Below are positions 1-64,000 of a stretch of 64,000 bases of DNA, piece after piece. Numbering within the stretch: the stretch's first letter is position 1; each line of letters opens with the position of its first letter. This stretch comes from Candidatus Omnitrophota bacterium. Lineage in GTDB: Bacteria; Omnitrophota; Gorgyraeia; Gygaellales; Profunditerraquicolaceae. A program made the translations under genes and the position numbers. The DNA is taken from positions 51,860-115,859 of the forward strand of contig JBAZLM010000004.1 of NCBI GenBank assembly GCA_041650295.1. Reading direction: 5' to 3'. Under the pieces are notes generated by a model. It was not told the DNA's origin and did not search any database. It saw only the letters and a program-made list of their open reading frames with translations.

Positions 1-2
1 CG

Positions 3-674
3 TATAAATATGATCACATTATTGTGCAGTCTAAAAAAACCGGCTATGATAGCTTTCCCATTGTTTCGGTGGTAGCTTTATTTATTGGTTTTATTTTTGC
101 TTTGCAAACCGCCTATTTTATGCAGCGCCTAGGTTCAGAGATGTATATTGCCAGTTTAGTTGCTTTATCTATTGTGCGTGAGTTAGGTCCGGTAATTACA
201 GCACTGGTTGTGGCTGGACGCGTGGGGGCTTCGCATACCGCAGAGTTAGGTTCAATGCAAGTTACTGAACAAATTGATGCTTTAGAAACTTTAGCGACAA
301 ATCCCATCAAGTATTTAGTGGTGCCACGTTTTGTAGCTTTGAGTATTATGTTGCCAGTACTTACTTTATTTGCCAATATTATTGGGATTATGGGAAGTTA
401 TATGATCTGTGTTTTTAAATTAGGAATTACCAGTAGTATGTATATGAACATAACTTTTACTTCGTTATTTTATAAAGATTTATTTACTGGATTATTTAAG
501 TCAGTAATTTTTGGAATGGTGATTGCTTTGGTGAGTTGTTATGAAGGTTTTAACGTTGAGGGCGGAGCCGAAGGGGTAGGTAAAGCTACAACTAGCAGTG
601 TGGTTATTTCTTTTCTTTTAATTATTGCGGCGGATTGTTTTATTACGGCATTGTTTTATTTTATTTTACCTTAA
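3..674 (+). CDS. mlaE: Phospholipid ABC transporter permease MlaE (Ttg2B family). The frame stays open to the window edge, so the 5' end is probably truncated.
   Basis: Multi-TM protein with the MlaE-like core. It is immediately followed by an MlaF-like ATPase and an MlaD-like MCE protein. No stop codon lies upstream in frame. Confidence 0.75.
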   Translation, partial: YKYDHIIVQSKKTGYDSFPIVSVVALFIGFIFALQTAYFMQRLGSEMYIASLVALSIVRELGPVITALVVAGRVGASHTAELGSMQVTEQIDALETLATNPIKYLVVPRFVALSIMLPVLTLFANIIGIMGSYMICVFKLGITSSMYMNITFTSLFYKDLFTGLFKSVIFGMVIALVSCYEGFNVEGGAEGVGKATTSSVVISFLLIIAADCFITALFYFILP

Positions 675-677
675 ACT

Positions 678-1439
678 ATGATTGAAATTAAAAATTTAGT
701 TAAAAAATTTAACAATCATGTAATTTTAAATGATTTAAGTTTAAATGTAAAGACCGGGGATACCTGTGTAATTATCGGCAGAAGTGGTTGCGGTAAATCG
801 GTTTTACTTAAACATATTGTAGGCTTGTTAAAGCCGGATAGTGGCAGTGTTTTAGTGGATGGAAAAGAAGTTGCTAATTTAGGAGAAAAAGAGCTCACGG
901 TTTTGCGTTCTAAGATTAGTTTAGTCTTTCAGGGTGGAGCGCTTTTTGATTCAATGAGTGTGGCGGAGAATGTGGGGTTTAGTCTTTTTGAACATACACA
1001 TCTTGAACATAAAGAAATTTTAAAACGTGTAGATGAAGCTTTATCATTAGTGGGACTAGGCGGGATTGATAATTTAATGCCTTCAGAGTTAAGTGGAGGA
1101 ATGAAAAAACGCGTGGCTTTGGCCCGAGCAATTTGTATTAAACCTGAAATTATTCTTTATGATGAGCCGACTACCGGAGTGGATCCGATTACTGCCGATA
1201 GCATTAACCGATTGATTCGTTCACTACATGATAAATTAAATGTTACTTCTTTGGTAGTTACGCATGATATGAAGAGTGCTTATCATATCGCCGATAAAGT
1301 TGCGATGATGTATAAAGGAAAAATAGTTTTAGAAGGTACCCCGAATCAGATTCAAGCTAGTCAAGATCCGGTGGTACACCAGTTTATTAACGGGCTCTCT
1401 AAAGGGCCGATCACTGATGCGGTTGATACTTTTAAATAG
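678..1439 (+). CDS. mlaF: ABC transporter ATP-binding protein MlaF
   Basis: Walker A GRSGCGKS, ABC signature LSGGMKKR and Walker B ILYDEPT are all present. Gene order is mlaE-mlaF-mlaD. Confidence 0.85.
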   Translation: MIEIKNLVKKFNNHVILNDLSLNVKTGDTCVIIGRSGCGKSVLLKHIVGLLKPDSGSVLVDGKEVANLGEKELTVLRSKISLVFQGGALFDSMSVAENVGFSLFEHTHLEHKEILKRVDEALSLVGLGGIDNLMPSELSGGMKKRVALARAICIKPEIILYDEPTTGVDPITADSINRLIRSLHDKLNVTSLVVTHDMKSAYHIADKVAMMYKGKIVLEGTPNQIQASQDPVVHQFINGLSKGPITDAVDTFK

Positions 1440-1450
1440 CGGAGGATTAA

Positions 1451-2065
1451 ATGATATTTGGAAAAACTAAATTAGAGTTGAAAGTGGGAATTTTTGTTTT
1501 TTTTGGATTAGCAGTTTTAGTTTTTTTCTTGCTTTCCATTGGCGGATTAAAAACTTGGAGCTCGGGGTACTATATTGATGTTAATTTTAATTTTGTAAAT
1601 GGCGTAAAAGTAGGTGCACCTGTACGTTTTGCCGGAGTGGACGTAGGAGAAGTAAAGAAAATTAAATTAAGTTATATTCCAGAAACTAACCGTTCTAATA
1701 TATGCTTAGTAGTTTGGGTTAGAGACGTAATTAAAATTCCGGTTGATTCTTCAGTTTGGGTGAATACTTTAGGTTTATTGGGTGAAAAATATGTCGAGAT
1801 AATACCGGGTAAAGATTACGCTAATTCATTGCAAGATAAGGGTTCTATGGTCGGAGTTGACCCTCTGCCAATTCATGAAATCTTTAATCGCGCCGAGAGT
1901 ATTTTACGTAATCTTGATGAAGGAGTTGCCCAGATCAGAAATAAAGAAGGTTCACTAGGTAAGCTTATTTATGATGATAAGATTTATAATGAATTGCAGG
2001 CTTTAGTTACAGATGTGCGTAAAAATCCTTGGAAGTTGTTAATTAAAACCAAAGAAGTTAAATAA
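1451..2065 (+). CDS. mlaD: MCE-domain protein MlaD (periplasmic substrate-binding component)
   Basis: N-terminal TM anchor followed by an MCE-like domain of about 200 aa. It follows mlaEF. SD GGAGGA lies upstream. Confidence 0.7.
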   Translation: MIFGKTKLELKVGIFVFFGLAVLVFFLLSIGGLKTWSSGYYIDVNFNFVNGVKVGAPVRFAGVDVGEVKKIKLSYIPETNRSNICLVVWVRDVIKIPVDSSVWVNTLGLLGEKYVEIIPGKDYANSLQDKGSMVGVDPLPIHEIFNRAESILRNLDEGVAQIRNKEGSLGKLIYDDKIYNELQALVTDVRKNPWKLLIKTKEVK

Positions 2066-2140
2066 TGAGTACCGCACCTTCTTTAATTTAAGAATAGAAG
2101 GTGTAGGGTTATGGGTTAATAGTTAAGGAGAAGGTGCGGG

Positions 2141-3541
2141 GTGAGAGTAAAGTCTGTTTTTAGTTGTTCCAATTGCGGATATCAATCGCCAAAATGGTTG
2201 GGTAAGTGTCCGGATTGTAATAGTTGGAATTCTTTTGTAGAAGAGGATTATGCTGCTCCCGCTTCTTCTGGGATAAAAGAAAGAGTTTCTTTATATAAAG
2301 ACGCACCTGTACTTTTAAAAGATGTAGTGGCTTGTGATGAAGATAGGATAAAAACTAATATTGTTGAGCTGGATCGGGTTTTAGGTGGTGGGATTGTTAA
2401 GGGTTCAGTAATTTTAATTGGTGGTGACCCTGGAGTTGGTAAGTCTACTATTTCGTTACAGGTTTCTAATCATTTAACTAAGCAAGGCATCGGCGTTCTT
2501 TATGTAAGCGGAGAAGAAAGCGTTGCGCAGACTAAATTACGCGCTAAACGTTTAGGTGAGGCCGGAACAGATAATCTTTATATTGTTAATCAAACGGATT
2601 TATCTTTAATCGTAGAGTATATAAAAAAATTAAAGCCGCAAGTTGTAATTATTGATTCAATTCAGGTAATTTTTGATTCTGGAATTAGTTCATCTCCAGG
2701 AAGTGTCAGTCAGGTTAGAGAATGTTCGGGGATTCTGACACAGCTCGCTAAAACTACCGGAACTTCAATTTTTATTATTGGCCATGTCACTAAAGAAGGT
2801 ACTTTAGCCGGTCCGCGGGTTTTAGAGCATATCGTAGATACAGTTTTATATTTTGAAGGCGATCGTTTTGCCATTTATCGGATCTTGCGGGCGGTAAAAA
2901 ATAGATTCGGTTCAACTAATGAAATTGGTGTATTTGAAATGGGATCGACTGGTCTATCGGAAGTTAAGAATCCGTCAGAGATTTTTCTCTCTGAGCGACC
3001 TAGTGATGTTTCCGGAACGATTGTTACTTCGATTCTAGAAGGCACACGTCCACTTTTGGTAGAGATTCAGTCGTTGGTTTCTCGCTCTAGCTTTGGCTAT
3101 GCACGTAGACGGGCGCAAGGTTTTGATTTTAATCGCTTGTCACTTTTGGTTGCTGTTTTAGAAAAGCGTATGGGCCTAGCTCTTGAGGCCGAAGATATTT
3201 TTATTAATGTTGCGGGTGGCATAAAAATTGAAGATCCCGCCGCAGATTTAGCAGTTTGTGCGGTAATTGCTTCAAGTTTTCGCGAGCAGGTAGTTTTACC
3301 TAAAACTGTAGTTTTAGGCGAAGTAGGATTAAGTGGTGAGATTCGCAGTATCTCTCAAGTGTTAACCCGCATTAATGAAGCAGAAAAGCTAGGTTTTAAA
3401 CATTGTATCTTGCCGAAAAATAGTGTTAAGAATATTAAATTGAAAAAATCAGAGATGGAGATTATTCCAGTTTCTACGTTGAAAGAGGCCCTAGACATTA
3501 TCTTAATATCATCTGCTAAATTGAATAGGGAAGGAGCATAA
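2141..3541 (+). CDS. radA: DNA repair protein RadA/Sms
   Basis: GTG start. N-terminal C4 zinc ribbon CSNCGYQSPKWLGKCPDCNSW, Walker A GDPGVGKST, the KNRFG motif and a Lon-protease-like C-terminal domain. Confidence 0.9.
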   Translation: MRVKSVFSCSNCGYQSPKWLGKCPDCNSWNSFVEEDYAAPASSGIKERVSLYKDAPVLLKDVVACDEDRIKTNIVELDRVLGGGIVKGSVILIGGDPGVGKSTISLQVSNHLTKQGIGVLYVSGEESVAQTKLRAKRLGEAGTDNLYIVNQTDLSLIVEYIKKLKPQVVIIDSIQVIFDSGISSSPGSVSQVRECSGILTQLAKTTGTSIFIIGHVTKEGTLAGPRVLEHIVDTVLYFEGDRFAIYRILRAVKNRFGSTNEIGVFEMGSTGLSEVKNPSEIFLSERPSDVSGTIVTSILEGTRPLLVEIQSLVSRSSFGYARRRAQGFDFNRLSLLVAVLEKRMGLALEAEDIFINVAGGIKIEDPAADLAVCAVIASSFREQVVLPKTVVLGEVGLSGEIRSISQVLTRINEAEKLGFKHCILPKNSVKNIKLKKSEMEIIPVSTLKEALDIILISSAKLNREGA

Positions 3542-4522
3542 ATGAATTTATTATTAGCACGGGTTTTATTTATCTTAGGTAGTATGGCGATTGGTTATCA
3601 GACAGTGGTGATTAATAGTTCTGGTTTAATTGGTATGGTGATTGGCGCGGCAATCGCCTTGCTGATGATTATGGCCGAAGCAGGATTACGTAAAGTTTCA
3701 GTGAGTGGATTATCGAGTGCGGTTTTTGGCTTAATCTTAGGTTTAATCATGGCTAAGTTGGTGGGGGATGCTTTTAGTATCGCACCTATCGATGCGTTAA
3801 TCCTTTCTAGAATTAGGGTGGGATTAACTTTAATTTTTTGCTATCTGGGTATGGTTATGGCTTTGCGCGGCAAAGATGAATTTAATATTATTATTCCTTA
3901 TGTGCGCCTGCGTAGACAAGATCAGGCTCAAGACGTAGTACTTTTAGATACTAGTGTAATTATAGACGGAAGAATTGTTGATCTTTGTAAGACACGTTTT
4001 TTAAGCGGAAAAATTATTATTCCAAAATTTGTTTTACGTGAATTACAGCAGATTGCTGACTCTACCGATCCGATTAAGCGCCAGAGGGGCAGACGAGGAC
4101 TAGAGATTCTGAATAACATTCAAAATGAACCGGGTATGGATATTACAATTCATGAACAAGATTTTACTGAGACTAGTGAAGTGGATGCTAAGTTAGTGTT
4201 GTTAGCTAAATTATTAGAGGCTAAAATTTTGACGGTTGATTTTAATTTAAATCGAGTGGCTAGCATTCAGGGAATTAAAGTTTTAAATATTAATGAGTTG
4301 GCCAACGCCTTAAAGCCGGTAGTTTTTCCTGGCGAAGAGATGCAGATTAAGTTAATCAAAGAAGGGAAAGAACATAATCAGGCAGTAGGTTACCTTGATG
4401 ATGGTACGATGGTGGTAGTGGAAGATGCACGCAGATTAATTGGCCAAGATGTTAAAGTAGCGGTAACTTCTGTATTGCAAACTCAAGCTGGTAGAATGAT
4501 CTTTACTAAAGTTGAGAAATAA
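3542..4522 (+). CDS. Membrane-anchored PIN/TRAM domain protein (YacL-like)
   Basis: Four predicted N-terminal TM helices, a PIN-like segment ([12 protein letters not shown]) and a C-terminal TRAM-like beta domain. It sits downstream of radA, as yacL does in Firmicutes. Confidence 0.6.
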
Positions 4523-4524
4523 TT

Positions 4525-5202
4525 ATGGTCAGTGCGATAGTCCTAGCCGCTGGGTTAGGTAAACGGCTTAAGAATAAATTAACTAAACCTCTAGTAAAGA
4601 TTGACCGTAAGCCAGCGATAATTTATTCCCTGGAAACTTTAAATCGGCATCCTAAAATTCGCGAGATTATTGTTGTAGTTGGTGCTAAAAATAAAGAGGC
4701 AATTAGTAAAGTTATTAGTAAGTGCTCTTTTAAAAAAATAAAAAGTTTTGTGTTGGGTGGTAGGCGTCGACAAGATTCAGTATATTGCGGCCTAAAAGCC
4801 GTGAGTGTAAAGAGTGATTTAGTTTTAATTCACGACTCGGCGCGACCGTTTGTAGATAGTAAATCCATCTCTAAAGTTATTCAGGCGGCTAAAAAATCCC
4901 AAGCTGCTATTTTAGGGGTGCCGGTTAAAGCAACTATCAAGCAAACTAAAAAAAATAGCCTGGTGGATAAAACATTAGATCGCAGTAATCTTTGGGAGAT
5001 TCAAACTCCTCAGGTTTTTAAAAAAGAGTTAATTTTTAAGGCTTATCAGAAATTTTCTAAAAGTAATGTCACTGATGATGCTTCTTTAGTGGAAAAGCTA
5101 GGTAAGAAAGTACAAATTGTTTTAGGTAGCTATAAAAATATTAAAATTACTACTGATGATGATCTTTTGTTAGGGCAGATAATTGCCAGGAGTAGAAGCT
5201 AA
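4525..5202 (+). CDS. ispD: 2-C-methyl-D-erythritol 4-phosphate cytidylyltransferase
   Basis: IspD N-terminal motif AIVLAAGLGKR. It overlaps ispF by one nucleotide (TAATG). Confidence 0.85.
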   Translation: MVSAIVLAAGLGKRLKNKLTKPLVKIDRKPAIIYSLETLNRHPKIREIIVVVGAKNKEAISKVISKCSFKKIKSFVLGGRRRQDSVYCGLKAVSVKSDLVLIHDSARPFVDSKSISKVIQAAKKSQAAILGVPVKATIKQTKKNSLVDKTLDRSNLWEIQTPQVFKKELIFKAYQKFSKSNVTDDASLVEKLGKKVQIVLGSYKNIKITTDDDLLLGQIIARSRS

Positions 5203-5684
5203 TGCAATATAAAGTGGGAATTGGTTATGATATTCACCGTTTAATTGAAGGCAGGCCATTATTTTTAGGGGCGATTGAAATTCCTTATATTAAAGGCCTT
5301 TTAGGTCATTCCGACGGAGATGCTTTAGTGCATGCGCTTTGCGATGCTTTATTGGGGGCATTAGCTCTAGGAGATATAGGAGAGCATTTTCCGGATACGG
5401 ATCCTAAATATCAAGGTATTGCTAGCTCTAAATTATTAGCCGTAGTTAAAGAGTTAGTGGATAAGAGTGGTTATAAAATTAATAATTTAGATGTGGTGGT
5501 GATTGCTCAGGAGCCAAATTTGAGTCCATTTAAAAAACAAATTAAAGAAAAGATTAGTTCACTTTTAAATCTTAGTGAAGAAATTATAAATATTAAAGCA
5601 AAAACTAATGAAGGATTGGGGGCAGTGGGGAATAAAGAGGCAATTGCCTGTTATGTGGTGGCGGCTTTAGTTAAGGGGGAATAA
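5202..5684 (+). CDS. ispF: 2-C-methyl-D-erythritol 2,4-cyclodiphosphate synthase
   Basis: IspF signature GIGYDIHRL...GHSDGD, about 160 aa. Confidence 0.9.
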
Positions 5685-5686
5685 TT

Positions 5687-6361
5687 ATGTTGATAAATAT
5701 ATTAATTTTATTACTAGTACTTTTTATAACCAAGTTATTATTAATTTCAGTAATTTTTTATGCGGATATCAGAGCGGCGCAAAAAAGAGATCCGGCGGCC
5801 AAAAGTTTCTTTGAGGTTATTTTGCTTTATCCAGGTTTACATGCTTTAATTTTTTATCGTTTTGCGCACCTTTTGTATAAAATGCATCTATTTTTCTTGG
5901 CGCGTTTTTTATCACAGGTGGCCAGGCTTTTTACGGGAATCGAGATTCATCCCGGAGCAAAAATTGGTAAACGATTTTTTATTGACCATGGATTTGGTGT
6001 GGTAATTGGAGAGACGGCGATAATTGGTAATGATGTTTTACTTTATCAAGGTGCAACTTTAGGTGGCACAGGAATTGTAAAAGGTAAACGACATCCTACT
6101 GTGGGTAATAATGTGGTCATTGGTGCCGGTGCAAAAGTTTTGGGTAATATTGTTATTGGAGATAGTTCTTATATTGGCGCTAATGCAGTGGTGATTAAAG
6201 ATGTACCACCAAATTCTACCGTCGTGGGAGTTCCAGGAAGAATTACTAAACAAGATGGCAAGAAGATGGATGTTAGTCTTGATCACGTGCATATCTTGGA
6301 TCCGATTATGCAGTCAATTGAAGAGCTGCAGGATAAAATAAAAAATTTAGAAAAGAAATAA
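5687..6361 (+). CDS. cysE: Serine O-acetyltransferase
   Basis: [13 protein letters not shown]-terminal motif and hexapeptide-repeat left-handed beta-helix ([21 protein letters not shown]...). The hydrophobic N-terminal extension may be a mis-called start. Confidence 0.8.
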
Positions 6362-6364
6362 GGT

Positions 6365-7774
6365 TTGTCGCTCATGCCTATTTTTATATATAACTCTCTA
6401 ACCAGAAAAAAGGATAAGTTTGTACCTGTTTGTGGCCATCAGGTGAAGATGTATACCTGTGGCGTTACGGTTTATGATGCCTGCCATATTGGACACGCCC
6501 GTAGTTTGTTTATCTTTAATTTAATCCGCAGATATTTAAAGTACCGTGGTTTTAAAGTAAGCTTTGTGCGCAATATCACCGATATCGACGATAAGATAAT
6601 TAATCGGGCTAATGAACTTAAAATTGATTGGAAAGAATTAGTGGTTAAATATATCGCAAGCTACAATCAAGATTTAGAGTTTTTAGGTGTAGAAAAAGGA
6701 GATTTTGAACCGCGAGCTACAGAAAATATTGCCGAGATGATTGGATATATACAAGAGCTAATTAAAAAAGGTTTTGCTTATGCTTGCGCCGGGGATGTAT
6801 ATTTTGATGTGCGTAAATTTAAAGAGTATGGCAAGTTAAGCGGACAAAGTATTGACGCGATGCATAGCGGGGTGCGTATTGAGCTAGCCGAATCAAAAAA
6901 TGATCCGCTGGATTTTGCGCTTTGGAAACGTTCTAAAGAAAATGAACCTTTTTGGCCTAGTCCTTGGGGCAATGGCCGGCCGGGTTGGCATATTGAGTGC
7001 TCTGTGATGTCACAAAAGTTTTTAAAAACGCAGACTTTAGATATTCACGCCGGAGGAAGAGACTTAATTTTTCCGCATCATGAAAATGAATTAGCACAAA
7101 GCGAAGCTTACTCGGGAAAATTGTTTGCTAAATATTGGATGCATCATGGACTGTTAACGATTAATGGTCAGAAGATGTCCAAATCTTTAGGTAATTTTAT
7201 TACGATTAAAGATTTTATGACTAAATATCACAATGCAGAGTTACTCAAATTTTTCTTTTCCACTGCGCATTACAGTCACTCTATAGATTATAGTGATGCT
7301 AAGATTCAAGAGTCCAAACAGGCTTTAGGGAGAATTAATATATTTATGGAGAAGGCCAACTTAGTTAAGCCTGGATTTGTGGCCAAATTCTTAAAATTAC
7401 TGCCTAAAGAAGTGGCATTATTAAAAACTAAATTTATTGCTGCCCTGGATGATGATTTTAATACCCCGGAAGCTTTAGCTTGCATTTTTGAACTAGTAAA
7501 TTTGGGGAATAAAAATATAAATAATAAAAATTTTGTTTATAGTACCAAAAATATATTAAATGAGATGTTAGAAATTTTAGGTATTAGCCTTAAATCTGTA
7601 AAGATTGATTCAGGAATGAGCGAAGAAGAGATAAAATTAAAAATTCAGAGTAGAGTCGATGCTAAAAAATCTAAAAATTATGCGTTAGCTGATCAAATTA
7701 GAAAAGAGTTAGAAGATAAAGGAGTGATTTTAGAAGATACTAAAGACGGTCCAACTTGGCGTAGGAAATTGTAA
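6365..7774 (+). CDS. cysS: Cysteine--tRNA ligase
   Basis: Class I aaRS with a HIGH-type motif (CHIGHARS), KMSKS (QKMSKSLGN) and zinc-binding Cys/His. The true start may be the ATG at 6374. Confidence 0.9.
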   Translation: MSLMPIFIYNSLTRKKDKFVPVCGHQVKMYTCGVTVYDACHIGHARSLFIFNLIRRYLKYRGFKVSFVRNITDIDDKIINRANELKIDWKELVVKYIASYNQDLEFLGVEKGDFEPRATENIAEMIGYIQELIKKGFAYACAGDVYFDVRKFKEYGKLSGQSIDAMHSGVRIELAESKNDPLDFALWKRSKENEPFWPSPWGNGRPGWHIECSVMSQKFLKTQTLDIHAGGRDLIFPHHENELAQSEAYSGKLFAKYWMHHGLLTINGQKMSKSLGNFITIKDFMTKYHNAELLKFFFSTAHYSHSIDYSDAKIQESKQALGRINIFMEKANLVKPGFVAKFLKLLPKEVALLKTKFIAALDDDFNTPEALACIFELVNLGNKNINNKNFVYSTKNILNEMLEILGISLKSVKIDSGMSEEEIKLKIQSRVDAKKSKNYALADQIRKELEDKGVILEDTKDGPTWRRKL

Positions 7775-7949
7775 CGTCTGATTTGGCTTTGTTTCGGAGC
7801 GCACGTTAAGAATCTTGCGCGGGCACGGTTGCCCCTTAGAAATGTCTCGGCAGAGCGCAAGATTCTGCTCGAGCGCAGATTTTCCACGCTGGGGAAAATC
7901 AAGCGGTGCGCGGAGAAACAAGACAAAGCAGACGACAAAGAAAGTTGAT

Positions 7950-8558
7950 ATGAAAGGTAAATTCATAACATTTGAGGGATCTGAGGGCTGCGGTAAAAGT
8001 ACGCAGTCTAAGTTGCTTTTTGAGTATCTAAAATCAAAAGGTAAGCAGGTTATTTATCTACGCGAACCTGGTGGTGTTAAAGTTAGTGAGCTGATTCGCG
8101 AAATATTACTTAATCCTAAAAGCAAGATCCCTGCGGCGGCAGAAACTTTACTTTATATGGCCGCTCGAGCTTGCGTGGTTGAAGAGATTATTAAGCCAGC
8201 GCTTAATGCTGGTAAAATTGTGGTTTGCGACCGCTTTATAGACTCTACGGTTGCTTATCAGGGGTATGGTCTAGGTGTAGATATAAAATTAATTAAATTG
8301 ATTGGTAATTTTGCTACTCAAGGAATTGCTCCGGATTTAACCATCTTTTTAGATTTACCGGTAAAAAGTGGGCTCAAGCATCGCGATAATTGCAAAGATC
8401 GCATTGAACAGCGTTGCGTGGGTTATCATGAAAAAGTAAGAAAAGGGTATTTAGCGATTGCCAAAAGCCAGCCCAGAAGAATAAAAATTGTAAAAGTGCA
8501 AAAAGATAAACTTACCACTCAAAGAAATGTTCGGGAGATTGTTGATGGGCTTTGCTAA
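7950..8558 (+). CDS. tmk: Thymidylate kinase
   Basis: P-loop FEGSEGCGKST and DRF motif (VVCDRFIDST). The ORF-track start at 7815 runs into a GC-rich structured intergenic region, so I took the ATG at 7950 instead. Confidence 0.85.
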   Translation: MKGKFITFEGSEGCGKSTQSKLLFEYLKSKGKQVIYLREPGGVKVSELIREILLNPKSKIPAAAETLLYMAARACVVEEIIKPALNAGKIVVCDRFIDSTVAYQGYGLGVDIKLIKLIGNFATQGIAPDLTIFLDLPVKSGLKHRDNCKDRIEQRCVGYHEKVRKGYLAIAKSQPRRIKIVKVQKDKLTTQRNVREIVDGLC

Positions 8559-9504
8559 TATTTTAGGACAAGTTAAACCATTGAGTATCATTAATGCTTA
8601 TATAGAGGGATCGGCTTTTTCCGGAGGATTTATCTTTAGTGGTCCTGAAGGAATTGGTAAGTTAATGACAGCCAAAATTATTGCGCAGAAATTAAATTGT
8701 ACTAGTAGTACGGATAAGCCCTGTGGGATTTGTGAAGCTTGTATAAAAATGGAAAAATTAAATCATCCGGATTTGCATCTTATTCAAAATGGCGATGCTC
8801 AGATAAAAATTGAAGATATTCGCCTGATTTTGCGGGAAGCTAGTTTTCGGCCCTATGAAGGGCAGATGAAGGTTTTTATTATTGATAATGCGCACAAGCT
8901 TAATATTGAAGCGGCCAATTCGTTACTTAAAATACTAGAGGAGCCACCCAAGCAATCATTAATTATTTTAATTACACATAAACCTCAGAGTATTATTAAA
9001 ACAATCTTGAGTCGCTGTAAAGTAATAAGGTTTGCTCCTCTAGAGAGGAGTAGTTTACAAAATATATTAACTAAAAATTATTTTTTGGATGCCTCAAGCG
9101 CTCATTTTGTTGCTTATTATGCTGAAGGAAGACTGGGTTTAGCTTTACGTCTGAAAGATTCTTTACAGTTAATGGAAAAGAATAAAATATTTGATGCTTT
9201 TGTGCTTTCGCAGAAACCGCTGGATCGCTCTTTGGCGACTCAGAATAAAGAACAGCTACGTTCAACACTAAATATTTTAGCTGCCTGGTTTAGGGATTTA
9301 TATTTACTTAAAGCCGGTTGTAGTGAAAATGAAATAATTAATTTGGATCGCAAGAATGATTTATTAAAATTGATTCCTAAGTTTTCATTTAAACAGCTGG
9401 ATGATATTGTATCCAGTATTTCGGAGAGTATGTTGTATTTAGAGAAGAATATTAATAGTAAATTACTTTTGCATAACTTAGGAGCTCAATTATGGAAGGG
9501 ATGA
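8527..9504 (+). CDS. holB: DNA polymerase III subunit delta-prime
   Basis: AAA+ clamp-loader fold with a degenerate P-loop (GPEGIGKLM) and zinc module CGICEAC. It follows tmk as in many genomes. Confidence 0.7.
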   Translation: MFGRLLMGFANILGQVKPLSIINAYIEGSAFSGGFIFSGPEGIGKLMTAKIIAQKLNCTSSTDKPCGICEACIKMEKLNHPDLHLIQNGDAQIKIEDIRLILREASFRPYEGQMKVFIIDNAHKLNIEAANSLLKILEEPPKQSLIILITHKPQSIIKTILSRCKVIRFAPLERSSLQNILTKNYFLDASSAHFVAYYAEGRLGLALRLKDSLQLMEKNKIFDAFVLSQKPLDRSLATQNKEQLRSTLNILAAWFRDLYLLKAGCSENEIINLDRKNDLLKLIPKFSFKQLDDIVSSISESMLYLEKNINSKLLLHNLGAQLWKG

Positions 9505-10289
9505 TTCTAGTTCAACTGCGCAATTCTGGCCTGGTGGCGCTTTATCAGGCCGGTAATTTAATTTTAAAAGCCGGAGATTGTGTGATTGTTGAACATGATC
9601 GAGGACTAGATTATGGGGCGGTGGTTTTACCAGGACATGCCCGTTGCTGTGCTACAGAAGAAGCTTCGAAAGAACCGCCTAAAAAAATAATTCGCTTGGC
9701 ACGCGAAAGTGATCTTAAGCAAATTGATGACAATGTGATTAAAGCCAAAGAAGCCTATAATGTTTGTGATAAAAAAATAGCTGAGCATAAATTAGATATG
9801 AAGCTAGTAAAAGCTGAGTATTCTTTTGATCGTTCTAAAATTTTATTTTATTTTACCTCTGATGGCCGGGTGGATTTTCGCAATTTAGTTAAAGATTTAG
9901 CTAAAATGTTTAAAGCACGTATTGAGTTAAGACAAATCGGAGTTAGGGATGAGGCTAGACTTTTTGGCGGGTATGGCTCTTGTGGTCGGGAGCTTTGCTG
10001 TAAGAAATTTTTGAAAGATTTCGAACCGGTAACTATTAAAATGGCCAAAGAAGAAGGTCTGCCTTTGAATCCTCCTAAAATTTCCGGATTATGTGGAAGA
10101 TTAATGTGTTGCCTTTCTTATGAATATGAAACTTATAAGATTCTTTCTAAAGGTTTACCGCATGAAGGTGAGCATATTGGTACACCTCAAGGTAAAGGTA
10201 AAGTTATTGGTGTAAATGTTTTTAAGAGAGTGGTTAATGTGGAGTTAGAAGAAGGTGGTTATTTAGAGGTAAGTTATAAAGAGAAATAA
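9492..10289 (+). CDS. PSP1 C-terminal domain protein (YaaT/RicT-like)
   Basis: Cys-rich PSP1-like C-terminal region (CGRELCC...CGRLMCC). It follows holB as yaaT does in Bacillus. Confidence 0.65.
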   Translation: MEGMILVQLRNSGLVALYQAGNLILKAGDCVIVEHDRGLDYGAVVLPGHARCCATEEASKEPPKKIIRLARESDLKQIDDNVIKAKEAYNVCDKKIAEHKLDMKLVKAEYSFDRSKILFYFTSDGRVDFRNLVKDLAKMFKARIELRQIGVRDEARLFGGYGSCGRELCCKKFLKDFEPVTIKMAKEEGLPLNPPKISGLCGRLMCCLSYEYETYKILSKGLPHEGEHIGTPQGKGKVIGVNVFKRVVNVELEEGGYLEVSYKEK

Positions 10290-10290
10290 T

Positions 10291-11823
10291 ATGGCAAATA
10301 AATTCTATATTACTACTCCGATTTATTATGTAAATGCTTCTCCGCATATTGGGCATTCTTATACCAATATTGCTGCGGATACTTTGGCACGCTATAACCG
10401 TAATTTTTTAGGAAAAGAGAATGTTTGGTTTCTGACTGGCACTGATGAGCATGGTCAAAAGATTAAAAAAGCTGCTGATGAAGCTAAACTTTCTACTTTA
10501 GAATTTGTAGATAAAGTGGTCGAGCAGTTTAAGGATTTATGGAAGAAGCTTGAGATATCTAATGATGATTTTATTCGCACGACTCAAGCCAGACATATTC
10601 AGTGTGTGCAAAAAGCTCTGCAGATAGTTTATGATCAAGGCGATATTTATGAGGCTAAATATGAGGGGTGTTACTGTACGCCTTGTGAAACCTTTTGGCC
10701 TAAGACGCAAATTGTGGATAATCTGTGTCCTGATTGTAAGCGCCCTTTAGAGAATATTAGCGAGACTAATTATTTTTTTAAATTATCAAAATATCAGGAT
10801 TGGTTAATTAAATATATTAAAGATACAGAAAAAAATCCTGAAAGGATTCATTATATTCAGCCGGCATCTCGACGTAATGAAGTTTTGAGTTTCTTAGAAA
10901 ATAATAAATTAGAGGATCTTTGTATATCTCGGCCGATTGAGCGCTTGAGTTGGGGAATTCCATTACCCTTTAGCCCTAAGCATGTAACTTATGTTTGGTT
11001 TGACGCTTTGATTAATTACATTAGTGCGGTTGGCCAGTTTGATGCCAACAATGTCTATCAATCTCGATGGTGGGAGAAAGATGTTAAGGTAGTGCACCTG
11101 GTGGGAAAAGATATTTTAAGACACCATGCAATTTATTGGCCGATTATGTTAAAAGCTTTAGGAATTAGACAACCGGATACTATCTTTGCGCACGGTTGGT
11201 GGATGATTAATGAAGATAAAATGTCAAAGTCGCGCGGAAATGCGGTTAATCCGATTGAGATGGTCGATAAATTTGGCATTGATGTTTATCGTTATTTTCT
11301 TTTGCGTGATGTGCCCTTTGGTTTAGATGGTAATTTTTCCGAAGAAGCGATTATTAAAAGATTTAATGGGGACCTGGCTAACGACTTGGGAAATCTTATC
11401 TATCGAACACTCACGATGGTAGAAAAGTATTATGCCGGAAAAATTCCGGATATAGATATCTATAGTACTGCTTATGATGGTCCAGGAGAGAATATTAAAG
11501 ATAAGCTTGCGCAGTTGCAAAAAGAAGTTTCTATCCCGCTGGCCTGGGGTAATGATTTCAGTTTAGCGTTAGAAAAAGTTTGGGAAGTTATTGGTTTAAC
11601 CAATAAGTATGTTGAAGAGACTAAGCCTTGGAATTTGGCAAAAGAAGGCAAGGATGAACAACTGAAAGCCTTTATTTGTTTATTGGTGCAAGCGATTAGA
11701 AAGATTGGTCAAGAAATTGCACCGTTTATGCCTAAAACAGCTGAATCGATAATTTTGCAGTTGGGTAGTAATCAGATTAAAAAAGGCAATCCTTTGTTCC
11801 CGCGCATTGAAATAAATAAGTAA
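10291..11823 (+). CDS. metG: Methionine--tRNA ligase
   Basis: HIGH motif (PHIGHSYT), KMSKS (DKMSKSRGN) and a zinc knuckle (CYCTPCE...CPDCK). Confidence 0.9.
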   Translation: MANKFYITTPIYYVNASPHIGHSYTNIAADTLARYNRNFLGKENVWFLTGTDEHGQKIKKAADEAKLSTLEFVDKVVEQFKDLWKKLEISNDDFIRTTQARHIQCVQKALQIVYDQGDIYEAKYEGCYCTPCETFWPKTQIVDNLCPDCKRPLENISETNYFFKLSKYQDWLIKYIKDTEKNPERIHYIQPASRRNEVLSFLENNKLEDLCISRPIERLSWGIPLPFSPKHVTYVWFDALINYISAVGQFDANNVYQSRWWEKDVKVVHLVGKDILRHHAIYWPIMLKALGIRQPDTIFAHGWWMINEDKMSKSRGNAVNPIEMVDKFGIDVYRYFLLRDVPFGLDGNFSEEAIIKRFNGDLANDLGNLIYRTLTMVEKYYAGKIPDIDIYSTAYDGPGENIKDKLAQLQKEVSIPLAWGNDFSLALEKVWEVIGLTNKYVEETKPWNLAKEGKDEQLKAFICLLVQAIRKIGQEIAPFMPKTAESIILQLGSNQIKKGNPLFPRIEINK

Positions 11824-11829
11824 CCTCCT

Positions 11830-12591
11830 ATGTTGATTGATTCGCATTGTCATCTCGATTTTACTGAATATGATTTGGATCGCCAGCAGGTTATTGGCCG
11901 CGCAGAAGCCGCCGGAGTAAATTATTTTATTAATATTGGCGCTACTTTAGCATCTTCCCAGGCCTCTTGCGTGTTAGCTAAACAATATGCACAAATTTAT
12001 GCTAGCGTAGGGGTACATCCGCATGATGCTGATACTTTTAATTTAGACGCAGAAAAAAAATTAAGAGCATTGGCTAAGTTTGACAAAGTAGTTGCTATTG
12101 GTGAAACAGGTTTAGACTATTATCGTAATTTATCTAGCCAGAAAAATCAAAAACAGGCGTTTATTCAGCAGATTGCCCTAGCTACAGAATTGAATTTACC
12201 GCTAGTCATTCACAGTCGTCAGGCTGAAGTTGATGTTTTAGAAATTTTAAAATTACATCAACCGTTGCGGGCGGTAATTCATTGTTTTTCCGGGAATGAA
12301 GTTTTTTTACGTGAATGCTTAGAGATGGGATTTTTTATCTCATTTACTTGCAATATTACTTATAAAAAAGCTCAAGGTTTAAGAGAGATGGTTAAATTGA
12401 CCCCGCTTGATCGATTAATGTTAGAGACTGATGCTCCCTATTTATCACCTGAAGGATTCCGCGGGAAACGTAATGAACCGATGCAGATAAAATTATTAGC
12501 GCAAGAAGTTAGTCTGATTAAACAGGTAAGTTTCGCAGAGATTGCTAAGATAACTACACAAAATGCCAAAAATTTCTTTAATTTACGATGA
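11830..12591 (+). CDS. tatD: TatD family metal-dependent hydrolase/DNase
   Basis: N-terminal DSHCHLD motif, about 253 aa. It follows metG (the metG-yabD arrangement). Confidence 0.85.
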   Translation: MLIDSHCHLDFTEYDLDRQQVIGRAEAAGVNYFINIGATLASSQASCVLAKQYAQIYASVGVHPHDADTFNLDAEKKLRALAKFDKVVAIGETGLDYYRNLSSQKNQKQAFIQQIALATELNLPLVIHSRQAEVDVLEILKLHQPLRAVIHCFSGNEVFLRECLEMGFFISFTCNITYKKAQGLREMVKLTPLDRLMLETDAPYLSPEGFRGKRNEPMQIKLLAQEVSLIKQVSFAEIAKITTQNAKNFFNLR

Positions 12592-13709
12592 GTGCTAAAG
12601 TTTCGATAGTTAAGTGTAATAGTTATGCGCCGGCGGTAGTGGAGCAGGCCCTAAGAGATACTTTAAAGATCTTAGGCGGGATTACTAGTTTTATTAAGCC
12701 GGGATCAAAAGTTTTAGTTAAACCAAATCTTTTAATGTCTAAGCCACCAGAGGCTGGAATTACTACGCATCCTGAGGTGGTCAGAGGGATGATTCATGTT
12801 TTAAAAGAGATTAATTGTCAAATTATCGTGGGGGATGGGCCCAGTGTCTGGGGTCAGTATATTGAAAATGTTGATCAGGTTTATGAGATTACAGGGATAA
12901 AAAGAGTTTGTCAGGAAGAGAAAGTGGAGCTGGTTACTTTTGATAAACGCAGGATGCGTCAAAAATTTCCGTTAACTGTTTGGCTAGATGAGTGCGACTA
13001 TTTAATTAATTTACCTAAATTTAAAACACACGAGTTTACATTATTAACGGGAGCGATTAAAAATCTTTTTGGGCTAGTATCGGGTACTTATAAAACGGAG
13101 TTGCATAAAAATTATTTTGAACCTGCGGAATTTGCTAAGATTCTTGTGGATATTTATCAAGAGACTAAACCAGCTTTAACGATTATTGATGGGATACTGG
13201 CGATGGAAGGTGATGGTCCGGCCACGAGTGGAAAAATCCGACAACTTAATTTATTATTGGGTGGGGCTGATTGCGTAGCTTTAGATACAGTAATGGCTAA
13301 AATTATGGGAATTACCGGCAAAGAGGTACTTTCGACAAAAGAAGCAGTCAGACGTAATTTAGGTGAGGGCCAATTAAGCAAAATTTTAGTTGAAGGGGAG
13401 TCTATAGATAAGCTAAATATTCGGCCGTTTATCTTACCGATGACTTCGGCTAAGATTACTAAGTTACCAGTAGTTATTAAGAAACTTTTAAAATCTTTGA
13501 TTAGATATTATCCATATTGTTTAAATTTGAAATGTATTCGCTGTGGACACTGTGTGAAAGTTTGCCCGAAGGGTTGCATAAAACTGAAAAACAGTGGTAT
13601 TAAAATAAATTATAAGCAATGTATTGCTTGTTTTTGCTGCCAGGAGGCCTGTCCTGAGGCAGCGATAAATGTAAAGAAAAGCTTGTTTGCCAAATTATTA
13701 GGCTTATAG
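12588..13709 (+). CDS. DUF362 domain protein fused to a 2x[4Fe-4S] ferredoxin domain
   Basis: The N-terminus matches the DUF362 pattern (VKPNLL...GITTHPEVV). The C-terminus carries two CxxCxxCxxxCP motifs (CIRCGHCVKVCP, CIACFCCQEACP). Confidence 0.7.
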   Translation: MSAKVSIVKCNSYAPAVVEQALRDTLKILGGITSFIKPGSKVLVKPNLLMSKPPEAGITTHPEVVRGMIHVLKEINCQIIVGDGPSVWGQYIENVDQVYEITGIKRVCQEEKVELVTFDKRRMRQKFPLTVWLDECDYLINLPKFKTHEFTLLTGAIKNLFGLVSGTYKTELHKNYFEPAEFAKILVDIYQETKPALTIIDGILAMEGDGPATSGKIRQLNLLLGGADCVALDTVMAKIMGITGKEVLSTKEAVRRNLGEGQLSKILVEGESIDKLNIRPFILPMTSAKITKLPVVIKKLLKSLIRYYPYCLNLKCIRCGHCVKVCPKGCIKLKNSGIKINYKQCIACFCCQEACPEAAINVKKSLFAKLLGL

Positions 13710-13798
13710 CTGTTTTTGCCTAAACCCGCTATTTTTTCTCTCAAAACCCCAAAAGTTCGTATTTAAGCCAGATATTGCAGTTTTATAAATATTTTGCT

Positions 13799-13826
13799 TT
13801 GATATTGATTTTTCCTTACCTATATT
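13799..13826 (+). promoter_or_regulatory. Candidate sigma70-type promoter for the giant gene
   Basis: TTGATA, a 16-nt spacer, then TATATT, about 50 nt upstream of the ATG at 13875. Confidence 0.3.
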
Positions 13827-13874
13827 GCATACTTTATATACGTAAATGGCTGATAACTAATAAACTCAAAAACT

Positions 13875-16800
13875 ATGAAATTTAAGTCTTCAAAACTATT
13901 TAAAATCATTGCTTTGTTGATCTGTTTTGTGCTGTGCTTTGAGCAATCTGGCTTTGCGCAAATTGCCGCTCAACTGGATATCTCAGGCAAGTTATCTGGC
14001 TTGGTTAATTCCATCGCCCAGGACAAATTTCGCCCCCTACATCTGCGTTATCTTCAGTATGATACTAAACTCAATAACTTTAAGCTTCTTCTGGATAAGG
14101 GTAGCTCTAAAGAACTCTCTAAACCTTTTATCGAGCAATCCACTAAAACATTACTAAACTACTTCTTAGCCGGAGTCACTTTACCTAATGACACCTTTTG
14201 GGTAAACCTAAGACCGGATTCTCCAGATAACGTCATTGACCCAGCTTTAGCTCAAACCGACATCGGTCGCATTATGCTAGAAGCTGACGTCCAGCTTAAA
14301 AAAGATACGGCTAGCTTTACTTCTCCCAACACCCCAGAAGGCAAACAATACTGGGATAAGCTCTATACTAAAGCCGGAGAACTCTTTGGCTCTCAAAACA
14401 TCACTATCCCCACCTTAACCCGTCCCTGGATAGTCCCCAACGAGATCATCATCCGTGAGACTATTGATAACGCCTATATCTATAAAGCTACCCTAAAAGT
14501 CATGTTGGAAGATGATTACTTAAAAGAAGGTAAAGGTATCGGCACCGGTATAGATTACTCCTTCAAAGATGAAAAATTAAAACAACTCAACCAATACTCA
14601 TCTGAACTTATCCGCCAGTTAATCATTCCCAAACTAACCAAAGAGATCAACACCTCAAAACGCTACGCTAACCTGCGTCAGGTATACTACTCGTTAATCT
14701 TAGCCCAATGGTTTAAACAGAGATTTGCTAACAACTCTGGAGCTTATTCCAAACTAATCAACCAGAAAAACCTCACTAACCTAACCTCTAAAACCAGCTG
14801 GAGCAAGGATACTTACTTCCAGCAATACCAAAAGTCCTTTAAAGACGGGGAATACAATATCAAAACCCCGGTATCTACCCCTTACGGCCAGGTGATCAGG
14901 AGCTATTTTTCGGGAGGGATCAGGCCTATACCGCAAATTCCTGCTCCTGGAGAAGTATCGCAAGATGGTTTAGTTACTTCAGTAAAAGGGGGAGAATTAT
15001 TTGCAACGGTTACCGGAAGCGATAAGCTGGCAGGGGTTAGCATCGATGATGGAGTAGTAAAAACTACTGATCAGGCTCAGCCATCAAATGGATTTAAAAT
15101 AGAGGATCAAACTACCCCTCCAAAAGTTGAGAATGGTATCTCCGTTAGAAGAGTTGATCTATCCAAATTACCAGTAGGAACGATTATTAAATATAGAATT
15201 TCAAATGATAATTGGAATTATACCTTAAGAGTCGAAGCTAATGGAAGAGTTAGTATCTGGTTGAGGGAAGATCAAGGAAGAATAACCGCGTCGATTAAAG
15301 CTATTGGGAGCAGAGTTCCTTCACTTACCCCGGGCGATGCATATGATGCAGATTTTTTCGGAGAAATAGAACCTGGCGTATTAGCCTATCAGCCGTATTT
15401 TAATCAAACTGATATAGCTGGCAGCAAGGTGCGAGAATTAGTATCCATCGGTGATTATCCTATTCAAGCTACTCCGGAAGACATTATGGTCTATTTGCCT
15501 GATGGAAAAACTCAATTGCCTCGAGAAAAGCCACGGGCATTGCAAGATAAATTTAAGCGTAAAGTCAAAGAGCTAAATGAATTTATTGTTCATCATGGTA
15601 TTCCCGGAGAAAACCCGTTGGAGGCTAACGGATTTGAATTTTTGGTAAAAAGCGGGATAACTAAGGTGGAGATCTTGGCAGAGCGTTTAGGAATGGATAA
15701 GGATAGCCTTGAGGAGATTCTTAGCGCGGTTGAAGAGCAAAAAGGATGGGACATTATTGAAAAGACGATTGATACTTCGACGTTTAGTTTTGCTTTTGAA
15801 AAATTGGCAAAACTACAGGCCGAAAAGAATCTTTATCCAAAACCGCAAAAAACAATTAAGGAAAAGGCCTATGAATTTAAAGATAAAGTTATCAAATTTG
15901 TAAAAGATGAAACTGGCGCGTTGCAGCTAACAGGCTATCGCCAAGATAAAAAATTTAATCAAAAAATTGCAATGGATAAAAAGCTAGCAGGTTTTTATGC
16001 GATTGCGGAAGACCTACTTGAACAACTCCAAAAATTTCCAGATAAACAAGATCTAGTAATTGAGCTTATTGAAAATAAATTTAATGCATTAGTTAGGGAA
16101 TTTCCAAAACAACGCATAGAATTAAATAATGCTAAGAATGAACTTGTTAATGAGCTTGCTATTAATTTGTCATCTGGGCAGCAAGAAAGCATATATTTAC
16201 ACGGTTATTATGAGATTTTAAAAAATATTCTAAATAAATTAATCCCTTGGACGGATGATTTAAAAAAGAAAAACCCTGATTCAGAGTTTATTTTTGTGGC
16301 CAGAGATGCCGGATATATCTATTCGGTATTTAATGCTTTAGGAAAATTAGGTAAGGAGAAAGCCGAAGGATTTGTATATTATTTAAGCCGCGCTTCTATG
16401 TCTGAAGATTTAATTCGCAACGGTCCTTATGATACTGCAAGACGCATGATTAATCAAGCCCACTCAGATACAAAAACCGATAACATTAATGAGCTAACCG
16501 GAAATATTAGAAAAGAATTTAAAGATTATTTAGAACAGGACGATAGGTCTTTTTTGGATGAAACATCCCGTAAGGAATATTTAGAGTTTAAGAATATGGT
16601 GATTAAAGTTAATAGTGAGCTTAAAGCTTTAGGCTATGATCAATTGCAGAAACTAGTTTTGGTTGAGACAGGATTTAAAGGTACGATGCCGTTTTTGATA
16701 AAATTTATTTTAGATTTAGATAAAACGGATGAACAGTTAGCTAATGAAGCAAAAGAAAACGGTGGACAGGAAAATATTCAAGTCGCTATTTTAGAACCTA

Positions 16801-19800
16801 GGGATATTCCTGCTTTTACCGATGGTGTTTATGGCTTAACTGCAGAACAAGCTGAAACTGAGATGAATAAATTTGAAGATTTTTGGGGAGGTCAAGCAGT
16901 AGAAACTCCTGAGAGTGTGGTGGATCTCTTAGAAAAAGAAGATATCTCTCACCCGATAGAGTTTAACTTAATTGATTCAAGGGTAGAAAGAAATAGCAAT
17001 CCTGTTGAGTTGTTAAAATATTTTGTTAATCAGCTAGTAGTTGGGTTAGAAACAATTGAATATTATAAAAAAACTAGAAAGGTTGATGTTGAAAAGCCAG
17101 TGAATAAGTCCTTAGCACAGTTATCTCCTATTGCTGCGACTAAAATTATTGGCTCTGCGCTTGACAAAGGTAATAATTCTTTAGATGGACTGATTGCAGA
17201 AACCCCGGATTATACGGGAAAATTAGTTCAGTTGCAAAATCCCAAACAGATGAGCGCTGGAAATTTTGACGGTACTAGCCATCTGCAATTTACTGATGAT
17301 CCTCAGGGAAAAGCGGGGCAGGTTTGGTTATTTAAAGGTTATCCTCGGCAGAAATGGCATCGCGCTTTAGTTGATGAATTTGTTTATCATATAGCGGAAA
17401 AGCTTGGTTTAAAAAGTGCAATACCGGTTTTTGCCGGGCGGATTAAAAATGGATATATGACCGAGTTTGGAATGTTTATGCGCTGGGAGGAGAACATTGG
17501 TTCTTTGTATGAAGTTTATAGAGGTGATTTTATCCAAAAATTAAGTGAGAATAAAGAAAATCTTAAAACAGTTTTAAGGGAACAGGTCCTAGATTGGCTA
17601 GTTTCACAGCATGATTCCCATTCTCGGAATTTTCTTATTGCTGACGATAAAGACAAAAGTCTTATTCCGATTGATTTTTCACAGGCATTTAAGTTTTTAG
17701 GCAAAGATGAGCTTTCGCTTGATTACAATCCTAATGGTGATGTTAATGGCTACAATAATGTTGCCTACATGCCGATCTATAATCTTATTTATCAAGCAAT
17801 AATTAATAAAGAGATTGATTTTACCCTAACTGAGGCCTGGGAAGTTGTGCAGGAGGTGTTAGAGCGCGTAGAAGAAATGGATACTGATGAATATATTCAG
17901 GCTTTAAAACCTTATGCTGAATTTAGATTTAAAATAATGAAGGATGCTAGTTGGAGTATTAGAAATAGCGATGAATTTTTAAAGTTAGCCCGGGAAAGAA
18001 AAGTTAATATGCGTAAAGATTTCGAAAAGTTTTATAAAAAGCTCGGTTTTTCTAGTGAGACTGATTATCGTTTTAGTTTGCTGGAAATCATGGAGAACCC
18101 CCTCCAAGAGAAGCAAGAATTTTATGTCGATCAATTTAATGCGCTCTGGATTTTTAATGAAAATCAAGATTTGGCTACCAAACCTTATAAGTCTTTAGCG
18201 GCAAAAACTTATCATCAATTTATGGGAAAAGTTTTAGATCGCAATAGTATCGTTTTAGAAACAACTTTTAAAGCTAAAGATGGTCGCATTCGCACTGGAA
18301 CGATGCAAAAAGTTTTTTATCAGGAGCCCTCAGCCAATAAACAATTAAAAGAATTGAATCTTGCGGATTTCAGAGATTGGAGCCAAAACCGGGTATCTAT
18401 AAAATTTTGGGGGCTGGAACCGCCAAAGATTAAGCAAGTTTTGGAAGAGATGGTGATTGATTGGTTATTTTCTAATTACAGCAGTACCGAATCAACCTGG
18501 TTTGAACATGGGTACGCTAAATTCTATTTAATTTGTTTAGATGATAAATCGGATTCTTTTAAAGATTTTCCCAATGACAGGCTTGAGGCGAAAAAGGATT
18601 CTGATGATAAAATAAAACCACCTTTTGCTTACAATTTAGTTAAATATTTAGCTCTCCAAAATCGTCTTTCTATGGATCTGATTGAAGAAATATTGAAAAA
18701 AATTGAAAGTATTCCGGATAACGAAGTTGAAGAACTAATTCGTCCGCTAGCCAAAAGTTATGTTGCTACTAACCCTGATAAGTTTAAGCGTCCGGAAGAT
18801 TTTATAAAAGCATTTTTATCTAGAAAAGACAATTTACGTAAGGATTTTAAAGAATTTTTTCATCAAAATTATTTATTAAATACACCGTTTAATTCTCAAG
18901 TACAAACTCATCAGGCGATGACAGATAAATATATTATTTCCTCAGATCTCTATCAACAGATACATAATGCCCGAGGTGATCAAACCGCGATTATTAAGCT
19001 AATTAACCAACGTTTTAATGAATTAGCCGAAAATTTATCCTGGGAGGAAGTGGAACCTCTAGCGCAAAAAAAGGAAGAGCTGATTATCCGGATCACTGGA
19101 CCGCCAGTTTTAACGAATCAAGATGTACAAATGGATTTACAAACTAATCCTATTGTGCGAGATCGGAAGTTTAAAGCTATGTCTAGACTGTTGGCTTCTT
19201 GGGTTTATTCTTTAAGAGAGCAAAAACCTGATTATTATCTGATTGGTTTAGCCCGTGACGGAGGATATATTCCTTTAATTGATCAATTATTTAATTATGC
19301 TGGAATAATTCCTAAAACTGGCTCTAGTGTTTATCATTTGAGCTGCCCCCGGATGTCAGGAGAGACGCAAAAGAAAATTTATAGCATGATGTATGAAATT
19401 ATTGCAAATGCATTAAAAAATGTTGAGCATAATGATATCCAAGGTTTATATGCGCAAATTCGTTTAGGATTTAATAAAGCAATGGCTGAGAATTCAAGTT
19501 TTTTAGTGATGGTTACAGAAATTCGGAAAGAATTGATAGGGCTTGGATTTGATCAAAAAAATAAAATTGTCATTACGGATACTGGATTTTTTGGAACAAT
19601 TGCTTTCTATATCAAATGTATTTTAGATATGGATAAAAGCCAAGCAAGATTGGAACAAGAATTAGTGGATAATCATGGTCATGAAAATATTGAAGTTGCC
19701 ATTTTACAACCTAGCAGTATAGAAAGTTTTAACAAAAGTTTATTTGGTTTTGATACAACGAGACTTACTCAAGATGATCAGGCTATCGCCAGAAAGTTAG

Positions 19801-22400
19801 AAACAATTTTTGGTTTGCGCAATGTTTTAGGAAATGAATTTGAGAGCAATAAAATTATGCATCCGGTAAAATTTAATGAAGACAATTGGCTGATCGAAGA
19901 TACTGATGCCAGCTCACAATTGGAATTATTTTACCAGCAGATCATGATTGCTCAAATGGTGGATGCATTTATTGCTAGAGAGGGGATTGATTACCCGGGG
20001 CAAGATACTTTGGCTGGTTTTGGTGGCATTGATTTAGACGAAAAGATTGCCGCCCAGGCATTTTTTGATCAACCGGATAATGGTGAGTTAAAAGTTATTA
20101 TTGACCGTTGGTTTAAAGAGTTAATCGCTAAAGATGGATATGTAGCATTTAAGAAATTATATGATGCTTGCGGCCGGTTAAGCTTTATTAAATTATTGCG
20201 TTTAAAATTTCCCCTGCTTTCCACTAACATAATTTTGACCCCGAATCAAGAATTTAAAAGACAATCTCTGTTGGTGCAGTATCTACTTAAACGACAAGGT
20301 ATTCTAACCAGCAGTGTCCCGGTAGCTAGAAAAAAAGACCCAAAGAGCTTACCTTTTGAAGCGGATAAAAAATTCAGTGGTGTGTTATTGGATGTTGATG
20401 GCACAATTACCATGCCCGGCGGAGAGATATCTGATGCGATCATCGAAAAAGTTGAGGAAATGATTACCCGTGGAAACAAGGTAGGAATAGTTACTGGCAG
20501 AAGAGCGCTATCCCCGGATGTTTTTGAGGAGGTAATTAAATTAAAGGTTAACCGACAGGCGTTAAATAATCTTTACATTTTTACCCAGGATGGGGCTCAA
20601 GGTTATAGTGTAGGTGATACTAATCTGCGATGGGAATTTAAAACCGGTTTAAATGAACGAAAAAAGATTTTAAAGAAGTTGGAGCGAAGCGAATTGGTTA
20701 AGTTCCATTGCCAAATTATTCCTGAATCAGCAAAATTAATTTTTAAAATGGATAATCATGACGATACGGACGATTTAATTTTAACTTTAAAGATTGCTTT
20801 AGTTGATTTAGGTTTGGATGCTAAATATTCTGTGGTGGATGCCGGGGCAAATGTGCATTTAATCGCTAGTCAAGCGGACAAAGGAGCGGCAGCCAAAAAA
20901 TTTAGCAATGTAACCGGTTTAGCTCAAGAAAATATATTAAAAATTGGAGACAACTATAATTTGGATGGCAATGATTATCCAATGTTGGCTTTGCCCGGAG
21001 GGGTGGGAGTCAATGATAGCGAGACTACGCTTTGGTTGCTAGATACCTATTTTAAAAATACTGTATTGACCCCAAATATACAATTATTTGCACTTACCGA
21101 TGAGGGGACTGATCCTTTAAGTAATTCTCTGCATTTTGTTAACAATAAAGACATTACGAGTGTAATTTTACCCAAAAACAAATTCGCTGCTTCGGTGGAC
21201 ATGTTAAAAGTGTTTGAAGAATCTTTGCAATACGAATTAGGTAAAGTTCCGCTTTTTTCTATTTTCGGTTCACTTTCTTATGCGCGTGATAAAGAAGGTA
21301 ATATTATTTGGGATACGATCGGTGATTTTGATATTAAGCTTTATACTGAAGAATTATTATGGAATGATGATATCACAGAGATAAAACTTAACTTTTTAAA
21401 TGCTCTTAAAAATCTGGGAATAAAAGTGGATATTCAGGGTAGTGATTCTCCATCTGGATCAGGGCGTGATCTGAGTTCATTAAACTGGGGTATTCTGGAC
21501 AAGCAGGGCAAAAAATATATAGTACATATTATTAATTTTAGAACTAAAGATCTACTTTCTAAAAATGACGCTTTTGTAAATATCCGCAGTAATTTATTTT
21601 ATGGAGATACGCAAGCTTTAAATAATGCGTTGAACATTGTTGGCATTGAAACGGCGGTTGAACAAGCTGCGGTTAGCTGCGAAAAAACGATCTCAATTAT
21701 AAGCAATGCGATAGCTAAAGTAGAAAATATTCGGTCAGAGAATGTGAAACTATTAAAGAGATTATACCAAATTGCTTATGTACAAGGTCGAGAAGCTGAT
21801 TTTTATTGGCTTTTAGAAAAATACCGGAAATTAAGTTTAGAATTTAATCAACAGGATTTAGCTGACGCTTGTAATGAGGGAATCTCTAAACTTATTATGA
21901 ATCCTGAAGAATTACGTGCACTGTTACGTGATAGACTTAAAGCAAATATTAAATTAGTTGATAGTAAATCTATGGCTACTGTTGCGATTCCTGGCGCCGC
22001 ATCGGATAAAGGTGGCGTTGACTTTCGCGGTCTGCCAATTGGCATCCAAAGTCAAAGGATGATTGGCGCATCAGCAGTATTGATTCCGTCTCCAAGGTTA
22101 GATCAAGAGTGGAGCCAGATTGAGCGCATGCTTAACCAAGGAATTATCCCTTCTATTGAAAGGCTGAAAGATTATCTCTCTTTATCTTGTAAGGGCGCAG
22201 ATTGTTCGGCTAGAGTTGATCAAACCTTAAGCGGAATTGCCAATATTCTTAGAATTGAAGAAGAGAGCTTAACCCCCACTGATGCAGCTTTAAAACAACT
22301 GTTAATTTTACTGGAATCTAATCAACCGGCGAATCAATTACAGTTAGCTTTAACCAAAATTCAAGCATCAGAAAAGATGCCGGAGTTAGCTATTCATTAA
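13875..22400 (+). CDS. Giant secreted multidomain protein (2841 aa) with a signal peptide, two paralogous internal domains, a PI3K/PI4K-like atypical kinase motif set, a HAD-superfamily phosphatase domain and a possible nucleotidyltransferase-like segment
   Basis: Single uninterrupted 8526-nt ORF. The N-terminus has a signal peptide (MKFKSSKLFKIIALLICFVLCFEQSGFAQ). The clearest domain is HAD, with motif I LLDVDGTIT, motif II S/T (VGIVTGR), motif III K (DKGAAAKKF) and motif IV GDNYNLDGNDYPML. A kinase-like region has WLFKG, a DSHSRN catalytic loop and IDFS. GS...DFD suggests an NTase fold. Paralogous segments share ARDAGY/ARDGGY and TGF(K/F)GT motifs. Confidence 0.85.
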   Translation: MKFKSSKLFKIIALLICFVLCFEQSGFAQIAAQLDISGKLSGLVNSIAQDKFRPLHLRYLQYDTKLNNFKLLLDKGSSKELSKPFIEQSTKTLLNYFLAGVTLPNDTFWVNLRPDSPDNVIDPALAQTDIGRIMLEADVQLKKDTASFTSPNTPEGKQYWDKLYTKAGELFGSQNITIPTLTRPWIVPNEIIIRETIDNAYIYKATLKVMLEDDYLKEGKGIGTGIDYSFKDEKLKQLNQYSSELIRQLIIPKLTKEINTSKRYANLRQVYYSLILAQWFKQRFANNSGAYSKLINQKNLTNLTSKTSWSKDTYFQQYQKSFKDGEYNIKTPVSTPYGQVIRSYFSGGIRPIPQIPAPGEVSQDGLVTSVKGGELFATVTGSDKLAGVSIDDGVVKTTDQAQPSNGFKIEDQTTPPKVENGISVRRVDLSKLPVGTIIKYRISNDNWNYTLRVEANGRVSIWLREDQGRITASIKAIGSRVPSLTPGDAYDADFFGEIEPGVLAYQPYFNQTDIAGSKVRELVSIGDYPIQATPEDIMVYLPDGKTQLPREKPRALQDKFKRKVKELNEFIVHHGIPGENPLEANGFEFLVKSGITKVEILAERLGMDKDSLEEILSAVEEQKGWDIIEKTIDTSTFSFAFEKLAKLQAEKNLYPKPQKTIKEKAYEFKDKVIKFVKDETGALQLTGYRQDKKFNQKIAMDKKLAGFYAIAEDLLEQLQKFPDKQDLVIELIENKFNALVREFPKQRIELNNAKNELVNELAINLSSGQQESIYLHGYYEILKNILNKLIPWTDDLKKKNPDSEFIFVARDAGYIYSVFNALGKLGKEKAEGFVYYLSRASMSEDLIRNGPYDTARRMINQAHSDTKTDNINELTGNIRKEFKDYLEQDDRSFLDETSRKEYLEFKNMVIKVNSELKALGYDQLQKLVLVETGFKGTMPFLIKFILDLDKTDEQLANEAKENGGQENIQVAILEPRDIPAFTDGVYGLTAEQAETEMNKFEDFWGGQAVETPESVVDLLEKEDISHPIEFNLIDSRVERNSNPVELLKYFVNQLVVGLETIEYYKKTRKVDVEKPVNKSLAQLSPIAATKIIGSALDKGNNSLDGLIAETPDYTGKLVQLQNPKQMSAGNFDGTSHLQFTDDPQGKAGQVWLFKGYPRQKWHRALVDEFVYHIAEKLGLKSAIPVFAGRIKNGYMTEFGMFMRWEENIGSLYEVYRGDFIQKLSENKENLKTVLREQVLDWLVSQHDSHSRNFLIADDKDKSLIPIDFSQAFKFLGKDELSLDYNPNGDVNGYNNVAYMPIYNLIYQAIINKEIDFTLTEAWEVVQEVLERVEEMDTDEYIQALKPYAEFRFKIMKDASWSIRNSDEFLKLARERKVNMRKDFEKFYKKLGFSSETDYRFSLLEIMENPLQEKQEFYVDQFNALWIFNENQDLATKPYKSLAAKTYHQFMGKVLDRNSIVLETTFKAKDGRIRTGTMQKVFYQEPSANKQLKELNLADFRDWSQNRVSIKFWGLEPPKIKQVLEEMVIDWLFSNYSSTESTWFEHGYAKFYLICLDDKSDSFKDFPNDRLEAKKDSDDKIKPPFAYNLVKYLALQNRLSMDLIEEILKKIESIPDNEVEELIRPLAKSYVATNPDKFKRPEDFIKAFLSRKDNLRKDFKEFFHQNYLLNTPFNSQVQTHQAMTDKYIISSDLYQQIHNARGDQTAIIKLINQRFNELAENLSWEEVEPLAQKKEELIIRITGPPVLTNQDVQMDLQTNPIVRDRKFKAMSRLLASWVYSLREQKPDYYLIGLARDGGYIPLIDQLFNYAGIIPKTGSSVYHLSCPRMSGETQKKIYSMMYEIIANALKNVEHNDIQGLYAQIRLGFNKAMAENSSFLVMVTEIRKELIGLGFDQKNKIVITDTGFFGTIAFYIKCILDMDKSQARLEQELVDNHGHENIEVAILQPSSIESFNKSLFGFDTTRLTQDDQAIARKLETIFGLRNVLGNEFESNKIMHPVKFNEDNWLIEDTDASSQLELFYQQIMIAQMVDAFIAREGIDYPGQDTLAGFGGIDLDEKIAAQAFFDQPDNGELKVIIDRWFKELIAKDGYVAFKKLYDACGRLSFIKLLRLKFPLLSTNIILTPNQEFKRQSLLVQYLLKRQGILTSSVPVARKKDPKSLPFEADKKFSGVLLDVDGTITMPGGEISDAIIEKVEEMITRGNKVGIVTGRRALSPDVFEEVIKLKVNRQALNNLYIFTQDGAQGYSVGDTNLRWEFKTGLNERKKILKKLERSELVKFHCQIIPESAKLIFKMDNHDDTDDLILTLKIALVDLGLDAKYSVVDAGANVHLIASQADKGAAAKKFSNVTGLAQENILKIGDNYNLDGNDYPMLALPGGVGVNDSETTLWLLDTYFKNTVLTPNIQLFALTDEGTDPLSNSLHFVNNKDITSVILPKNKFAASVDMLKVFEESLQYELGKVPLFSIFGSLSYARDKEGNIIWDTIGDFDIKLYTEELLWNDDITEIKLNFLNALKNLGIKVDIQGSDSPSGSGRDLSSLNWGILDKQGKKYIVHIINFRTKDLLSKNDAFVNIRSNLFYGDTQALNNALNIVGIETAVEQAAVSCEKTISIISNAIAKVENIRSENVKLLKRLYQIAYVQGREADFYWLLEKYRKLSLEFNQQDLADACNEGISKLIMNPEELRALLRDRLKANIKLVDSKSMATVAIPGAASDKGGVDFRGLPIGIQSQRMIGASAVLIPSPRLDQEWSQIERMLNQGIIPSIERLKDYLSLSCKGADCSARVDQTLSGIANILRIEEESLTPTDAALKQLLILLESNQPANQLQLALTKIQASEKMPELAIH

Positions 22401-22475
22401 ACAGGACGCTTATCCTTCCTAAAAGGTTATCAGCCAAGTCAGAAGGTGGTTAGTTTGAGCGCCCTGTTTTATTTT
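22400..22475 (+). terminator. Putative terminator region after the giant gene
   Basis: Imperfect inverted repeat AACAGGACGC...GCGCCCTGTT followed by TTTTATTTTAT. Confidence 0.3.
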
Positions 22476-22535
22476 ATAAATTTCTTTTGGTGATAATTTA
22501 TGCTAAAATCAATCAAGATTACCCACCGATAATTA

Positions 22536-23594
22536 TTGGTAAATAAAATAATGTATATCCGCACTATTGATTGGAAAAATAATAAAGTTAGATTAATTGA
22601 TCAGACCAAGCTGCCCGGAAAGTTAATTTATATCAATATTGATGATATAAAAGATCTTTGGCAGGCGATCAAAATAATGCAGGTGCGCGGGGCTCCGGCA
22701 TTAGGGGCAGCTGCGGCGTTGGGGGTGTATCTGGGGATAAAAGATTTCACTGGTCTGGACAGAAGCCAGTTTATTTTGAAATTAAATAAAGTTGCTCAAT
22801 ACATCGCTAGCTCTCGACCGACGGCTAGAAATTTATTTTACGGGATTGAAAGAGTGCAGGCAGTTGCTTTAAAAAATAAAAATCTTTCGGTAGATAAAAT
22901 TAAACAAGCTGTTCTGGCTGAGGCAAAAATGATTATGCAAGAAGATCGGCAAGCTTGTCGAAAGATTGGCTCCTATGGGGAAAAGTTATTAAAAGATAAG
23001 AGCAGGGTTTTAACGATTTGTAATGCCGGAATTTTAGCGACCATTGATTATGGCACGGCACTAGGAGTAATTTATACGGCTAAGCATAAAGGCAAAAAGA
23101 TAAAAGTTTACTCTTGTGAAACTCGACCCTTGCTTCAAGGGGCACGTTTATCTACTTGGGAGTTGTATAAACAAGGAATTGATGTCTCCATGATTGCGGA
23201 TAATACTGTCGCCACACTAATGGTACAGGGTGAGATTGATTTAGTAGTTACGGGAGCAGATCGGATTGCTGCTAACGGTGATGCCGCGAATAAAATTGGT
23301 ACTTTGAATTTAGCAATTCTGGCTAAATTTCACAAGATACCTTTTTTTATCGCTGCACCCAAAAGTACTTTTGATTTAAGTATAAAAAATGGCAAAAGAA
23401 TTAAAATCGAAATGCGTCAAAGCCAAGAGGTAACCAAGATGCTGTTAAAAAAAGATATTGCCCCAGCAAAAGCCAAAGTTTTAAATCCTGCTTTTGATGT
23501 AACTCCACACGAATTAATTAGTGGTTTGATTACAGATAAAGGAATTATTTATAAACCTTATTTAAAAAATATTAAAAAAATTTTAGGAAGTTAA
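22536..23594 (+). CDS. eIF-2B alpha/beta/delta-like isomerase, either S-methyl-5-thioribose-1-phosphate isomerase (MtnA) or ribose-1,5-bisphosphate isomerase
   Basis: MtnA/e2b2 family hallmarks (QTKLP, VRGAPALGAAAA, C-terminal GADRIAANGD). No other methionine-salvage genes are nearby. Confidence 0.7.
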   Translation: MVNKIMYIRTIDWKNNKVRLIDQTKLPGKLIYINIDDIKDLWQAIKIMQVRGAPALGAAAALGVYLGIKDFTGLDRSQFILKLNKVAQYIASSRPTARNLFYGIERVQAVALKNKNLSVDKIKQAVLAEAKMIMQEDRQACRKIGSYGEKLLKDKSRVLTICNAGILATIDYGTALGVIYTAKHKGKKIKVYSCETRPLLQGARLSTWELYKQGIDVSMIADNTVATLMVQGEIDLVVTGADRIAANGDAANKIGTLNLAILAKFHKIPFFIAAPKSTFDLSIKNGKRIKIEMRQSQEVTKMLLKKDIAPAKAKVLNPAFDVTPHELISGLITDKGIIYKPYLKNIKKILGS

Positions 23595-23596
23595 GA

Positions 23597-24490
23597 ATGC
23601 GATTAAATAAAGTTGGTGAATTTGGTTTAATAAAAAAATTTCAAGAAAAAATTAAAACTGATGCTTCAGTGATTAAAGGCAGCGGTGATGATTGTGCGGT
23701 TTTAAAGTTTGATCAAAATAATTATCAGCTATTAACTACAGATATGATTGTAGAAGGGGTAGACTTCAAGAAAGATGCCTTGCCTAATCTTATTGGTAGA
23801 AAAGCCTTAGCCATTTCAATTAGTGATATTGTCGCTTGTGGTGGTATCCCAAAACAGGTCGTGGTGGCGTTGGGTTTACCGAAAACAATTTTTCTTAAAA
23901 AAGTTGAGCAGATTGCCAAGGGCTTATTTGATCTGGCTAAAGCGTATAAAATTAATGTAGTGGGAGGGGATATTAGTGTCGCGAATCAATTAGTTATTAA
24001 TACCACTCTTTTAGGAGTTGTGGAGAAAAATAAGTTGTGTTTGCGCCAAGGAGCTAAAGTTGGCGATCTAATTATGGTTAGCGGAGAGTTTGGCGGTTCA
24101 ATTAAAGGTAAGCATTTAAAATTTACTCCTCGGCTAAAAGAGTCGCGTTATTTAGTTGATAATTTTAAAGTTAATGCAATGATTGATGTCTCTGACGGAC
24201 TAATTCAGGATTTAGGACACATCTTAGAGCAAAGTCAGGTGGGTGCAGTTATTTATGAGAGTCTGGTTCCCTTAAGTAAAATAGCAAAAAATATAGATGA
24301 TGCACTTTGTTCAGGCGAAGAGTTTGAGCTGCTTTTTACTGTTTCAAGGGATATGGCTAATAAAATTATTAAATCATTAAAATATAAATTTAACGTGATT
24401 GGCGAGATTATGCCAAAGTCCTTTGGCCTAAGAACGATTAATTTAAATAATAAATATTCTAAGCTTAAATTGGGGTATCGACATTTTTAA
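23597..24490 (+). CDS. thiL: Thiamine-monophosphate kinase
   Basis: AIR-synthase-related fold with DDCAVL...TTDMIVEGVDF N-terminal motifs. Confidence 0.8.
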   Translation: MRLNKVGEFGLIKKFQEKIKTDASVIKGSGDDCAVLKFDQNNYQLLTTDMIVEGVDFKKDALPNLIGRKALAISISDIVACGGIPKQVVVALGLPKTIFLKKVEQIAKGLFDLAKAYKINVVGGDISVANQLVINTTLLGVVEKNKLCLRQGAKVGDLIMVSGEFGGSIKGKHLKFTPRLKESRYLVDNFKVNAMIDVSDGLIQDLGHILEQSQVGAVIYESLVPLSKIAKNIDDALCSGEEFELLFTVSRDMANKIIKSLKYKFNVIGEIMPKSFGLRTINLNNKYSKLKLGYRHF

Positions 24491-24958
24491 ATGGAAAAAT
24501 TATCGCATAGCGTTAATCAAACATTAAAGATAGGCAAGCAACTTGGCCGTAAGTTGCAAGGTAGCGAAATTATTCTTTTGTCGGGTACTTTGGGCGCAGG
24601 TAAGACGGTTTTAGCTAAAGGGATTGCTCAGGGTTTGGGAATTAACAAGAACAATGTGATTAGTCCGACCTTTGTTTTGCTGCGGGTGCATAAAGGTAGA
24701 CATATTTTGCAGCATTTTGATCTTTACCGGGCTAAAACTACAGACGATATTTTTGGTTTGGGTTATGATGAGTATCTGTATTCTGCGGCGGTAACGGTGA
24801 TTGAATGGCCAGAACGTTTAAAATTTCTCTTGCCAAAGGAATTTATCAAGATTAAGCTGATCTCAAAAGCTAAAGATAAAAGATTACTAAAGTTCAGCGC
24901 CAAAGGAAAGAAACATAAGGAGTTATTAAATAAAATTTTTGAATCCCGCACCTTCTAA
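24491..24958 (+). CDS. tsaE: tRNA threonylcarbamoyladenosine biosynthesis protein TsaE
   Basis: P-loop LSGTLGAGKT, about 155 aa. Adjacent to tsaB. Confidence 0.8.
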   Translation: MEKLSHSVNQTLKIGKQLGRKLQGSEIILLSGTLGAGKTVLAKGIAQGLGINKNNVISPTFVLLRVHKGRHILQHFDLYRAKTTDDIFGLGYDEYLYSAAVTVIEWPERLKFLLPKEFIKIKLISKAKDKRLLKFSAKGKKHKELLNKIFESRTF

Positions 24959-25016
24959 TTTTTATTGTTTTTAGAAGTAATTGTGGGAATAGGTACAAAT
25001 AAAAAGAAGGTGCGGG

Positions 25017-25691
25017 ATGAAGATATTAGCGATTGATACGACTACTAAAATTCTTTGCTTAGGGTTATATATAGATGGTAAGGTCTATGAGTATAATCTT
25101 GAGGTGGGTAGGAATTTGTCGCAATTATTGGCGACAACTATTCAAAGAGTAGTCGCAGCAGCCAAAATTAAAATCTCAGAGATTGATTATTTTGCTTGTG
25201 GCTTAGGTCCGGGGTCTTTTACCGGGATGCGTATTGGTTTGGCTACGATTAAAGGGTTAAGTGTGATTAAGGATAAACCGGTTGTCGGAGTATCTTCATT
25301 AGATGTTTTGGCTTTAAATGCACCGGTTACAGAGCGCTTGATTGTTACGGCTTTAGATGCCAGAAGAGAATTAATTTATTGTAGTGCTTATCAATATGTA
25401 AAAGGCTTATTAAAGCGTAAAAGTGATTATTCGCTTTTGAATTTAAAAGAATTTTTACAAAAATTTAAAAGTAAAAGCATAATGTTGGGAGATGCGCTGG
25501 CTTTGTATGGTGATAAAATTTCGGCGCAAACTAAGGGAACTGTTTTGTTAGATAAAGATTACGGAAAACTTAATGCACATAATCTTGTTACTTTGGCTTT
25601 AGCGAAAATAAAAGCCAAGCAATTTAGCAGTGCATTAAACATAAAACCAATTTATTTATACCCTAAAGAATGCCAGATCAAAACCAGATAG
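25017..25691 (+). CDS. tsaB: tRNA threonylcarbamoyladenosine biosynthesis protein TsaB
   Basis: YeaZ-type N-terminus MKILAIDTTT, inactive Kae1 paralogue fold. Confidence 0.8.
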   Translation: MKILAIDTTTKILCLGLYIDGKVYEYNLEVGRNLSQLLATTIQRVVAAAKIKISEIDYFACGLGPGSFTGMRIGLATIKGLSVIKDKPVVGVSSLDVLALNAPVTERLIVTALDARRELIYCSAYQYVKGLLKRKSDYSLLNLKEFLQKFKSKSIMLGDALALYGDKISAQTKGTVLLDKDYGKLNAHNLVTLALAKIKAKQFSSALNIKPIYLYPKECQIKTR

Positions 25692-26794
25692 GTTACCGGC
25701 CGACCTGGGCCGAAGTTAACCTGAACAATCTAAAGTATAATTTTAAGCAAATTAAGTCGCTACTTAACCCCAAGACTAAAATTTTGGTTACGGTAAAGGC
25801 AGATGCTTATGGGCATGGATTAATTCCTGTCGCAAAGCAATTAGTTACTTCTGGTGTGGATTATTTGGGCGTTGCTTCCATTGATGAAGGAATTAAATTA
25901 AGAAAAGCCGGCATTCGGCTGCCGATTTTATTATTAGGTCTAATTCTTAAAAAAGATATTACTCCAGTTTTTGCTTATCGGCTTACGCCTACTGTTTGCG
26001 ATATGCAGACGGCTGTTGCGCTTAATACGAAAGCCGCTAGATTAAATAAAAAATTAGCATTACAAATCAAAGTAGATACGGGGATGGGCAGGATTGGAGT
26101 CTTGCATGATGATGCCTTTAAATTAGTTACAGATATTTATAAGTTAAAGCATATTGTTATTGACGGTATCTTTACCCATTTTGCTTTTGCGGATATTAAT
26201 CGTAAACTTACGGATCGCCAAATTAATTTATTTGAGCGATTAATTGATGATCTTAAGGCAGCAGGCATGACTATTCCTTTAGTGCATGCTGCTAATAGTA
26301 TCGGCTTAATTGATTATCGGGACAGTCATTTTACGATGGTTAGGCCAGGTTTAGTCATTTATGGTTTGTATCCTAAAGAGCAGTTAAGGATAAAATTAAA
26401 ACCGGTATTAAGTTTAAAAACGCAGATTATTTTTATTAAAAAAGTTTCTGCGGGAAGCAGAATAAGTTATGCCGGTACTTATATCACTAAGCAACCAACT
26501 TATATTGTTACTTTACCGATTGGTTACGGTGACGGTTATCCGCGCAATCTTTCTAATTTAGCTTATCTTTTAATTGGTGGACGAAGATTTCGCATCGCTG
26601 GACGGATTTGTATGGACCAGATTATGGTGGATGTGGGTAGTTTTAAGCCAAAGATTGGCGATGAAGTTATTTTGATTGGTACTCAAGGCAAACAAACTAT
26701 TACTACCGAAGAATTAGCTAAACTTTCTAAAACCATTTCTTATGAAATCGTCTGTGGTTTAGGCAGTCGCATTCCCCGTATTTATAAATCTTAA
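25670..26794 (+). CDS. alr: Alanine racemase
   Basis: PLP-binding motif VKADAYGHG and a C-terminal beta domain. Confidence 0.85.
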   Translation: MPDQNQIGYRPTWAEVNLNNLKYNFKQIKSLLNPKTKILVTVKADAYGHGLIPVAKQLVTSGVDYLGVASIDEGIKLRKAGIRLPILLLGLILKKDITPVFAYRLTPTVCDMQTAVALNTKAARLNKKLALQIKVDTGMGRIGVLHDDAFKLVTDIYKLKHIVIDGIFTHFAFADINRKLTDRQINLFERLIDDLKAAGMTIPLVHAANSIGLIDYRDSHFTMVRPGLVIYGLYPKEQLRIKLKPVLSLKTQIIFIKKVSAGSRISYAGTYITKQPTYIVTLPIGYGDGYPRNLSNLAYLLIGGRRFRIAGRICMDQIMVDVGSFKPKIGDEVILIGTQGKQTITTEELAKLSKTISYEIVCGLGSRIPRIYKS

Positions 26795-27891
26795 GGTAGT
26801 TTTGAAATTAAGTAAAGACTAGTGGATAAAACCACGATGTGGCTCAGGCAAGCAGCTAAAGAGGGCATTAAGAGGCCAGATTTTCCAATGGCTAGAAATA
26901 TTGCATCTAAAACATAATAAAAAAATCCTACCACAATAGAAACTCCAATTGCTGACATCCCGGTAGCACGTTTACGCATCATTAAAGAAAAAGGGATCCC
27001 TAATAAAATAATGATGATACTAGTAAATGGCGAGCAGAAGCGTTGATAAAGATCTACTTTTAAATTACGCACAATTCCGGTGGCCCCGCTTTTCGAGAGT
27101 CTCCAGATATAATCTTCCAATTGGTGAATATCCATCTGTTCCGGTTTTTGGCGCAGACTGGCCATAATTTTGGGAGTCTCCGGTATATCCATTATTTCTT
27201 CATCCAGATAAAGCGGCTCGTCAATAACTTGTCCGTTTTGGTCAAAGCCATAAGTAATGCTTTGGTAAAATCTCCAAAGTCCGTCTTTATAAACGCCTTT
27301 GGTAGCAATTATTTTTTTAACGATATTTTGATGTCGATCGTGTTCTAATATGGTAATGCCTTCCATGGTATTTGTTTCTGGTGAGAATCGATTAATAAAA
27401 AATAATCTATTTTTTAAGCCATACATGGATAAGTTAGTAATTGCTTGACCAAGCTTAAGTCTGTTTTTTGCAGAGCCTTGTTCGATTTGCACTTTTATTT
27501 TTTGATTTTCTGCTAAAGATGAAGGAACAAATCGATCACCTACCCAAAAAACGGCAAAGCTGATCACTAGGCCAAAGATCAAAGCATTACGCGCAATTTC
27601 ATAGATACTTAGCCCGCTTGAACGCATAGCAATGATTTCGTTATTGTGATTAAGCCGTCCAAATGTATAAACGGTGCTTAAAAGACAAGCAAAGGGAGAG
27701 ACCTGCACAAACATTACCGGTAGATATGATAAATAATAGCGGATTAAAAGGACCAGGGTAGTTTTGTGCCTGATTACTTCGTCAAGATTGGAAAGTAGAT
27801 CAATAACCACATAAAGAAATAAAAAAAGAAAGATACAGGATAAGAATATTAAAAGTATTGATTTGAGGATATAGCGATCTAAGATGCGCAT
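26791..27891 (-). CDS. lptG: LPS export ABC permease of the LptF/LptG (YjgP/YjgQ) family, probably LptG
   Basis: Six-TM YjgP/YjgQ architecture with a periplasmic beta-jellyroll insert. It is the second gene of a tandem pair on the minus strand. Confidence 0.7.
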   Translation of the reverse strand: MRILDRYILKSILLIFLSCIFLFLFLYVVIDLLSNLDEVIRHKTTLVLLIRYYLSYLPVMFVQVSPFACLLSTVYTFGRLNHNNEIIAMRSSGLSIYEIARNALIFGLVISFAVFWVGDRFVPSSLAENQKIKVQIEQGSAKNRLKLGQAITNLSMYGLKNRLFFINRFSPETNTMEGITILEHDRHQNIVKKIIATKGVYKDGLWRFYQSITYGFDQNGQVIDEPLYLDEEIMDIPETPKIMASLRQKPEQMDIHQLEDYIWRLSKSGATGIVRNLKVDLYQRFCSPFTSIIIILLGIPFSLMMRKRATGMSAIGVSIVVGFFYYVLDAIFLAIGKSGLLMPSLAACLSHIVVLSTSLYLISKLP

Positions 27892-28982
27892 AATTTATAA
27901 GTTAAGACTCCGCCGACACTGGTAAATAAAATATTAGGTATCCAAAGCGCTAAAGCCGCTGGCAACGCTCCTTCCATGGCTAGGGCCACAAAGCCAATAT
28001 ATAGCGGATAATAGCAGACGATAATTAAGACTGCGATTCCGATATTAATAGATTTTTCGCGTCTGCGGGTAATAATTCCTAACGAAGAACCTAAAAGCAT
28101 AAATACAAAACAACTAAAAGCTAGCGCCAGTTTTTCATGGATTTTGGTAATTAAAGGGGCAGGAGTTATTCCTTCACTTTTGAGTTTTTTTGCCTCTTTT
28201 TTCAATTCTTTGATAGTCATCTCTTTATATTTTTTATCAACGATCTTATTTTGCATCTGCGCCATATCTAAATTCATAAAATAAGTGCGGAAATTAAGTT
28301 TATAAAAATTTGTGGGATTTTCTGGGTCCGGTTCGTCACTGGTACCGTCAATAAGTTTTAATTTAATGGAATTTTTATCTGGGATAGTAATAAATTCTCC
28401 AGCTTTGGCAATAATCGTGCGGGTAGGCCTATCTTCTCCCTGAGGTTCATAGATGCGGATGTTATTAAGTCGGTTTTTTTTCTGGTCTACATTGTAAATA
28501 AAAAGAATATATTTTTGAAATGAATCAATAAAAACTCCCTCTTCAAATGCGGCGGTAGGATTTTTGATCCCCATCTCTTGTAAAACTTTGCGATAAGCAA
28601 AATGAGAGTATGAAGCTGCTTGATCATTAAATACAGCTAAGCCCATACTTAAAACTAGACCAATCATTAATAAGGGTAAAATTAATCTAAATAAGTTTAC
28701 ACCACTTGATCTAATAGCGATTATTTCATTATCTCCCGAAAGCCTGCCAAAAGCTAGTAAGATGGCGACCAAAATTGATATTGGTAGAGTATAAGTAACG
28801 ATATAGGGAGTTAAATAAAGAAAAATTTGTACAACGCTAAAAAAATCCACTCCTTTATTAATAACTAAGTCAGCGATACGTTTTAAATTACCAATTAAGA
28901 CCATTAAAAAAGTGAGAGTTCCTAGGCAAAGTAGGAGTGGGCCGATAAATTCTCTTAAGATGTAATTGCGCAGTATCTTCAT
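27879..28982 (-). CDS. lptF: LPS export ABC permease of the LptF/LptG family, probably LptF
   Basis: Paralogue of the downstream gene with the same YjgP/YjgQ topology. It is first in the pair. Confidence 0.7.
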   Translation of the reverse strand: MKILRNYILREFIGPLLLCLGTLTFLMVLIGNLKRIADLVINKGVDFFSVVQIFLYLTPYIVTYTLPISILVAILLAFGRLSGDNEIIAIRSSGVNLFRLILPLLMIGLVLSMGLAVFNDQAASYSHFAYRKVLQEMGIKNPTAAFEEGVFIDSFQKYILFIYNVDQKKNRLNNIRIYEPQGEDRPTRTIIAKAGEFITIPDKNSIKLKLIDGTSDEPDPENPTNFYKLNFRTYFMNLDMAQMQNKIVDKKYKEMTIKELKKEAKKLKSEGITPAPLITKIHEKLALAFSCFVFMLLGSSLGIITRRREKSINIGIAVLIIVCYYPLYIGFVALAMEGALPAALALWIPNILFTSVGGVLTYKLCAS

Positions 28983-29075
28983 AGTTGAGTATCCTGTCCC
29001 GCCTCAAATTATTCGGCGGGATAACTTCGCACAAATAACTTACGTTCACCGCTGTTGCGTAAGTTATGCGCTTAG

Positions 29076-29801
29076 TTAATTGGCTAGCGTCATTAATAAA
29101 ACTATTTTAGCTCCGGCAGCTTTTAAACATTTGGCTGCTTCACTAGAAGTAGCCCCGGTAGTAAATACATCATCAATTAAAAGTAAATTTTTATCTTTAA
29201 TTAATTCCGGTCGCTTAATTGAAAAACTTCCGGCGACATTTTTGCGACGTTGCTCTGGATTGAGTTCGGTTTGAGTCTTTGTGGGTTTATTACGAATTAA
29301 AGCTTGGTTAATCATTTCTTTGTTAAATTCTTTAGCAATTTCTTGACTCAAAATCTCTGCTTGATTGAATTCTCTTTCTCTTTGTCGGCTTTTATGCAAA
29401 GGTATAGGGATAATACAATCCAAGTGTTGGATCGGCAGAGAGTAATCTTTAATAAAGGTCTTCATAATTAAGCCTAAGTGTTTTCCTAAATAATCCTTAT
29501 GTTTATATTTAAATTCATGCACTAGTTGTTTAATCGAACCGGTATAGCGGCAAGGGCTAAATGCTCGATCAAAATAAAACTGCTCCTTGTGGCAGCTAAA
29601 ACAGGTGTTTTCTAAAATAGCTTTAGCATCCAGATGCCGGCCACATCTTAAGCAAAAAGGAGGATGATTTCTTTCAATTTTATCCCAACAGGCAAAACAA
29701 AGTGGATCTTGTTCTCTAGTTGTTTTTAGCTTGTCTTTACAAACCAAACAGCAGTTTGGATAAATTAAATCTTTGAATCCTTTAAACAAACCACTTAACA
29801 T
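29076..29801 (-). CDS. comF: ComF-family phosphoribosyltransferase-domain protein
   Basis: N-terminal double zinc ribbon (CLVC...CFAC; CLRCGRHLD...CFSC) and a C-terminal PRTase motif LLLIDDVFTTGAT. Confidence 0.75.
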   Translation of the reverse strand: MLSGLFKGFKDLIYPNCCLVCKDKLKTTREQDPLCFACWDKIERNHPPFCLRCGRHLDAKAILENTCFSCHKEQFYFDRAFSPCRYTGSIKQLVHEFKYKHKDYLGKHLGLIMKTFIKDYSLPIQHLDCIIPIPLHKSRQREREFNQAEILSQEIAKEFNKEMINQALIRNKPTKTQTELNPEQRRKNVAGSFSIKRPELIKDKNLLLIDDVFTTGATSSEAAKCLKAAGAKIVLLMTLAN

Positions 29802-29841
29802 AAAGATATAATATCAATGAAAACTAGCTTTGTCAAAGTAA

Positions 29842-29870
29842 TTGACAGTCGTCTCTATCGATAGTAGAAT
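29842..29870 (+). promoter_or_regulatory. Near-consensus sigma70-type promoter for pyrE, giving a leaderless or very short-leader transcript
   Basis: TTGACA, a 17-nt spacer, then TAGAAT. The ATG lies only 7 nt downstream and has no SD. Confidence 0.45.
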
Positions 29871-29877
29871 TAACCTT

Positions 29878-30438
29878 ATGGAAAACTTAAAACCCACAGA
29901 ATTGAAAGCGGAATTATTTAAATTATTAAATCAAGAAGCTCTGAAGCGAGGAAAGTTTGTTCTTTCTTCGGGCAAAGAGAGTAATTATTACTTAGATGGC
30001 CGAGTGATTACTTTAACTCCTCAGGGTGCTTATTTAGTAGCTAATATTATGTTGGATATGATTAAAAATGAATCTTTGGATGCTATCGGCGGGCCTACTT
30101 TGGGGGCTGATCCGATTGTTGGAGCGATTGCGGCGATAAGTTATATTAATCAGCATTCGATTAAAACTTTTATTGTGCGCAAACAAGCCAAAGAGCATGG
30201 CATGAGCCGGCAAGTGGAAGGTCCAGAGTTAAAGAAAGGCCAGCGGGTAATTTTAGTTGATGATGTGGCTACTTCTGGTAAAGCTATTTTGGAAGCCAAA
30301 CAGGCATTAGACAAAATTGGTGTGATTGCTGATAAAGCCATTGTGATTGTGGATCGTAATCAAGGGGCGCTAGAAAATTTAGCTAAAGTTGGTTTGCAAT
30401 TAGAATCAATCTTTAAAATTACGGAATTTGGCCTCTAG
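29878..30438 (+). CDS. pyrE: Orotate phosphoribosyltransferase
   Basis: PRTase motif VILVDDVATSGKA. The ORF-track TTG start at 29842 coincides with the -35 box, so I preferred the ATG at 29878. Confidence 0.8.
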   Translation: MENLKPTELKAELFKLLNQEALKRGKFVLSSGKESNYYLDGRVITLTPQGAYLVANIMLDMIKNESLDAIGGPTLGADPIVGAIAAISYINQHSIKTFIVRKQAKEHGMSRQVEGPELKKGQRVILVDDVATSGKAILEAKQALDKIGVIADKAIVIVDRNQGALENLAKVGLQLESIFKITEFGL

Positions 30439-31682
30439 TGAAAAAAAATAAAATTATTGTGGTAGGCGGTGGGCCATCAGGAATGATGGCGGCAATCCGG
30501 GCGCAAACTTTGGGCCAGGATGTTACGCTTTTAGAAAGAAAGAGTACCCTCGGTAATAAGCTCCTGCTTAGTGGTAAAGGTCGTTGTAATCTCACCAACA
30601 CAGAAGAGTTCTCAGATTTTTTAAAACGTTTTTCTAAAAGTGGTGATTTTTTAAGAGATGCTTTTAAGAAATTCTTTGTTGCTGAATTGATTGCTTTTTT
30701 CCAAGAGCGCGGTTTAGAAACAAAAGTAGAGCGTCAATTGCGTGTTTTTCCTCAAACGGATCGTTCCAGTAGTGTTTTAGATGTATTAAAGAGAGAGATG
30801 GATAAGCTGGGGGTAAAAATTATTTATAACAGTAAAGTAATTGATGTTTTTGTTAAGGAAGGTAAAGCTAAAGGCGTGCGTTTAGAAAATAGGGTGGATA
30901 TGGTCGCTGATCGGGTAATTTTAGCTACCGGAGGAGCAAGCTACAGTTTTACTGGTAGTGATGCTTCGGGGATCAATATGGTTAAAAAGTATGGCCACAG
31001 TATTGTTCCTTTACAGGCAGGCTTAATTCCAATAGATGTAAAAGAGAATTATCCCAAAAAATTAGAGGGACTTACTTTACGCAATATTAAATTAAAATTT
31101 TCTGATGGGAAAAAAGAAATTGTTTCAGAGGTAGGAGAAGCGATTTTTACGGCAACCGGAATTTCAGGGCCGCTAGTGATTACTTTAAGTGGTAGAGTGA
31201 TTGATCTTTTGGGGGTGAATAAAAAAGTTTATGTTGAGATAGACTTAAAACCGGCATTAACTGTAGAACAATTGGATGCACGCTTGCTTAGAGAATTTAA
31301 AGCTAATTCCAAAAAAGGAATTAAGAATTTATTAAAAGAATTATTGCCACTACGCTTAATAAAACTTTTTATTGAGGTAGTCGGAATTGATTTACTTAAA
31401 AAAGGTAGCCAGATTACGCAAGTGGAGAGACAGAGGATTGTGGCTTTACTTAAAGGTTTTCGGATGGAGGTCTCTGGGCCGCGGCCGCTAGAAGAAGCAA
31501 TGGTTACCCGCGGTGGGATTAGTTTAAAAGATGTGGATCCGCGCACGATGGAGTCGCGCTTGGTTAAAGGGTTATATTTTTGCGGCGAGATGATTGATGT
31601 TGATGCGGATACCGGCGGGTTTAATCTTCAAGCAGCTTTCTCAACTGGTTATTTAGCTGGCGATAGTGCGGCAAGTGATTAG
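30438..31682 (+). CDS. HI0933-like FAD-dependent flavoprotein (aminoacetone oxidase family)
   Basis: GTG start overlapping the pyrE stop. Rossmann motif IIVVGGGPSGMMAA and a HI0933-like C-terminal region. Confidence 0.7.
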   Translation: MKKNKIIVVGGGPSGMMAAIRAQTLGQDVTLLERKSTLGNKLLLSGKGRCNLTNTEEFSDFLKRFSKSGDFLRDAFKKFFVAELIAFFQERGLETKVERQLRVFPQTDRSSSVLDVLKREMDKLGVKIIYNSKVIDVFVKEGKAKGVRLENRVDMVADRVILATGGASYSFTGSDASGINMVKKYGHSIVPLQAGLIPIDVKENYPKKLEGLTLRNIKLKFSDGKKEIVSEVGEAIFTATGISGPLVITLSGRVIDLLGVNKKVYVEIDLKPALTVEQLDARLLREFKANSKKGIKNLLKELLPLRLIKLFIEVVGIDLLKKGSQITQVERQRIVALLKGFRMEVSGPRPLEEAMVTRGGISLKDVDPRTMESRLVKGLYFCGEMIDVDADTGGFNLQAAFSTGYLAGDSAASD

Positions 31683-31901
31683 CGGATTCTATCTTGGATA
31701 TTACCAAATCACCTGTTACGCTTTATAAATTTTACCTTTCGCTTCCGGCGCTCAAACTTTTCGCCGTGTGCTGCGGCTTACGTCTCGCTACGGCTTTCTT
31801 CCTTACGCTAGATGGACACCGCCTTCGCTCGACGTAATTCCTTGCACACCGTTGGCGAAAACTTTGAACGCGCCTCCAGCAAAAGGTAAAATATAATTAA
31901 G

Positions 31902-33242
31902 ATGATAAAAATATATTTAGCTTCGCAATCAAAAGCTAGAAAGAAGTTATTAGAGAGATTCGGTTTAAAGTTTCAGGTTTTTCCTTCCCGTGTTCAAGAG
32001 GTACAATCCCGTGGTAAATTAACCTTTGAGCAGTTAGTTAAGCACAACGCTAAAATAAAAGCTAAAGATGTAGCCGCAAAAATAAAAGAAGGAATTATTA
32101 TTGCTGCAGATACTATTTGCGTGCAGGATGGCAAAATTTTTGGCAAACCCAAAGATATGCAAGATGCCTGCAGCATGCTTAAAAAATTATCGACTAAACC
32201 GCAGTGGCTTTACTCTGGTTTAGTGGTAGTAAAAAAAGAGAAAACTCAGACGCGCATTTGTCTGGCATCTGAAAAAACCAAAGTTTATATGCACAGATTA
32301 ACTGACCAACAAGTTAATAATTATTTTAAACATGTATCTCCATTAGATAAGGCGGGAAGTTTTGATATATCAGGTAAAGGGGCAACATTTATTAAAAAAG
32401 TAGACGGTTGTTATTATAATGTGATTGGTTTGCCTTTGGCTAAGCTCTATCAAATTTTTAAGAAGCTTGGACTTTTTATGATTATTTTTTCAGTATTCAT
32501 TATTAACGGTTGTTCTACTGAATATAATTTGGTAACTAAGCAAGAGGAAAAATATTACTATAGTACAGATAAAGAAGTTTCGATGGGTCAGTCAATTGAT
32601 CGGCAAGTTCAGAAACAGTTAAAATTTACCAATGATCCTTTAGAAAAAAAACGAGTTGAAGATATTGGGAAAAAAATTGCTGCGGTAAGTGATCGTAAAG
32701 AAATTGATTATTATTTTCAAGTTTTAGATGACGATACGGTTAATGCGGTTTCTTTACCGGGTGGCTATATTTATGTAAATACTGGATTATTAGAAAAAAT
32801 TTCTAATGATGATGAACTGGCTTGTGTTTTAGCGCATGAGGTAGGTCATATTGTAGCTCGACATAGTATAAAAAAATTGCAAGCCATGCAAAGTTATTCT
32901 ATTCTTAGATTGTTAGTGGCGGTAGCTCCTGGCACTGGGGAGGTGGGTACAGCTGCCGATGTTGCTTTTAATCAATTTCTTTTAGGTTATAGTCGGGAAG
33001 ATGAATTACTAGCTGATCAATTGGGTGCTCGTTATGCGAAATTAGCCGGTTATGATCCGCATGGGATGATTGATTTTCTAAATAAATTACAAGAGATAAA
33101 TCGTAGAATGCCTTTGCAGGAACGTACATATTATAAAACTCACCCCTATGTACCTGATCGCGTTAGAGTAGTTAAGCAGGAGATTGGAGAGGCAATTGAT
33201 TTTGGGGATTACATAAATATCGAGCAGAAGGTGCATGAATAA
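31902..33242 (+). CDS. maf: In-frame fusion of Maf (nucleotide pyrophosphatase) with a signal-anchored M48 family zinc metallopeptidase
   Basis: Residues 1-190 carry Maf motifs (LASQS, ADTIC, GLPL). There is no stop before a lipoprotein-like signal MIIFSVFIINGC. The remainder has HEVGH and the downstream REDELLADQLG...AGYDP motif of M48 (BepA/Oma1-like). Confidence 0.7.
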   Translation: MIKIYLASQSKARKKLLERFGLKFQVFPSRVQEVQSRGKLTFEQLVKHNAKIKAKDVAAKIKEGIIIAADTICVQDGKIFGKPKDMQDACSMLKKLSTKPQWLYSGLVVVKKEKTQTRICLASEKTKVYMHRLTDQQVNNYFKHVSPLDKAGSFDISGKGATFIKKVDGCYYNVIGLPLAKLYQIFKKLGLFMIIFSVFIINGCSTEYNLVTKQEEKYYYSTDKEVSMGQSIDRQVQKQLKFTNDPLEKKRVEDIGKKIAAVSDRKEIDYYFQVLDDDTVNAVSLPGGYIYVNTGLLEKISNDDELACVLAHEVGHIVARHSIKKLQAMQSYSILRLLVAVAPGTGEVGTAADVAFNQFLLGYSREDELLADQLGARYAKLAGYDPHGMIDFLNKLQEINRRMPLQERTYYKTHPYVPDRVRVVKQEIGEAIDFGDYINIEQKVHE

Positions 33243-34356
33243 GATTTTCTGTTTCTTTATATTAATCTTATTTAGTTTAGGGATAGCTCATAGTGCTATA
33301 CAAGAAAATATGAATAATCATTTAAAAGATTTAAATCAACTTAACTTAGATAATCCTTTTGGTGTGCTAGAGTTTTTGCATTGGAATCATTGTTGGAATA
33401 ATTATGAGTATTCTAAAAAGTGTGATCTTGAAAAAACCATAACTTTAATGCAAAGTGCTGGGGTGGGCTGGGTAAGGGTAGATTTTTTATGGGAAGATAT
33501 CGAGCCTGTGCAAGGCGATTTTAAATTTGCAAAGTATGATGCGATCGTTAAATTGCTTAAAGAAAAAGGTATGTATATTCTAGGTGTTTTGCAATATAAC
33601 ACTAGCTGGTCTTCTGGTTGCGGGGAATGGAATTGTCCTCCTAAAGATAATGCATTATTTGTAAATTATGCTAGCAAGGTTATTCAACGCTATAAGGAAG
33701 AGGTTAAATATTGGGAAGTTTGGAATGAACCAGATTCGGCTACCTATTGGAAAGATCAAGATGGTTTAAAGTCCTATTGTTTATTATTAAAAGATGTTTA
33801 TCTGGCAGCTAAACAAATTGATCCGCAATGTAAGATTTTAAATGGAGGGATTGCAAGCGGATTGGGAAGTATCAATCATTTGTATGATAACGGGGCTAAA
33901 GATTATTTCGATATATTAAACGTACATTTTTTTCAAAATCCTTTAAATAAAATGGCGATTAAAGCTGTGGCTAGTTATCCAAAATTAGTGCATAAAATTA
34001 TGCAGCGTAATGGTGACGGTGATAAAAAAATTTGGATTACTGAGATTGGTTCTCCGGGAGTTAAAAGAGGATTAACAGCGAATAATTGGTGGATGGGTAA
34101 AAATCCCACAGAAACTCAGCAATGCCAGTGGGTAAAGGCAGTGTATACTGAACTTTTAAAGAATCCAAATGTAGATAAGATTTTCTGGGCTTTTTTCCGC
34201 GATACCCGGGCACATTGGGATACCGGAGTAGATTATTTTGGATTAGTGCGCAAAGATTTTTCTAAAAAACCTGCATTTTACGCCTACCAGAAGTGTTTTA
34301 ATCAATGGTTAGTCGAGTATAAGAAAAGTGTCTCTAGAGAGAAGATTAGAAGATAA
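33235..34356 (+). CDS. Secreted clan GH-A glycoside hydrolase (family 5/39-like)
   Basis: Signal peptide, then an acid/base motif VWNEPD and a nucleophile motif IWITEIGSPG. Confidence 0.6.
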   Translation: MNKIFCFFILILFSLGIAHSAIQENMNNHLKDLNQLNLDNPFGVLEFLHWNHCWNNYEYSKKCDLEKTITLMQSAGVGWVRVDFLWEDIEPVQGDFKFAKYDAIVKLLKEKGMYILGVLQYNTSWSSGCGEWNCPPKDNALFVNYASKVIQRYKEEVKYWEVWNEPDSATYWKDQDGLKSYCLLLKDVYLAAKQIDPQCKILNGGIASGLGSINHLYDNGAKDYFDILNVHFFQNPLNKMAIKAVASYPKLVHKIMQRNGDGDKKIWITEIGSPGVKRGLTANNWWMGKNPTETQQCQWVKAVYTELLKNPNVDKIFWAFFRDTRAHWDTGVDYFGLVRKDFSKKPAFYAYQKCFNQWLVEYKKSVSREKIRR

Positions 34357-34362
34357 CTTTTG

Positions 34363-34443
34363 TGCGGGAGGAGGGAGTTGAACCCTCAAGGATTTCTCCA
34401 CACGCTTCTGAGACGTGCGCGTATGCCATTCCGCCACTCCCGC
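34363..34443 (-). tRNA. tRNA-Leu(CAG)
   Basis: Hand-folded from the reverse complement. Acceptor stem is GCGGGAG/CTCCCGC. The D arm resembles E. coli tRNA-Leu (TGGCGGAAT-GG). Anticodon stem is CACGT/GCGTG with loop CTCAGAA. There is an extra arm and a T-loop GGTTCAACTCC. No CCA is encoded. Confidence 0.8.
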
Positions 34444-34567
34444 AATCAGTATTCAAGTATAACTTAGCCAGATTAGCCTGTCAATTAGTTATCAAATTCC
34501 CCGATAAATAAATTGCTGTTGGGTTTCTTTACTGTTATAATATTGGTTCATTAACCAGGAGAATAAC

Positions 34568-35524
34568 GTGTTTTTAGAGCATTTTAAGATTACTACTTTA
34601 GCCATGGCTCAGATATTTATTTTGGGAGCTTTGGGTTATATTTTAGTGAAGAAAAATATACTTTCGCATACGGGTTTGGATGCTTTGAGTCGCTTAGTCA
34701 TCCAGATTGTTTTTCCAGCGTTAATTATCACTCAGTTATTGCATAATTTCAGTTTTACTCTGTATCCGAACTGGTGGATCTTTCCGGTAATTAGCATACT
34801 GATTACTGCGGTTAGTTTAGCTTTAGGAATACTTTTACTCAAGTTTATAAAATTAAAGAATAATAAACTACAGTTTTTAAGCTTAGTGGGTTTTCAAAAT
34901 TCTGGATATCTACCGTTAGCTTTGGCGGCGGCGATTTTTTCTGGTCAGGATTTAAGTAACATTTTTATTTAAATATTTTTATTTTTATTAGGTTTTGATC
35001 TGGTCGCTTGGTCGTTGGGGATATATCTGTTAACTTATGAAAAAGAGTCTAGGTTTAAGTTGCAGCATATTTTCAGTCCCCCGGTAATTGCTAGCTTGTC
35101 TACTTTGATTTTTATTGCTCTTGGATTAAATAAAATTGTTCCTAGCGTTTTATTTAAGCCCGTAGAGATGATCGGAAATTGTACTTTGCCTTTAGCATTA
35201 ATGGTTGTAGGGGGGAATATTGCTTTAGTTGAGTTAAAGAATATCAATAAGAAGGTTTTATCTGTTTTTCTTTTCGGCAAATTAATTATTCTGCCGGCAT
35301 TAGGTTTATGGATAGTACTTAAATTGGCGCTGCCGCAGTTATTTGGCTTCTTAATTATCATGCAATTGGCGATGCCTTCGGCTACTTCTTTATCGGTAAT
35401 TGTGCGCCGTTATAATCGAGAAGATGCTTTAATTAGTCAGGGAATATTTTTTAGCCATATTATTAGTTTAATTACTATTCCGCTATTTTTAGGTTTATAT
35501 TTATCGCTGGTTGTGCTAAAATGA
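34568..35524 (+). pseudogene. AEC (auxin efflux carrier/MleP-like) family permease interrupted by one in-frame TAA at 34970-34972
   Basis: ORFs 34568..34972 and 35015..35524 are in the same frame. Translation across the TAA is continuous membrane protein (...LSNIFI*IFLFLLGFDLVAWSLGIYLL...). Combined length of about 318 aa is typical of AEC transporters. Confidence 0.6.
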
Positions 35525-35973
35525 GTAAATCGATTATCACCAATCGCAAGGCTTACCGGGATTATGAAGTATTAGAGGCTTTTGAGTGCGGAATTGAACT
35601 TAAAGGCTCAGAGGTAAAGTCTTTACGCGACGGTAAAATTAATTTAGATGACAGTTTTGCCCGTGCAGAACAAGATGAGTTATTTTTGTATAATGCACAT
35701 ATAAGTCCTTATGCACAGGCTAGTTATTTAAATGTTGAGCCAAATCGACCACGTAAGTTGCTTTTACATAAGGGGCAGATTTTAAGGGTTATTGGTAAGC
35801 TTACCCAAAAAGGTTTAGCCTTAATTCCTTTAAAACTTTATTTTAATGACCGAGGTTTTGTAAAAGTAGAATTAGCGTTGGGTAAAGGTAAAAAACTTTA
35901 CGATAAACGAGTAACGATTAAGCGCAGAGAAACTGATCTTGAAATGCGCCGGGCAATAAAGAATAGAAGGTGA
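35521..35973 (+). CDS. smpB: SsrA-binding protein SmpB
   Basis: SmpB N-terminal motif NRKAYRDYEVLE...GIELKGSEVKS and a basic C-terminal tail. Immediately upstream of tmRNA. Confidence 0.9.
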   Translation: MSKSIITNRKAYRDYEVLEAFECGIELKGSEVKSLRDGKINLDDSFARAEQDELFLYNAHISPYAQASYLNVEPNRPRKLLLHKGQILRVIGKLTQKGLALIPLKLYFNDRGFVKVELALGKGKKLYDKRVTIKRRETDLEMRRAIKNRR

Positions 35974-35979
35974 TTTTTT

Positions 35980-36381
35980 GGGGGTGAAAGGGTTCGACTT
36001 GAGATGGTCGGATAAGAGTAGCATGCCGCGGATGTAAGGTTAGCCGCGTTAAAAATCCTTGCACAATCTAAACGCAAACACAAACGTGTTCAACCGTTTA
36101 GCACCAAAGGCAGCAATGCCTTTGATGCCTGCGGGCGTACAAGCCTTAGCGTTTAATTAAACGTTAAGCCTCTAGCCGTTTTTGCCTACGAAACGGATTA
36201 GGGCCTTAGTAGGATAGCTTCGTCAGGTTAGCCTTTGTGGATGAAGCGAGATTTTAAAGGCTGCTCCTTGCAAATCCTGTCTGTAGAAGTTGCAAGGTTA
36301 AGACAAATTACAAGGCTAAGCATGTAGTGACTTTTATTTGATTACTTAAGGACCCCGGTTCAATTCCGGGCACCTCCACCA
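35980..36381 (+). ncRNA. ssrA: tmRNA (ssrA)
   Basis: The 5' GGGGGUG pairs with the 3' CACCUCC including the G3:U wobble. The 3' tRNA-like domain is GGACCCCGGUUCAAUUCCGGGCACCUCCACCA with encoded CCA. It lies 7 nt after the smpB stop. An internal ORF-like tag frame runs 36074-36160. Confidence 0.85.
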
Positions 36382-36403
36382 TCCTGTACTGTGTACAGGA
36401 TTT
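36382..36403 (+). terminator. Hairpin immediately after the tmRNA 3' end
   Basis: TCCTGTAC-TGT-GTACAGGA perfect 8-bp stem followed by TTTCG. Confidence 0.4.
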
Positions 36404-36529
36404 CGCTGGTAGAAAATTGTTGTGCTCAAAATTTACGACAAGTAAATTTTTGGTGGATGTCGCAACGAGCGTGGCGAGGCGACAAGCCGAGCAGCGAGTG
36501 CGACGCCACACAAATATCAACACATACTT

Positions 36530-37612
36530 ATGATTAAAAAAATTTATATTTTATTTTTTCTAGTAACATTATTAATCTCCGGCTGTGCTACTATTCCTAC
36601 CGGTGAAAATATTGCCTCTTATTCTATCGCCGGACAAACTTATTATCCTTTAGTGAGTTTATGTGATCTGCGCGGGGTAGCGATGCAGTATGATCCGCTA
36701 ATACGTACAGTTTATTTAAATAAAGAAAATAAATCAGTAAATTTAAGAGCCGGAGATAGTTTAATTTTAGTAAATGATAATATTATGCATTTGAACTCTC
36801 CGGTAGATCTTTATCAGGGAACAATTGTAGTGCCACGTCAGTTTAAAGAACAGGTTTTTGATTTACTATTTAAGCCAGTAGTTGGCCCGCATCGTCGGGT
36901 TGGAGTGGGTAAGATTCGTTTGAGTAAAGTGGTGATTGATGCTGGGCATGGTGGCAATGATCCTGGAGCAATTGGTAAGAGTGGTTTGCGAGAAAAGGAT
37001 GTAAATTTAGATATTGCTAAAAGATTAAATGAACTTTTACGCTCAGAAGGGGTAGCTACGGTGTTAACTCGCTCTAGTGATAAATTTATTCCACTATCCA
37101 CGCGGGTGGGTATCGCTAATAAATCAGGAGCGGATTTATTTATTTCGGTGCATGCTAATGCTGCGCGTTCGCGAGCTTTAAATGGTTTTGAAGTTTATTA
37201 TGTTGCCCCGAGTGTTAGTGACGCTAAACGGGCGGCTTTAACTGCCAGAATTGTTTCTTTAAATTTAAAAAATGCGACCTTTGCTAGTAACTCTGGTGAT
37301 CTGCGCACAATTCTTTGGGATATGATTTATGCTAATAGCCGAGCAGAGTCTATAGAATTATCTAAGACGCTATGTAAAATTATGGATGCTAGTATTGATG
37401 CTAATATTTTAGGGGTAAAGAATGCTCGTTTCCAAGTTTTAAAAGGAATTAGAATGCCGGGAATATTGATAGAAGTAGGATTTGTTTCTAATTTAAACGA
37501 AGAAAGATTATTAAAAACCAGCACATATCGTCAAAAATTAGCCGAAGGCATAGTAGAAGGCCTAAGGGATTATTCACAAGATATGGCCTTAGTGGAGTTA
37601 ACTTCAAGATGA
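36530..37612 (+). CDS. amiC: N-acetylmuramoyl-L-alanine amidase (Amidase_3, AmiC-like) lipoprotein
   Basis: Lipobox LLISGC. Catalytic domain motif VVIDAGHGGNDPGAIG...VHANA. Confidence 0.8.
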   Translation: MIKKIYILFFLVTLLISGCATIPTGENIASYSIAGQTYYPLVSLCDLRGVAMQYDPLIRTVYLNKENKSVNLRAGDSLILVNDNIMHLNSPVDLYQGTIVVPRQFKEQVFDLLFKPVVGPHRRVGVGKIRLSKVVIDAGHGGNDPGAIGKSGLREKDVNLDIAKRLNELLRSEGVATVLTRSSDKFIPLSTRVGIANKSGADLFISVHANAARSRALNGFEVYYVAPSVSDAKRAALTARIVSLNLKNATFASNSGDLRTILWDMIYANSRAESIELSKTLCKIMDASIDANILGVKNARFQVLKGIRMPGILIEVGFVSNLNEERLLKTSTYRQKLAEGIVEGLRDYSQDMALVELTSR

Positions 37613-38400
37613 GCTCGATTGGAATTTTTGATTCAGGTGTAGGGGGACTAACCGTAGCTAAAGAAATTATTCGTCAACTGCCTAACGAAAATATCGTTTA
37701 TTTTGGTGATACGGCGCGGGTTCCTTACGGAATTAAATCTCGGCAAACCGTAATTCGTTTTTCTATTGAAAATATTTTATTTTTGTTAAAGCAAGATGTA
37801 AAGCTTATCTGTGTTGCTTGTAATACTGCTTCTAGTTTTGCGTTGCCGGTAATTAAAAATCATTTTCGTGCGCCGATTATTGGCGTAATTACTCCGGGAG
37901 TAAGAGAAGCCGTGTATGCTTCACAAAATAAACGTATTGGTGTAATTGGTACCAAGGGTACGGTAAAGAGTCGTACTTATGAAAATGAAATTAAATTATT
38001 GGATCCTAAAGCTAAGGTGACTGCAGTAGCCTGCCCATTATTTGTGCCTTTTGTTGAGGAGGGATGGTTAACTGGAGAAGTAGTTTTAAGTGTGGCTAGA
38101 ACTTATTTAAAGCCGCTTAAAGATGCCAAAGTAGATACGGTTATTTTGGGATGTACACATTATCCTTTACTTAAACCGGTTATTCAGGAAGTTTTAGGAA
38201 AGAACGTTACTTTAATTGATTCAGCTAAACAAGTAGCTTTTGAAATTAAGAAAATTTTGGCTAGTGAAGATATGATCAATCGCGGTAAAGGTGGAAAGCA
38301 TAAATTTTATGTGAGCGATAATCCTGAATGGTTTAGTTCTTTAGCCCAGAGATTTATGGGTAGAAAATTAAGTAATGTAAAAAAAGTAGACCCCGTATAA
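37609..38400 (+). CDS. murI: Glutamate racemase
   Basis: IGIFDSGVGGLTV N-terminal motif and CNTAS, GCTHYP motifs. Confidence 0.9.
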   Translation: MSSIGIFDSGVGGLTVAKEIIRQLPNENIVYFGDTARVPYGIKSRQTVIRFSIENILFLLKQDVKLICVACNTASSFALPVIKNHFRAPIIGVITPGVREAVYASQNKRIGVIGTKGTVKSRTYENEIKLLDPKAKVTAVACPLFVPFVEEGWLTGEVVLSVARTYLKPLKDAKVDTVILGCTHYPLLKPVIQEVLGKNVTLIDSAKQVAFEIKKILASEDMINRGKGGKHKFYVSDNPEWFSSLAQRFMGRKLSNVKKVDPV

Positions 38401-38445
38401 AAATTTATGGGGATATTAAATATTAAGTTTTTGACGGGGTGAATA

Positions 38446-38802
38446 ATGTATAGTTTAAGGGTAGAAGGTAATTTTAGTTCAGCGCATAATTTAAGAGGAT
38501 ATAAAGGAAAGTGTGAAGATTTGCACGGCCATAATTGGCGTGTAGGTATTGAAGTTAAATCTGAAAAGCTAGATAATATTGGATTAGTGGTTGATTTTAA
38601 ATATTTAAAGAAAAAATTAAGCGTAGTTCTAGAGAAGATGGATCATAAATATTTAAATAATTTAGTTTATTTTAAGAAAATTAACCCGACTAGTGAAAAT
38701 ATAGCAAAATATATTTATCGAGAATTAATCAAGCAAATTCCTTTACTTAGTTCGGTTACCGTTTGGGAAAATCCTACAAGTAGTGCTACTTATGAAGAAT
38801 AA
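38446..38802 (+). CDS. queD: 6-carboxy-5,6,7,8-tetrahydropterin synthase
   Basis: CEDLHGHNW motif, about 118 aa. First gene of queDCEF. Confidence 0.85.
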   Translation: MYSLRVEGNFSSAHNLRGYKGKCEDLHGHNWRVGIEVKSEKLDNIGLVVDFKYLKKKLSVVLEKMDHKYLNNLVYFKKINPTSENIAKYIYRELIKQIPLLSSVTVWENPTSSATYEE

Positions 38803-39454
38803 AAAGATTAAGCAGGCGGTAGTGCTTTTATCGGGAGGATTAGATTCAGCTACTGTTTTACATTTAGCTAGGTCTAAAGGGTATCGATGTTTTTGTTTAA
38901 TCTTTGATTATGGCCAGATTCATAAAAAAGAAACGGCTTCAGCGGTAAAAATAGCGAAAAATAGTGAAGCAGCTTATGGGATTTCAAAGATTAGTTTGCC
39001 TTGGAAAGGGTCAGCGCTTTTAGATAAAAAGATTAAAGTTGCTAAAAAAATTACTAAAGGAATTCCGGATACATATGTGCCGGCGCGTAATATTATATTT
39101 TTAAGTTTTGCTTTAGCGTTTGCCGAAACGATAAAAGCTCAGGCAATTTTTATTGGGGCACATGCGCAAGATTATTCGGGTTATCCGGATTGCCGTCCGG
39201 AGTTTTTTAAGTCGTTTATTAAGATGGCCAAATCTGGAACGGTGGGTGGGAAAAAAATAAAAATTCTGGCTCCTTTATTAAATATGAAGAAAGCGCAGAT
39301 TATAAAATTAGGCCAAAGATTAAAAGTGCCTTTTGGCCTAACTTGGTCATGTTATCGGGGGGAGAAAAATCCTTGTGGTAAATGCGACAGTTGTTATTAT
39401 CGCGCTAAAGGCTTTAAAGAGGCTGGTTTAATTGACCCAGCAATAAAAAGATGA
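38783..39454 (+). CDS. queC: 7-cyano-7-deazaguanine synthase
   Basis: PP-loop VVLLSGGLDSAT and a C-terminal zinc cluster CGKCDSC. Confidence 0.85.
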   Translation: MLLMKNKKIKQAVVLLSGGLDSATVLHLARSKGYRCFCLIFDYGQIHKKETASAVKIAKNSEAAYGISKISLPWKGSALLDKKIKVAKKITKGIPDTYVPARNIIFLSFALAFAETIKAQAIFIGAHAQDYSGYPDCRPEFFKSFIKMAKSGTVGGKKIKILAPLLNMKKAQIIKLGQRLKVPFGLTWSCYRGEKNPCGKCDSCYYRAKGFKEAGLIDPAIKR

Positions 39455-40122
39455 AAGCTAAAATTGCTGAGATTTTTGAAAGCGTACAAGGTGAAGGTTT
39501 GTATTTAGGAGAAAAGCAGATCTTTGTACGTTTTTTTAATTGCAATTTGAGCTGTACTTATTGCGATACTAAGCTGGATCGGTTTATGGAGTATGAACCT
39601 AAGGAGCTTTTTGATGAGATTATGCTCTATCGCGATAAGTATCATTCGATCTCTTTTACCGGAGGGGAACCGCTTTTATACAAAAATTTCTTAAAAGAGA
39701 TATTTGTGTTGACTAAAAAATTTGGTCATAAACATTATCTTGAAACTAACGGAACGTTGTTTTTTGAATTAGAAGAACTAATTAATGATATAGATATTGT
39801 GGCTATGGATTTAAAGTTTCCTAGTTCTAGCGGAATGGGTAATCTTTGGAATCTACATCGTAAATTTTTAAAAATTGCGATTAAGAAAGAAGTTTTTCTT
39901 AAGGCGATTATTTGCCAGGCTACTGCTCAGCAGGATTTGATGCAGGCGATTGAATTAATTAGGGAAGTAAGTCCGTCAAGTATCTTAGTTTTACAGCCTA
40001 ATAGCTATGAAAACCAAGGTGTTTTAAATGAAAAATTAGCGCAATTTAAAGATATTGCTAGTCGCAATAAAGTTACGGTTTGCGTGATACCGCAGATTCA
40101 TAAATTAGTGGGGTTAAAATGA
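39451..40122 (+). CDS. queE: 7-carboxy-7-deazaguanine synthase (radical SAM)
   Basis: ESVQGEG...FVRFFNCNLSCTYCDT radical-SAM motif. Confidence 0.85.
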   Translation: MKAKIAEIFESVQGEGLYLGEKQIFVRFFNCNLSCTYCDTKLDRFMEYEPKELFDEIMLYRDKYHSISFTGGEPLLYKNFLKEIFVLTKKFGHKHYLETNGTLFFELEELINDIDIVAMDLKFPSSSGMGNLWNLHRKFLKIAIKKEVFLKAIICQATAQQDLMQAIELIREVSPSSILVLQPNSYENQGVLNEKLAQFKDIASRNKVTVCVIPQIHKLVGLK

Positions 40123-40511
40123 AGAAATCAAGTTATGAGGGATTGCAAAAAAATGTTGCTAAGCTTAAAACTCCGGAGATTGAAGTTTGGCTTAATCAAT
40201 ACGCTAATAAAGTTTATACGATTAATTTGGATATTCCGGAGTTTACTTGCATTTGTCCAAAAACCGGATTACCCGATTTTGCGACTATTCGTATTGAATA
40301 TTCTCCGGCAAAATTTTGCGTGGAGCTGAAATCTTTTAAAATGTATACGATATTTTTCCGCAATGTAGGAATTTTTCATGAGCATTTAATTAATAAGATG
40401 TTGGAGGATTTTGTTTTTGTGGTAAAACCGCGTTGGTTTAAAATTACGGGAGTTTTTAACCCGCGGGGTGGGATTACTACTACTGTTAGTCGGGAGTATA
40501 AAACTAAATGA
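40119..40511 (+). CDS. queF: NADPH-dependent 7-cyano-7-deazaguanine reductase (type I)
   Basis: EFTCICPKTGLPDFA and the IEY...KS(F)K signature. Confidence 0.85.
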   Translation: MKKSSYEGLQKNVAKLKTPEIEVWLNQYANKVYTINLDIPEFTCICPKTGLPDFATIRIEYSPAKFCVELKSFKMYTIFFRNVGIFHEHLINKMLEDFVFVVKPRWFKITGVFNPRGGITTTVSREYKTK

Positions 40512-41329
40512 GAGAGATTAAAGCTGAACAGATAAAGCAAGCAGTTATGGAATTAGTACGTAAAGCTAATTTTATTTTACGCAGCGATGTTTTAATGGCT
40601 TTAAAATGCGCTTATAAAATTGAAAAGAACAAAAGAGCAAAAACAATTCTTAAAGCGATATTAGAAAATGCAACTTTTGCTAAAAAAGAAAGTTTAGCAA
40701 TTTGTCAAGATACAGGACTACCGGTAGTTTTTGTAGAAGTTGGTCAGGATCTTAAAGTTACAGGAGATTTAAAGAAAGCAATTAACCAGGGTATTGAAAA
40801 AGGGTATAAAAAATATTCCTTAAGAAATTCTATTGTAGCTGATCCACTGATCAGAGGCAGTTCTAAGTTTTCACCGTCTGTGATGCATTTGGATATAGTT
40901 AAAGGGAGCAAAATAAAATTAACGGTTTTACCTAAAGGTTTTGGTTGTGAAAATAAATCGCAATTAAAAATGTTTAGGCCCACCGCTAGCATAGAGGAGA
41001 TTAAAAAATTTATTGTGGAAGCAGTAAAAGCTGCTGGACCTGATGCTTGTCCGCCGTATGTAGTAGGAGTAGGAATTGGTGGCACGGCAGATTATGCCGG
41101 AGTTTTAGCGAAAAAAGCATTGTTAAGCCGGCTGCAGAGTAAAAGTTCAAGGTTAGAAAATGATTTATTAAAAGAAATTAATAAAACGGCGATTGGACCG
41201 ATGGGTTTAGGGGGCAAGACTACGGCATTAGCAGTGAAGATTCAGAAATATCCTACACATATTGCCGGGCTTGCGGTGAATGTAAATATTAGTTGCCATG
41301 CCTTAAGAAGCGCCTCTGTAATTTTATGA
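40508..41329 (+). CDS. fumA: Class I Fe-S hydro-lyase alpha subunit (fumarate hydratase or L(+)-tartrate dehydratase alpha)
   Basis: ICQDTGLPVVFVEVG motif with a Cys ligand set. Confidence 0.8.
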   Translation: MREIKAEQIKQAVMELVRKANFILRSDVLMALKCAYKIEKNKRAKTILKAILENATFAKKESLAICQDTGLPVVFVEVGQDLKVTGDLKKAINQGIEKGYKKYSLRNSIVADPLIRGSSKFSPSVMHLDIVKGSKIKLTVLPKGFGCENKSQLKMFRPTASIEEIKKFIVEAVKAAGPDACPPYVVGVGIGGTADYAGVLAKKALLSRLQSKSSRLENDLLKEINKTAIGPMGLGGKTTALAVKIQKYPTHIAGLAVNVNISCHALRSASVIL

Positions 41330-41820
41330 AAAATTTAGCGCAATTAAAAGTTAGAAGTGAAATTAAATTTAGCGGAATAATTTATACTGCCCGGGATCAG
41401 GCGCATAAACGTTTGGTTGAGGCAATTAAAGTGGGTAAGCGTTTGCCATTTGAAATTAAGAAAGCGATTATTTATTATTGCGGACCAACGCAGACTCCTA
41501 AAGGTAAAATAATTGGTGCCTGTGGTCCGACGACAAGTGCACGGATGGATGAGTTTACACCACTTTTATTATCTAAGGGCCTAGCGGCAATGATCGGTAA
41601 AGGCGCACGTTCCGTGGAAGTTAAGCAGGCAATAAAAAAATATAAGGGAGTTTATTTTTTAACGTATGCTGGTTGTGGAGCGCTTTTAAGTAAATATATT
41701 AAGAGTGTTAAAATTATTGCTTATCCTGATTTAGGTCCGGAAGCGATTATGCAGTTAGTGGTAAAAGATTTTCCTTTGATAGTTGCATTAGATGCTAAGG
41801 GAGGAGATATTTATGGCTAG
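41326..41820 (+). CDS. fumB: Class I Fe-S hydro-lyase beta subunit
   Basis: ATGA overlap with the alpha subunit. Conserved beta-subunit core ([19 protein letters not shown]). Confidence 0.75.
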
Positions 41821-42532
41821 GCTTGATGCACGGGGAGTGGATAAAATAAGAAAAGTTAATATCACCAGAAATTATCTTAAGTTTCCTGAAGGTTCTTGTT
41901 TGGTAGAATTTGGTAATACGAAAGTGATTTGTACAGCTTCAGTGGAAGAGTCGGTTCCTGCGTTTTTAAGAAATTCTGGAACTGGCTGGGTGAGTGCTGA
42001 ATATGGCATGTTACCTAGATCTTGTGGAACACGTATTCAACGAGGAAAAGATTCTGGCCGCACTTATGAAATTCAGCGTTTAATTGGTCGCTCGCTTAGG
42101 GCGGTTTGTGATATGAAACAAATTGGCGAGCGTACGATTTGGCTGGATTGTGATGTTATTCAAGGCGATGGAGGCACGCGCACAGCTTCAATTACCGGAA
42201 GTTTTATTGCTTTAGTGGATGCTTTGCAGAAATTAAAAAAAGACGGAAAAATTACTAAAGTTCCTATTGCTGATTATGTGGCGGCGATTAGTGTGGGGAT
42301 TTTAGACGGGCAGTTACTTTTAGATTTATGTTATGAAGAGGATTCTAAAGCAGAAGTAGATATGAATGTAATTATGACTGGTGCTGGTGAATATATTGAA
42401 GTGCAAGGAAATGCCGAACGCAAGCCTTTCTCAAAAGAAAAGATGGACAATATGTTGGATTTTGCTAAAAAAGGAATCGAAGAACTTTTTAGTATACAAA
42501 GAAAATTAGTGGGGGATATTTTAGGTAAATGA
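41813..42532 (+). CDS. rph: Ribonuclease PH
   Basis: Strong SD GGGAGGAG, 7 nt before the ATG. RNase PH motifs RLIGRSLR and [18 protein letters not shown]. Confidence 0.85.
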
Positions 42533-43128
42533 AATTAGTAGTCGCAACTAAAAATAAAAAAAAGTTACAAGAAATAAAAGATATTTTAAAAAAACAAAAA
42601 TTAACTTTATTATCGCTTGCAGCTTATAAAAATTCTCCCAAAGTAATTGAAAATGGAAAGACTTTTAAGGAGAATGCTATAAAGAAAGCGGTAAAGCTAG
42701 CGCGTTTCACCGGCGAGTTTTGTTTAGGTGAAGATTCGGGATTATGTGTTGATGTTTTAAATGGCGCTCCAGGGATTTATTCAGCGCGTTTTTCTGGTAA
42801 AGAGAAAAGTGATTTAAAAAATAATTTAAAACTTTTAAGTTTACTTAAAACTGTGCCTTTAGCGAAAAGAAAAGCGCATTATTTTTGTGCGGTCGCCTTA
42901 GCGGATAAAAATGGATTAGTAGGGGTAGTTGAAGGACGGTGCGCTGGACGTATTGCTTTTACTGCGCAAGGGAGTGCGGGTTTTGGATATGATCCCTTGT
43001 TTTATATTCCAAAATATAAGAAGACGTTTGCGCAGTTGGGTGAGAAGATTAAACATAAGATGAGTCATCGTTATTTTGCTTTAAAAAAAGCTAAGCAGAT
43101 AATACAGAAATATATTGTAAATAGGTAA
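42529..43128 (+). CDS. rdgB: dITP/XTP pyrophosphatase (RdgB/Ham1 family)
   Basis: [18 protein letters not shown] and FGYDPLF motifs. rph-rdgB adjacency. Confidence 0.85.
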
Positions 43129-43284
43129 TCTGTTGATATAATCAAAGCTCTTTAAGATAAGATTTTTGTAGGGATGTGATGGGGCGTGCCCCGTTACAAA
43201 CCAGAAGCTTAAAAAATTAAAGAGATAGATGTGGTGGGGGCGTGCCCCGTTGCATCTAAGAATCTTTAATTATAATAGATGCAA

Positions 43285-43359
43285 CGGGGCGTGGCTCAGT
43301 TTGGCTAGAGCGCCTGCTTTGGGAGCAGGAGGTCACAGGTTCAAGTCCTGTCGCCCCGA
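43285..43359 (+). tRNA. tRNA-Pro(TGG)
   Basis: Hand-folded. Acceptor is CGGGGCG/CGCCCCG. Anticodon stem is CCTGC/GCAGG with loop TTTGGGA. T arm is ACAGG-TTCAAGT-CCTGT. Discriminator is A and no CCA is encoded. Confidence 0.8.
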
Positions 43360-43373
43360 CAAAAATAATCAAT

Positions 43374-43447
43374 GCGCCTGTAGCTCAATTGGATAGAGCA
43401 CCTGCCTTCTAAGCCGGTTGTTGGCCGTTCGATTCGGCCCAGGCGCA
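43374..43447 (+). tRNA. tRNA-Arg(TCT)
   Basis: Acceptor is GCGCCTG/CAGGCGC. The D arm is nearly identical to E. coli argU. Anticodon loop is CTTCTAA with one U:C mismatch in the stem. T arm is GGCCG-TTCGATT-CGGCC. Confidence 0.7.
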
Positions 43448-43640
43448 TTAGAATTAGAGGGCCTACTTGCTCGCTGCGCTCGCAAGTACTGCGCTAGATA
43501 AAAGATTAGAGGTGATTGTTCGGCCCAGGCGCATTAAAATAAATAAAAGTGCTTGCCCTTGCTCGCTGTGCTCGCAAGGATTTCGCCGAATAAAAGATTT
43601 AAGGTGCTCAATTCTGCCCAGGCGCATTAAAATTTTAACC
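43430..43640 (+). repeat. Two degenerate tandem units of about 95 nt, each ending with a copy of the tRNA-Arg 3' end (GGCCCAGGCGCATTA) and each containing a GCTCGC-type hairpin
   Basis: The 3' end copy is GTTCGATTCGGCCCAGGCGCATTA in the tRNA, TGTTCGGCCCAGGCGCATTA in unit 1 and TTCTGCCCAGGCGCATTA in unit 2. The hairpin CTTGCTCGCTGYGCTCGCAAG is followed by ATAAAAGATT in both units. The two units are about 80% identical. Confidence 0.7.
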
Positions 43641-43655
43641 AAAATTAATAAGTTT

Positions 43656-44873
43656 ATGAAAAATTGGCAAAAAATATTTAAAATAGTTGTTATAGTAGTT
43701 ATATTGTTTAGTTTGTTTTATGTATTTTTAATGCTAGAAGCTAAGCATTTAATTATTAAAGTAATCTCAGATGGTAGTGGTCGCAAAACTACGATTGACA
43801 AGCTAGAAATCAAGCCTCCGTTAAATTTAGAGATAAAAAATTTAGAGATTCAAGGCGTGTTTAAGGCCAGCTACATTTATTTATCACCTAGTATTCCCAA
43901 TCTTTTAAGAGGCAGAGTAGCATTAAATAAAGTAAGAATTTTTAATCCCCAGCTTACTTATCAGCGTATTCCACCTCCGGTTATTGTACAAGATAGTACT
44001 GCAGTAGTAGAGTTTCCTCAGGCTGAGGTAGCTGTGCCGGTTGTAACGGCACCTGCTCCTGTTAGCCAGGATAATAAAGTTTTTCCTATAATTATAAAAA
44101 GCTTAAAGGTAAAATCTGGTTTATTAAATTTTATCGATTCTACAGCAACTGCCGGTAGCATTAAAATTATAATTAAAGACATCCAATTTTATATTACAAA
44201 TTTATCTACAGTTAATATTAATGCTGTTAGTAACTTTAATTTAAGGGCAAGTATCTCTTGGAATACCGGAGAGCCGGATGGTAGATTATTTTTGCAGGGC
44301 TGGGCAAATTTTGGCAAGAAAGATGTTTTAGCTAAATTAAAGATTGAAGATATCGACGCGATTGTTTTTTATCCATATTATTCAACCTGGGTTAATTTAG
44401 AAAAAGCGCGGATTGATAAAGCTAAACTTAATTTCAGCAGCGATATTAAAGGCGTGAATAATAATGTGGATGCGGTTTGTCATTTAGAGTTAATTGATAT
44501 GGTGCGCAAAGTGCGGCCTCCGCAGGAACCGCAGCAAAAAGCAGAGAGACTAACTGATGCAGTATTAGATATGTTCAAATCGATGAATCAGGGAAAAGTA
44601 ATTTTAGATTTTACTTTACATACAAAAATGGATCAACCAGCTTTTGGTTTTGCTAATATTAAATCTGCTTTTGAAGGAAAAATTATGGAAGGCAAGGCAA
44701 GGGCTGGATTGCGGCCGCAAGATATGCTATTATGGCCTGGTAAGTTAGTGCAAAGTGGGGTAAAGAGCGGAATAGATCTTTCTAATGCGGTAGTGGATGG
44801 CGCAGTAGCTTTAGGTAATGGAATAAAAAAGTTTTTTGAAAGAACAATAAATACTCCGGCTTCGGAGAATTAA
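43656..44873 (+). CDS. Membrane-anchored AsmA/DUF748-like protein
   Basis: One N-terminal TM then a beta-rich periplasmic region with the repeating pattern typical of AsmA-like proteins. The ORF-track start at 43467 extends through the tRNA-derived repeats and was rejected. Confidence 0.5.
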   Translation: MKNWQKIFKIVVIVVILFSLFYVFLMLEAKHLIIKVISDGSGRKTTIDKLEIKPPLNLEIKNLEIQGVFKASYIYLSPSIPNLLRGRVALNKVRIFNPQLTYQRIPPPVIVQDSTAVVEFPQAEVAVPVVTAPAPVSQDNKVFPIIIKSLKVKSGLLNFIDSTATAGSIKIIIKDIQFYITNLSTVNINAVSNFNLRASISWNTGEPDGRLFLQGWANFGKKDVLAKLKIEDIDAIVFYPYYSTWVNLEKARIDKAKLNFSSDIKGVNNNVDAVCHLELIDMVRKVRPPQEPQQKAERLTDAVLDMFKSMNQGKVILDFTLHTKMDQPAFGFANIKSAFEGKIMEGKARAGLRPQDMLLWPGKLVQSGVKSGIDLSNAVVDGAVALGNGIKKFFERTINTPASEN

Positions 44874-44881
44874 TTTTATTT

Positions 44882-45046
44882 TTAATTTATGGTGGCTGTA
44901 GCTCAACTTTAGCGAGCAGACAACTTACGGCAGCGTGAGCAACGTAAGTTGTAGGCGAAGCCGTCTGCGAGCTAATCCCGTGTTTACGAGAAAATTCCAG
45001 AGAATTTTCGAGTGGTTTAACACGGGAGAAAGAGTATTAATTGTTC
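44882..45046 (+). repeat. Degenerate duplicate of the tRNA-His 5' half (27-nt direct repeat TTAATTTATGGTGGCTGTAGCTCAACT at 44882-44908 and 45047-45073) followed by a 138-nt hairpin-rich insert
   Basis: Identical 27-mers, the second of which begins the intact tRNA-His. The insert contains ACAACTTACG-N13-CGTAAGTTGT and CCCGTGTT...AACACGGG inverted repeats. Confidence 0.7.
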
Positions 45047-45055
45047 TTAATTTAT

Positions 45056-45133
45056 GGTGGCTGTAGCTCAACTGGTTAGAGCTTCTGATTGTGGTTCAGA
45101 AGGTTGCGGGATCGTGCCCCGTCAGCCACCCCA
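45056..45133 (+). tRNA. tRNA-His(GTG) with genome-encoded G-1 and CCA
   Basis: Very close to E. coli tRNA-His (GGTGGCTGTAGCTCA...). Anticodon stem is TCTGA/TCAGA with loop TTGTGGT. The 3' end is AGCCACCCCA. Confidence 0.85.
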
Positions 45134-45168
45134 GTTTTTTAGCTTGTTTTTATTTAAAGGAGATAGTG

Positions 45169-45897
45169 ATGAAAATTAAAATATTAGTAGTTTTGTTTTT
45201 TGTGGCGTTTTTGAGCGCCAATAGCTATGGGCAGGATGAAAAGGATAAGATAAATAAAAATTTAACTAATCTGCCAGCTACTGCAGCAGCCAGTATTATT
45301 ACTTGTACCGGTGGTCAATATTTGGTTAACGGTAAATGTGAATGTCGTAATAATTTTTATTGGAATGAGCGCCTAAAGCAGTGTCGCCCGATAAGAACCT
45401 GTCCCCCGGGTCAGCATTTAGATCGCGATAAAGATGATTGTGTTGCGAATTGTACAGGCGGTCAGATTATTATTAATGGTAAATGTGAATGTAGGAATAA
45501 TTTTTATTGGAATGAACGTTTAAAACAGTGTCGCCCAGTTAGAACTTGTCCTCCCGGTCAGCATTTAGATCGCGATAAAGATGATTGTGTTGCTGATTGT
45601 ACTGGCGGCCAGATTCTGGTTAATGGTCAATGTCAATGTCGCAATAATTTCTATTGGAATGAGCGCCTAAAGCAGTGTCGCCCGATAAGAACCTGTCCCC
45701 CAGGCCAGGATTTTAATAGGGAACTTGATGACTGCCGTAGTGCTTCCGGCAATGTCGTTCGTCCTCCGGTTCCTCTAGAAAAAAAGCCTTTAGTTGCTAG
45801 TGGCGCAAGACAGATGCCATCGAATCCTTTAGAAAAAGCTGTATTAGTTTCTGAAGATGTTAATCGTCCGCCAGATCCATTGGAAAGAAATCGTTAA
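45169..45897 (+). CDS. Secreted cysteine-rich tandem-repeat protein (three 49-aa repeats with six Cys each, plus a Pro-rich tail)
   Basis: SD AAAGGAGATAG. Signal peptide MKIKILVVLFFVAFLSANSYGQ. Repeat is CTGGQ(Y/I)LVNGKCECRNNFYWNERLKQCRP(I/V)RTCPPGQHLDRDKDDCVA(N/D). The ORF-track start at 45091 overlaps tRNA-His and was rejected. Confidence 0.75.
   Translation: MKIKILVVLFFVAFLSANSYGQDEKDKINKNLTNLPATAAASIITCTGGQYLVNGKCECRNNFYWNERLKQCRPIRTCPPGQHLDRDKDDCVANCTGGQIIINGKCECRNNFYWNERLKQCRPVRTCPPGQHLDRDKDDCVADCTGGQILVNGQCQCRNNFYWNERLKQCRPIRTCPPGQDFNRELDDCRSASGNVVRPPVPLEKKPLVASGARQMPSNPLEKAVLVSEDVNRPPDPLERNR
45304..45744 (+). repeat. Three tandem 147-bp coding repeats within the cysteine-rich protein gene
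   Basis: Units at 45304-45450, 45451-45597 and 45598-45744. Units 1 and 2 are nearly identical at nucleotide level over about 100 nt. Unit 3 diverges at its 3' end. Confidence 0.85.
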
Positions 45898-45965
45898 TAA
45901 GTATTTTTTTAACAACCTGTTTTATTAAATATCAAGATTATTGATTTGTATAAAGGAGGTAACTA

Positions 45966-46640
45966 ATGAAAAAATTATTTGTGTTGTTTATAGCGTTGGC
46001 GATTGTTGGTTGTGCCTCTACCGAACAGGTACCTAATGTTCGTCAGTCAGGATTTTTAGGTGATTACTCAAATTTACATAAAGGCAGAAGTGGGCAGGCG
46101 GAGTTTGTCTATCGTGATTTAAATGCAGATTTTGGTAAGTATCAAAAAATTATTATTGATCCGGTGCAACTTTGGGCAGCTCAAGACGAAGATTCTACTT
46201 TGAGCAAACTTTCTCGTGAAGATCAACAGCTACTGGTAGATTATCTCTTTGTGGCACTTACGGATTCACTAAAAAGAGACTATATTATTGTTAATACCCC
46301 AGGTCCAGATGTAATGCGGATGCGTTGTGCGATTACCGAAGCTCGCGCTGAAAACCAAGTTAGGGACTTGGTTTCCACAGTTTGTCCTTATGGCCTAGGA
46401 ATTAGCTATGCCAAGCGTATTATTACCGGAACCCATAGTGGCGTTGGTGTTGTGAGCATAGAAGGAGAAGTGGTGGATAGTATTACCGGCCAGCGTTTAG
46501 GTGCAGTAATGGATCGACGTGCCGGTACAAAATCAATCTCTGGAAAATTTACTCGCTGGGGAGATGTGCAGGATGCCTTTAATTTTTGGGCACGTCGGAT
46601 TCAGACTAATCTAGCATTATTGCGTGCGCATCAAGTTTGA
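45966..46640 (+). CDS. Putative lipoprotein (possibly DUF3313-like)
   Basis: Lipobox LAIVGC after a typical signal. SD AAGGAGG. Confidence 0.5.
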   Translation: MKKLFVLFIALAIVGCASTEQVPNVRQSGFLGDYSNLHKGRSGQAEFVYRDLNADFGKYQKIIIDPVQLWAAQDEDSTLSKLSREDQQLLVDYLFVALTDSLKRDYIIVNTPGPDVMRMRCAITEARAENQVRDLVSTVCPYGLGISYAKRIITGTHSGVGVVSIEGEVVDSITGQRLGAVMDRRAGTKSISGKFTRWGDVQDAFNFWARRIQTNLALLRAHQV

Positions 46641-46673
46641 GATTTAATAATCCTATCGTTTTAGAGCATTAAA

Positions 46674-47381
46674 TTGAAGAGTATAGATAAGCACATCTCA
46701 TTTATTTTTCTAATTTTAATTCTGTTTTTATCTGGCTGTGCGACAGAATTAAATAGTAGAGAAATAATTTTATCTACGCAAGTTCAAAGTAAGCCCCAGG
46801 GTACTTTAAAAAATCCTATTATTGATAGTAATATTTCATTAGCGCAAGCATTAAAGAAATATGCGCCGCCTGAATTTAAAAGAAGACAAAAGTTAATTAA
46901 TTTAATTTACTATTCTTTTGACGGAAAAGTTCATCAAGGACAATTACTAATTGATGAGCGGTTGATAGGAGACATCCAAGAAGTATTTCGTGTGGCCTTA
47001 GAAAATAAATTTCCAATTTATTCAGTTATTCCAATCTCAAGTGAAAAATTTTTTAAAGATGGTAAATTTAATGAAGATGATCAATCAATGATGGCCAATA
47101 ATACTTCGGCGTTTAATTATCGAACAGCTGCGGGCAGCAAAAAACTTTCTAAACACGCTTTTGGTTTTGCTATTGATATTAATCCGGTGCAAAACCCCTA
47201 TATTAAAGGAGAGGTTGTCTTACCTCCTCAGGCTGTTTATGATATAAATCAACCCGGGACATTGGGACCGGATTCCATAATTGTAAAAACCTTTATACGT
47301 TTAGGATGGACCTGGGGAGGTAATTGGAAGTCTTTAAAAGATTATCAGCATTTTGAAAAAGTATTAGATACCGATATTTAG
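46674..47381 (+). CDS. Peptidase M15 family (VanY / LD-carboxypeptidase-like) lipoprotein
   Basis: TTG start. Lipobox LFLSGC. Zinc-site motifs SKHAFGFAID and GGNW...DYQHFE. Confidence 0.65.
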   Translation: MKSIDKHISFIFLILILFLSGCATELNSREIILSTQVQSKPQGTLKNPIIDSNISLAQALKKYAPPEFKRRQKLINLIYYSFDGKVHQGQLLIDERLIGDIQEVFRVALENKFPIYSVIPISSEKFFKDGKFNEDDQSMMANNTSAFNYRTAAGSKKLSKHAFGFAIDINPVQNPYIKGEVVLPPQAVYDINQPGTLGPDSIIVKTFIRLGWTWGGNWKSLKDYQHFEKVLDTDI

Positions 47382-47394
47382 AGGAGGTTGACTG

Positions 47395-50300
47395 ATGGCT
47401 AGAAGAAGCGATATTCATAAAATTTTAATTATTGGCTCTGGCCCGATTATTATTGGCCAGGCTTGTGAGTTTGATTATTCCGGTACCCAGGCCTGTAAAG
47501 CATTGCGTGAAGAAGGGTATGAAATTATCTTAGTGAATTCTAATCCGGCTACGATTATGACTGATCCGGGGATCGCCGATCATACTTATATTGAGCCGTT
47601 GACGGTTGAGAGCGTGACTAAAATTATCATTAAAGAAAAACCGGATGCGCTTTTGCCAAATTTAGGCGGTCAAACTGGATTAAATCTTGCTTCGGCATTA
47701 CATAAAGCTGGGGTCTTAAAAAAATATAATGTAAAGATTATCGGGGTACAGGCAGATGCGATTGAGCGTGGCGAGGATCGCGAGGCTTTTAAGGATGAGA
47801 TGAAAAAACTGGGGATTCCTGTGCCGCTCTCTAAGATCTGTCTTTCTGAAGACGAGGCATTAAAAGTTGCTAAGGAGTTAGGTTATCCGGTGGTGGTGCG
47901 TCCGGCTTATACGATGGGCGGTACCGGAGGCGGGATTGCTTATAATGTTGAAGATTTATTGATTTTATCGCGCCGAGGTCTTAATGCTAGTTTGATTCAT
48001 CAGATTTTACTTGAAGAAGCGGTAGTGGGATGGGAGGAATTAGAGCTTGAGGTTGTGCGTGATGAAAAGAATCGCATGATTACAGTTTGTTTTATTGAAA
48101 ATATTGATGCGATGGGGGTGCACACCGGAGATAGTTTTTGTGTTGCTCCGATGTTAACTGTTCCGCAAGAACTACAGAAGAGAATGCAAAATTTTTCGTA
48201 TAAAATTGTAGAGGCGATCGGAGTAATCGGGGGTACCAATGTGCAGTTTGCGCATAACCCTAAAGATGATCGCTTAGTGGTTATTGAAATTAATCCGCGC
48301 ACTTCACGTTCTTCGGCGCTGGCTTCCAAAGCAACAGGGTTTCCCATTGCTCGTGTTTCTACGAAATTGGCGGCAGGATTAAATCTCGATGAAATTCCTT
48401 ATTGGCGAAAAAATACTTTAGATCAATATGAGCCTTGGGGAGAATATGTGGTGGTTAAATTTGCGCGCTGGGCATTTGAAAAATTCACTCAAGCCAAAGA
48501 TATTTTAGGGACACAAATGAAGGCAGTTGGCGAAGTAATGAGTATTGGCAAGACTTTTAAAGAAACATTTCAGAAATCTATCCGTTCCCTTGAGTCTGGT
48601 CGTTATGGCTTAGGATTTGCTAAAGATTTTAATAGCTTATCTTTGGATGAATTAAAATCTAAGTTGGCATATCCTTCTAGTGAGCGGGTTTTTCTGATGT
48701 ATGAGGCATTACGAAAAGGAATGAGCGTTGAAGAGTTACATAAGCTTACCTATATCGGTGTTTATTTTATTACACAAATGCAAGAGTTGGTAAAATTTGA
48801 AGAAGAGTTGATTAAAACTGGCTGGAAAAATATCTCTGAGCAAAATTTACGTCAAGCCAAGGAATGGGGATTTAGTGATAAATATCTAGCCAAGATATTT
48901 AAAGTAAAAGAATTAGAAATAAGGACGCAACGTAAAAAAATTGTCGGCAATGCGCGTTTTGAACCGGTTCCGGTAAGCGGGGTAAAAAATGCTGCGTATT
49001 ATTATTCGACGTATTCGCCAGGTAAAGATCAGGTTGCGGTTTCAAATAAAAAGAAAATTCTTATTTTAGGAAGTGGTCCTAATCGGATTGGTCAAGGAAT
49101 CGAATTTGATTATACCTGTGTACATGCAGCATTTGCTTTGCGTGATGCAGGAATTGAAACAATAATGGTTAATTGTAATCCTGAAACGGTATCGACAGAT
49201 TATGATACTTCGGATAAGCTATATTTTGAACCTTTGACCGTAGAGGATGTATTAACAATTTGGGAAAAAGAAAAACCAGATGGAGCGATTGTGCAGTTTG
49301 GCGGTCAAACTCCCTTAAACATAGCTGCTGAACTTGAAGAGAATGGAGTTAAAATTTTAGGTACTAGTCCGCGTAGTATTGCTTTTGCGGAGGACCGCGA
49401 ATTATTCCGACAGAAGATGATTGAATTAGGTATCCGTCAGACTGAAGGGGCAACTGCCTTTTCTTTAGAAGAGGCAATTAAAATTGCCAATCGCATCGGT
49501 TATCCAGTGATGGTGCGGCCTTCATTTGTTTTAGGTGGTCGGGGAATGGAGGTTATTTACGATGAACAGATGCTGACAAAATATGCTAAGGAGGCGATTA
49601 AAGTTAGTCCTGAATATCCGATGCTTATCGATCGATTTTTAGACAACGCGGTTGAGTGTGAGGTGGATGCGCTTTGTGACGGAGAAGATGTATTTGTGGC
49701 TTCGGTGATGGAACATATCGAACATGCCGGAATTCATTCAGGTGACTCTGCCTGTACGATTCCGCCGCGTACGATTAAGCCAGAGCACCTTAAAATTATT
49801 GATGACTGGACTAAAAGCATTGCCAAGGAATTAAAAGTAATCGGGTTGATTAATATTCAATTTGCTATTTGTGAAGATAAAGTTTATATCCTAGAAGCTA
49901 ATCCGCGGGCATCTCGCACGGTGCCCTTGGTGGCTAAGACGATGGGGATTGCGCTTTCTCGGGTGGCTACGCAATTAATGTTAGGAAAAAAAATTAGCGA
50001 TTTTGCGGAACTGATTCCTCGTAAACTTCCTTATGTTATCGTTAAAGAAGCGGTATTTCCTTTTAATATGTTTCCTGAAGTTGATCCGGTGTTAGGCCCG
50101 GAGATGCGCGCCACCGGAGAGGTGATGGGGATCGATCAGGATTTCGGATTAGCTTTTTTTAAAGCCGAAGAGTCAGCCGGAGCAAGGTTACCGTTAGAGG
50201 GGAGTGTTTTAATTACGGTAACGGACAAAGATAAATCGCAAGTTTTACCTTTAGCGGATAAATTATCAAAATTAGGTTTTAAAATTTTGGCTACTGAAAA

Positions 50301-50613
50301 CACGCAACGTTTTTTAAAAGAGAATAAGGTTAATTCGGTTTTGGTTAAGAAGTTGCATGAGGGCAGACCAAATATTTCCGATGCCATTAAGAATAAAGAG
50401 ATAAATTTAATTATTAACACTCCGATTGGTAGAAAGAGTATTTATGATGATAGCTATATCCGCATGTTGGCGATTCAGTATAAAATCCCTTATGTAACTA
50501 CTCTTGAGGCTGCCCGGGCTACGGTTGCCGGAATTGATGCGGTAAAAACTAAAGAAAGTCAACCTAAGTCGCTACAAGAGTATCATCAGCTGTTAAAGCA
50601 GGTAAATGAATAA
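47395..50613 (+). CDS. carB: Carbamoyl-phosphate synthase large subunit
   Basis: 1072 aa with duplicated ATP-grasp halves and an MGS-like C-terminus. Canonical N-terminus KILIIGSGPIIIGQACEFDYSGTQA. Confidence 0.95.
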   Translation: MARRSDIHKILIIGSGPIIIGQACEFDYSGTQACKALREEGYEIILVNSNPATIMTDPGIADHTYIEPLTVESVTKIIIKEKPDALLPNLGGQTGLNLASALHKAGVLKKYNVKIIGVQADAIERGEDREAFKDEMKKLGIPVPLSKICLSEDEALKVAKELGYPVVVRPAYTMGGTGGGIAYNVEDLLILSRRGLNASLIHQILLEEAVVGWEELELEVVRDEKNRMITVCFIENIDAMGVHTGDSFCVAPMLTVPQELQKRMQNFSYKIVEAIGVIGGTNVQFAHNPKDDRLVVIEINPRTSRSSALASKATGFPIARVSTKLAAGLNLDEIPYWRKNTLDQYEPWGEYVVVKFARWAFEKFTQAKDILGTQMKAVGEVMSIGKTFKETFQKSIRSLESGRYGLGFAKDFNSLSLDELKSKLAYPSSERVFLMYEALRKGMSVEELHKLTYIGVYFITQMQELVKFEEELIKTGWKNISEQNLRQAKEWGFSDKYLAKIFKVKELEIRTQRKKIVGNARFEPVPVSGVKNAAYYYSTYSPGKDQVAVSNKKKILILGSGPNRIGQGIEFDYTCVHAAFALRDAGIETIMVNCNPETVSTDYDTSDKLYFEPLTVEDVLTIWEKEKPDGAIVQFGGQTPLNIAAELEENGVKILGTSPRSIAFAEDRELFRQKMIELGIRQTEGATAFSLEEAIKIANRIGYPVMVRPSFVLGGRGMEVIYDEQMLTKYAKEAIKVSPEYPMLIDRFLDNAVECEVDALCDGEDVFVASVMEHIEHAGIHSGDSACTIPPRTIKPEHLKIIDDWTKSIAKELKVIGLINIQFAICEDKVYILEANPRASRTVPLVAKTMGIALSRVATQLMLGKKISDFAELIPRKLPYVIVKEAVFPFNMFPEVDPVLGPEMRATGEVMGIDQDFGLAFFKAEESAGARLPLEGSVLITVTDKDKSQVLPLADKLSKLGFKILATENTQRFLKENKVNSVLVKKLHEGRPNISDAIKNKEINLIINTPIGRKSIYDDSYIRMLAIQYKIPYVTTLEAARATVAGIDAVKTKESQPKSLQEYHQLLKQVNE

Positions 50614-50647
50614 ATTATTTTTTTAACACTAACTATCAATATTAAGT

Positions 50648-51277
50648 ATGGATGAGTTTTTAATAAATAATAAAAAAAAGTTTAGAAAACTTGTAGTTCA
50701 TATTAAAAACTTACGAAAGTGCCGTAAATGTAAAAAGATGCATCTTCCGGTGGTTAGCGGTGGAGCAGTGGTTAGTAATGTTTTATTGGTTGGCCAGGCT
50801 CCGGGAGATAAAGAGCCAAAGTTAGGCCGACCATTTGCTTGGACAGCAGGGAAAACTCTTTTTGGTTGGTTTGAGGAAGCTGCAGGGATTACGGAAGAAA
50901 AGTTTCGTGCTTCTATATATATGGCTGCAGTTTGTCGATGTTTTCCAGGAAAAAATCCGCAAGGTGGAGATCGGGTTCCAACACCGCAAGAGATATTGAA
51001 TTGTTCAGCTTGGCTTAATCGTGAACTAATTATCTTAAAGCCAAGATTAGTTATCCCGGTGGGGAAGTTAGCGATTGCACAATTTATTTCTTTAGAGAAG
51101 TTAGATCAGATTATTGGTAAAAAATTTATAGTAACTAAAAACGGATGCTCTTTTGATCTAATTCCTTTACCACATCCTTCAGGGGCTTCCCCTTGGCATC
51201 GTAAAGAACCAGGGAAAAGTTTATTAAAAAAGGCAATGAAACTAATTGCCAGGCACTCAGCGTTAAATTTAAAGTAG
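50648..51277 (+). CDS. Uracil-DNA glycosylase superfamily protein (family 4/5-like)
   Basis: Motif A-like GQAPGDKE and C-terminal HPS motif (LPHPSGAS). N-terminal Cys cluster CRKCKK. Confidence 0.65.
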   Translation: MDEFLINNKKKFRKLVVHIKNLRKCRKCKKMHLPVVSGGAVVSNVLLVGQAPGDKEPKLGRPFAWTAGKTLFGWFEEAAGITEEKFRASIYMAAVCRCFPGKNPQGGDRVPTPQEILNCSAWLNRELIILKPRLVIPVGKLAIAQFISLEKLDQIIGKKFIVTKNGCSFDLIPLPHPSGASPWHRKEPGKSLLKKAMKLIARHSALNLK

Positions 51278-51285
51278 GTGATATT

Positions 51286-51489
51286 ATGGATTTTCAATTA
51301 AAATCTGAGTTTATCGAGTTAGATAATCTACTTAAAACGTTAGAGTTGGTGGTTAATGGTGCGCAGGCTAAACAAGTTATTTTGGCCGGCGAAGTTAAGG
51401 TCAATGGCCAGGTAGAAAGTCGGATTCGGCGTAAGCTGCGTTTAGGCGATCAGGTTGAGTTTGGAGAAAATTTAATCAAGATTATTTAG
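51286..51489 (+). CDS. S4-domain RNA-binding protein (YbcJ/RqcP-like)
   Basis: 67-aa S4-like fold (VNGQVESRIRRKLRLGDQV). Confidence 0.6.
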   Translation: MDFQLKSEFIELDNLLKTLELVVNGAQAKQVILAGEVKVNGQVESRIRRKLRLGDQVEFGENLIKII

Positions 51490-51513
51490 TAAATTATTTA
51501 GAGCAAAGATAAA

Positions 51514-52275
51514 ATGAAGATAATTAGAAGATTTTTTTTGGTATTGGGGGTATTTTTTCTAGCTGTAGTTATTTTACTGGTGAGCACATTTGTAATTATT
51601 AAACGGCTTAAGATTAAAGATATCGTTGAGCAACAAATTGAGCAAAGTTTAGGGATTGACGTAAATATTGAGGAGATAGCATTTTCTCCTTTATTAGCAC
51701 ATATTTCGGCTAAAGGTATAACTGTAATGAACCCTGAAAATTTTGCTGAGCCAGAGTTAGCTTATATTGAAGCGATTCATTTGTTAATTGATCCTATTGA
51801 AATTTTAGTAAGCAAAAAACCTAATATTTATGTTTTAGCGCTAAATCTTAAACGTTTAAATATTATAAAGAATAAAGAAGGAAAGGTTAACATTAAAGAA
51901 CTTATCCCGATTAAAAATGATAATAAAGTTGTGGAAGATAAAACTCCGTTTTATTTTGATATGTTAGTGTTAAGCGTCGGTCAAGTGCGGCTTGCTGATT
52001 ATAGTGGAGAAAAAATTAAAGAGCATATTTATCCGATTGGGATAAAAGATGCTACGTTTATCATGCTTAAAGATGAGCAAGATGTAGTTAGATTAATTGT
52101 CTCTAAGGCAATTGAAAATACAGATATTGGTAAAATTATTAATTTAAAAATTATTCCAGTAGTTTCTCAAATTAATGATACTTTTAATTCTGCCTGGGGA
52201 ACGGCTAAAGTAGGAGCAAAAAGCATTTGGGGGATTGTGGCTTTGCCTTATAATTTAGTGTTTGGTAAAAATTAG
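51514..52275 (+). CDS. Membrane-anchored hypothetical protein (AsmA/DUF748-like N-terminus)
   Basis: Single N-terminal TM followed by a beta-rich domain. Pattern similar to the 43656..44873 protein. Confidence 0.4.
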   Translation: MKIIRRFFLVLGVFFLAVVILLVSTFVIIKRLKIKDIVEQQIEQSLGIDVNIEEIAFSPLLAHISAKGITVMNPENFAEPELAYIEAIHLLIDPIEILVSKKPNIYVLALNLKRLNIIKNKEGKVNIKELIPIKNDNKVVEDKTPFYFDMLVLSVGQVRLADYSGEKIKEHIYPIGIKDATFIMLKDEQDVVRLIVSKAIENTDIGKIINLKIIPVVSQINDTFNSAWGTAKVGAKSIWGIVALPYNLVFGKN

Positions 52276-52327
52276 GTATATTTTTTAATAGGAATATTAT
52301 TGATATATCTAAGCATTCAGCTTATAA

Positions 52328-52819
52328 TTGACCAAGGTGGATAAAAAATCATTAGTTAGTCGCATAAAAAGGTTAGTAAAATTAATTTATCTTAAGTTTT
52401 TTAGGATAAATGATACTCCGGCTAAGATTGCTTTAGGTTTTGGATTAGGTGTTTTTATCGGAGTTATGCCGGCGGTGGGGCCAGTTATTGCATTATTTTT
52501 GGCTTTTTTATTGCGTATAAATCGTGCTAGCGCACTTTTAGGTAGTATTTTATCTAATACCTGGGTGGGGTTTCTGGTGCTTTTATTTGCAATCAAAACC
52601 GGTTCTTTAGTATTAGGAGTTAATTATCAAGACGTATATTTTAATTGGAATCAATTATTTAAAGATTTTAAGTGGGAAAGATTTTTTGAAGCTTCGATAT
52701 TAAAAGTTTTAGTTCCCATTGGCGTTGGTTATTTAATAATTTCATTAATTTTCGCAGTTGTAGCAACTTTGTTAGTTTATATAATTGTAAAGGTAATTGG
52801 AGTTAAGAAAAATATTTGA
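52328..52819 (+). CDS. DUF2062 family membrane protein
   Basis: Conserved DUF2062 core (PAKIALGFGLGVFIGVMP...). A paralogue lies at 55439..55876. Confidence 0.6.
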   Translation: MTKVDKKSLVSRIKRLVKLIYLKFFRINDTPAKIALGFGLGVFIGVMPAVGPVIALFLAFLLRINRASALLGSILSNTWVGFLVLLFAIKTGSLVLGVNYQDVYFNWNQLFKDFKWERFFEASILKVLVPIGVGYLIISLIFAVVATLLVYIIVKVIGVKKNI

Positions 52820-52855
52820 TTTTAAAGTAGTTGAAATCTTAAGTTTATTATAAAT

Positions 52856-53740
52856 ATGAAAAAAAATCTTTCCGCGCATTATTTAAAAATTCAACGTGTA
52901 CTTTGGATAGTTTTATTTTTGAATTGGGCAGTAGCATTGTCTAAAATTATTTTCGGTTTAGTTAGTCGTTCCTCCAGTATGACTGCTGACGGATTTCATT
53001 CTTTTTCGGATGGAGCGTCAAATATTGTGGGTTTGGTAGGAGTGGCTATTGCTTCTCATCCCAAAGATGCGGACCATCCTTATGGACATAAAAAGTTTGA
53101 GACATTTTTTTCGTTAGGTATTGCTTTTATGTTGGGTTTAGTTTGTTTTGAATTATTGCAAGAAGGTTTTCGTAGATTAACTAGCCCTAGAATTCCGGAT
53201 GTTACTATTTATAGTTTTGTGGTGATGATTGTAACTATAATTGTTAATATTATGGTTATGCATTATGAGCGCACCAAAGGAAGAGAGCTATCTAGCGATA
53301 TTTTAGTTTCAGATGCAATGCATACTAAAGCAGATATTCTTACCTCATGCTCAGTTATTATCTCTTTGTTTGCGGTAAAATTGGGCTTTCCTGTTTTAGA
53401 TGCAATTACGACTTTGTTAATTGCATTATTTATTGCGCATGCTGCCTATGAAATCATTAAAGCTGGTAGTCGTACACTTTGTGATGAAACGGTGATTAAG
53501 GATACTAGTAAAATTGAGCAGTTGGTTTTAAGTGTAAGTGGGGTCCAGGTATGCCATCGGATACGTTCTCGGGGTCGTCCGGATGATGTATATTTAGATT
53601 TACATGTGCATTTGGATGCAAAATTATCTTTGGAGAAAGTGCATAAGATTAGCCATGATATCGAGCGTAAAATTAAAGAAAATTTTTCAGAAGTAAGTGA
53701 CGTGATTGTGCATGTAGAGCCAATCGTCAATAATGTTTAA
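52856..53740 (+). CDS. Cation diffusion facilitator (CDF) family metal efflux transporter
   Basis: Six TM, with a HSFSDG motif in TM2 and H/D-rich C-terminal cytoplasmic domain. Confidence 0.8.
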   Translation: MKKNLSAHYLKIQRVLWIVLFLNWAVALSKIIFGLVSRSSSMTADGFHSFSDGASNIVGLVGVAIASHPKDADHPYGHKKFETFFSLGIAFMLGLVCFELLQEGFRRLTSPRIPDVTIYSFVVMIVTIIVNIMVMHYERTKGRELSSDILVSDAMHTKADILTSCSVIISLFAVKLGFPVLDAITTLLIALFIAHAAYEIIKAGSRTLCDETVIKDTSKIEQLVLSVSGVQVCHRIRSRGRPDDVYLDLHVHLDAKLSLEKVHKISHDIERKIKENFSEVSDVIVHVEPIVNNV

Positions 53741-53758
53741 TCTTAAAAAGGAGGAGTA

Positions 53759-54337
53759 ATGGGTAAGTCAATTAAAGGAAGTAAAACTGAGGGTAATCTT
53801 TTGAAGTCATTTGCCGGAGAGTCTCAGGCACGCAATCGTTATACTTATTTTGCTTCAGTAGCTAAAAAAGAAGGATTTGAACAAATCTCGCGTATTTTTT
53901 TAGAAACTGCAGAGAATGAAAAGGAACATGCCAAAGTTTTTTTTAAGTATCTTGAAGGTGGGGATTTAGAAATTACCGCAAGTTATCCTGCTGGGGCGTT
54001 AAAAGATACTAAAGCTAATCTTGAAGAAGCGGCGGCAGGGGAAAATATGGAATGGACAGTCCTTTATCAGGATTTTGCTCTGACTGCTAAAAATGAGGGC
54101 TTTGCTGATGTGGCTAAGTCATTTGAGCAGATCGCAAAAGTAGAAAGATTTCATGAAGCACGTTATCGTAAGTTAATTAGTAATATTGCTAGTCAAGAAG
54201 TATTTAAAAAGAAGGCGCCGGTGAAATGGCATTGTATTAATTGTGGTTATGTCTTTGAAGGTGCTCAAGCCCCAGAACAATGCCCGGCCTGTAAGCATCC
54301 CCAGGCATTTTATGAAGTATTAGCAGAAAATTATTAA
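53759..54337 (+). CDS. rbr: Rubrerythrin (ferritin-like diiron domain plus C-terminal rubredoxin-like CxxC...CxxC)
   Basis: SD AAAGGAGGAG. ExxH diiron motifs. C-terminal CINCGY...CPACKHP. Confidence 0.85.
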   Translation: MGKSIKGSKTEGNLLKSFAGESQARNRYTYFASVAKKEGFEQISRIFLETAENEKEHAKVFFKYLEGGDLEITASYPAGALKDTKANLEEAAAGENMEWTVLYQDFALTAKNEGFADVAKSFEQIAKVERFHEARYRKLISNIASQEVFKKKAPVKWHCINCGYVFEGAQAPEQCPACKHPQAFYEVLAENY

Positions 54338-54371
54338 AAAGCCATTTTAGGTATAAAAATAGGGGGTAAAG

Positions 54372-54770
54372 ATGTCGGAATTTAAAGATTTATTGCAAAG
54401 TGCGGATTGGAAAACTGAGAAACATGTCCCGGTTATCCAGTTGCCACCAGTGATTAAAAAAGGAGAGTTTTTTAAGATAGCAGCAACTGTGGGTAAAGAG
54501 ATTGCTCATCCGAATAAAACCGAACACCATATCCGCTGGATAGAAATTTATTTTTTACCGGAAGGTGAAAAATTTGTGCTGCAAATTGGTAAAGCGGAGT
54601 TTTCTGCGCACGGAGAATCGCCCAAAGGTCCGGATACTAGTTCAATATATACTCATCCACAGGTAGAATTTAATTTTAAGACGGAAAAATCAGGAATTGT
54701 TTATGCTACTAGTTATTGTAATATACACGGTTTATGGCAAAGTGCTCAAGCAGTAAAAATAGCGGAATAA
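54372..54770 (+). CDS. sor: Superoxide reductase (neelaredoxin/desulfoferrodoxin centre II type)
   Basis: KHVPVI, HPNKTEHHIRWIE and CNIHGLW ligand motifs. Confidence 0.8.
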   Translation: MSEFKDLLQSADWKTEKHVPVIQLPPVIKKGEFFKIAATVGKEIAHPNKTEHHIRWIEIYFLPEGEKFVLQIGKAEFSAHGESPKGPDTSSIYTHPQVEFNFKTEKSGIVYATSYCNIHGLWQSAQAVKIAE

Positions 54771-54792
54771 TCGCAAAAAAAGAGAGGATTTA

Positions 54793-55449
54793 ATGCGTAG
54801 ATTTATATGGATATTGTTAACTGTGTTTTTTATTTTAGTAGCATTAATTATTTTTCTCTTTTCTCAATATCGTTTTAACAGTGCTTTAAATCAAACGCGT
54901 CAACGTTTGATGTTGATTGCTACGAATGCAGCGATTTCTATTGATGCTGATCAATTACAGAAAATTCCTTTACTCCAAAGTAGCGAAGGCACACCAGAGT
55001 ATATGGTTGTTTATAATAAACTGGTTAAAATTAAAGAAGCTAATCCTTCGTTTGTTAAGTATGCTTATATTATGACTACTACAGATCAGCCATATATTTT
55101 GCAATATATAGCTGATGCTGATCCTACACCACAGATTATTACCGCTAGATGTCCGACTTCTTTACCTGGTGATAAGTATGATGCTAGTTTATCTCCTGAA
55201 CTATTACGTGCTTATGATGGGCCGACTGCTGAGAAAAAGATTACTACTGATGTTTGGGGGACATTTATCTCTGGATATGCGCCGATTCGTGATCTTAATG
55301 GTAAGTCGGTGGCGATATTAGGGGTAGATAGTGATGCCACAGCGCTACAGGCTATGCAAAAAGATTTAAAAGTGACTGGGACAGTAGTATTAATTGCCGG
55401 TGTAGTATTTCTCCTCTCATTTCTAACCTTAATTAAATTTGAAATTTAA
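54793..55449 (+). CDS. Membrane protein with a periplasmic sensor-like (Cache-like) domain between two TM helices and no output domain
   Basis: TM at each end with about 170 aa of mixed alpha/beta between them (pattern of extracytoplasmic sensor domains). Confidence 0.4.
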   Translation: MRRFIWILLTVFFILVALIIFLFSQYRFNSALNQTRQRLMLIATNAAISIDADQLQKIPLLQSSEGTPEYMVVYNKLVKIKEANPSFVKYAYIMTTTDQPYILQYIADADPTPQIITARCPTSLPGDKYDASLSPELLRAYDGPTAEKKITTDVWGTFISGYAPIRDLNGKSVAILGVDSDATALQAMQKDLKVTGTVVLIAGVVFLLSFLTLIKFEI

Positions 55450-55876
55450 AAAAATTTTTCAAAAACTAGTTCTTGAACATAATACTGCGTATGAGATTGC
55501 CCTGGGGGCAGGGATTGGGGCATTTATTTGTGTATTACCAGTTTATGGATTTCATACTATTTTAGTTATTGTTGCTGCATTTCTTGTCCGACCGGCTAAT
55601 AAAATAGCTATTTTCTTAGGAACTAATTTATCATTACCTCCTACAGTGCCATTTATTACTTGGACTAGCTATGAGATTGGACGATTTATTTTAAAAGGAA
55701 ATTTTGCACCTTTGGGTTGGGATTTTTTTAAAGACCTTTGCTGGCAGAAGATTCTTAGCTACTATTGGCCTTTATTCTTGGGTAGTTTAGTTTTAGGGGT
55801 AATTTGCGCAGTAGTAGTTTATGGTATAACATATTTTGTGGTTAAAAAAATAAAAGAAAAAAATTTGCATGTCTGA
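55439..55876 (+). CDS. DUF2062 family membrane protein (paralogue)
   Basis: Shares the IALGAGIGAFICVLP core with 52328..52819. Confidence 0.6.
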   Translation: MKFKKIFQKLVLEHNTAYEIALGAGIGAFICVLPVYGFHTILVIVAAFLVRPANKIAIFLGTNLSLPPTVPFITWTSYEIGRFILKGNFAPLGWDFFKDLCWQKILSYYWPLFLGSLVLGVICAVVVYGITYFVVKKIKEKNLHV

Positions 55877-56516
55877 AGAAGTAATTATTCGTAAATTTGA
55901 GCCTGGCGATAGAGAATCAGTCAGGCAGATCTCTCGGGATACTGCTTTGATGGGAGAGTCGGCTATATTATTTTTTGACGGGCCAGAGGTTATTAGCGAT
56001 GCCTTTAGTCTATATTTCACAGATTACGAACCAGGTTCTTGTTTTGTGGCAGAAGTTAATGGCCAGGTAGTTGGTTATTTAATGGGAGCAGTAAAGAAGG
56101 TCACTGCTGAAGAAGTGTTTAATAAAAAAATTGCCTTACCTTTATTAATTAAAGCTTTAAAAAGCGGAATTTTTCTAAAACTAAAGAATTTAATCTTTGT
56201 GGGTAGTTGTTTATTAGATTTATTAAAGAATGGTATAAAGACACCAAATTTTGCAAAAGAATATCCGGCTACTTTTCATATTAATATTAGGACAGGATTT
56301 CGTGGGCAAAATATTGGCACACGCTTAATTAATGCTTATTTAAGTTATTTAAAGACAAGGGGGGCCTTGGGTGTACATCTGGCAACTATGTCCGATCAAG
56401 CCGCCAATTTCTTTTTTCTCCAAGGCTTTAAATTACTCTATAAGGGTAAGCGGTCATATTTTAAAGGTGTTTTACATCGAGACGTTCCGCTTTATATCTT
56501 CGGTAAACTGCTGTAA
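55869..56516 (+). CDS. GNAT family N-acetyltransferase
   Basis: Acetyl-CoA binding motif (RGQNIGTRLIN). Confidence 0.65.
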   Translation: MSEEVIIRKFEPGDRESVRQISRDTALMGESAILFFDGPEVISDAFSLYFTDYEPGSCFVAEVNGQVVGYLMGAVKKVTAEEVFNKKIALPLLIKALKSGIFLKLKNLIFVGSCLLDLLKNGIKTPNFAKEYPATFHINIRTGFRGQNIGTRLINAYLSYLKTRGALGVHLATMSDQAANFFFLQGFKLLYKGKRSYFKGVLHRDVPLYIFGKLL

Positions 56517-56591
56517 AAATTCTCTTACTGCTTAAAAATAATTATTAAAATAATACTTGAATATTTATAAGAAAAGCGTTATATTCTTAAT

Positions 56592-57245
56592 ATGAACGCA
56601 AATTCATTAATTGAAGATAAATTCATGCTAGATAAGGCATCTACCTCATTAAGCCGGCGTCAAAGAGATAGGTTGTTGCGTCAAGCTGATATTTTAAAAG
56701 CTGCGGAGCATGTTTTTGCTTTGAAGGGGTATTATGAGGCGACAATGCAGGATATCGCTAAAGAGGCTCAATATGCTACGGGAACGGTTTATTTGTATTT
56801 TAAAGATAAAGATGCACTTTATCTGTCACTAGTTGAGTCCAAGTATAAAGATCTTTTATCTATTTTAAAGGAAGAAACGTCTAAAACGCAGAGTGTTAGA
56901 GTTAAGCTTGAGATATTAATTCGCGAGAAGTTATCGTTTTTTGAGCGCAATCGGGATTTTTTTAGGATATTTATCTCAGAGAGAAATAAGAGTGTAGGTA
57001 GGTTTCATAAATTGGCTGTAGTTAGTCAACATCGTGAATTTATTGCGCAGTTAATTGGCTTGGCGCAAGAAGAGCATATTTTGAGAAAGGAGTATCCTTG
57101 TGAAAAAATTGCAGAGATCTTTATTTCCATATTAATGTCAGTTGTTTTTAATTGGTTAAAGGATGAAAATAAAAGAGAAAAAGATCTAACTCGGATGTCT
57201 GGCTTTGTTTTAAATATGTTTATTAACGGAGCAGGGAAAAATTGA
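56592..57245 (+). CDS. TetR/AcrR family transcriptional regulator
   Basis: N-terminal HTH (FALKGYYEATMQDIAKEAQYATGTVYLYF). It precedes the efflux operon. Confidence 0.8.
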   Translation: MNANSLIEDKFMLDKASTSLSRRQRDRLLRQADILKAAEHVFALKGYYEATMQDIAKEAQYATGTVYLYFKDKDALYLSLVESKYKDLLSILKEETSKTQSVRVKLEILIREKLSFFERNRDFFRIFISERNKSVGRFHKLAVVSQHREFIAQLIGLAQEEHILRKEYPCEKIAEIFISILMSVVFNWLKDENKREKDLTRMSGFVLNMFINGAGKN

Positions 57246-58537
57246 TGAAATTAAAAGTGAGATTATTATTTATTAAATTATCTTTTGTATTAATTATTTT
57301 AAATTTATTTTTAACTGGTCGACTCTACGCTGATCAGATGCTTACTTGGGGTGATTGTATTAAAGAGGCGGCAAAAAATCACCCTGATTTAATTGCTGCC
57401 GGAGAAATTATCAAACAATCTGAGGCTTCTAAACAACAAACGGCTAGTGGATTGTTTCCTCAGGTGGATGCACAAGTTAGTGGTTCCACTGCGCAAAGTT
57501 CTGCAAGTGCAGGTAATAGTAGTAAAGCTGATGCATATGGTTATGGAGTAACTGGATCTCAGTTATTATTTGATGGTGTTAAAACTATAAATAATGTTAA
57601 AGCAGCACAGCAAAATATTGTTGCTTCACAACAAAGTTTTAAATTCACCTCAACTACGGTTAGATATAAATTGCGTACAGCTTTTGTAAATTTATTAACG
57701 GCCCAAGAGATGTTGCGGATTGCTCAAGAGATTTTTAATATTCGTCGGGGAAATTTAGAGTTAATTGTTTTACGTTATGAATCTGGGCTAGAACATAAAG
57801 GGGCATTATTAACTGCCGAAGCGGATTTAGCGGATGCACAATACGGAATTGATCAGAACAAACGGGCAGTAGTGGTAGCCCAACAAGAGTTAACTAAAGA
57901 GTTAGGAAGAAAAGAATTAATCTCTATGACTGTACAGGGTGATTTTAAGGTTAAGGACGAAGTTTTAGTAAAACCAGACTTTGAAGCATTGGCTAAGAAA
58001 AATCCGTCTTTAGCGCAGTTAATCGCGCAGAAAAATTCCGCTGAATTTAGTTTAAAATCTGCCTATGGAAATTTTGCTCCTCAATTAACTGGATTAGCGG
58101 GGGCTAGTAAAGCTGGTGACCATTGGACCCCGCGCGGTAATAATTGGAATTTAGGGCTGAATTTATCCTTACCTTTATTTGAAGGAGGCTTAAGAACTGC
58201 GCAAGTAGCTCAAGCTAGGGCTTTGGTTAATCAATTAAAGGAAAATGAGCGTAGTGCTTTAGATGGAATAATCTTTACTTTGCAACAAAGTTGGGCACTT
58301 TTACAGGACGCGATAGAAAATGTTAATGTACAATATTTAGCGCTTAAGGCAACCGAAGAGCGTTCTAAGATTGCTCAAGCTCAATATTCAATTGGATTTA
58401 TTGCTTTTGATAACTGGATAATTATTGAAGATAATTTAGTTAAAGCTAAAAGAAGTTATTTAAATGCACAAGAAGCGGCATTATTGGCCGAAGCCAAATG
58501 GATTCAAGCCAAAGGGGAGGTTTTAGAATATGAATAA
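57242..58537 (+). CDS. TolC-like outer membrane efflux protein
   Basis: Signal peptide then two tandem OEP repeats. Confidence 0.75.
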   Translation: MMKLKVRLLFIKLSFVLIILNLFLTGRLYADQMLTWGDCIKEAAKNHPDLIAAGEIIKQSEASKQQTASGLFPQVDAQVSGSTAQSSASAGNSSKADAYGYGVTGSQLLFDGVKTINNVKAAQQNIVASQQSFKFTSTTVRYKLRTAFVNLLTAQEMLRIAQEIFNIRRGNLELIVLRYESGLEHKGALLTAEADLADAQYGIDQNKRAVVVAQQELTKELGRKELISMTVQGDFKVKDEVLVKPDFEALAKKNPSLAQLIAQKNSAEFSLKSAYGNFAPQLTGLAGASKAGDHWTPRGNNWNLGLNLSLPLFEGGLRTAQVAQARALVNQLKENERSALDGIIFTLQQSWALLQDAIENVNVQYLALKATEERSKIAQAQYSIGFIAFDNWIIIEDNLVKAKRSYLNAQEAALLAEAKWIQAKGEVLEYE

Positions 58538-59504
58538 AAAATTAAAGATTGGTTTAATTATGGTTGTAGTTTTAATTGTAGGGGTATTTATTTTTTTAAA
58601 ATTAAAACCAAAAACAGATACTAGCATGATGGTTAAAGAAATTTATCCGACAGTTGGTACAATTCAAACGATAATTTCTACTACGGGAACAGTTTTACCG
58701 AAGAATCGTTTAGAGGTAAGACCTCCGGTGGGAGGCCGGGTGGAAAGTATTTTAGTTAAAGAGGGTCAAAAAGTAAAAGCTGGAGAGATCTTAGCTTGGA
58801 TGAGTTCAACTGAAAGAGCGGCTCTTTTAGATGCGGCGCGTGGCCAGGGTGAAGATAAATTAAAATATTGGCAGGAAGCTTACAAGCCGATTGCATTATT
58901 ATCATCAATAGATGCTGAGGTAATTGTTTCTACTACTCAGCCGGGCCAGACCGTAACAATTGCAGATGCGGTGGTTGTGCTCTCAGATGAGTTAATTGCT
59001 AGAGCTCAAGTCGATGAAACTGATATCGGAAAGATTAAGCTAGGTCAAAAAGCGCTGATTATCTTGGATGCTTATCCAGATACAAAGATTAATGCAATAG
59101 TTCAACATATTTATTATGAATCTAAAACAATAAATAATGTGACGATCTATGAAGTAGATTTAGTGCCAGAATCCATTCCGGAATTTTTTCGTTCAGGGAT
59201 GAACGCAACCATAGATTTTGTTGAGAAACGAAAAGAGGGAATTTTGATGGTACCGGTAGAAGCAGTTTATCGAAATAAAGAAAAGCGTTTTGTATTGATA
59301 AAGAATAATAATCAAGTGCAACCAATTATGCAAAATGTAGAAACAGGGATAACTGATGATAAGAATATTGAAATTACAGACGGGGTTACGGATAAAGATG
59401 TTTTACTTTTAAAAAGTAAAAAATTTGTATTACCAAAAAGTGATATGGGTAATAGTCCGTTTACGCCATTTGGTCAGAAAAAAAAGGATGATAAAGCGAA
59501 ATAG
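58530..59504 (+). CDS. Periplasmic adaptor (HlyD/MacA-type membrane fusion protein)
   Basis: N-terminal TM, a lipoyl/coiled-coil region and a beta-barrel. Confidence 0.75.
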   Translation: MNKKLKIGLIMVVVLIVGVFIFLKLKPKTDTSMMVKEIYPTVGTIQTIISTTGTVLPKNRLEVRPPVGGRVESILVKEGQKVKAGEILAWMSSTERAALLDAARGQGEDKLKYWQEAYKPIALLSSIDAEVIVSTTQPGQTVTIADAVVVLSDELIARAQVDETDIGKIKLGQKALIILDAYPDTKINAIVQHIYYESKTINNVTIYEVDLVPESIPEFFRSGMNATIDFVEKRKEGILMVPVEAVYRNKEKRFVLIKNNNQVQPIMQNVETGITDDKNIEITDGVTDKDVLLLKSKKFVLPKSDMGNSPFTPFGQKKKDDKAK

Positions 59505-59513
59505 GTTAAGATT

Positions 59514-61487
59514 ATGATTGAATTAAAGAATATATCTAAAACATATCAAATGGGTAAAGTTGAGGTTAAAGCTTTATCTAACGTTTCCTTAAAGATCGAT
59601 AGTGGTGAGTTTGTGGCGATTATGGGGGCCTCTGGAAGCGGTAAGTCTACATTGATGCATGTTTTAGGATTATTGGATCGGCCAGACTCCGGGTCATATT
59701 ATCTTGGCGATAAAGATCTGACCAATCTTTCTGATGAAGAGTTGGCCACTTTGCGCAATCGGATTATTGGTTTTGTTTTTCAGCAGTTTCATTTATTACC
59801 GCGTATGACAGCTTTAGAAAATGCGGAACTGCCTTTAGTTTATGCTGGGAAAAGGCATTTAAAAGAAAGAGCAAAGCAAGAATTAACTGATGTTGGTTTA
59901 GAGGATAGAATGTTACACCGACCTAATGAAATGTCGGGAGGTCAACAACAAAGAGTGGCGATTGCTCGTTCTTTGGTTAATGAGCCTTTTATTATTTTTG
60001 CAGATGAGCCGACAGGAAACCTTGATTCAAAAAGTAAGATTGAAATAATTTCAATCTTACAAAAACTTAATCAAAAAGGCAAAACTATTGTTATCGTTAC
60101 CCATGAGCCGGAGATTGCTGTATTCTGCCGTCGCATTATTCAGATGCGTGATGGGGTAATTATCTCTGATGAGCGTAAACAAGCAGAGGTAAAAACATCA
60201 GAGATAACTTCTATAGAAAATAATTTAGTTAATAATATTTTGTCTAAGCCTCATAAAGTTTCCGGAGAAACTAAATTTTTAGATTATCTGCGCCAGGCAG
60301 TTTCGGCAATGTTGGGACATAAGATGCGCTCAATTTTGTCGATTCTGGGGATATTAATTGGAGTAGCTGCGGTTATTGCGATGTTAGCTTTAGGCCAAGG
60401 TGCTAAAGATGCTATAGAGAAGCAACTAGCTTCTTTGGGTTCTAATCTTTTAGTAGTTAGGCCAGGGTCATCGAAATTGCGCGGGGTTGCTATGCAAAGC
60501 GGAACAGTTACGCGTTTTACTTTGGCTGATGTTGTGGCAATCGGCAAATTAACAGATGTAATCGATCGTGCTAGTCCATCAGTTACCGGGCGCGGCCAGA
60601 TGGTCTATGGTAATAATAATTGGAATACAATGGTTGAAGGAGTAGGTATTGACTACGAGACAATCCGTGCAGCTACTCCTGCTGTGGGCAGGTTTTTTAG
60701 CGAACATGAATTAAGGCTAAGAGAAAAAGTTATTTTATTGGGAACTACTGTTGTTAAAGAATTATTTGGCGAAGAAGATCCCATTGGTCAGACCATAAAA
60801 GTTAATTTGTTAAATTTTAAAGTGATTGGAATTTTACCAGTAAAGGGAGCCAATACATTTCATGATCAAGATGATGTGGCGGTTATTCCGATTACTACAG
60901 CGATGTTTAGAGTTTTTGGAAAAGAGTATGTAGATACAATTTATGTAGAGGCAAAAGGTCCAGAGTATATTGATGCTGCACAAGTAGCAATATCAAATTT
61001 AATTATCAAGTTGCATCGTATTAGCCCTAAAGATGTTGAAAATTCTTTTCAAATTCGTAATATGGCGGATATTAAAGCAACATTGGAGACTACGACTAAG
61101 ACGATGTCGTTATTATTGGGAGTAATTGCGGCGATCTCGCTTTTAGTCGGTGGTATTGGAATTATGAATATTATGCTAGTTTCGGTAACCGAACGTACTC
61201 GGGAAATTGGTTTGCGTAAGGCTATCGGTGCTACGAATAAAGATATCATGGTGCAGTTTTTAATCGAGGCGATGTTGATGGCTTTTCTAGGTGGTATATT
61301 TGGAGTAACCTTAGGCTGGTCTGTAGCGGCGTTAATTACGGTTTTTGCTGGTTGGTCAGTAAATGTTTCTTTATTTTCAGTAGTTCTTTCTACTTCTTTT
61401 TCACTTTTTGTGGGGATAGCTTTTGGACTTTGGCCGGCCAAAAAAGCTGCTGCCTTGGATCCTATCGAAGCCTTGCGTTACGAATAA
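59514..61487 (+). CDS. macB: MacB-type ABC transporter (fused ATPase and FtsX-like permease)
   Basis: Walker A GASGSGKST, signature LSGGQQQRVA and four C-terminal TM of FtsX type. Confidence 0.85.
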   Translation: MIELKNISKTYQMGKVEVKALSNVSLKIDSGEFVAIMGASGSGKSTLMHVLGLLDRPDSGSYYLGDKDLTNLSDEELATLRNRIIGFVFQQFHLLPRMTALENAELPLVYAGKRHLKERAKQELTDVGLEDRMLHRPNEMSGGQQQRVAIARSLVNEPFIIFADEPTGNLDSKSKIEIISILQKLNQKGKTIVIVTHEPEIAVFCRRIIQMRDGVIISDERKQAEVKTSEITSIENNLVNNILSKPHKVSGETKFLDYLRQAVSAMLGHKMRSILSILGILIGVAAVIAMLALGQGAKDAIEKQLASLGSNLLVVRPGSSKLRGVAMQSGTVTRFTLADVVAIGKLTDVIDRASPSVTGRGQMVYGNNNWNTMVEGVGIDYETIRAATPAVGRFFSEHELRLREKVILLGTTVVKELFGEEDPIGQTIKVNLLNFKVIGILPVKGANTFHDQDDVAVIPITTAMFRVFGKEYVDTIYVEAKGPEYIDAAQVAISNLIIKLHRISPKDVENSFQIRNMADIKATLETTTKTMSLLLGVIAAISLLVGGIGIMNIMLVSVTERTREIGLRKAIGATNKDIMVQFLIEAMLMAFLGGIFGVTLGWSVAALITVFAGWSVNVSLFSVVLSTSFSLFVGIAFGLWPAKKAAALDPIEALRYE

Positions 61488-61493
61488 TAAAAT

Positions 61494-62612
61494 ATGAAGG
61501 TATTAATTCAATTTGAAAATAAGCCCCGGTTATTTCAGAATCCGGAGTTTATTATCTCTTGTTTTGATCTGGTAACTTTTAGACAGAGTTTTCAGGAGAT
61601 AGAAGCGGTTTTAGCCAAAGGTTATTATTTAGCTGGTTTTTTCTCTTATGAAGCCGGTTATTGTTTTGAGAAAAAGTTAAATAAGAATAAGCTTTTTGAT
61701 TTTCCGCTGATATATTTTGGCGTTTATAAAAAACCGCAGCTAAAGAAAATTAGCATTGCCAAACATTCCACTTTATCGGTTCCCCAGGATTTACAATTAA
61801 ATATAACGCGTAAACAATACAGTTTAGATATTGATACCATTCGCGCCTACATTGCTAAGGGTGATGTTTATCAAATTACCTATTGTATTAAACTGCTCTT
61901 TAAATATTTTGCTGATCCGCTAACTATTTATTATCAGCTTTTAAAAGCTCAGCCTGTGCCTTATCCGGCATATATTCAAACTGATAAATTTCAGATACTT
62001 TCTTTGTCGCCGGAGTTATTTATTAAAAAAAATGTTGCTCATTTAATTACTAAGCCAATGAAAGGGACCTGGCCGCGTGGTGGCAATATTCTAAAAGATC
62101 TAATCTCTCCACTACGTCTTAAATATGATGGTAAAAACCGGGCAGAAAATGTGATGATTGCTGATCTTTTGCGTAATGATTTAGGTCGGATGGGGGCAAA
62201 TATTAAAGCTCCTACACTTTTTGAGGTGGCCAAATATAAAACGCTTTGTCAGATGACTTCTACGGTTACGGCTAAAATTGATAAGGATATCTCAATTTAT
62301 AAATTATTCTCTTCAGTGTTTCCTTCCGGGTCAGTGACCGGGGCGCCTAAAATTCGCGCGATGCAGATTATTGATAAGTTAGAAAGTGAAGAACGTAAAA
62401 TTTATACCGGGGCAATTGGTTATATTACTCCAGATAAGGATATGTTTTTTAATATTCCCATTCGCACATTGTTAATACAAGATCAGCAAGTGGAGATGGG
62501 TATTGGTGGAGGGATCGTTTGGGATTCTACCGCTGATGGTGAGTGGGATGAAGGGTTACTTAAAGCAAAATTTTTAACTAATTTAGCAAAAACACCTTTT
62601 TTGCCAAAATAA
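61494..62612 (+). CDS. pabB: Chorismate-binding enzyme (aminodeoxychorismate synthase component I-like, short form)
   Basis: Motifs GDVYQITY, SPELF and SGSVTGAPKIRAMQII; only 372 aa. Confidence 0.6.
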   Translation: MKVLIQFENKPRLFQNPEFIISCFDLVTFRQSFQEIEAVLAKGYYLAGFFSYEAGYCFEKKLNKNKLFDFPLIYFGVYKKPQLKKISIAKHSTLSVPQDLQLNITRKQYSLDIDTIRAYIAKGDVYQITYCIKLLFKYFADPLTIYYQLLKAQPVPYPAYIQTDKFQILSLSPELFIKKNVAHLITKPMKGTWPRGGNILKDLISPLRLKYDGKNRAENVMIADLLRNDLGRMGANIKAPTLFEVAKYKTLCQMTSTVTAKIDKDISIYKLFSSVFPSGSVTGAPKIRAMQIIDKLESEERKIYTGAIGYITPDKDMFFNIPIRTLLIQDQQVEMGIGGGIVWDSTADGEWDEGLLKAKFLTNLAKTPFLPK

Positions 62613-62639
62613 GCGTACTTATTTTACCGTTAATTAAGG

Positions 62640-62667
62640 TTGACAGAGGCAAAATTAGGGGTATAAT
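62640..62667 (+). promoter_or_regulatory. Near-consensus sigma70-type promoter upstream of the DEAD-box helicase leader
   Basis: TTGACA, a 16-nt spacer, then TATAAT. Confidence 0.5.
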
Positions 62668-62692
62668 ATACCAAAGATTAGCGAATTTAACA

Positions 62693-62729
62693 CCGCCAAG
62701 GACCACTACTAACCTTTGCGGTTTTTTTT
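62693..62729 (+). terminator. Intrinsic terminator-like hairpin plus T8 run, about 25 nt downstream of the promoter
   Basis: CCGCCAAGG-N11-CCTTTGCGG (9-bp stem, one C:U mismatch) followed by TTTTTTTT. Confidence 0.5.
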
Positions 62730-62901
62730 ATGTGTTCTAGGGAGGTGTATTATTAAAAAAGTAAAGACTTCGCTTAAAGGAAGAAAATGCAAATTTTTGC
62801 ATTGTAAAAATATATTAAGTATTTATAATCACGATGCCTATTGCCATATTCATCTTGGCGTAATGGCCTATCGTGATAAACCTAAGGTAAAAGCATCATG
62901 A
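62716..62901 (+). CDS. Questionable small Cys/His-rich ORF (61 aa) in the helicase leader
   Basis: No in-frame ATG. The TTG start lies inside the terminator stem. A perfect SD GGGAGGTG sits 5 nt before in-frame ATT codons. C-x4-C...C-H-x-H pattern. Its stop overlaps the helicase start (ATGATG). Confidence 0.25.
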   Translation: MRFFLCVLGRCIIKKVKTSLKGRKCKFLHCKNILSIYNHDAYCHIHLGVMAYRDKPKVKAS

Positions 62902-64000
62902 TGAATAAACCAATTGCACCAAATAATAATGTTACTCAGCCAGCTGTGGCTAATTTTTATGGATTAGGGATTGCGCCAAAAATTTTAGATATTCTTGAGC
63001 GTATGAAATTTAAAGTGCCGACGCCGATTCAATTAAAAGCAATTCCATTAGCTTTAGAGGGAAAAGATATTGTGGGGATTGCTCAAACCGGAACCGGGAA
63101 AACTCATTCTTTTGCGATTCCGATGGTGCAACGTTTAGTGCAAAAAAAAGGAGTGGGTTTAGTCTTAGCTCCCACCAGAGAATTAGCCATTCAGATTGAT
63201 GAAGCTTTTCAAGAGATCGCCCGGGCCTTTGGAATGAAGACTGCTTGTTTGATTGGCGGAGCACCGATGTCGCCACAAGTACAAGCATTGCGTCGCGATC
63301 CACAAATTGTAATTGCCACTCCAGGAAGATTATTAGATCATATGTCACAATGGAATTTTATTCCGGATAATGTGACGATGTTAGTTTTAGATGAAGCCGA
63401 TCGTATGCTGGATATGGGGTTTGCTCCGCAAATTGATAAAATTTTCCGTTTTATCCCTAAAGATCGCCAGACGATGTTATTTTCCGCAACCATGCCTAAG
63501 GAAATTATGAACATTGCCACTGGGCAGATGAAATTACCTTTGAGTGTGGAGATTGCTCCTTCGGGTACGACCGCTGAGCGCGTTACTCAGGAGTTGTTTA
63601 TTGTCAAAAAAGAAGCTAAAACCATGTTGCTTAAAAAATTGTTGGCACAATATCACGGCACGGTTTTATTATTTTCTCGCACTAAACATAATGCCAAGAA
63701 AATTGTTAAATCAATTCGGGATATGAATTATACTGCAGCCGAAATTCATTCTAATCGTTCATTGAGTCAGCGCAGAGATGCTTTAGAGGGTTTTAAATCC
63801 GGTCGCTATCGAGTGTTAGTGGCTACCGATATTGCTTCACGTGGCATTGATGTAACGGGTATTGAATTAGTGCTTAATTATGATTTACCGGAAGATGCAG
63901 AGAATTACGTGCATCGTATTGGTCGTACAGCGCGTGCCGGACATAAAGGACATGCGATTTCATTTGCTACTCCGGATCAGGGGCACGATGTGCGCGATAT
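62898..64000 (+). CDS. DEAD-box ATP-dependent RNA helicase (3' end outside the window)
   Basis: Not in the ORF track because there is no stop within the window. Translation carries Q-motif, AQTGTGKT, PTRELA, DEAD, SAT and HRIGRTAR motifs. Confidence 0.85.
   Translation, partial: MMNKPIAPNNNVTQPAVANFYGLGIAPKILDILERMKFKVPTPIQLKAIPLALEGKDIVGIAQTGTGKTHSFAIPMVQRLVQKKGVGLVLAPTRELAIQIDEAFQEIARAFGMKTACLIGGAPMSPQVQALRRDPQIVIATPGRLLDHMSQWNFIPDNVTMLVLDEADRMLDMGFAPQIDKIFRFIPKDRQTMLFSATMPKEIMNIATGQMKLPLSVEIAPSGTTAERVTQELFIVKKEAKTMLLKKLLAQYHGTVLLFSRTKHNAKKIVKSIRDMNYTAAEIHSNRSLSQRRDALEGFKSGRYRVLVATDIASRGIDVTGIELVLNYDLPEDAENYVHRIGRTARAGHKGHAISFATPDQGHDVRD

Follow-up and report, generated by a model that had tools for sequence, protein, structure and literature searches.

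We argue that positions 7775-7934 of the window (the whole 64,000-nt stretch of DNA analysed, from a Candidatus Omnitrophota genome) hold an A-type copy of a low-copy, dispersed family of GC-rich branched-hairpin insertions, similar to the ERIC and Correia elements and found in one Omnitrophota clade. We hold this reading with a little better than even confidence. The related B-type is dispersed, and for the family as a whole we infer the same. The element is an addition, absent from Rfam, to the known small structured intergenic repeat elements. It is neither 6S-like nor an attenuator, the roles that an earlier note on this DNA had suggested for it. There is a non-negligible chance that it represents a new functional RNA class.

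The fold and its conservation

The genes in the window are packed head to tail on the + strand. The TAA stop codon of cysS is at 7772-7774, the ATG of tmk is at 7950, and holB comes directly after tmk and overlaps it. The loci closest to the window are Omnitrophota MAGs as well. The earlier note treated the entire 175-nt cysS-tmk spacer, 7775-7949, as one structured RNA candidate. This extent is correct through 7934, but the last 15 nt are the ribosome-binding spacer of tmk and lie outside the fold. The sequence 3' of P1 in the window element is ACAAAGAAAG, and in homologues a UAAGGA sits 1-3 nt past P1. The spacer was also described as GC-rich in an AT-rich genome, and it is. GC is 0.50-0.55 in the element (52% over 7775-7934) against 0.37 in the whole window (37%), and the 3' portion of cysS beside it has 0.19-0.38. 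When 120-nt windows were screened for high GC together with strong folding, 4 segments of the 64 kb stood out. One is the cysS-tmk element, and the rest are the tmRNA, a stretch at 43141-43350 with hairpins and tRNA-Pro, and a further structured spacer.

Features of the cysS-tmk element, its flanking genes and its B-type relative in the window
Feature	Positions	Strand	Basis or remark
cysS	6365-7774	+	upstream cistron; Pfam tRNA-synt_1e, 1.4e-129
P1 5' strand (CGUCUG)	7775-7780	+	MFE fold; partner CAGACG 7929-7934
P1b 5' strand: A, UUUG, G (next base C)	7781-7787	+	MFE fold
P2 5' strand (UUUGUUUC)	7788-7795	+	MFE fold
GGA/GGA symmetric internal loop, 5' half	7796-7798	+	MFE fold
P3 5' strand (GCGCAC)	7799-7804	+	MFE fold; partner GTGCGC 7906-7911
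Arm P4	7809-7866	+	MFE fold: 12-bp stem, inner hairpin and 7835-7854
Arm P5 hairpin (GAUUUUCC-ACGCUG-GGGAAAAUC)	7878-7900	+	MFE fold
3' strands: P3 7906-7911, GGA loop 7912-7914, P2 7915-7922, A, P1b 7924-7927, G, P1 7929-7934	7906-7934	+	MFE fold
Ribosome-binding spacer of tmk, purine-rich (ACAAAGAAAGUUGAU)	7935-7949	+	outside fold; precedes ATG at 7950
tmk	7950-8558	+	downstream cistron; Pfam Thymidylate_kin, 4.4e-43
Second family member, B-type	31730-31891	-	BLAST 82% identity over 171 nt to L078 spacer; covariance model 170 bits, E 2e-44

The + strand folds with a minimum free energy (MFE) of -71.2 kcal/mol; its 200 shuffles average -52.4 (z -4.5), and none of them is as good. The - strand reaches -67.7 kcal/mol (z -5.9). 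The overall fold is a three-way branch with only 4 nt unpaired on the 5' side of the junction. The outer, middle and inner stems that the earlier note drew by hand are all in the MFE fold, as P1, P3 and P4. P1 begins immediately 3' of the cysS stop codon. P1b is a short helix between two purine-purine mismatches (A7 with G, and G12 with A), and P2 pairs TTTGTTTC at 7788-7795 with GAAACAAG at 7915-7922. The perfect 12-bp stem of P4 pairs AGAATCTTGCGC (7809-7820) with GCGCAAGATTCT (7855-7866). It encloses the hairpin GGGCA-CGGU-UGCCC (7821-7834) and a conserved, mostly unpaired stretch at 7835-7854. The palindrome pointed out earlier, GCTCGAGC, is indeed present at 7868-7875, but it is largely unpaired in this fold. 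One extra helix was absent from the earlier list, the P5 hairpin GATTTTCC...GGGAAAATC.

The element is 96% identical to that of locus L043 (over 125 nt), 90% to L080 (157 nt) and 89% to L001. The flanking cysS and tmk DNA of the same loci is 69-77% identical. A 50-nt identity profile peaks exactly over the element and drops on either side, which means the excess conservation is the element's own and not that of a recombined block. The element evolves more slowly than the adjacent essential genes.

Covariation in homologous spacers had been proposed as a check on the structure, and it supports the helices. In an alignment of four A-type sequences, from which the tested structure was itself derived, 14 of the 47 consensus pairs have double changes and 89% of cells are paired, a result equalled by none of 500 shuffles. 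Slid registers of this alignment drop to 33-48% paired. The same can be followed helix by helix. P1 is GCGGG/CCCGC, GGUUG/CAGCC or GCGU/ACGC in homologues. P2 covaries across them as CUUGGAC/GUCCAAG, CUGUCAA/UUGACAG and CACGGCG/CGCCGUG, and P3 is GCGGGG/CCCCGC in L049, GCAGGG/CCCUGC in L011 and GGUGC/GCACC in L003. For the short forms the P1-P3 covariation was read by eye and not formally counted, since their MAFFT alignment is not structure-consistent. P4 has a compensatory change from C-G to U-A in L001 and L080 and additional changes in L049. The P5 stem is GUUUUGAC/GUCAAAAC in L049 and an 11-bp stem of different sequence in L001, with double changes in 4 of 7 pairs.

What stays the same while the P2 and P3 sequences are rebuilt is a set of irregularities: a purine-purine mismatch beside P2, a GGA bulge (or A-G mismatch) near the foot, and a GGA/GGA or GA/GA loop. 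The GGA/GGA loop is kept in both A-type and B-type copies, and L003 and L004 have GA/GA. The GG-CUUG / CAAG-AC motif with a G-A mismatch is also present in L001, L003, L011, L043, L044, L046, L047, L049 and L080.

Most copies fold better on their own sense strand than on the antisense. The values are -71.2 vs -67.7 kcal/mol for the window A copy, -78.0 vs -61.1 for L001 A, -100.9 vs -86.6 for L004, -84.7 vs -69.1 for window B and -64.6 vs -59.2 for L001 B. The ratio of G-U to A-C pairs is 7:0 in B and 8:4 in A, a count that is biased by how the structures were derived. Two of the B copies are inverted, so that their favoured strand is antisense to the surrounding genes, and no promoter-like site for the favoured strand was found at the 31.7-kb copy. 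This implies that the folded strand is a property of the element and not of host transcription.

The earlier note saw no plausible ORF here, and we agree. Six-frame translations of 4 homologues have no frame that is open throughout the set, and the indels do not fit a coding sequence. The minus-strand ORFs (78-81 aa) are genuine open frames, yet they are not conserved in homologues; they are open solely through base composition.

An Rfam scan had been proposed too, and no family matched. There was no match at E<=10 in 7000-8700 of the window (1.7 kb), 6S models (RF00013 and related) included, none for the element at the gathering threshold across the whole window, and the cysS-tmk spacers of 11 homologous loci gave nothing at E<=5. 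The permissive searches returned chance-level microRNA and IRES matches elsewhere only. Neither a sigma-70-like promoter site on the + strand nor a hairpin-plus-U terminator was found at the element. Canonical hairpin-plus-U terminators do exist in the clade, for example in the L077 spacer. With no Rfam match, no promoter or terminator signals and no conserved frame, there is no support for 6S RNA, an intrinsic attenuator or a small protein. The fold itself also disagrees with 6S RNA. It is a three-way branch with no large central bubble, and its homologues range in size from hairpins of ~60-70 nt to ~270 nt. An attenuator or riboswitch leader for tmk-holB fares no better. The + strand has neither a U-tract nor a terminator-like site, and the ribosome-binding site is outside the fold with no alternative pairing to it. 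The hammerhead and twister ribozymes, SRP RNA, Y RNA, the K-turn, retron ncRNA and group II intron domain V were considered as well and rejected, as their conserved motifs are missing.

Gain, loss and nesting of structured spacers

To sample the relatives, CysS was used to scan genomes once and metagenomes once, and contigs were looked up with Tmk homologues. The cysS-tmk order is shared by about 35 distinct Omnitrophota loci, and a structured GC-rich element is found at this junction in 15 further distinct Omnitrophota sequences. In those 15 its 5' end is 0-20 nt past the cysS stop. The 3' end mostly comes 1-3 nt before a ribosome-binding site of the UAAGGA type; a few, L003 among them, have a longer tail. 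All copies at the cysS-tmk junction are in sense orientation. Long three-way forms like the window's are found in L043, L080 and L001, and more distantly in L049. Plain hairpins of ~60-95 nt are found in L044, L003/L005, L082-85, L086/87, L016/57, L011 and L002. L047, L046, L004 and L078/79 have large forms of 210-270 nt.

The element is missing from about half of the relatives that share this gene order. In 11 distinct relatives the junction is spacer-free, with stop and start overlapping or no more than 14 nt apart, and in 5 the spacer is short and unstructured. These junctions, together with the differing interiors of the elements, are why we reject a conserved leader of tmk-holB. Decayed remnants are present in 2 loci, L053 and L065 (= L088). 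Of all the relatives L088 has the CysS nearest to the window's (85% amino-acid identity), and it retains only the 3' tail of a B-type copy. Other junctions hold genes. The insert in L077 has a Transposase_20 (IS110-family) fragment, a DUF1016 gene, a holin-like gene (Phage_holin_4_2) and patatin genes; the one in L081 has two DNA methyltransferases, CBAH and a holin-like gene; L092 has a DUF559 gene. Halves of the hairpin do not flank the L077 and L081 islands. The element is dispensable at cysS-tmk.

The B-type is defined by the large cysS-tmk element of L078, and L047, L046 and L004 have B-type relatives at the same junction. The window has its own B-type copy near 31.7 kb, between a gene for an HI0933-like flavoprotein and a maf-M48 fusion gene, where it is inverted relative to the flanking genes. 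The cysE-cysS spacer of L001 has another inverted B-type copy, 77% identical to the L078 element. The four best copies come from three junctions, and their alignment, which again supplied the structure that was tested, has 46 pairs with 95% of cells paired and 17 double changes, a level that none of 500 shuffles reached. The B-type is therefore placed at three different junctions, in two of them inverted; the A-type was found at cysS-tmk only. Exact-seed repeats, BLAST and regular expressions found no further A-type copy in the window or in ~760 kb of loci, and a high-copy repeat was rejected on this basis. Copy number is low for the B-type too, with two unbiased extra copies in ~430 kb. A viral origin was also considered and rejected: two pattern scans of viral contigs gave only chance matches, and no BLAST relative was found in 721 kb of returned loci.

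Filled and empty sites can be compared between close relatives. The window's 219-nt spacer at 31683-31901, which holds the B copy, is reduced to 6 nt in L165, whose flanking HI0933-like flavoprotein is 90% identical. L165 also does not have the 93-nt hairpin spacer that the window has at 28983-29075. The cysE-cysS junction is 3 nt in the window (6362-6364) versus ~290 nt in L001. Structured spacers must therefore have been gained or lost between close relatives. The cysS-tmk junction itself has a presence/absence difference, since it is filled in L078 and has a remnant in L088. The phylogeny of the element thus departs from that of its flanking genes, because within the lineage of the window B is found in L078, a B remnant in L088 and A in the window itself.

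A covariance model built from B-type copies only ranks the B copies and their reverse strands first and the A-type elements next, with exact end-to-end boundaries. It finds the L080 element at E 0.047 and the window's 7783-7927 at E 0.17 in 427 kb, or 2e-4 in 501 nt. The portion that aligns between A and B is the base, which consists of the closing stem, the GGA/GGA loop, the G/C stem and a GUUAA linker. The interiors differ. Judged by this weak model score and the common architecture, the A-type and B-type appear to be related. The forms can also be nested. In L047 a B-type module at 3955-4125 is within an outer shell that is common to L049, and L049 has an A-like interior. In both L047 and L046 the B module has its own GGCUUUGG...CAAAGAC foot inside the outer shell.

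Competing explanations and a possible role

In the most probable scenario, the tiny spacers between co-directional housekeeping genes gain and lose elements of this family, which are also nested and exchanged there. Every form would be built on a common base module, with a closing stem rich in A/U, either purine-purine mismatches or a GGA bulge, a symmetric GGA/GGA (or GA/GA) loop and a 5-6-bp G/C stem, and the apical part would be variable or replaceable. No promoter-like or terminator-like signals belong to the element itself, which makes transcription within the cysS-tmk-holB message most probable. The closing stem would then bring the stop codon of cysS and the ribosome-binding site of tmk to opposite feet of a single hairpin. 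Any role for the host is probably that of an intercistronic mRNA hairpin, as has been reported for ERIC, Correia/NEMIS and REP, palindromic repeats that are co-transcribed. It could be that of an mRNA stability or processing element or of a translation uncoupler. Candidate effects are protection of the cysS 3' end, protection of the tmk 5' end, and the uncoupling of genes that overlap in relatives without the element. Selection on a single-strand fold may equally serve the propagation of the element itself.

This scenario has to be weighed against others. The conservation is above that of essential genes even in the loops and unpaired stretches, and this exceeds what a passive spacer or a simple RNase target needs. 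The A-type is seen at one locus, copy number is low, and no mobilising gene, defined termini or significant duplication were found. Together with the high conservation this leaves some probability to a functional RNA, to a cis-regulator and to a folded-DNA site. One can imagine A and B as paralogous genes that encode a new trans-acting structured RNA, protein-binding or catalytic, which is processed from the operon transcript or made from unrecognised promoters of its own, with the short forms as decayed pseudogenes. The strong covariation, the constraint on loops as well as stems and the conserved purine-rich internal loops would all fit such a gene. So would the presence of two related copies at different loci of one genome, each favouring its own sense strand whatever the orientation of its neighbours. 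GC-rich islands in AT-rich genomes are also typical of RNA genes, and the window's others include tmRNA and tRNAs. However, neither copy has promoter-like or terminator-like signals, close relatives do without the element or have it in decay, L077, L081 and L092 have accessory genes in its place, and interiors are swapped inside one shell. We consider this reading unlikely, but credible enough to be kept in mind. More doubtful is a version where A and B are paralogous genes of an undescribed RNA class that could be protein-binding, catalytic, or the RNA component or guide of a mobile system; there the GGA/GGA base module would be the functional core, and the RNA would be under stronger constraint than the essential genes next to it.

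A dedicated cis-regulator of tmk-holB, as the earlier note had envisaged, is improbable. It could be a site through which a protein (such as a CsrA-like binder of the GGA motifs beside the ribosome-binding site) or a ligand controls tmk translation, or an RNase III-type processing signal selected for this operon. Its appeal is the fixed position: every copy at cysS-tmk is in sense orientation, in most homologues the stop codon is at the 5' foot and only 1-3 nt separate the 3' foot from the ribosome-binding site (the gap is longer in a few, L003 among them), and the GGA loop and a CAGGAC bulge are conserved near the UAAGGA ribosome-binding site. Yet window-type copies do not have the CAGGA bulge, and the fold offers neither a terminator nor an alternative pairing with the ribosome-binding site. 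The roughly half of same-order relatives without the element have cysS and tmk translationally coupled by overlap. Interiors that are swapped or nested, and relatives that are inverted and antisense at unrelated junctions, speak against a regulator of these two genes. We regard as very improbable a site that acts as folded single-stranded DNA in recombination or insertion (attC-like, CTX-attP-like, or the target of a hairpin-seeking insertion sequence), with cysS-tmk as a hot spot. An attC site is in general an imperfect hairpin with mismatches or bulges near the base and a variable tip. The element has this design, with its mismatches and bulges conserved; there are nested insertions, and the accessory genes at cysS-tmk in L077, L081 and L092 would fit. 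What speaks against it is that the L077 and L081 islands are not flanked by hairpin halves and that the annotated gene neighbourhoods have no integrase or cassette array. An integron attC site in particular is rejected, as no form has RYYYAAC...GTTRRRY boxes at its feet and the neighbours are housekeeping genes.

Omnitrophota are uncultivated, and no descriptions of non-coding RNAs or repeats for them were found in the literature searched. The element is missing from Rfam, yet it is conserved above the essential genes around it. If it belongs to a hairpin insertion family, as we favour, then it shows how genomes that are very compact, with genes that overlap, can tolerate structured insertions and may exploit them, and the element marks junctions that serve as insertion hot spots. 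If it is a functional RNA, each genome would have two paralogues of a new RNA class. Under either reading, a family description can start from the alignments and the covariance model.

Likeness to known small repeats

Small palindromic repeats are 100-200 bp long and have transcripts that form long stem-loops (PMC2229807). The Omnitrophota element is of this size, its predicted folds are long stable stem-loops, and it has filled and empty sites between close relatives. The ERIC/IRU elements of enterobacteria (127-bp imperfect palindromes) are alike in several ways. They belong to the same 100-200-nt class, are confined to intergenic spacers, fold as RNA into a long stem-loop, and can be in either orientation, which is seen here for the B-type. 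They are present or absent by site between relatives, and internal insertions or deletions give them long and short forms. ERIC is co-transcribed with its flanking genes and has an orientation-dependent effect on the stability of their mRNA (PMC2229807); co-transcription of the Omnitrophota element is a prediction. There is no sequence relation between the two, and the Omnitrophota element has a far lower apparent copy number. It also differs in its branched three-way fold, in its conserved GGA/GGA loops and in being GC-rich in an AT-rich genome. Unlike ERIC, the A-type is seen at one locus only, and the family shows no clear TA termini or target duplications.

REP/BIME units and REPINs are GC-rich extragenic palindromes in operons that can shield upstream mRNA from 3' exonucleases and are mobilised by RAYT transposases. 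REP units are 20-40 nt and highly repeated, whereas the Omnitrophota element is 160 nt, branched and low-copy, and no RAYT gene was seen among the window ORFs scanned with Pfam. RNase III sites of the phage T7 R1.1 type are irregular hairpins with an internal loop between cistrons, and they leave a 3' hairpin on the upstream message. For the putative mRNA role of the element they are a mechanistic analogy, and there is no homology. 6S RNA is similar in length (~160-180 nt) and in having its 5' and 3' ends paired in a long closing stem. The element departs from it in having no Rfam match and no large central bubble, in being dispensable, and in its relatives being hairpins of ~60-70 nt. Correia elements are present in hundreds of copies. 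The Correia/NEMIS elements of Neisseria are small palindromic intergenic insertions; their hairpins, once transcribed, are proposed to be substrates of RNase III and to modulate the genes nearby (PMC2229807; PMC2649163). Correia elements are further marked by terminal inverted repeats of 24 bp, TA duplications, IHF sites and ends that generate promoters (PMC2229807; PMC2649163). The general habit is alike, and RNase III action has been proposed for NEMIS RNA (PMC2229807). The terminal repeats, TA duplications, IHF sites, promoter ends and high copy number were not found in the Omnitrophota element.

The outer stems of the Omnitrophota elements may act as inverted termini. L078 and L001 share the 3' end CATAAAATTAAA, and the 5' ends are near-complementary and A/T-rich. 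No transposase was found among the 27 window ORFs scanned with Pfam (under half of the ORFs of at least 100 aa), and no other mobilising gene was found near the element. In the relatives, the transposase-related genes seen are a Y1_Tnp gene of L080, which is ~10 kb downstream of tmk, and the Transposase_20 fragment of L077; neither was linked to the element. To look for flank duplications, the final 20 nt of cysS were set against the 30 nt upstream of the tmk ATG at 14 filled sites. Only L086 (AAAGTTATAG / AAGGTTATAG) reaches p ~0.04, and a target-site duplication is individually non-significant at the rest. It must be noted that a weak resemblance between the flanks recurs, which may merely reflect re-creation of the ribosome-binding site.

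The cysS-tmk and cysE-cysS junctions in relatives

In three of the other Omnitrophota loci (L077, L081 and L092) there are accessory genes between cysS and tmk. The inserts include an IS110-type transposase fragment, DUF1016, patatin, two DNA methyltransferases, CBAH, a Phage_holin_4_2-family gene and DUF559. By its behaviour in relatives, this junction behaves as an insertion hot spot. The cysE-cysS junction is occupied in several relatives by cruciform-like spacers of ~130-190 nt. Those of L086, L080 and L046 are near-palindromes and AT-rich. The spacer in L082 is a long hairpin that is more GC-rich than these three, and it carries a GACUUGG...CAAGACAGA motif similar to the foot of the cysS-tmk hairpins.

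Structured elements at other sites in the window

There is a second structured element in the window. It is of the B-type, which is related to the A-type hairpin between cysS and tmk, and shares 82% identity with the spacer that L078 has at its cysS-tmk junction. Its orientation is inverted relative to the flanking genes, HI0933-like and maf-M48. The corresponding site is empty in L165, a close relative in which the HI0933-like protein next to the site has 90% identity to that of the window. L165 also does without the 93-nt two-hairpin spacer that lies between the lptF/G-like and ComF-like genes; there the two genes abut. Elsewhere, the tmRNA gene (Rfam match, 173 bits) comes immediately after smpB, and next to it on the far side is a structured GC-rich stretch of 148 nt.

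Positions of the features discussed
Feature	Locus	Positions	Strand
Accessory genes, cysS-tmk	L077	6109-10000	
Accessory genes, cysS-tmk	L081	5736-10000	
Accessory genes, cysS-tmk	L092	1493-2000	
cysE-cysS spacer	L086	8267-8417	
cysE-cysS spacer	L080	8285-8413	
cysE-cysS spacer	L046	2189-2334	
cysE-cysS spacer	L082	8276-8462	
ORF of 2841 aa	window	13875-22400	
lptF/G-like gene	window	27879-28982	
Two-hairpin spacer	window	28983-29075	
Spacer containing the B-type copy	window	31683-31901	
B-type copy	window	31730-31891	minus
smpB-tmRNA region	window	35521-36529	
tmRNA gene	window	35980-36381	
Structured GC-rich stretch	window	36382-36529	
GGGGCGTGCCCC units	window	43181-43279	
tRNA-Arg 3'-end region	window	43429-43634	
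tRNA-Arg 3'-end copies	window	43429, 43515, 43608	
CTTGCTCGCTGCGCTCGCAAG units	window	43466, 43558	
tRNA-His region	window	44876-45073	
tRNA-His copies	window	44876-44908, 45041-45073	
59-nt piece	L015	3116-3174	
ORF with TNFR_c6-like repeats	window	45091-45897	
147-nt tandem repeats	window	45303-45743	

Repeats at tRNA genes and other ORFs

The last 27 nt of tRNA-Arg are present in three copies, and a GC hairpin unit, CTTGCTCGCTGCGCTCGCAAG, is repeated between them (repeat families D4 and D6). The pattern suggests that the 3' end of this tRNA gene has undergone repeated insertion or duplication. In the tRNA-His region, the initial 33 nt occur twice, with 94% identity between the copies. Between them lies a structured, GC-rich insert of ~130 nt, and 59 nt of this insert are found again in L015. 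Just upstream of tRNA-Pro there are two hairpin units, GGGGCGTGCCCC (repeat family D8), whose fold was computed.

The window also has a single ORF of 2841 aa. Another of its ORFs has TNFR_c6-like repeats rich in cysteine, and within it are three 147-nt tandem repeats that are 78-84% identical.

Follow-up and report, generated by a model that had tools for sequence, protein, structure and literature searches.

Polymorphic toxin systems, as Zhang et al. 2012 are said to have set them out, include Rhs, CDI, MuF and TANFOR. Their conserved N-terminus, presumed to serve trafficking, is followed by a variable enzymatic part, they have paralogues, and the variable part is swapped between close relatives. 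These traits recur in the proteins dealt with here, an Omnitrophota family with a conserved domain at either end (N-cap and C-cap), to which a giant protein of 2841 aa belongs. However, the variable part of a polymorphic toxin is a single C-terminal toxin, whereas in the cap family it is interior, multi-domain and kilobases in length, and the C-terminus is conserved. Also, the gene downstream of a polymorphic toxin is its cognate immunity gene, whereas the giant open reading frame (ORF) is followed by an MtnA-like gene and its counterparts at related loci by housekeeping genes. Neither an adjacent immunity gene nor an orphan cassette array was seen at family loci.

Polyvalent proteins, MuF-fused polymorphic toxins among them, likewise carry many unrelated substrate-modifying domains per polypeptide (Iyer et al. 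2017, PMC5512222), and they too pair a constant carrier with a payload that varies, as the cap family does. The domains described for them include kinases, GNATs, Pol-beta NTases and ARTs (PMC5512222), and the range of two to fifteen domains by which they are recognized takes in the giant protein, which has at least five module types (A, B, HAD, NT and the caps). One of these, the B kinase domain, is held in common with MuF fusion proteins. Polyvalent proteins are encoded by phages, prophages, plasmids and conjugative elements, whereas the cap family is chromosomal and sits among housekeeping genes. Unlike polyvalent proteins, it has a Sec-type leader, lacks a MuF domain and is conserved at both ends.

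Long multi-enzyme proteins with signal peptides have already been documented in Omnitrophota (bioRxiv 10.1101/2023.11.21.568195; 10.64898/2026.06.07.730766; PMC10066038). The Archaeovorins and the proteins of the multi-enzyme metabolic cluster, presented in the first two of these, come from the same phylum, bear signal peptides, are long, and overlap with the cap family in HATPase_c, methyltransferase, GNAT, HAD, NUDIX, GGDEF, PPDK_N and HEAT domains. They are, as given there, at least 10–30 kaa in length with tens of transmembrane (TM) helices, and their genes are flanked by T2SS, pilus or PilZ genes, whereas cap family proteins are 1.5–5 kaa with an N-terminal hydrophobic segment only, and have housekeeping flanks. 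The passages of these two studies that were consulted (10.1101/2023.11.21.568195; 10.64898/2026.06.07.730766) make no mention of the N-cap/C-cap signature or of cap-bounded cassette replacement.

The locus

The window, the whole stretch of DNA analysed, is 64 kb, and the features of interest are in Table 1. A first-pass annotation, made from the letters of this DNA, had described a single 8.5-kb ORF of 2841 aa among ordinary genes, and both points stand. The frame is uninterrupted; PSP1, MetRS, TatD and DUF362 genes are on its 5′ side, and MtnA-like, ThiL, TsaE, TsaB and Alr genes on its 3′ side. P0001, encoded on a 200,969-bp contig of a Candidatus Omnitrophota MAG, has the same sequence as the product, and this protein is on record from more than one assembled contig.

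Table 1. Coordinates of the giant ORF, its modules and its flanking signals in the window
Feature	Residues	Positions	Strand	Basis or remark
Promoter-like −35/−10 pair TTGATA-16-TATATT		13799..13826	+	10/12 matches, in 165-bp upstream gap
Giant ORF, 2841 aa + stop codon	1–2841	13875..22400	+	single frame, without internal stop
Leader: basic n-region, 12-residue h-region, c-region EQSGFA/Q	1–28	13875..13958	+	inspection
N-cap, family-defining alpha/beta domain, fold without named match	29–350	13959..14924	+	
Low-confidence linker, small beta-rich region, helical stretch	351–687	14925..15935	+	predicted structure
Module A1, paralogue of A2	688–1070	15936..17084	+	no Pfam or PDB sequence match
Module B1, intact atypical protein-kinase-like domain	1075–1400	17097..18074	+	fold
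Module B2, degenerate copy of B1	1401–1665	18075..18869	+	sequence comparison
Module A2, helical arm + Rossmann-like alpha/beta core	1666–2040	18870..19994	+	
HAD-IIB phosphatase, all four motifs	2170–2379	20382..21011	+	profiles and motif reading
NT module, putative Pol-beta nucleotidyltransferase-like	2396–2700	21060..21974	+	alignment
C-cap, family-defining C-terminal domain	2701–2841	21975..22397	+	in 120/120 members
Long hairpin + U-rich tract directly after stop codon		22399..22480	+	folding energy

Two ways in which the annotation might have been mistaken were named at the outset, and neither holds. Chimeric mis-assembly is ruled out by the unbroken frame, by the occurrence of the protein on more than one contig, and by an order of caps, N-cap first and C-cap last, that is the same in over 100 relatives. 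A routine adhesin, S-layer or repeat protein is ruled out as well, since domains of the repeat or adhesin kind are absent and the parts duplicated internally are enzyme-like modules. The HAD domain is the sole above-threshold library match and the source of the NCBI name ‘HAD-IIB family hydrolase’, but it makes up 7% of the protein; that the ORF is an artefact or plainly the hydrolase of its database name is scarcely credible.

The signals proposed for initiation and termination of transcription fared less evenly. One promoter-like site is present upstream, but the number of such sites across the region, 31, is no higher than in shuffles (31.5), and the pair is only plausible as the promoter of the giant ORF. 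A simple scan gave no terminator, but the long hairpin right behind the stop codon (22399–22469; −21.5 kcal/mol, z −2.47; matched by 5 of 200 shuffles) is followed by UUUUAUUUUAU, and an intrinsic terminator is a plausible reading of the two together.

No second member of the cap family was found within the window. None of 80 related loci has the window's synteny, so no positional orthologue of the giant gene was found.

A family defined by its two ends

Judged by its sequence, the giant ORF is a member of a large, apparently undescribed, Omnitrophota-specific and multi-copy family that shares head and tail domains. Family proteins have a Sec-type leader, a conserved N-cap, a variable string of enzyme modules, and a conserved C-cap with the consensus GG[IV]DFRxLP ... 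EWxxIExMxNxGIxPSxER ... IADILRxEEE ... LLES. There are 487 homologues, and the 119 matches listed have in common only residues 1 to ~350 and ~2700–2841. At least 476 family genes are in species-representative genomes, with record titles that are almost all Omnitrophota, and a single genome may hold four copies or more. The statement that the protein fits no described family is therefore true for curated libraries but not in the sense of an orphan, as it has hundreds of cap-sharing Omnitrophota relatives.

The caps are conserved to about the same degree as the adjoining housekeeping proteins. The N-cap (320 aa) has no structural neighbour in the PDB, the set with which its fold was compared. 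Both caps, module A and the NT module were also compared as profiles with PDB sequences, with nothing above chance level, and scans of these four against Pfam and PHROG were negative. The sole outside similarity of the C-cap is a weak PPR-like helical resemblance. A match of the C-cap to PPR/AEP1 and one of the N-cap to a viral ‘Penton protein’ are too weak for any reading, and the cap folds offer no hint of function.

The neighbours of family genes are housekeeping genes, without recurrent secretion-system, chaperone or immunity genes beside them, and T2SS, pilus or PilZ genes are absent from the window and from the 80 related loci. One family slot sits close to dnaN/gyrBA. Such neighbours, that slot included, would also accord with a core cellular role.

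Leader and export

The signal peptide of the original annotation is supported, as a signal-peptide-like leader, both by inspection and by family statistics. The n-region is K-rich, the h-region consists of 12 uncharged residues, and small residues are at −3 and −1. Of 120 family members, 112 have EQSGFA/Q; the median n-region charge is +3 and the median h-region length 12. The n-, h- and c-regions and the −3/−1 positions can be read as the layout of a Sec-type cleavable signal peptide, and EQSGFAQ is so strictly conserved that it may be a site recognised for processing. No further TM-like segment was found in the giant protein by a KD19 scan outside the N-terminal hydrophobic stretch, the highest KD19 value past the first 40 aa being 1.46. 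Were the N-terminus on the inner side, most of the giant protein would lie outside, and the leader would suit export through Sec.

A different reading of the same stretch, as a membrane tether or as no targeting signal at all, would make the giant protein a regulatory multi-enzyme protein of the cytoplasm or the inner face of the membrane. All recognisable modules require cytoplasmic cofactors (ATP, Mg2+ and possibly PRPP), signalling-type domains are abundant in family interiors, and published topology predictions for the long proteins of Omnitrophota are admittedly uncertain. Against it, the positive n-region with small −3/−1 residues is the classical cleavable-signal layout, 12 residues are too few for a stable TM span, the conserved EQSGFAQ speaks for processing, and wholesale replacement of payloads in close relatives, described next, is unusual for housekeeping regulators. 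The cytoplasmic alternative is considered improbable.

Turnover of interiors

Between the caps, family members are mosaics of domain-sized blocks. The interiors are unlike between paralogues and also between genes at one chromosomal slot in close relatives, where DNA similarity breaks at the cap edges. Identical dnaN-gyrB-gyrA-glmS-rsmI synteny is found at 28 loci, between which the interiors have a median coverage of 0; at the same loci GlmS is 73%, RsmI 73% and the N-cap 67% identical. Even locus pairs with GlmS 91–94% identical have the caps alone in common (the L046/L053 pair has the N-cap alone, within the part of the loci compared). When collinear loci at 81–85% nucleotide identity are compared by blastn, the alignment ends with the N-cap and restarts at the C-cap, and the gap spans unrelated interiors of 6.2 versus 3.3 kb and of 3.3 versus 2.9 kb.

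Any interior block at all is shared by 7.6% of family pairs. The median shared block is 221 aa and its median positional offset 543 aa, and in 25 of 81 multi-block pairs the order of the blocks is unlike. Precomputed Pfam matches show kinases, phosphatases, GNATs, methyltransferases, Fic, M48 peptidases, NUDIX and GGDEF domains in the interiors of other members; HATPase_c and FHA are, with GGDEF, signalling-type domains that are also frequent there.

The combination of the same caps with swapped enzyme blocks in close relatives suggests an exported, fast-diversifying multi-enzyme effector. From the positions of breakpoints in a few genome pairs, the caps may act as recombination handles.

Modules of the giant protein

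The order in the giant protein is leader, N-cap, linker region, A1, B1, B2, A2, HAD-IIB, NT module and C-cap. Model confidence is low (pLDDT <50) over most of residues 345–560; the beta-rich region at ~420–545 is also in P0012.

Modules A1 and A2 (688–1070 and 1666–2040) are 36–38% identical in their core. They are the two paralogous internal domains of the first-pass annotation, which was right about their relationship but not about their length, each being ~380 aa rather than 230. The motifs LARDGGY, YHLS, IVITDTGFFGT and HPVKFN are in A2, whose only non-kinase structural neighbours are PRPP-ribofuranosyltransferase/HAD-like enzymes. Duplication, beyond what had been claimed, extends to the kinase module as well (1075–1400 and 1401–1665).

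An HAD phosphatase with four motifs had also been proposed, and both profile and residues agree with this. The domain scores 58.6 bits with TIGR01484 (cutoff 41.8) and 31.9 with Pfam Hydrolase_3 (20.9), and the motifs, read from the sequence, are DVDGT (D2173, D2175), T2207 in GIVTGR, K2336 in DKG, and GDN...GND (D2359, D2367). In passing TIGR01484 and having motifs I–IV, residues 2170–2379 resemble the HAD-IIB (Cof/SPP-type) sugar-phosphate phosphatases; unlike these as usually found, they are inside a 2841-aa protein with predicted export. Scores with the equivalog and subfamily models (Cof, SPP, phosphoglycolate phosphatase) are far below cutoff, e.g. 42.1 versus 137 for Cof, so substrate specificity is not transferable.

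In the NT module, G2465-S2466 ... D2484-x-D2486 is invariant in four sequences (the giant protein, P0005, P0007 and P0116), in agreement with an hG[GS]...DxD signature. The GS-to-DxD spacing is 17 residues; in classic Pol-beta enzymes the hG[GS]-DxD spacing is shorter, 9–13 residues. The module has no Pfam or PDB sequence match.

A kinase shared with phage proteins

Fold comparison bears out the kinase-like region. Module B1 has a bilobal kinase fold in which the conserved Lys, the catalytic Asp and the metal-binding Asp are present, the candidate catalytic residues being K1154, D1247/H1249/N1252 and D1267. A PI3K/PI4K-type catalytic loop of the DRHxxN kind, HDSHSRN (D1247, H1249, N1252), is followed by a DFG-type Asp in IDF (D1267). 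HDxHxxNF...IDK is retained in the homologous B-A cassettes of P0002, P0004 and P0006, and the position of the catalytic-loop Asn in B relatives is N, Q, G or S. B2 and A2 form a conserved B-A cassette; the catalytic loop of B2 is NYSSTESTWFE, and it is probably a pseudokinase.

Profile scores leave B1 outside the named families. PF00454 gives 14.3 bits (gathering 27.1) and matches 4 of 18 B-domain relatives (best E 0.0024; 9e-4 in a set of six members). PF07804 (HipA) gives 22.5 bits (gathering 30.5) and matches 13 of the 18, all sub-threshold (best E 1.7e-6), and there was no Pfam match to a HipA N-terminal domain or a HipB partner in the giant protein or its neighbours. Of the earlier description as a multi-enzyme protein with opposite chemistries, the pairing of a kinase-like domain with an HAD phosphatase stands, but the PI3K/PI4K Pfam threshold is not reached. 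The closest structural neighbours of B1 include CtkA, MavQ, Fam20 and CotH, which are kinases acting outside the cytoplasm of the producer. B1 is under the Pfam gathering score of each of the PI3/4K, HipA, CtkA, Fam20 and CotH families, and B differs from these kinases in a distinct conserved C-terminal helical part.

The B domain is found with Phage_Mu_F, with ADPrib_exo_Tox (an ADP-ribosyltransferase toxin) and with an XkdF-type protease. In phages it is fused to MuF minor-capsid proteins and adjoins ADP-ribosyltransferase toxin domains. Viral contigs carry 209 relatives, and among the best 80 of these MuF is upstream on the same strand in 64. Relatives in phage proteins that act on bacteria argue against a lipid-kinase role.

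Both this kinase and the multi-enzyme layout, which fits the polyvalent-protein concept, could be taken to mean that a prophage or mobile element encodes the giant protein and is in the chromosome by chance. Other evidence points elsewhere. The N-cap is on 2 of 2.9 million viral contigs, with both matches running to the contig end, against 476 in genomes; modules A and NT were not found on viral contigs at all; and a search of the window and of related loci, with their flanks of conserved housekeeping genes, turned up neither a MuF domain nor genes for phage, integrase or conjugation functions. A chance prophage at this locus is very improbable. For the cap family as a whole, housekeeping synteny and the near-absence of viral N-caps speak against a prophage origin, which is rejected as largely refuted.

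What the protein may do

The preferred explanation, with a probability of about one half, is that the giant protein is a polyvalent effector which is exported and whose payload, between the caps, can be exchanged as cassettes. The giant protein would leave the cytoplasm through Sec by means of its leader, and the caps would carry out the common steps of export, anchoring or hand-over. The interior would be a polyvalent payload of enzymes that phosphorylate, dephosphorylate, and carry out nucleotidyl or phosphoribosyl chemistry, with its targets on a partner cell (host or prey) or inside it, where ATP exists. Published accounts describe Omnitrophota as predators or as dependent on hosts, and attribute to them long multi-enzyme proteins that are exported. 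Several points count against this explanation: family genes have housekeeping neighbours without recurrent delivery or immunity genes, the caps give no hint of their function, the C-terminus is conserved where classical polymorphic toxins vary, and ATP-dependent enzymes in the periplasm or on the surface would be without substrate unless delivered into another cell. The role in a host or prey may be regarded as the more plausible for the cassette turnover and for a payload domain in common with phage-injected proteins.

Cap-coding DNA could serve as handles for homologous recombination, allowing payload cassettes to be exchanged and the repertoire to diversify fast. The fuller proposal of a chromosomal, cap-bounded cassette exchange, with caps that export or anchor, cap DNA that recombines, and payloads that are swapped at fixed slots and drawn partly from domains of the phage pool, is tentative, at rather less than even odds.

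Alternatively, the protein may be directed at its own producer, as an exported enzyme scaffold for the envelope or coat, with the variation being surface diversification, for instance in evasion of phage or host. Conservation of the leader across the family, fixed gene positions among housekeeping genes with no delivery machinery found nearby, and published proposals of an extracellular coat made by Omnitrophota giant proteins all accord with this, and HAD-IIB together with the PRPP-transferase/HAD-like neighbours of module A touch on sugar-phosphate and capsule chemistry. However, it is not obvious what would power ATP/NTP-dependent modules (kinase, nucleotidyltransferase) beyond the cytoplasm, the kinase module is common to phage proteins thought to be injected into cells (PMC5512222), and adhesin domains, repeats and TM segments are missing from the interior. 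An envelope role is considered unlikely.

Significance

The Omnitrophota, bacteria of ultra-small size and wide distribution that are believed to live at the expense of other cells, have many long multi-enzyme proteins. An anonymous ‘HAD-IIB hydrolase’ here becomes the entry to a family that two sequence signatures suffice to define, that is in several copies per genome, and whose payloads are wholly replaced between close relatives. One Omnitrophota payload domain is now tied to the kinase of phage MuF proteins, and the N-cap and module A are two confidently modelled domains with no, or only distant, structural relatives. If true, cap-bounded exchange would differ both from polymorphic toxins, with their C-terminal tips and immunity genes, and from phage polyvalent proteins, and would represent a novel means by which host-dependent bacteria of ultra-small size diversify their effector arsenal.

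The giant gene and its surroundings

The giant gene (13875..22400, + strand) is one uninterrupted reading frame of 2841 codons. Its product is 100% identical to a Candidatus Omnitrophota MAG protein on a 200,969-bp contig, which NCBI names 'HAD-IIB family hydrolase'. The single giant ORF of the first-pass annotation is borne out by its continuity and by the occurrence of the identical protein on more than one assembled contig, and there is little to be said for an artefact. The ordinary metabolic flanks that it described are also real: PSP1, MetRS, TatD and a DUF362 Fe-S protein lie upstream, and an MtnA-like IF-2B family protein, ThiL, TsaE, TsaB and alanine racemase downstream. The remainder of the window is housekeeping genes as well. 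Of the gene-specific signals proposed there, the terminator is plausible, as a long hairpin (−21.5 kcal/mol, z −2.47) and then a U-rich tract immediately follow the stop codon. A sigma-70-like site with 10/12 matches does lie in the 165-bp gap 5′ of the ORF, though shuffled sequence contains such sites just as often as the region does.

The window has a GC content of ~36% and a strongly positive GC skew, and its strand bias is extreme: the + strand carries ~55 of the 66 ORFs that reach 100 aa, nearly all the plausible genes among them. Cumulative GC skew climbs monotonically across 1-64000, skew being positive throughout. The tag peptide predicted for a tmRNA gene at 35980-36381 (Rfam 173 bits) is unusually long, at 28 aa (ANTNVFNRLAPKAAMPLMPAGVQALAFN). 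One ORF at 31902-33242 encodes a fusion protein in which residues 3-188 form a Maf-like nucleotide pyrophosphatase domain and residues 246-426 a Peptidase_M48 domain, the latter a type also found repeatedly in cap-family interiors. An outer-membrane efflux protein (OEP) gene near a fused ABC-ATPase/MacB-type permease (657 aa) at 57242-61487, ~35 kb 3′ of the giant gene, resembles a MacAB-TolC-like export system; no evidence links this pair to the giant gene.

Architecture of the giant protein

Self-comparison reveals two internal duplications. The pair of paralogous domains already reported corresponds to module A, and a second pair, module B, is to be added.

Parts of the giant protein, with pairing in self-comparison
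Part	Residues	Pairs with
Leader	1-28	
N-cap	29-350	
Low-confidence linker, small beta region and helical stretch	351-687	
Module A1	688-1070	1666-2040
Module B1	1075-1400	1401-1665
Module B2	1401-1665	
Module A2	1666-2040	
Linker	2041-2169	
HAD-IIB	2170-2379	
NT module	2396-2700	
C-cap	2701-2841	

The only above-threshold matches in curated libraries are HAD models, Pfam Hydrolase_3 and TIGR01484 (58.6 bits, cutoff 41.8). Since all four HAD motifs are also legible in the sequence, the phosphatase assignment made initially is confirmed.

B1 carries WLFK (K1154), a catalytic-loop-like HDSHSRN (D1247, H1249, N1252) and IDF (D1267). In B2 the corresponding residues are gone, NYSSTESTWFE being present instead, and because they are kept in the equivalent modules of the homologues P0002, P0004 and P0006, B2 is probably a pseudokinase. 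Matches of B to kinase-family profiles are sub-threshold throughout and always at the catalytic loop: among 18 B relatives, HipA_C in 13, PI3_PI4_kinase in 4, Fam20C in 3 and ABC1 in 1. A PDB search with B also grazed Fam20B xylosylkinase. The structural neighbours of B1 (comparison values in brackets) are CtkA (15.1), PI4KIIα (14.8 and 14.4), PI4KIIIβ (12.6), Vps34 (12.5), HipA-family kinases (11.3-12.4), Legionella MavQ (12.1), and CotH and Fam20 (11.8); classical protein kinases give about 8-9, and PI4KIIα is the top Foldseek match. The PI3K/PI4K-type motifs noted at first are therefore real at the level of motif and fold. Family membership does not follow, the matches being below the PI3K/PI4K threshold and bacterial Ser/Thr protein kinases being just as close to B1.

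Module A has no match in Pfam, PHROG or PDB sequence searches and is rare (about 11 representative clusters among 1.84 billion proteins). Its hosts are always very long proteins, in which it usually directly follows B to form a B-A cassette. The confident A2 model (pLDDT about 90) has a helical arm and then a Rossmann-like beta/alpha core. Its conserved motifs have two possible readings. In one, IVI(V/T)DTGFxGT, at a strand end, resembles the PRPP/phosphate-binding loop found in type I phosphoribosyltransferases; in the other, LARDGG and YxLS could be HAD motifs I and II in degenerate form. Invariant in the NT module is GS...(17 residues)...DxD, the signature of Pol-beta nucleotidyltransferases, with a spacer longer than the classic one; Pfam and PDB sequence searches give that assignment no support.

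A family defined by its two ends

A whole-protein search returned 487 homologues. Those listed, 119 in all, come from Omnitrophota and range in length from about 1,560 to 4,940 aa, and all that they have in common with the giant protein is residues 1-~350 (55-74% identity, leader included) and ~2700-2841. After a +3 n-region and a 12-residue uncharged stretch, 112 of the 120 members have the leader motif (E/Q)Q(S/T)G(F/L)AQ. About half of the listed homologues are without any Pfam domain; interiors of the listed set include HATPase_c, metallophosphoesterase, MidA and other methyltransferases, GNAT, ABC1, M48, Fic, NUDIX, GGDEF, FHA and PPDK_N.

Scanning representative genomes, one for each species, gave 476 relatives. 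Titles of the best 80 loci are virtually all Omnitrophota or ENA placeholder names, and within these 80 several genomes have three or four copies. One locus (L057) has two N-cap matches on the same strand, separated by 5 kb (3997-5001 and 8987-9994), tandem members of which the first is short. The only N-cap matches not labeled Omnitrophota, ENA 'uncultured Planctomycetales' or unclassified 'bacterium' are L040, a 6-kb contig labeled Thermodesulfovibrionia (JAGVGM010000297.1), and the IMG/VR contigs L082 and L083. As the first contig is short and the other two matches touch a contig end, all three are probably mis-binned or mis-classified Omnitrophota fragments.

The DNA encoding the N-cap (13875-14950) has a GC skew of −0.19 to −0.28 versus +0.2 around it, and a higher GC content (0.41). 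Across loci L001-L080 the median N-cap skew is −0.06 versus +0.10 and +0.14 in the flanks. Possible causes include constraint on the amino-acid sequence and gene conversion between copies.

Long multi-enzyme Omnitrophota proteins with signal peptides are documented in earlier reports (10.1101/2023.11.21.568195; 10.64898/2026.06.07.730766; PMC10066038), so the bare observation is an instance of a known phenomenon. The openly searchable literature yielded no account of the two-cap signature, of the family's copy number, of cap-bounded cassette replacement at conserved housekeeping slots, or of a payload-module link to phage MuF proteins; an earlier description of any of these in subscription literature is possible.

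Replacement of interiors at conserved loci

At 28 of 78 loci the family gene follows dnaN, a small ORF, gyrB, gyrA, glmS and rsmI on the same strand (the named genes being assigned by sequence similarity). Between these positional equivalents median identity is 73% for GlmS, 73% for RsmI and 67% for the N-cap, and the median pairwise coverage of interiors is zero. In the pairs L026/L071, L011/L071 and L011/L026, with GlmS 93-94% identical, the caps are the sole likeness; L046/L053 (GlmS 91%) have only the N-cap in common within the part of the gene covered, and a closer trio (L012, L015, L018) has displaced blocks. The DNA of L011/L026 and L026/L071 is collinear at 81-85% identity from the upstream genes through the N-cap, loses similarity ~1.1 kb into the gene, and regains it at the C-cap and downstream genes, the dissimilar interiors being 6.2 versus 3.3 kb and 3.3 versus 2.9 kb. 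Among the 120 members, 7.6% of pairs have any interior block in common (median 221 aa, median offset 543 aa). As to domain order, for which comparison of homologues had been advised, the caps keep their places at the two ends, and of 81 pairs with several blocks in common 25 have them in a different order. Between the caps, interiors are shuffled on the scale of domains and payloads replaced wholesale.

In close pairs among L011, L026, L071, L022 and L043, RsmI and GlmS identities do not go together (for example 69-74% for RsmI versus 93-94% for GlmS), which, rsmI being just 5′ of the N-cap gene, suggests that the recombining region can reach upstream of it. Upstream of family members, the homologues of GyrA (1335 aa; L032 3295-7299) and GyrB (1267 aa; L079 516-4316) have large insertions with intein-like boundaries (C...VHNS) and HNH/homing-endonuclease-like repeats. 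In 10 loci an EF-G-like protein (1050 aa; L007 4075-7224) is encoded 5′ of the family gene, one or two genes away; it has a 370-aa N-terminal extension comprising a hydrophobic segment and a charged coiled-coil-like region.

Module B in phage proteins

When representative proteins were searched exhaustively with a profile of the B-A cassette, 1,199 had a B-type domain; only 5 of the 147 newly listed have an N-cap. Outside the cap family B lies C-terminal to Phage_Mu_F (P0212, P0169, P0240, P0197), the name 'minor capsid protein' being given to one cluster member. In P0226 and P0238 B is joined directly to ADP-ribosyltransferase exotoxin domains, and in P0193 to an XkdF-type phage protease. P0183 and P0249 match phrog_6577, a phrog without known function. 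IMG/VR contigs have 209 B relatives, and a MuF domain is upstream on the same strand in 64 of the best 80. This cap-family member and phage MuF proteins thus have the B domain in common. Prophage origin of the whole gene has little in its favor: the N-cap has 2 matches in 2.9 million viral contigs, both touching a contig end, and neither module A nor the NT module was found on IMG/VR viral contigs.

In the 'polyvalent proteins' described from phages and plasmids, domains such as kinases, GNATs, Pol-beta NTases, ARTs and peptidases occur together (Iyer et al. 2017, PMC5512222). MuF-type B sequences have a conserved GSIQ at the position for which a diagnostic glutamine is given in that study and are candidates for the same clade.

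Possible function

An exported polyvalent effector is the reading preferred here, with a probability of about 0.5. It is favored because payload enzymes need cytoplasmic cofactors while the leader points outward; the same leader makes a cytoplasmic or regulatory role, to which the cofactors would be suited, improbable. Fast payload turnover, as in conflict systems, and the presence of one payload domain in the presumed repertoire of phage-injected domains also favor an effector, as does the host-dependent or predatory life, with export of long multi-enzyme proteins, reported for Omnitrophota. Against it, the housekeeping location is fixed and no delivery or immunity gene is linked to family members: no secretion, chaperone or immunity genes recur beside them, the recurrent neighbors being housekeeping only. 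A self-directed envelope role, with which such a setting would agree, is unlikely, though less so than a cytoplasmic one. For the exported effector, the leader would direct export of the giant protein, the caps would serve as carrier and their DNA in recombination, and the payload may act on or in a partner cell.

Follow-up and report, generated by a model that had tools for sequence, protein, structure and literature searches.

Among solved structures, the nearest relatives of the domain described here are the type II PI4-kinases (PI4KIIalpha and PI4KIIbeta; PDB 4PLA, 4HND and 9HHM), CtkA and HipA. CtkA of Helicobacter pylori (JHP940; PDB 3AKJ) is a secreted, pro-inflammatory Ser/Thr kinase comprising a small, single domain, and HipA (PF07804; PDB 4PU3, 3TPD and 7AB3) is a group of toxin kinases. 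The polyvalent-protein kinase is a kinase-superfamily domain carried by multi-domain proteins of phages and conjugative elements, and is predicted to modify the proteins of the injected host (Iyer et al. 2017, PMC5512222). It has lost the entire C-terminal subdomain, and is centred on Verrucomicrobia-Chlamydia and Bacteroidetes (PMC5512222). Published work holds that phages package the MuF head proteins within their capsids and inject them into the host (PMC5512222, PMC9503650).

We compare with these systems a domain, termed K1, contained in a giant protein of Candidatus Omnitrophota. The window is the whole stretch of DNA analysed, 64,000 nucleotides in length. On the evidence of its structure model, K1 is a protein-kinase-like fold of the atypical group that includes PI3/4K, HipA, CtkA, CotH and Fam20.

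The giant protein and its genomic setting

The protein (2841 aa) is encoded by an ORF running from 13875 to 22400 on the + strand, as are all the features given below, and no ORF of ≥80 aa was found on the minus strand opposite the gene. The neighbouring genes have housekeeping functions, those adjoining being of the DUF362/Fer4 and IF-2B families, and none of the ten flanking ORFs scanned (8527–26794) is a phage gene. The G+C content of the ORF is 0.365, and that of its flanks 0.367. On these grounds a recent horizontal insertion, or a prophage gene, was rejected as the origin of the gene. An identical protein is encoded on a 201-kb metagenome contig.

Starting at the N terminus, the protein has a signal-peptide-like segment (13875–13961; MKFKSSKLFKIIALLICFVLCFEQSGFA, with cleavage before Q), found in a Kyte-Doolittle scan and with the cleavage site placed by eye. 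This is the only hydrophobic segment that the scan detected in the giant protein, and the protein would be exported via this putative signal peptide. There follows a conserved domain of ∼370 aa (13962–15074) that is common to the large kinase-bearing proteins P0003, P0005 and P0009, and has no match in Pfam, NCBIfam or PHROG. Domains A1 (16152–17099, with motifs ARDAGY and ETGFKGT) and A2 (19092–20084, with motifs ARDGGY and DTGFFGT) are paralogues with 30% identity (E = 5e-32). A1 has neither a family match nor a PDB match, and a word-indexed homologue search with the A-domain returned 0 matches. The A4 profile also matches an Omnitrophota protein in L003 and an upstream ORF in L001.

Further downstream is a HAD-IIB phosphatase domain (20367–21074), matching TIGR01484 with 65.1 bits (cut-off 41.8, E = 9.4e-18) and PF08282 with 45.1 bits. 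Its motifs DVDGT (20385–20411) and GDNYNLDGND (20946–20975) appear intact by eye. A HAD domain downstream of the kinase is also found in P0006 (579 aa, consisting of kinase and HAD alone) and P0004, while the HAD match of the L003 protein is weaker and sub-threshold. A possible Pol-beta-type nucleotidyltransferase motif, FGSLSY...GDFDIKLY (G-S ... D-x-D; 21264–21344), comes from reading the sequence only, and family and PDB searches gave no support for it. Finally, the C-terminal motif GGVDFRGLP (22011–22037) resembles the GGIDLNP...L found near the C terminus of P0001, P0003 and P0005.

Motifs and conservation of K1

K1 comprises 264 aa (aa 1129–1392, 17259–18050). An earlier note had pointed to three kinase-like peptides within the giant protein, and had read them as a PI3K/PI4K-like catalytic core. 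All three fall in a single frame of the ORF and within K1. GQVWLFKGYPRQKWHRALVDEFVYHIAEKLGL (aa 1148–1179, 17316–17411) resembles the IFKxGDDLRQD ATP-binding segment in that its Lys ends strand 2, which is followed by a helix. This residue, K1154 of the WLFK motif (17334–17336), is the predicted ATP-binding Lys. The peptide QHDSHSRNFLI (aa 1245–1255, 17607–17639), compared with the DRHxxN catalytic loop, contains D1247-S-H1249-S-R-N1252 (17613–17630), and so has the identical D-x-H-x-x-N spacing; the Arg of DRH is missing. In IPIDFSQAF (aa 1264–1272, 17664–17690) the Asp that had been aligned with (H)IDFG is conserved, but the rest of the resemblance is coincidental, the family consensus being IDK. 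The Asp is D1267 of D1267-F1268 (17673–17678), located 20 residues after D1247, and is the equivalent of the DFG Asp and predicted to bind metal.

The proposed spacings of about 90 and 20 aa were borne out. The second motif starts 97 aa past the start of the first (66 aa past its end), and the third starts 19 aa past the start of the second. The interval that had been assigned to the core, 17260–17800, does contain the motifs in frame, but nt 17260 is itself out of frame, with stops there, and the domain is larger. The putative residue-level equivalence with kinases is drawn from secondary-structure positions and the Pfam match.

The proposed active-site residues occupy conserved columns of 209 homologous domains. 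K1154 is Lys in 198 of these, D1247 and D1267 are each Asp in 202, H1249 is His in 162, and 190 have Asn or Gln at N1252. For the acidic residue of helix C that would pair with the Lys, conservation in the same set is only moderate. In a 40-sequence alignment (A3) the Lys of K1154, both Asp residues and the D-W pair are invariant. The residue following the metal-binding Asp is Lys in 202/209 domains, and is Phe (F1268) solely in K1 of the window; this substitution could weaken or alter the activity of K1. As K1154, D1247, N1252 and D1267 lie in conserved columns and the domain models as a kinase, the resemblance is greater than expected by chance, and a chance origin of the motifs was rejected.

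Profile searches place K1 outside PF00454 and HipA_C. The match to PF00454 scores 14.3 bits (E = 0.039, profile positions 139–172 only) with a cut-off of 27.1, and that to HipA_C 22.8 bits when only K1 is scanned and 17.7 bits when the whole protein is, with a cut-off of 30.5. Both of these sub-threshold matches fall on the catalytic loop, and such matches recur in other family members, where PF00454 scores 17–20 bits. The PI3K/PI4K-like core is thus supported by the fold, the loop spacing and the conserved residues, but the domain is not a member of PF00454.

The predicted structure of K1

A model of K1 calculated with AF2 from the 40-sequence alignment has a pLDDT of 94.5 and a pTM of 0.92, superseding a run from a two-sequence alignment in which the pLDDT was only 59. 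The model has the bilobal fold of a kinase that the earlier note anticipated. The N-lobe is formed by five strands and one long helix with the topology beta-beta-helix-beta-beta-beta, after which the chain passes into a helical C-lobe. In a Foldseek search of the PDB the best matches are PI4KIIalpha, PI4KIIbeta and PI4KIIIbeta (E = 1e-5 to 1e-4), with E = 1.1e-5 and TM = 0.55 for PI4KIIalpha, and the remaining significant matches are kinases without exception. A PI3/4-kinase is therefore the nearest solved fold, and the domain has the hallmarks of the PKL superfamily, i.e. a bilobal fold with the Lys, the catalytic Asp and Asn, and the metal-binding Asp. Searches of the PDB by sequence gave no match with K1 as the sole query, and the 40-sequence profile gave only insignificant matches to the catalytic loop (Fam20B, E = 0.33; HipA, E = 1.6).

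CtkA has 11% identity to K1 with no match at the sequence level, and is a small, single domain whereas K1 sits in a multi-enzyme giant with a tandem kinase and pseudokinase. Compared with HipA, K1 differs in the N-lobe and in the C-terminal helices, in addition to scoring below the gathering cut-off. A HipA-type toxin–antitoxin module was rejected, as there is neither a HipA N-terminal domain nor a HipB-like neighbour.

A family of atypical kinases in bacteria and phages

With PF00454 and HipA_C both sub-threshold, K1 is assigned on sequence to a distinct family for which Pfam, NCBIfam and PHROGs have no model. NCBIfam returned nothing meaningful for K1, and PHROGs no match for any domain of the protein. 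Word-indexed homologue searches gave 1 and then 3 matches, and the family is seen only by exhaustive HMMER searching, which found 1073 cluster representatives at E ≤ 1e-3, of which 538 remain when the limit is lowered to E ≤ 1e-10. A profile built from K1 of the window and P0001 matches K1 over its full length with 478.8 bits. The motifs by which A3 defines this 'NHDxH...IDK' family are the G-loop Gly, the Lys of WLFK, DWLxSNHDxHxx(N/Q), IDKxQAF, YxPN, YN and RK...DFxxFY, all of which are present in K1 of the window except for the Lys of IDK. No description of the family turned up in literature searches that covered the giant proteins of Omnitrophota, polyvalent proteins, phage systems for NAD and ADPr, surveys of kinase-like families, and KINtaro.

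The family occurs in large, putatively secreted proteins of uncultured bacteria and in head proteins of phages. The near relatives are contained within large proteins of Omnitrophota, Planctomycetes and CPR, while distant relatives have as fusion partners the MuF domain of phage heads, ADP-ribosyltransferases (ART), DRAT, NUDIX or SLT. The family was found in 304 stretches of IMG/VR viral contigs, and phage homologues of K1 are detected by tblastn with E = 1e-8 to 1e-14. A BFVD model (A0A6B9L6W7) is similar to K1 with TM = 0.77, E = 1e-11 and 25% identity. The mycobacteriophage relatives are 'minor capsid/ADP-ribosyltransferase' fusions, and in Syntrophus buswellii the gene order is TerL, portal, MuF plus kinase. 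In the MuF-fused head proteins the kinase copies are often in tandem.

The MuF-fused proteins, exemplified by gp16 of Mycobacterium phage Onyinye (named as an 'ADP-ribosyltransferase'), gp54 of McProf and that of the S. buswellii prophage, carry true homologues of K1 having the K, HD and IDK motifs. They differ from the window protein in having MuF, ART, NUDIX or SLT partners and in adjoining terminase and portal genes. The window protein has no match to PF04233 (Phage_Mu_F) and its neighbours are not terminase or portal; it combines instead a putative signal peptide and an N-terminal domain of the Omnitrophota type with A-domains and HAD, in a chromosomal housekeeping setting. The family also appears to be distinct from the polyvalent-protein kinase as this is described (PMC5512222), since the C-lobe of K1 is large and helical and the taxonomic distribution differs.

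The degenerate domain K2

K1 is followed by a second kinase-like domain, K2 (18111–18914), that is related to K1 with E = 2e-11. WLFK is replaced by WIFN, and DWLxSNHDxHxxN by DWLFSNYSSTESTW, while the Asp of LDDK is retained. K2 therefore lacks the Lys and the catalytic Asp and Asn, its signature residues reading NSTDK versus KDNDK. The C-lobe of many family members is homologous to K2. K2 is a paralogous pseudokinase that most likely serves as a scaffold or regulator.

Discussion

We consider it probable that K1 is an exported effector kinase of a distinct family that phosphorylates a protein, and not a phosphoinositide, in another cell. If K1 works as PI3/4K and HipA do, the phosphates of ATP would be held by K1154, the catalytic base would be D1247, and Mg2+ would be bound by N1252 and D1267. 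Besides K1 and K2 the protein carries modules that handle nucleotides or phosphate, namely the HAD-IIB phosphatase and the possible nucleotidyltransferase. The kinase would act on a protein target in the ATP-containing cytoplasm of the other cell. The motifs and their conservation, the fold, the family and the domain context are established by the analysis; catalysis, export, delivery to the other cell and class of substrate are what we infer. The idea of an injected effector is borrowed from the distant relatives, because MuF is absent from the window protein, whose gene lies among housekeeping genes.

The closest fold is that of a lipid kinase, so the model would be compatible with a lipid or small-molecule substrate. 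That K1 is a true PI4K-type lipid kinase acting on host-cell membrane lipids, like eukaryotic PI4KII and Legionella MavQ and LepB, is nevertheless very improbable. Its identity to the type II PI4-kinases is only 16–17%, and NHDxHxxN and IDKxQAF in the family of K1 correspond to DRxxDN and IDNG in those enzymes. The conserved YxPN...YN segment sets K1 apart from them, as does a helical extension at the C terminus that ends in RKxxxxxDFxxFY, and the setting of the family is bacterial and phage, without any sign of a lipid substrate. A Pfam scan of the whole giant protein gave no match to the accessory helical (PIK) domain. A better candidate, though one that we regard as unlikely, is that K1 is a small-molecule kinase (for a sugar, a nucleotide or a metabolite) paired for phosphorylation and dephosphorylation with the HAD-IIB phosphatase of the same protein. 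Members of the HAD-IIB subfamily are for the most part sugar-phosphate phosphatases, and the repeated fusion, with HAD placed after the kinase in the window protein, P0006 and P0004 and more weakly in L003, could point to such a substrate. The xylose kinase Fam20B is moreover among both the structural and the sequence neighbours. Against this, most family members lack HAD and are fused instead to protein-modifying ART and to MuF, and CtkA, HipA and CotH, the closest structural neighbours from bacteria, phosphorylate proteins. The long, conserved helical C-terminal subdomain and the activation-like YxPN...YN segment also look more like a putative surface for docking a macromolecule.

Kinase-fold proteins with alternative chemistries exist, and K1 might be inactive in phosphotransfer through the change of Lys to Phe, or might carry out AMPylation (like SelO) or glutamylation (like SidJ). 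The unique F1268 is consistent with this, as is the degenerate K2, which indicates that the giant protein tolerates decayed kinase domains. We give this reading little credence.

A broader proposal is more tentative, and we hold it to be rather less than even in likelihood. This is that K1 belongs to a large family, undescribed so far, whose members are delivered as effector kinases and frequently form tandem kinase–kinase or kinase–pseudokinase pairs. The family would be common to the polyvalent MuF proteins that tailed phages package in their capsids and inject, and to the secreted giants of host-dependent, ultra-small Omnitrophota and CPR.

A kinase domain that can be folded with confidence has thus been missed in at least ∼1000 protein clusters, including head proteins of cultured mycobacteriophages and >300 stretches of IMG/VR viral contigs. 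In the phage records these proteins are named after their ART or 'minor capsid' parts alone. For the evolution of kinases, the family adds a new branch, from bacteria and phages, near the node of PI4KII, CtkA and HipA, and may help to relate the eukaryotic lipid-kinase fold to the bacterial toxin kinases. Recognition of the domain provides a testable activity for the injected polyvalent proteins of phages, and likewise for the giant proteins that Omnitrophota and CPR secrete, which are still little understood. If the broader proposal is true, phages and Omnitrophota/CPR would rewire the cytoplasm of the attacked cell with the same enzyme.

Catalytic motifs of K1

A single open reading frame (ORF) on the forward strand (13875–22400) encodes a giant protein of 2841 aa and encloses the interval 17260–17800, where an earlier note had likened three peptides to the catalytic core of PI3/PI4 kinases. 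All three are found in the frame of the giant ORF, in the order and with the spacings described. They lie within a domain termed K1 (aa 1129–1392, nt 17259–18050), and comprise GQVWLFKGY...KLGL (aa 1148–1179, nt 17316–17411), QHDSHSRNFLI (aa 1245–1255, nt 17607–17639) and IPIDFSQAF (aa 1264–1272, nt 17664–17690). Their reading as catalytic elements is borne out, with K1154, D1247, H1249, N1252 and D1267 coinciding with the conserved catalytic columns of a large family.

The domain goes unrecognised by curated family libraries. The PI3_PI4_kinase profile (PF00454) gives 14.3 bits on the catalytic loop of K1 against a cut-off of 27.1, a score suggestive of PI3/PI4 kinases that does not make K1 a member; HipA_C is likewise sub-threshold on the loop (22.8 bits, cut-off 30.5). 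Searches of NCBIfam and PHROGs returned nothing meaningful, sequence searches of the PDB were negative or insignificant, and a single homologue came out of a word-indexed search. When HMMER was run exhaustively with a profile of two sequences, 1073 cluster representatives were recovered at E ≤ 1e-3, of which 538 reached E ≤ 1e-10; most are multidomain proteins of 1000–3600 aa. About one third of the representatives carry tandem kinase domains; usually both copies are intact, and in a handful the second is degenerate.

In an alignment of 40 full-length domains the invariant positions are the Gly of a G-loop-like GGxHxK, the Lys of WLFK, the Asp and Trp of DWL, and the Asp of both SNHDxHxx(N/Q) and IDKxQAF; YxPN, YN and RK...DFxxFY are also conserved. 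Across 209 domain instances the Lys is present in 198, the catalytic Asp in 202, Asn or Gln in 190 and the metal-binding Asp in 202. All four canonical catalytic residues are present in K1, and there is strong purifying conservation across the large family. The proposed equivalence of IPIDFSQAF to (H)IDFG stands for its Asp but not for the following residue, which is Lys in 202 of the 209 domains and Phe (F1268) solely in K1 of the window. Judged from these sequences, the IDF(G) look-alike is therefore an oddity of this lineage and not a feature of the family.

Predicted fold of K1

The likeness to PI4 kinases extends to the predicted structure. AlphaFold2, given the 40-sequence alignment, models K1 with a pLDDT of 94.5 and a pTM of 0.92. 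The N-lobe has five strands, and the one bearing the Lys runs straight into a long helix. Two helices follow, leading to the DWLxSxHD loop and then through two short strands to the Asp, after which an extended conserved segment passes into a helical C-terminal subdomain. The topology of the model is that of a bilobal kinase. The top Foldseek match in the PDB is PI4KIIα (E = 1.1e-5, TM 0.55), followed by PI4KIIβ and PI4KIIIβ, and later by PknB and CK1. In a search of predicted viral structures, an 'ADP-ribosyltransferase' of 1340 aa from Mycobacterium phage Onyinye ranks first (TM 0.77), ahead of phage proteins named in UniProt as 'PI3K/PI4K catalytic domain-containing'.

K1 thus has its mechanism and fold type in common with PI3/4K, HipA and CtkA. 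Since it falls below the thresholds of PF00454 and HipA_C, has its own motif set, and the accessory features of HipA and PI3K are absent from the giant protein, it belongs to a separate family within this well-known superfamily. No description of the family was found in the literature searched.

Domain organization of the giant protein

Starting at the N terminus, the protein comprises a signal-peptide-like segment (its sole hydrophobic stretch), an N-terminal domain, an unassigned middle, A1, K1, K2, A2, a HAD-IIB domain, a nucleotidyltransferase-like region and a C-terminal tail. The conserved N-terminal domain of ~370 aa (13962–15074) directly follows the signal-peptide-like segment; it is 28–31% identical to parts of three other large kinase-bearing proteins (P0003, P0005 and P0009) and is without family assignment. 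A1 (16152–17099) precedes K1, and its paralogue A2 (19092–20084, 30% identity) follows K2. Each is ~300 aa in length and they share the motifs ARD(A/G)GY and (E/D)TGFxGT, which take the forms ARDAGY and ETGFKGT in A1. Neither could be matched to Pfam, NCBIfam, PHROGs or PDB sequences, nor to any protein in the word-indexed search.

K2 (aa 1413–1680, nt 18111–18914) directly follows K1, to which it is related at E = 2e-11, with values down to 1e-18 for other family members. WLFK is replaced by WIFN and NHDxHxxN by NYSSTEST, while the Asp of LDDK is retained, giving the signature NSTDK in place of KDNDK. As the Lys, catalytic Asp and Asn are replaced by Asn, Ser and Thr respectively, K2 is a predicted pseudokinase.

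The HAD-IIB phosphatase domain (20367–21074; TIGR01484, 65 bits) has DVDGT and GDNYNLDGND motifs that look intact. In P0006 (579 aa, kinase and HAD) and P0004 the kinase is likewise followed by a HAD domain, and an Omnitrophota relative of 2296 aa gives a fainter match below threshold; this recurrence suggests a functional link between kinase and phosphatase. At 21264–21344 the sequence FGSLSY...(13 aa)...GDFDIKLY has a G-S ... D-x-D pattern that looks like a Pol-β-type nucleotidyltransferase signature, a candidate for which profile and PDB support was sought and none found. The motif GG(I/V)D(L/F) occurs at 20016–20039 and, as GGVDF, in the C-terminal tail at 22011–22037. It lies close to the C terminus in the relatives P0001 (aa 282), P0003 (aa 1822) and P0005 (aa 2209), the usual form in Omnitrophota-type kinase proteins being GGIDLNPxxLxhxxxG, and may serve as a tag for sorting or secretion.

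Genomic setting and close relatives

The giant gene is a resident, chromosomal gene and not an obvious insertion, since its neighbours are housekeeping genes, its G+C content (0.365) is that of its flanks (0.367) and an identical protein is encoded on a 201-kb metagenome contig. Upstream lie holB, a PSP1-domain gene, metG, tatD and a DUF362 gene; downstream are an IF-2B-family gene, an AIR-synthase-related gene (AIRS and AIRS_C domains), tsaE, a TsaD-family gene and alr. The opposite strand under the giant gene has no overlapping ORF of at least 80 aa. A tmRNA gene (35980–36381; tag ANTNVFNRLAPKAAMPLMPAGVQALAFN) and four tRNA genes (Leu-CAG, Pro-UGG, Arg-UCU and His-GUG; 34362–34443, 43285–43448 and 45057–45133), located by ARAGORN, are ordinary chromosomal features.

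The genomes with the closest relatives (40–50% identity) comprise a Candidatus Omnitrophota MAG, Planctomycetales MAGs and members of the CPR (Uhrbacteria and Magasanikiibacteriota). Judged by these relatives, the bacterium that carries the window is probably Omnitrophota-like. The Omnitrophota MAG encodes the 2296-aa protein, which has in common with the giant protein its N-terminal domain, a kinase and two A-domains, and which gives the weak HAD signal. Immediately upstream of its gene, at 54–1058 of that locus, is an additional stand-alone kinase of the same family (334 aa). The closest small homologue, P0001 (351 aa, 4176–5231 of its locus), overlaps the end of a 1352-aa ORF (164–4222) that contains one A-domain. 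The last residues of this ORF already match the kinase N terminus, and P0001 probably represents the C-terminal portion of a single larger protein that a frameshift or an assembly error has broken up.

In both Uhrbacteria genomes a stand-alone kinase of 300–340 aa is followed by a conserved gene, of 659 aa at locus L005 (5628–7607) and 879 aa at locus L007 (6829–9468), the two being 53% identical. For its product, which may be a partner or target of the kinase, Pfam gives no match and kinship to the giant protein could not be detected. There is partial synteny across phyla between 10291–13709 of the window and 1599–5621 of L005 (LCAH01000018): the order metG, tatD, DUF362, giant kinase gene in the former corresponds to metG, small ORF, tatD, stand-alone kinase in the latter. 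This may be coincidence, as the arrangement is absent from L007.

Distant relatives and phage context

Many further relatives, at ~30–36% identity, occur in Desulfobacterota, Armatimonadota, Hydrogenedentota and other phyla, and a single genome often holds several copies. For some of them a phage context is demonstrable. In Syntrophus buswellii the gene follows those for the large terminase and portal, and its product begins with a Phage_Mu_F domain. In cultured mycobacteriophages the domain lies unannotated within 'minor capsid and ADP-ribosyltransferase fusion' proteins, and 304 stretches in IMG/VR encode it. Further fusion partners include ADPrib_exo_Tox, DRAT, NUDIX and SLT. These relatives fit a concept from published work in which polyvalent or polymorphic effectors, anchored by MuF, are packaged in the capsid and then injected (PMC5512222; PMC9503650). 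Compared by description, the kinase family of PMC5512222 appears to be a different one, as it is without the C-terminal subdomain and differs in its taxonomic range.

Discussion

The roles of the catalytic residues in PI3/4K and HipA are established. By analogy, K1154 would grip the ATP phosphates, D1247 would serve as the catalytic base and N1252 and D1267 would bind Mg2+, from which we infer that K1 would catalyse ATP-dependent phosphotransfer. F1268, unique to this copy, may alter its activity. K2 is probably a non-catalytic partner of K1, in the manner of Fam20A with Fam20C or JAK JH2 with JH1.

The signal-peptide-like segment, with no other membrane segment, points to export of the giant protein from its producer. 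To our knowledge there is no ATP in the producer's periplasm or exterior, so an exported K1 would act in the cytoplasm of another cell. Together with phage homologues placed for injection into a host cell, this suggests that K1 is an effector.

A protein is a more likely substrate than a lipid, because CtkA, HipA and CotH, the bacterial proteins structurally nearest to K1, are protein kinases, the usual fusion partners are protein-modifying ADP-ribosyltransferases, and the hosts of the phage members are, as far as we know, mostly without phosphoinositides. The recurrence of the HAD-IIB domain with the kinase makes a small-molecule substrate, coupled to that domain, a serious alternative to phosphorylation of a protein.

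It is possible, though we would lean somewhat against it, that one family of injected effector kinases is shared by phages, in their polyvalent proteins, and host-dependent nanobacteria, in their secreted giant proteins. What is new is a kinase family within a known superfamily, occurring in two contexts, phage proteins and putatively secreted giant proteins.
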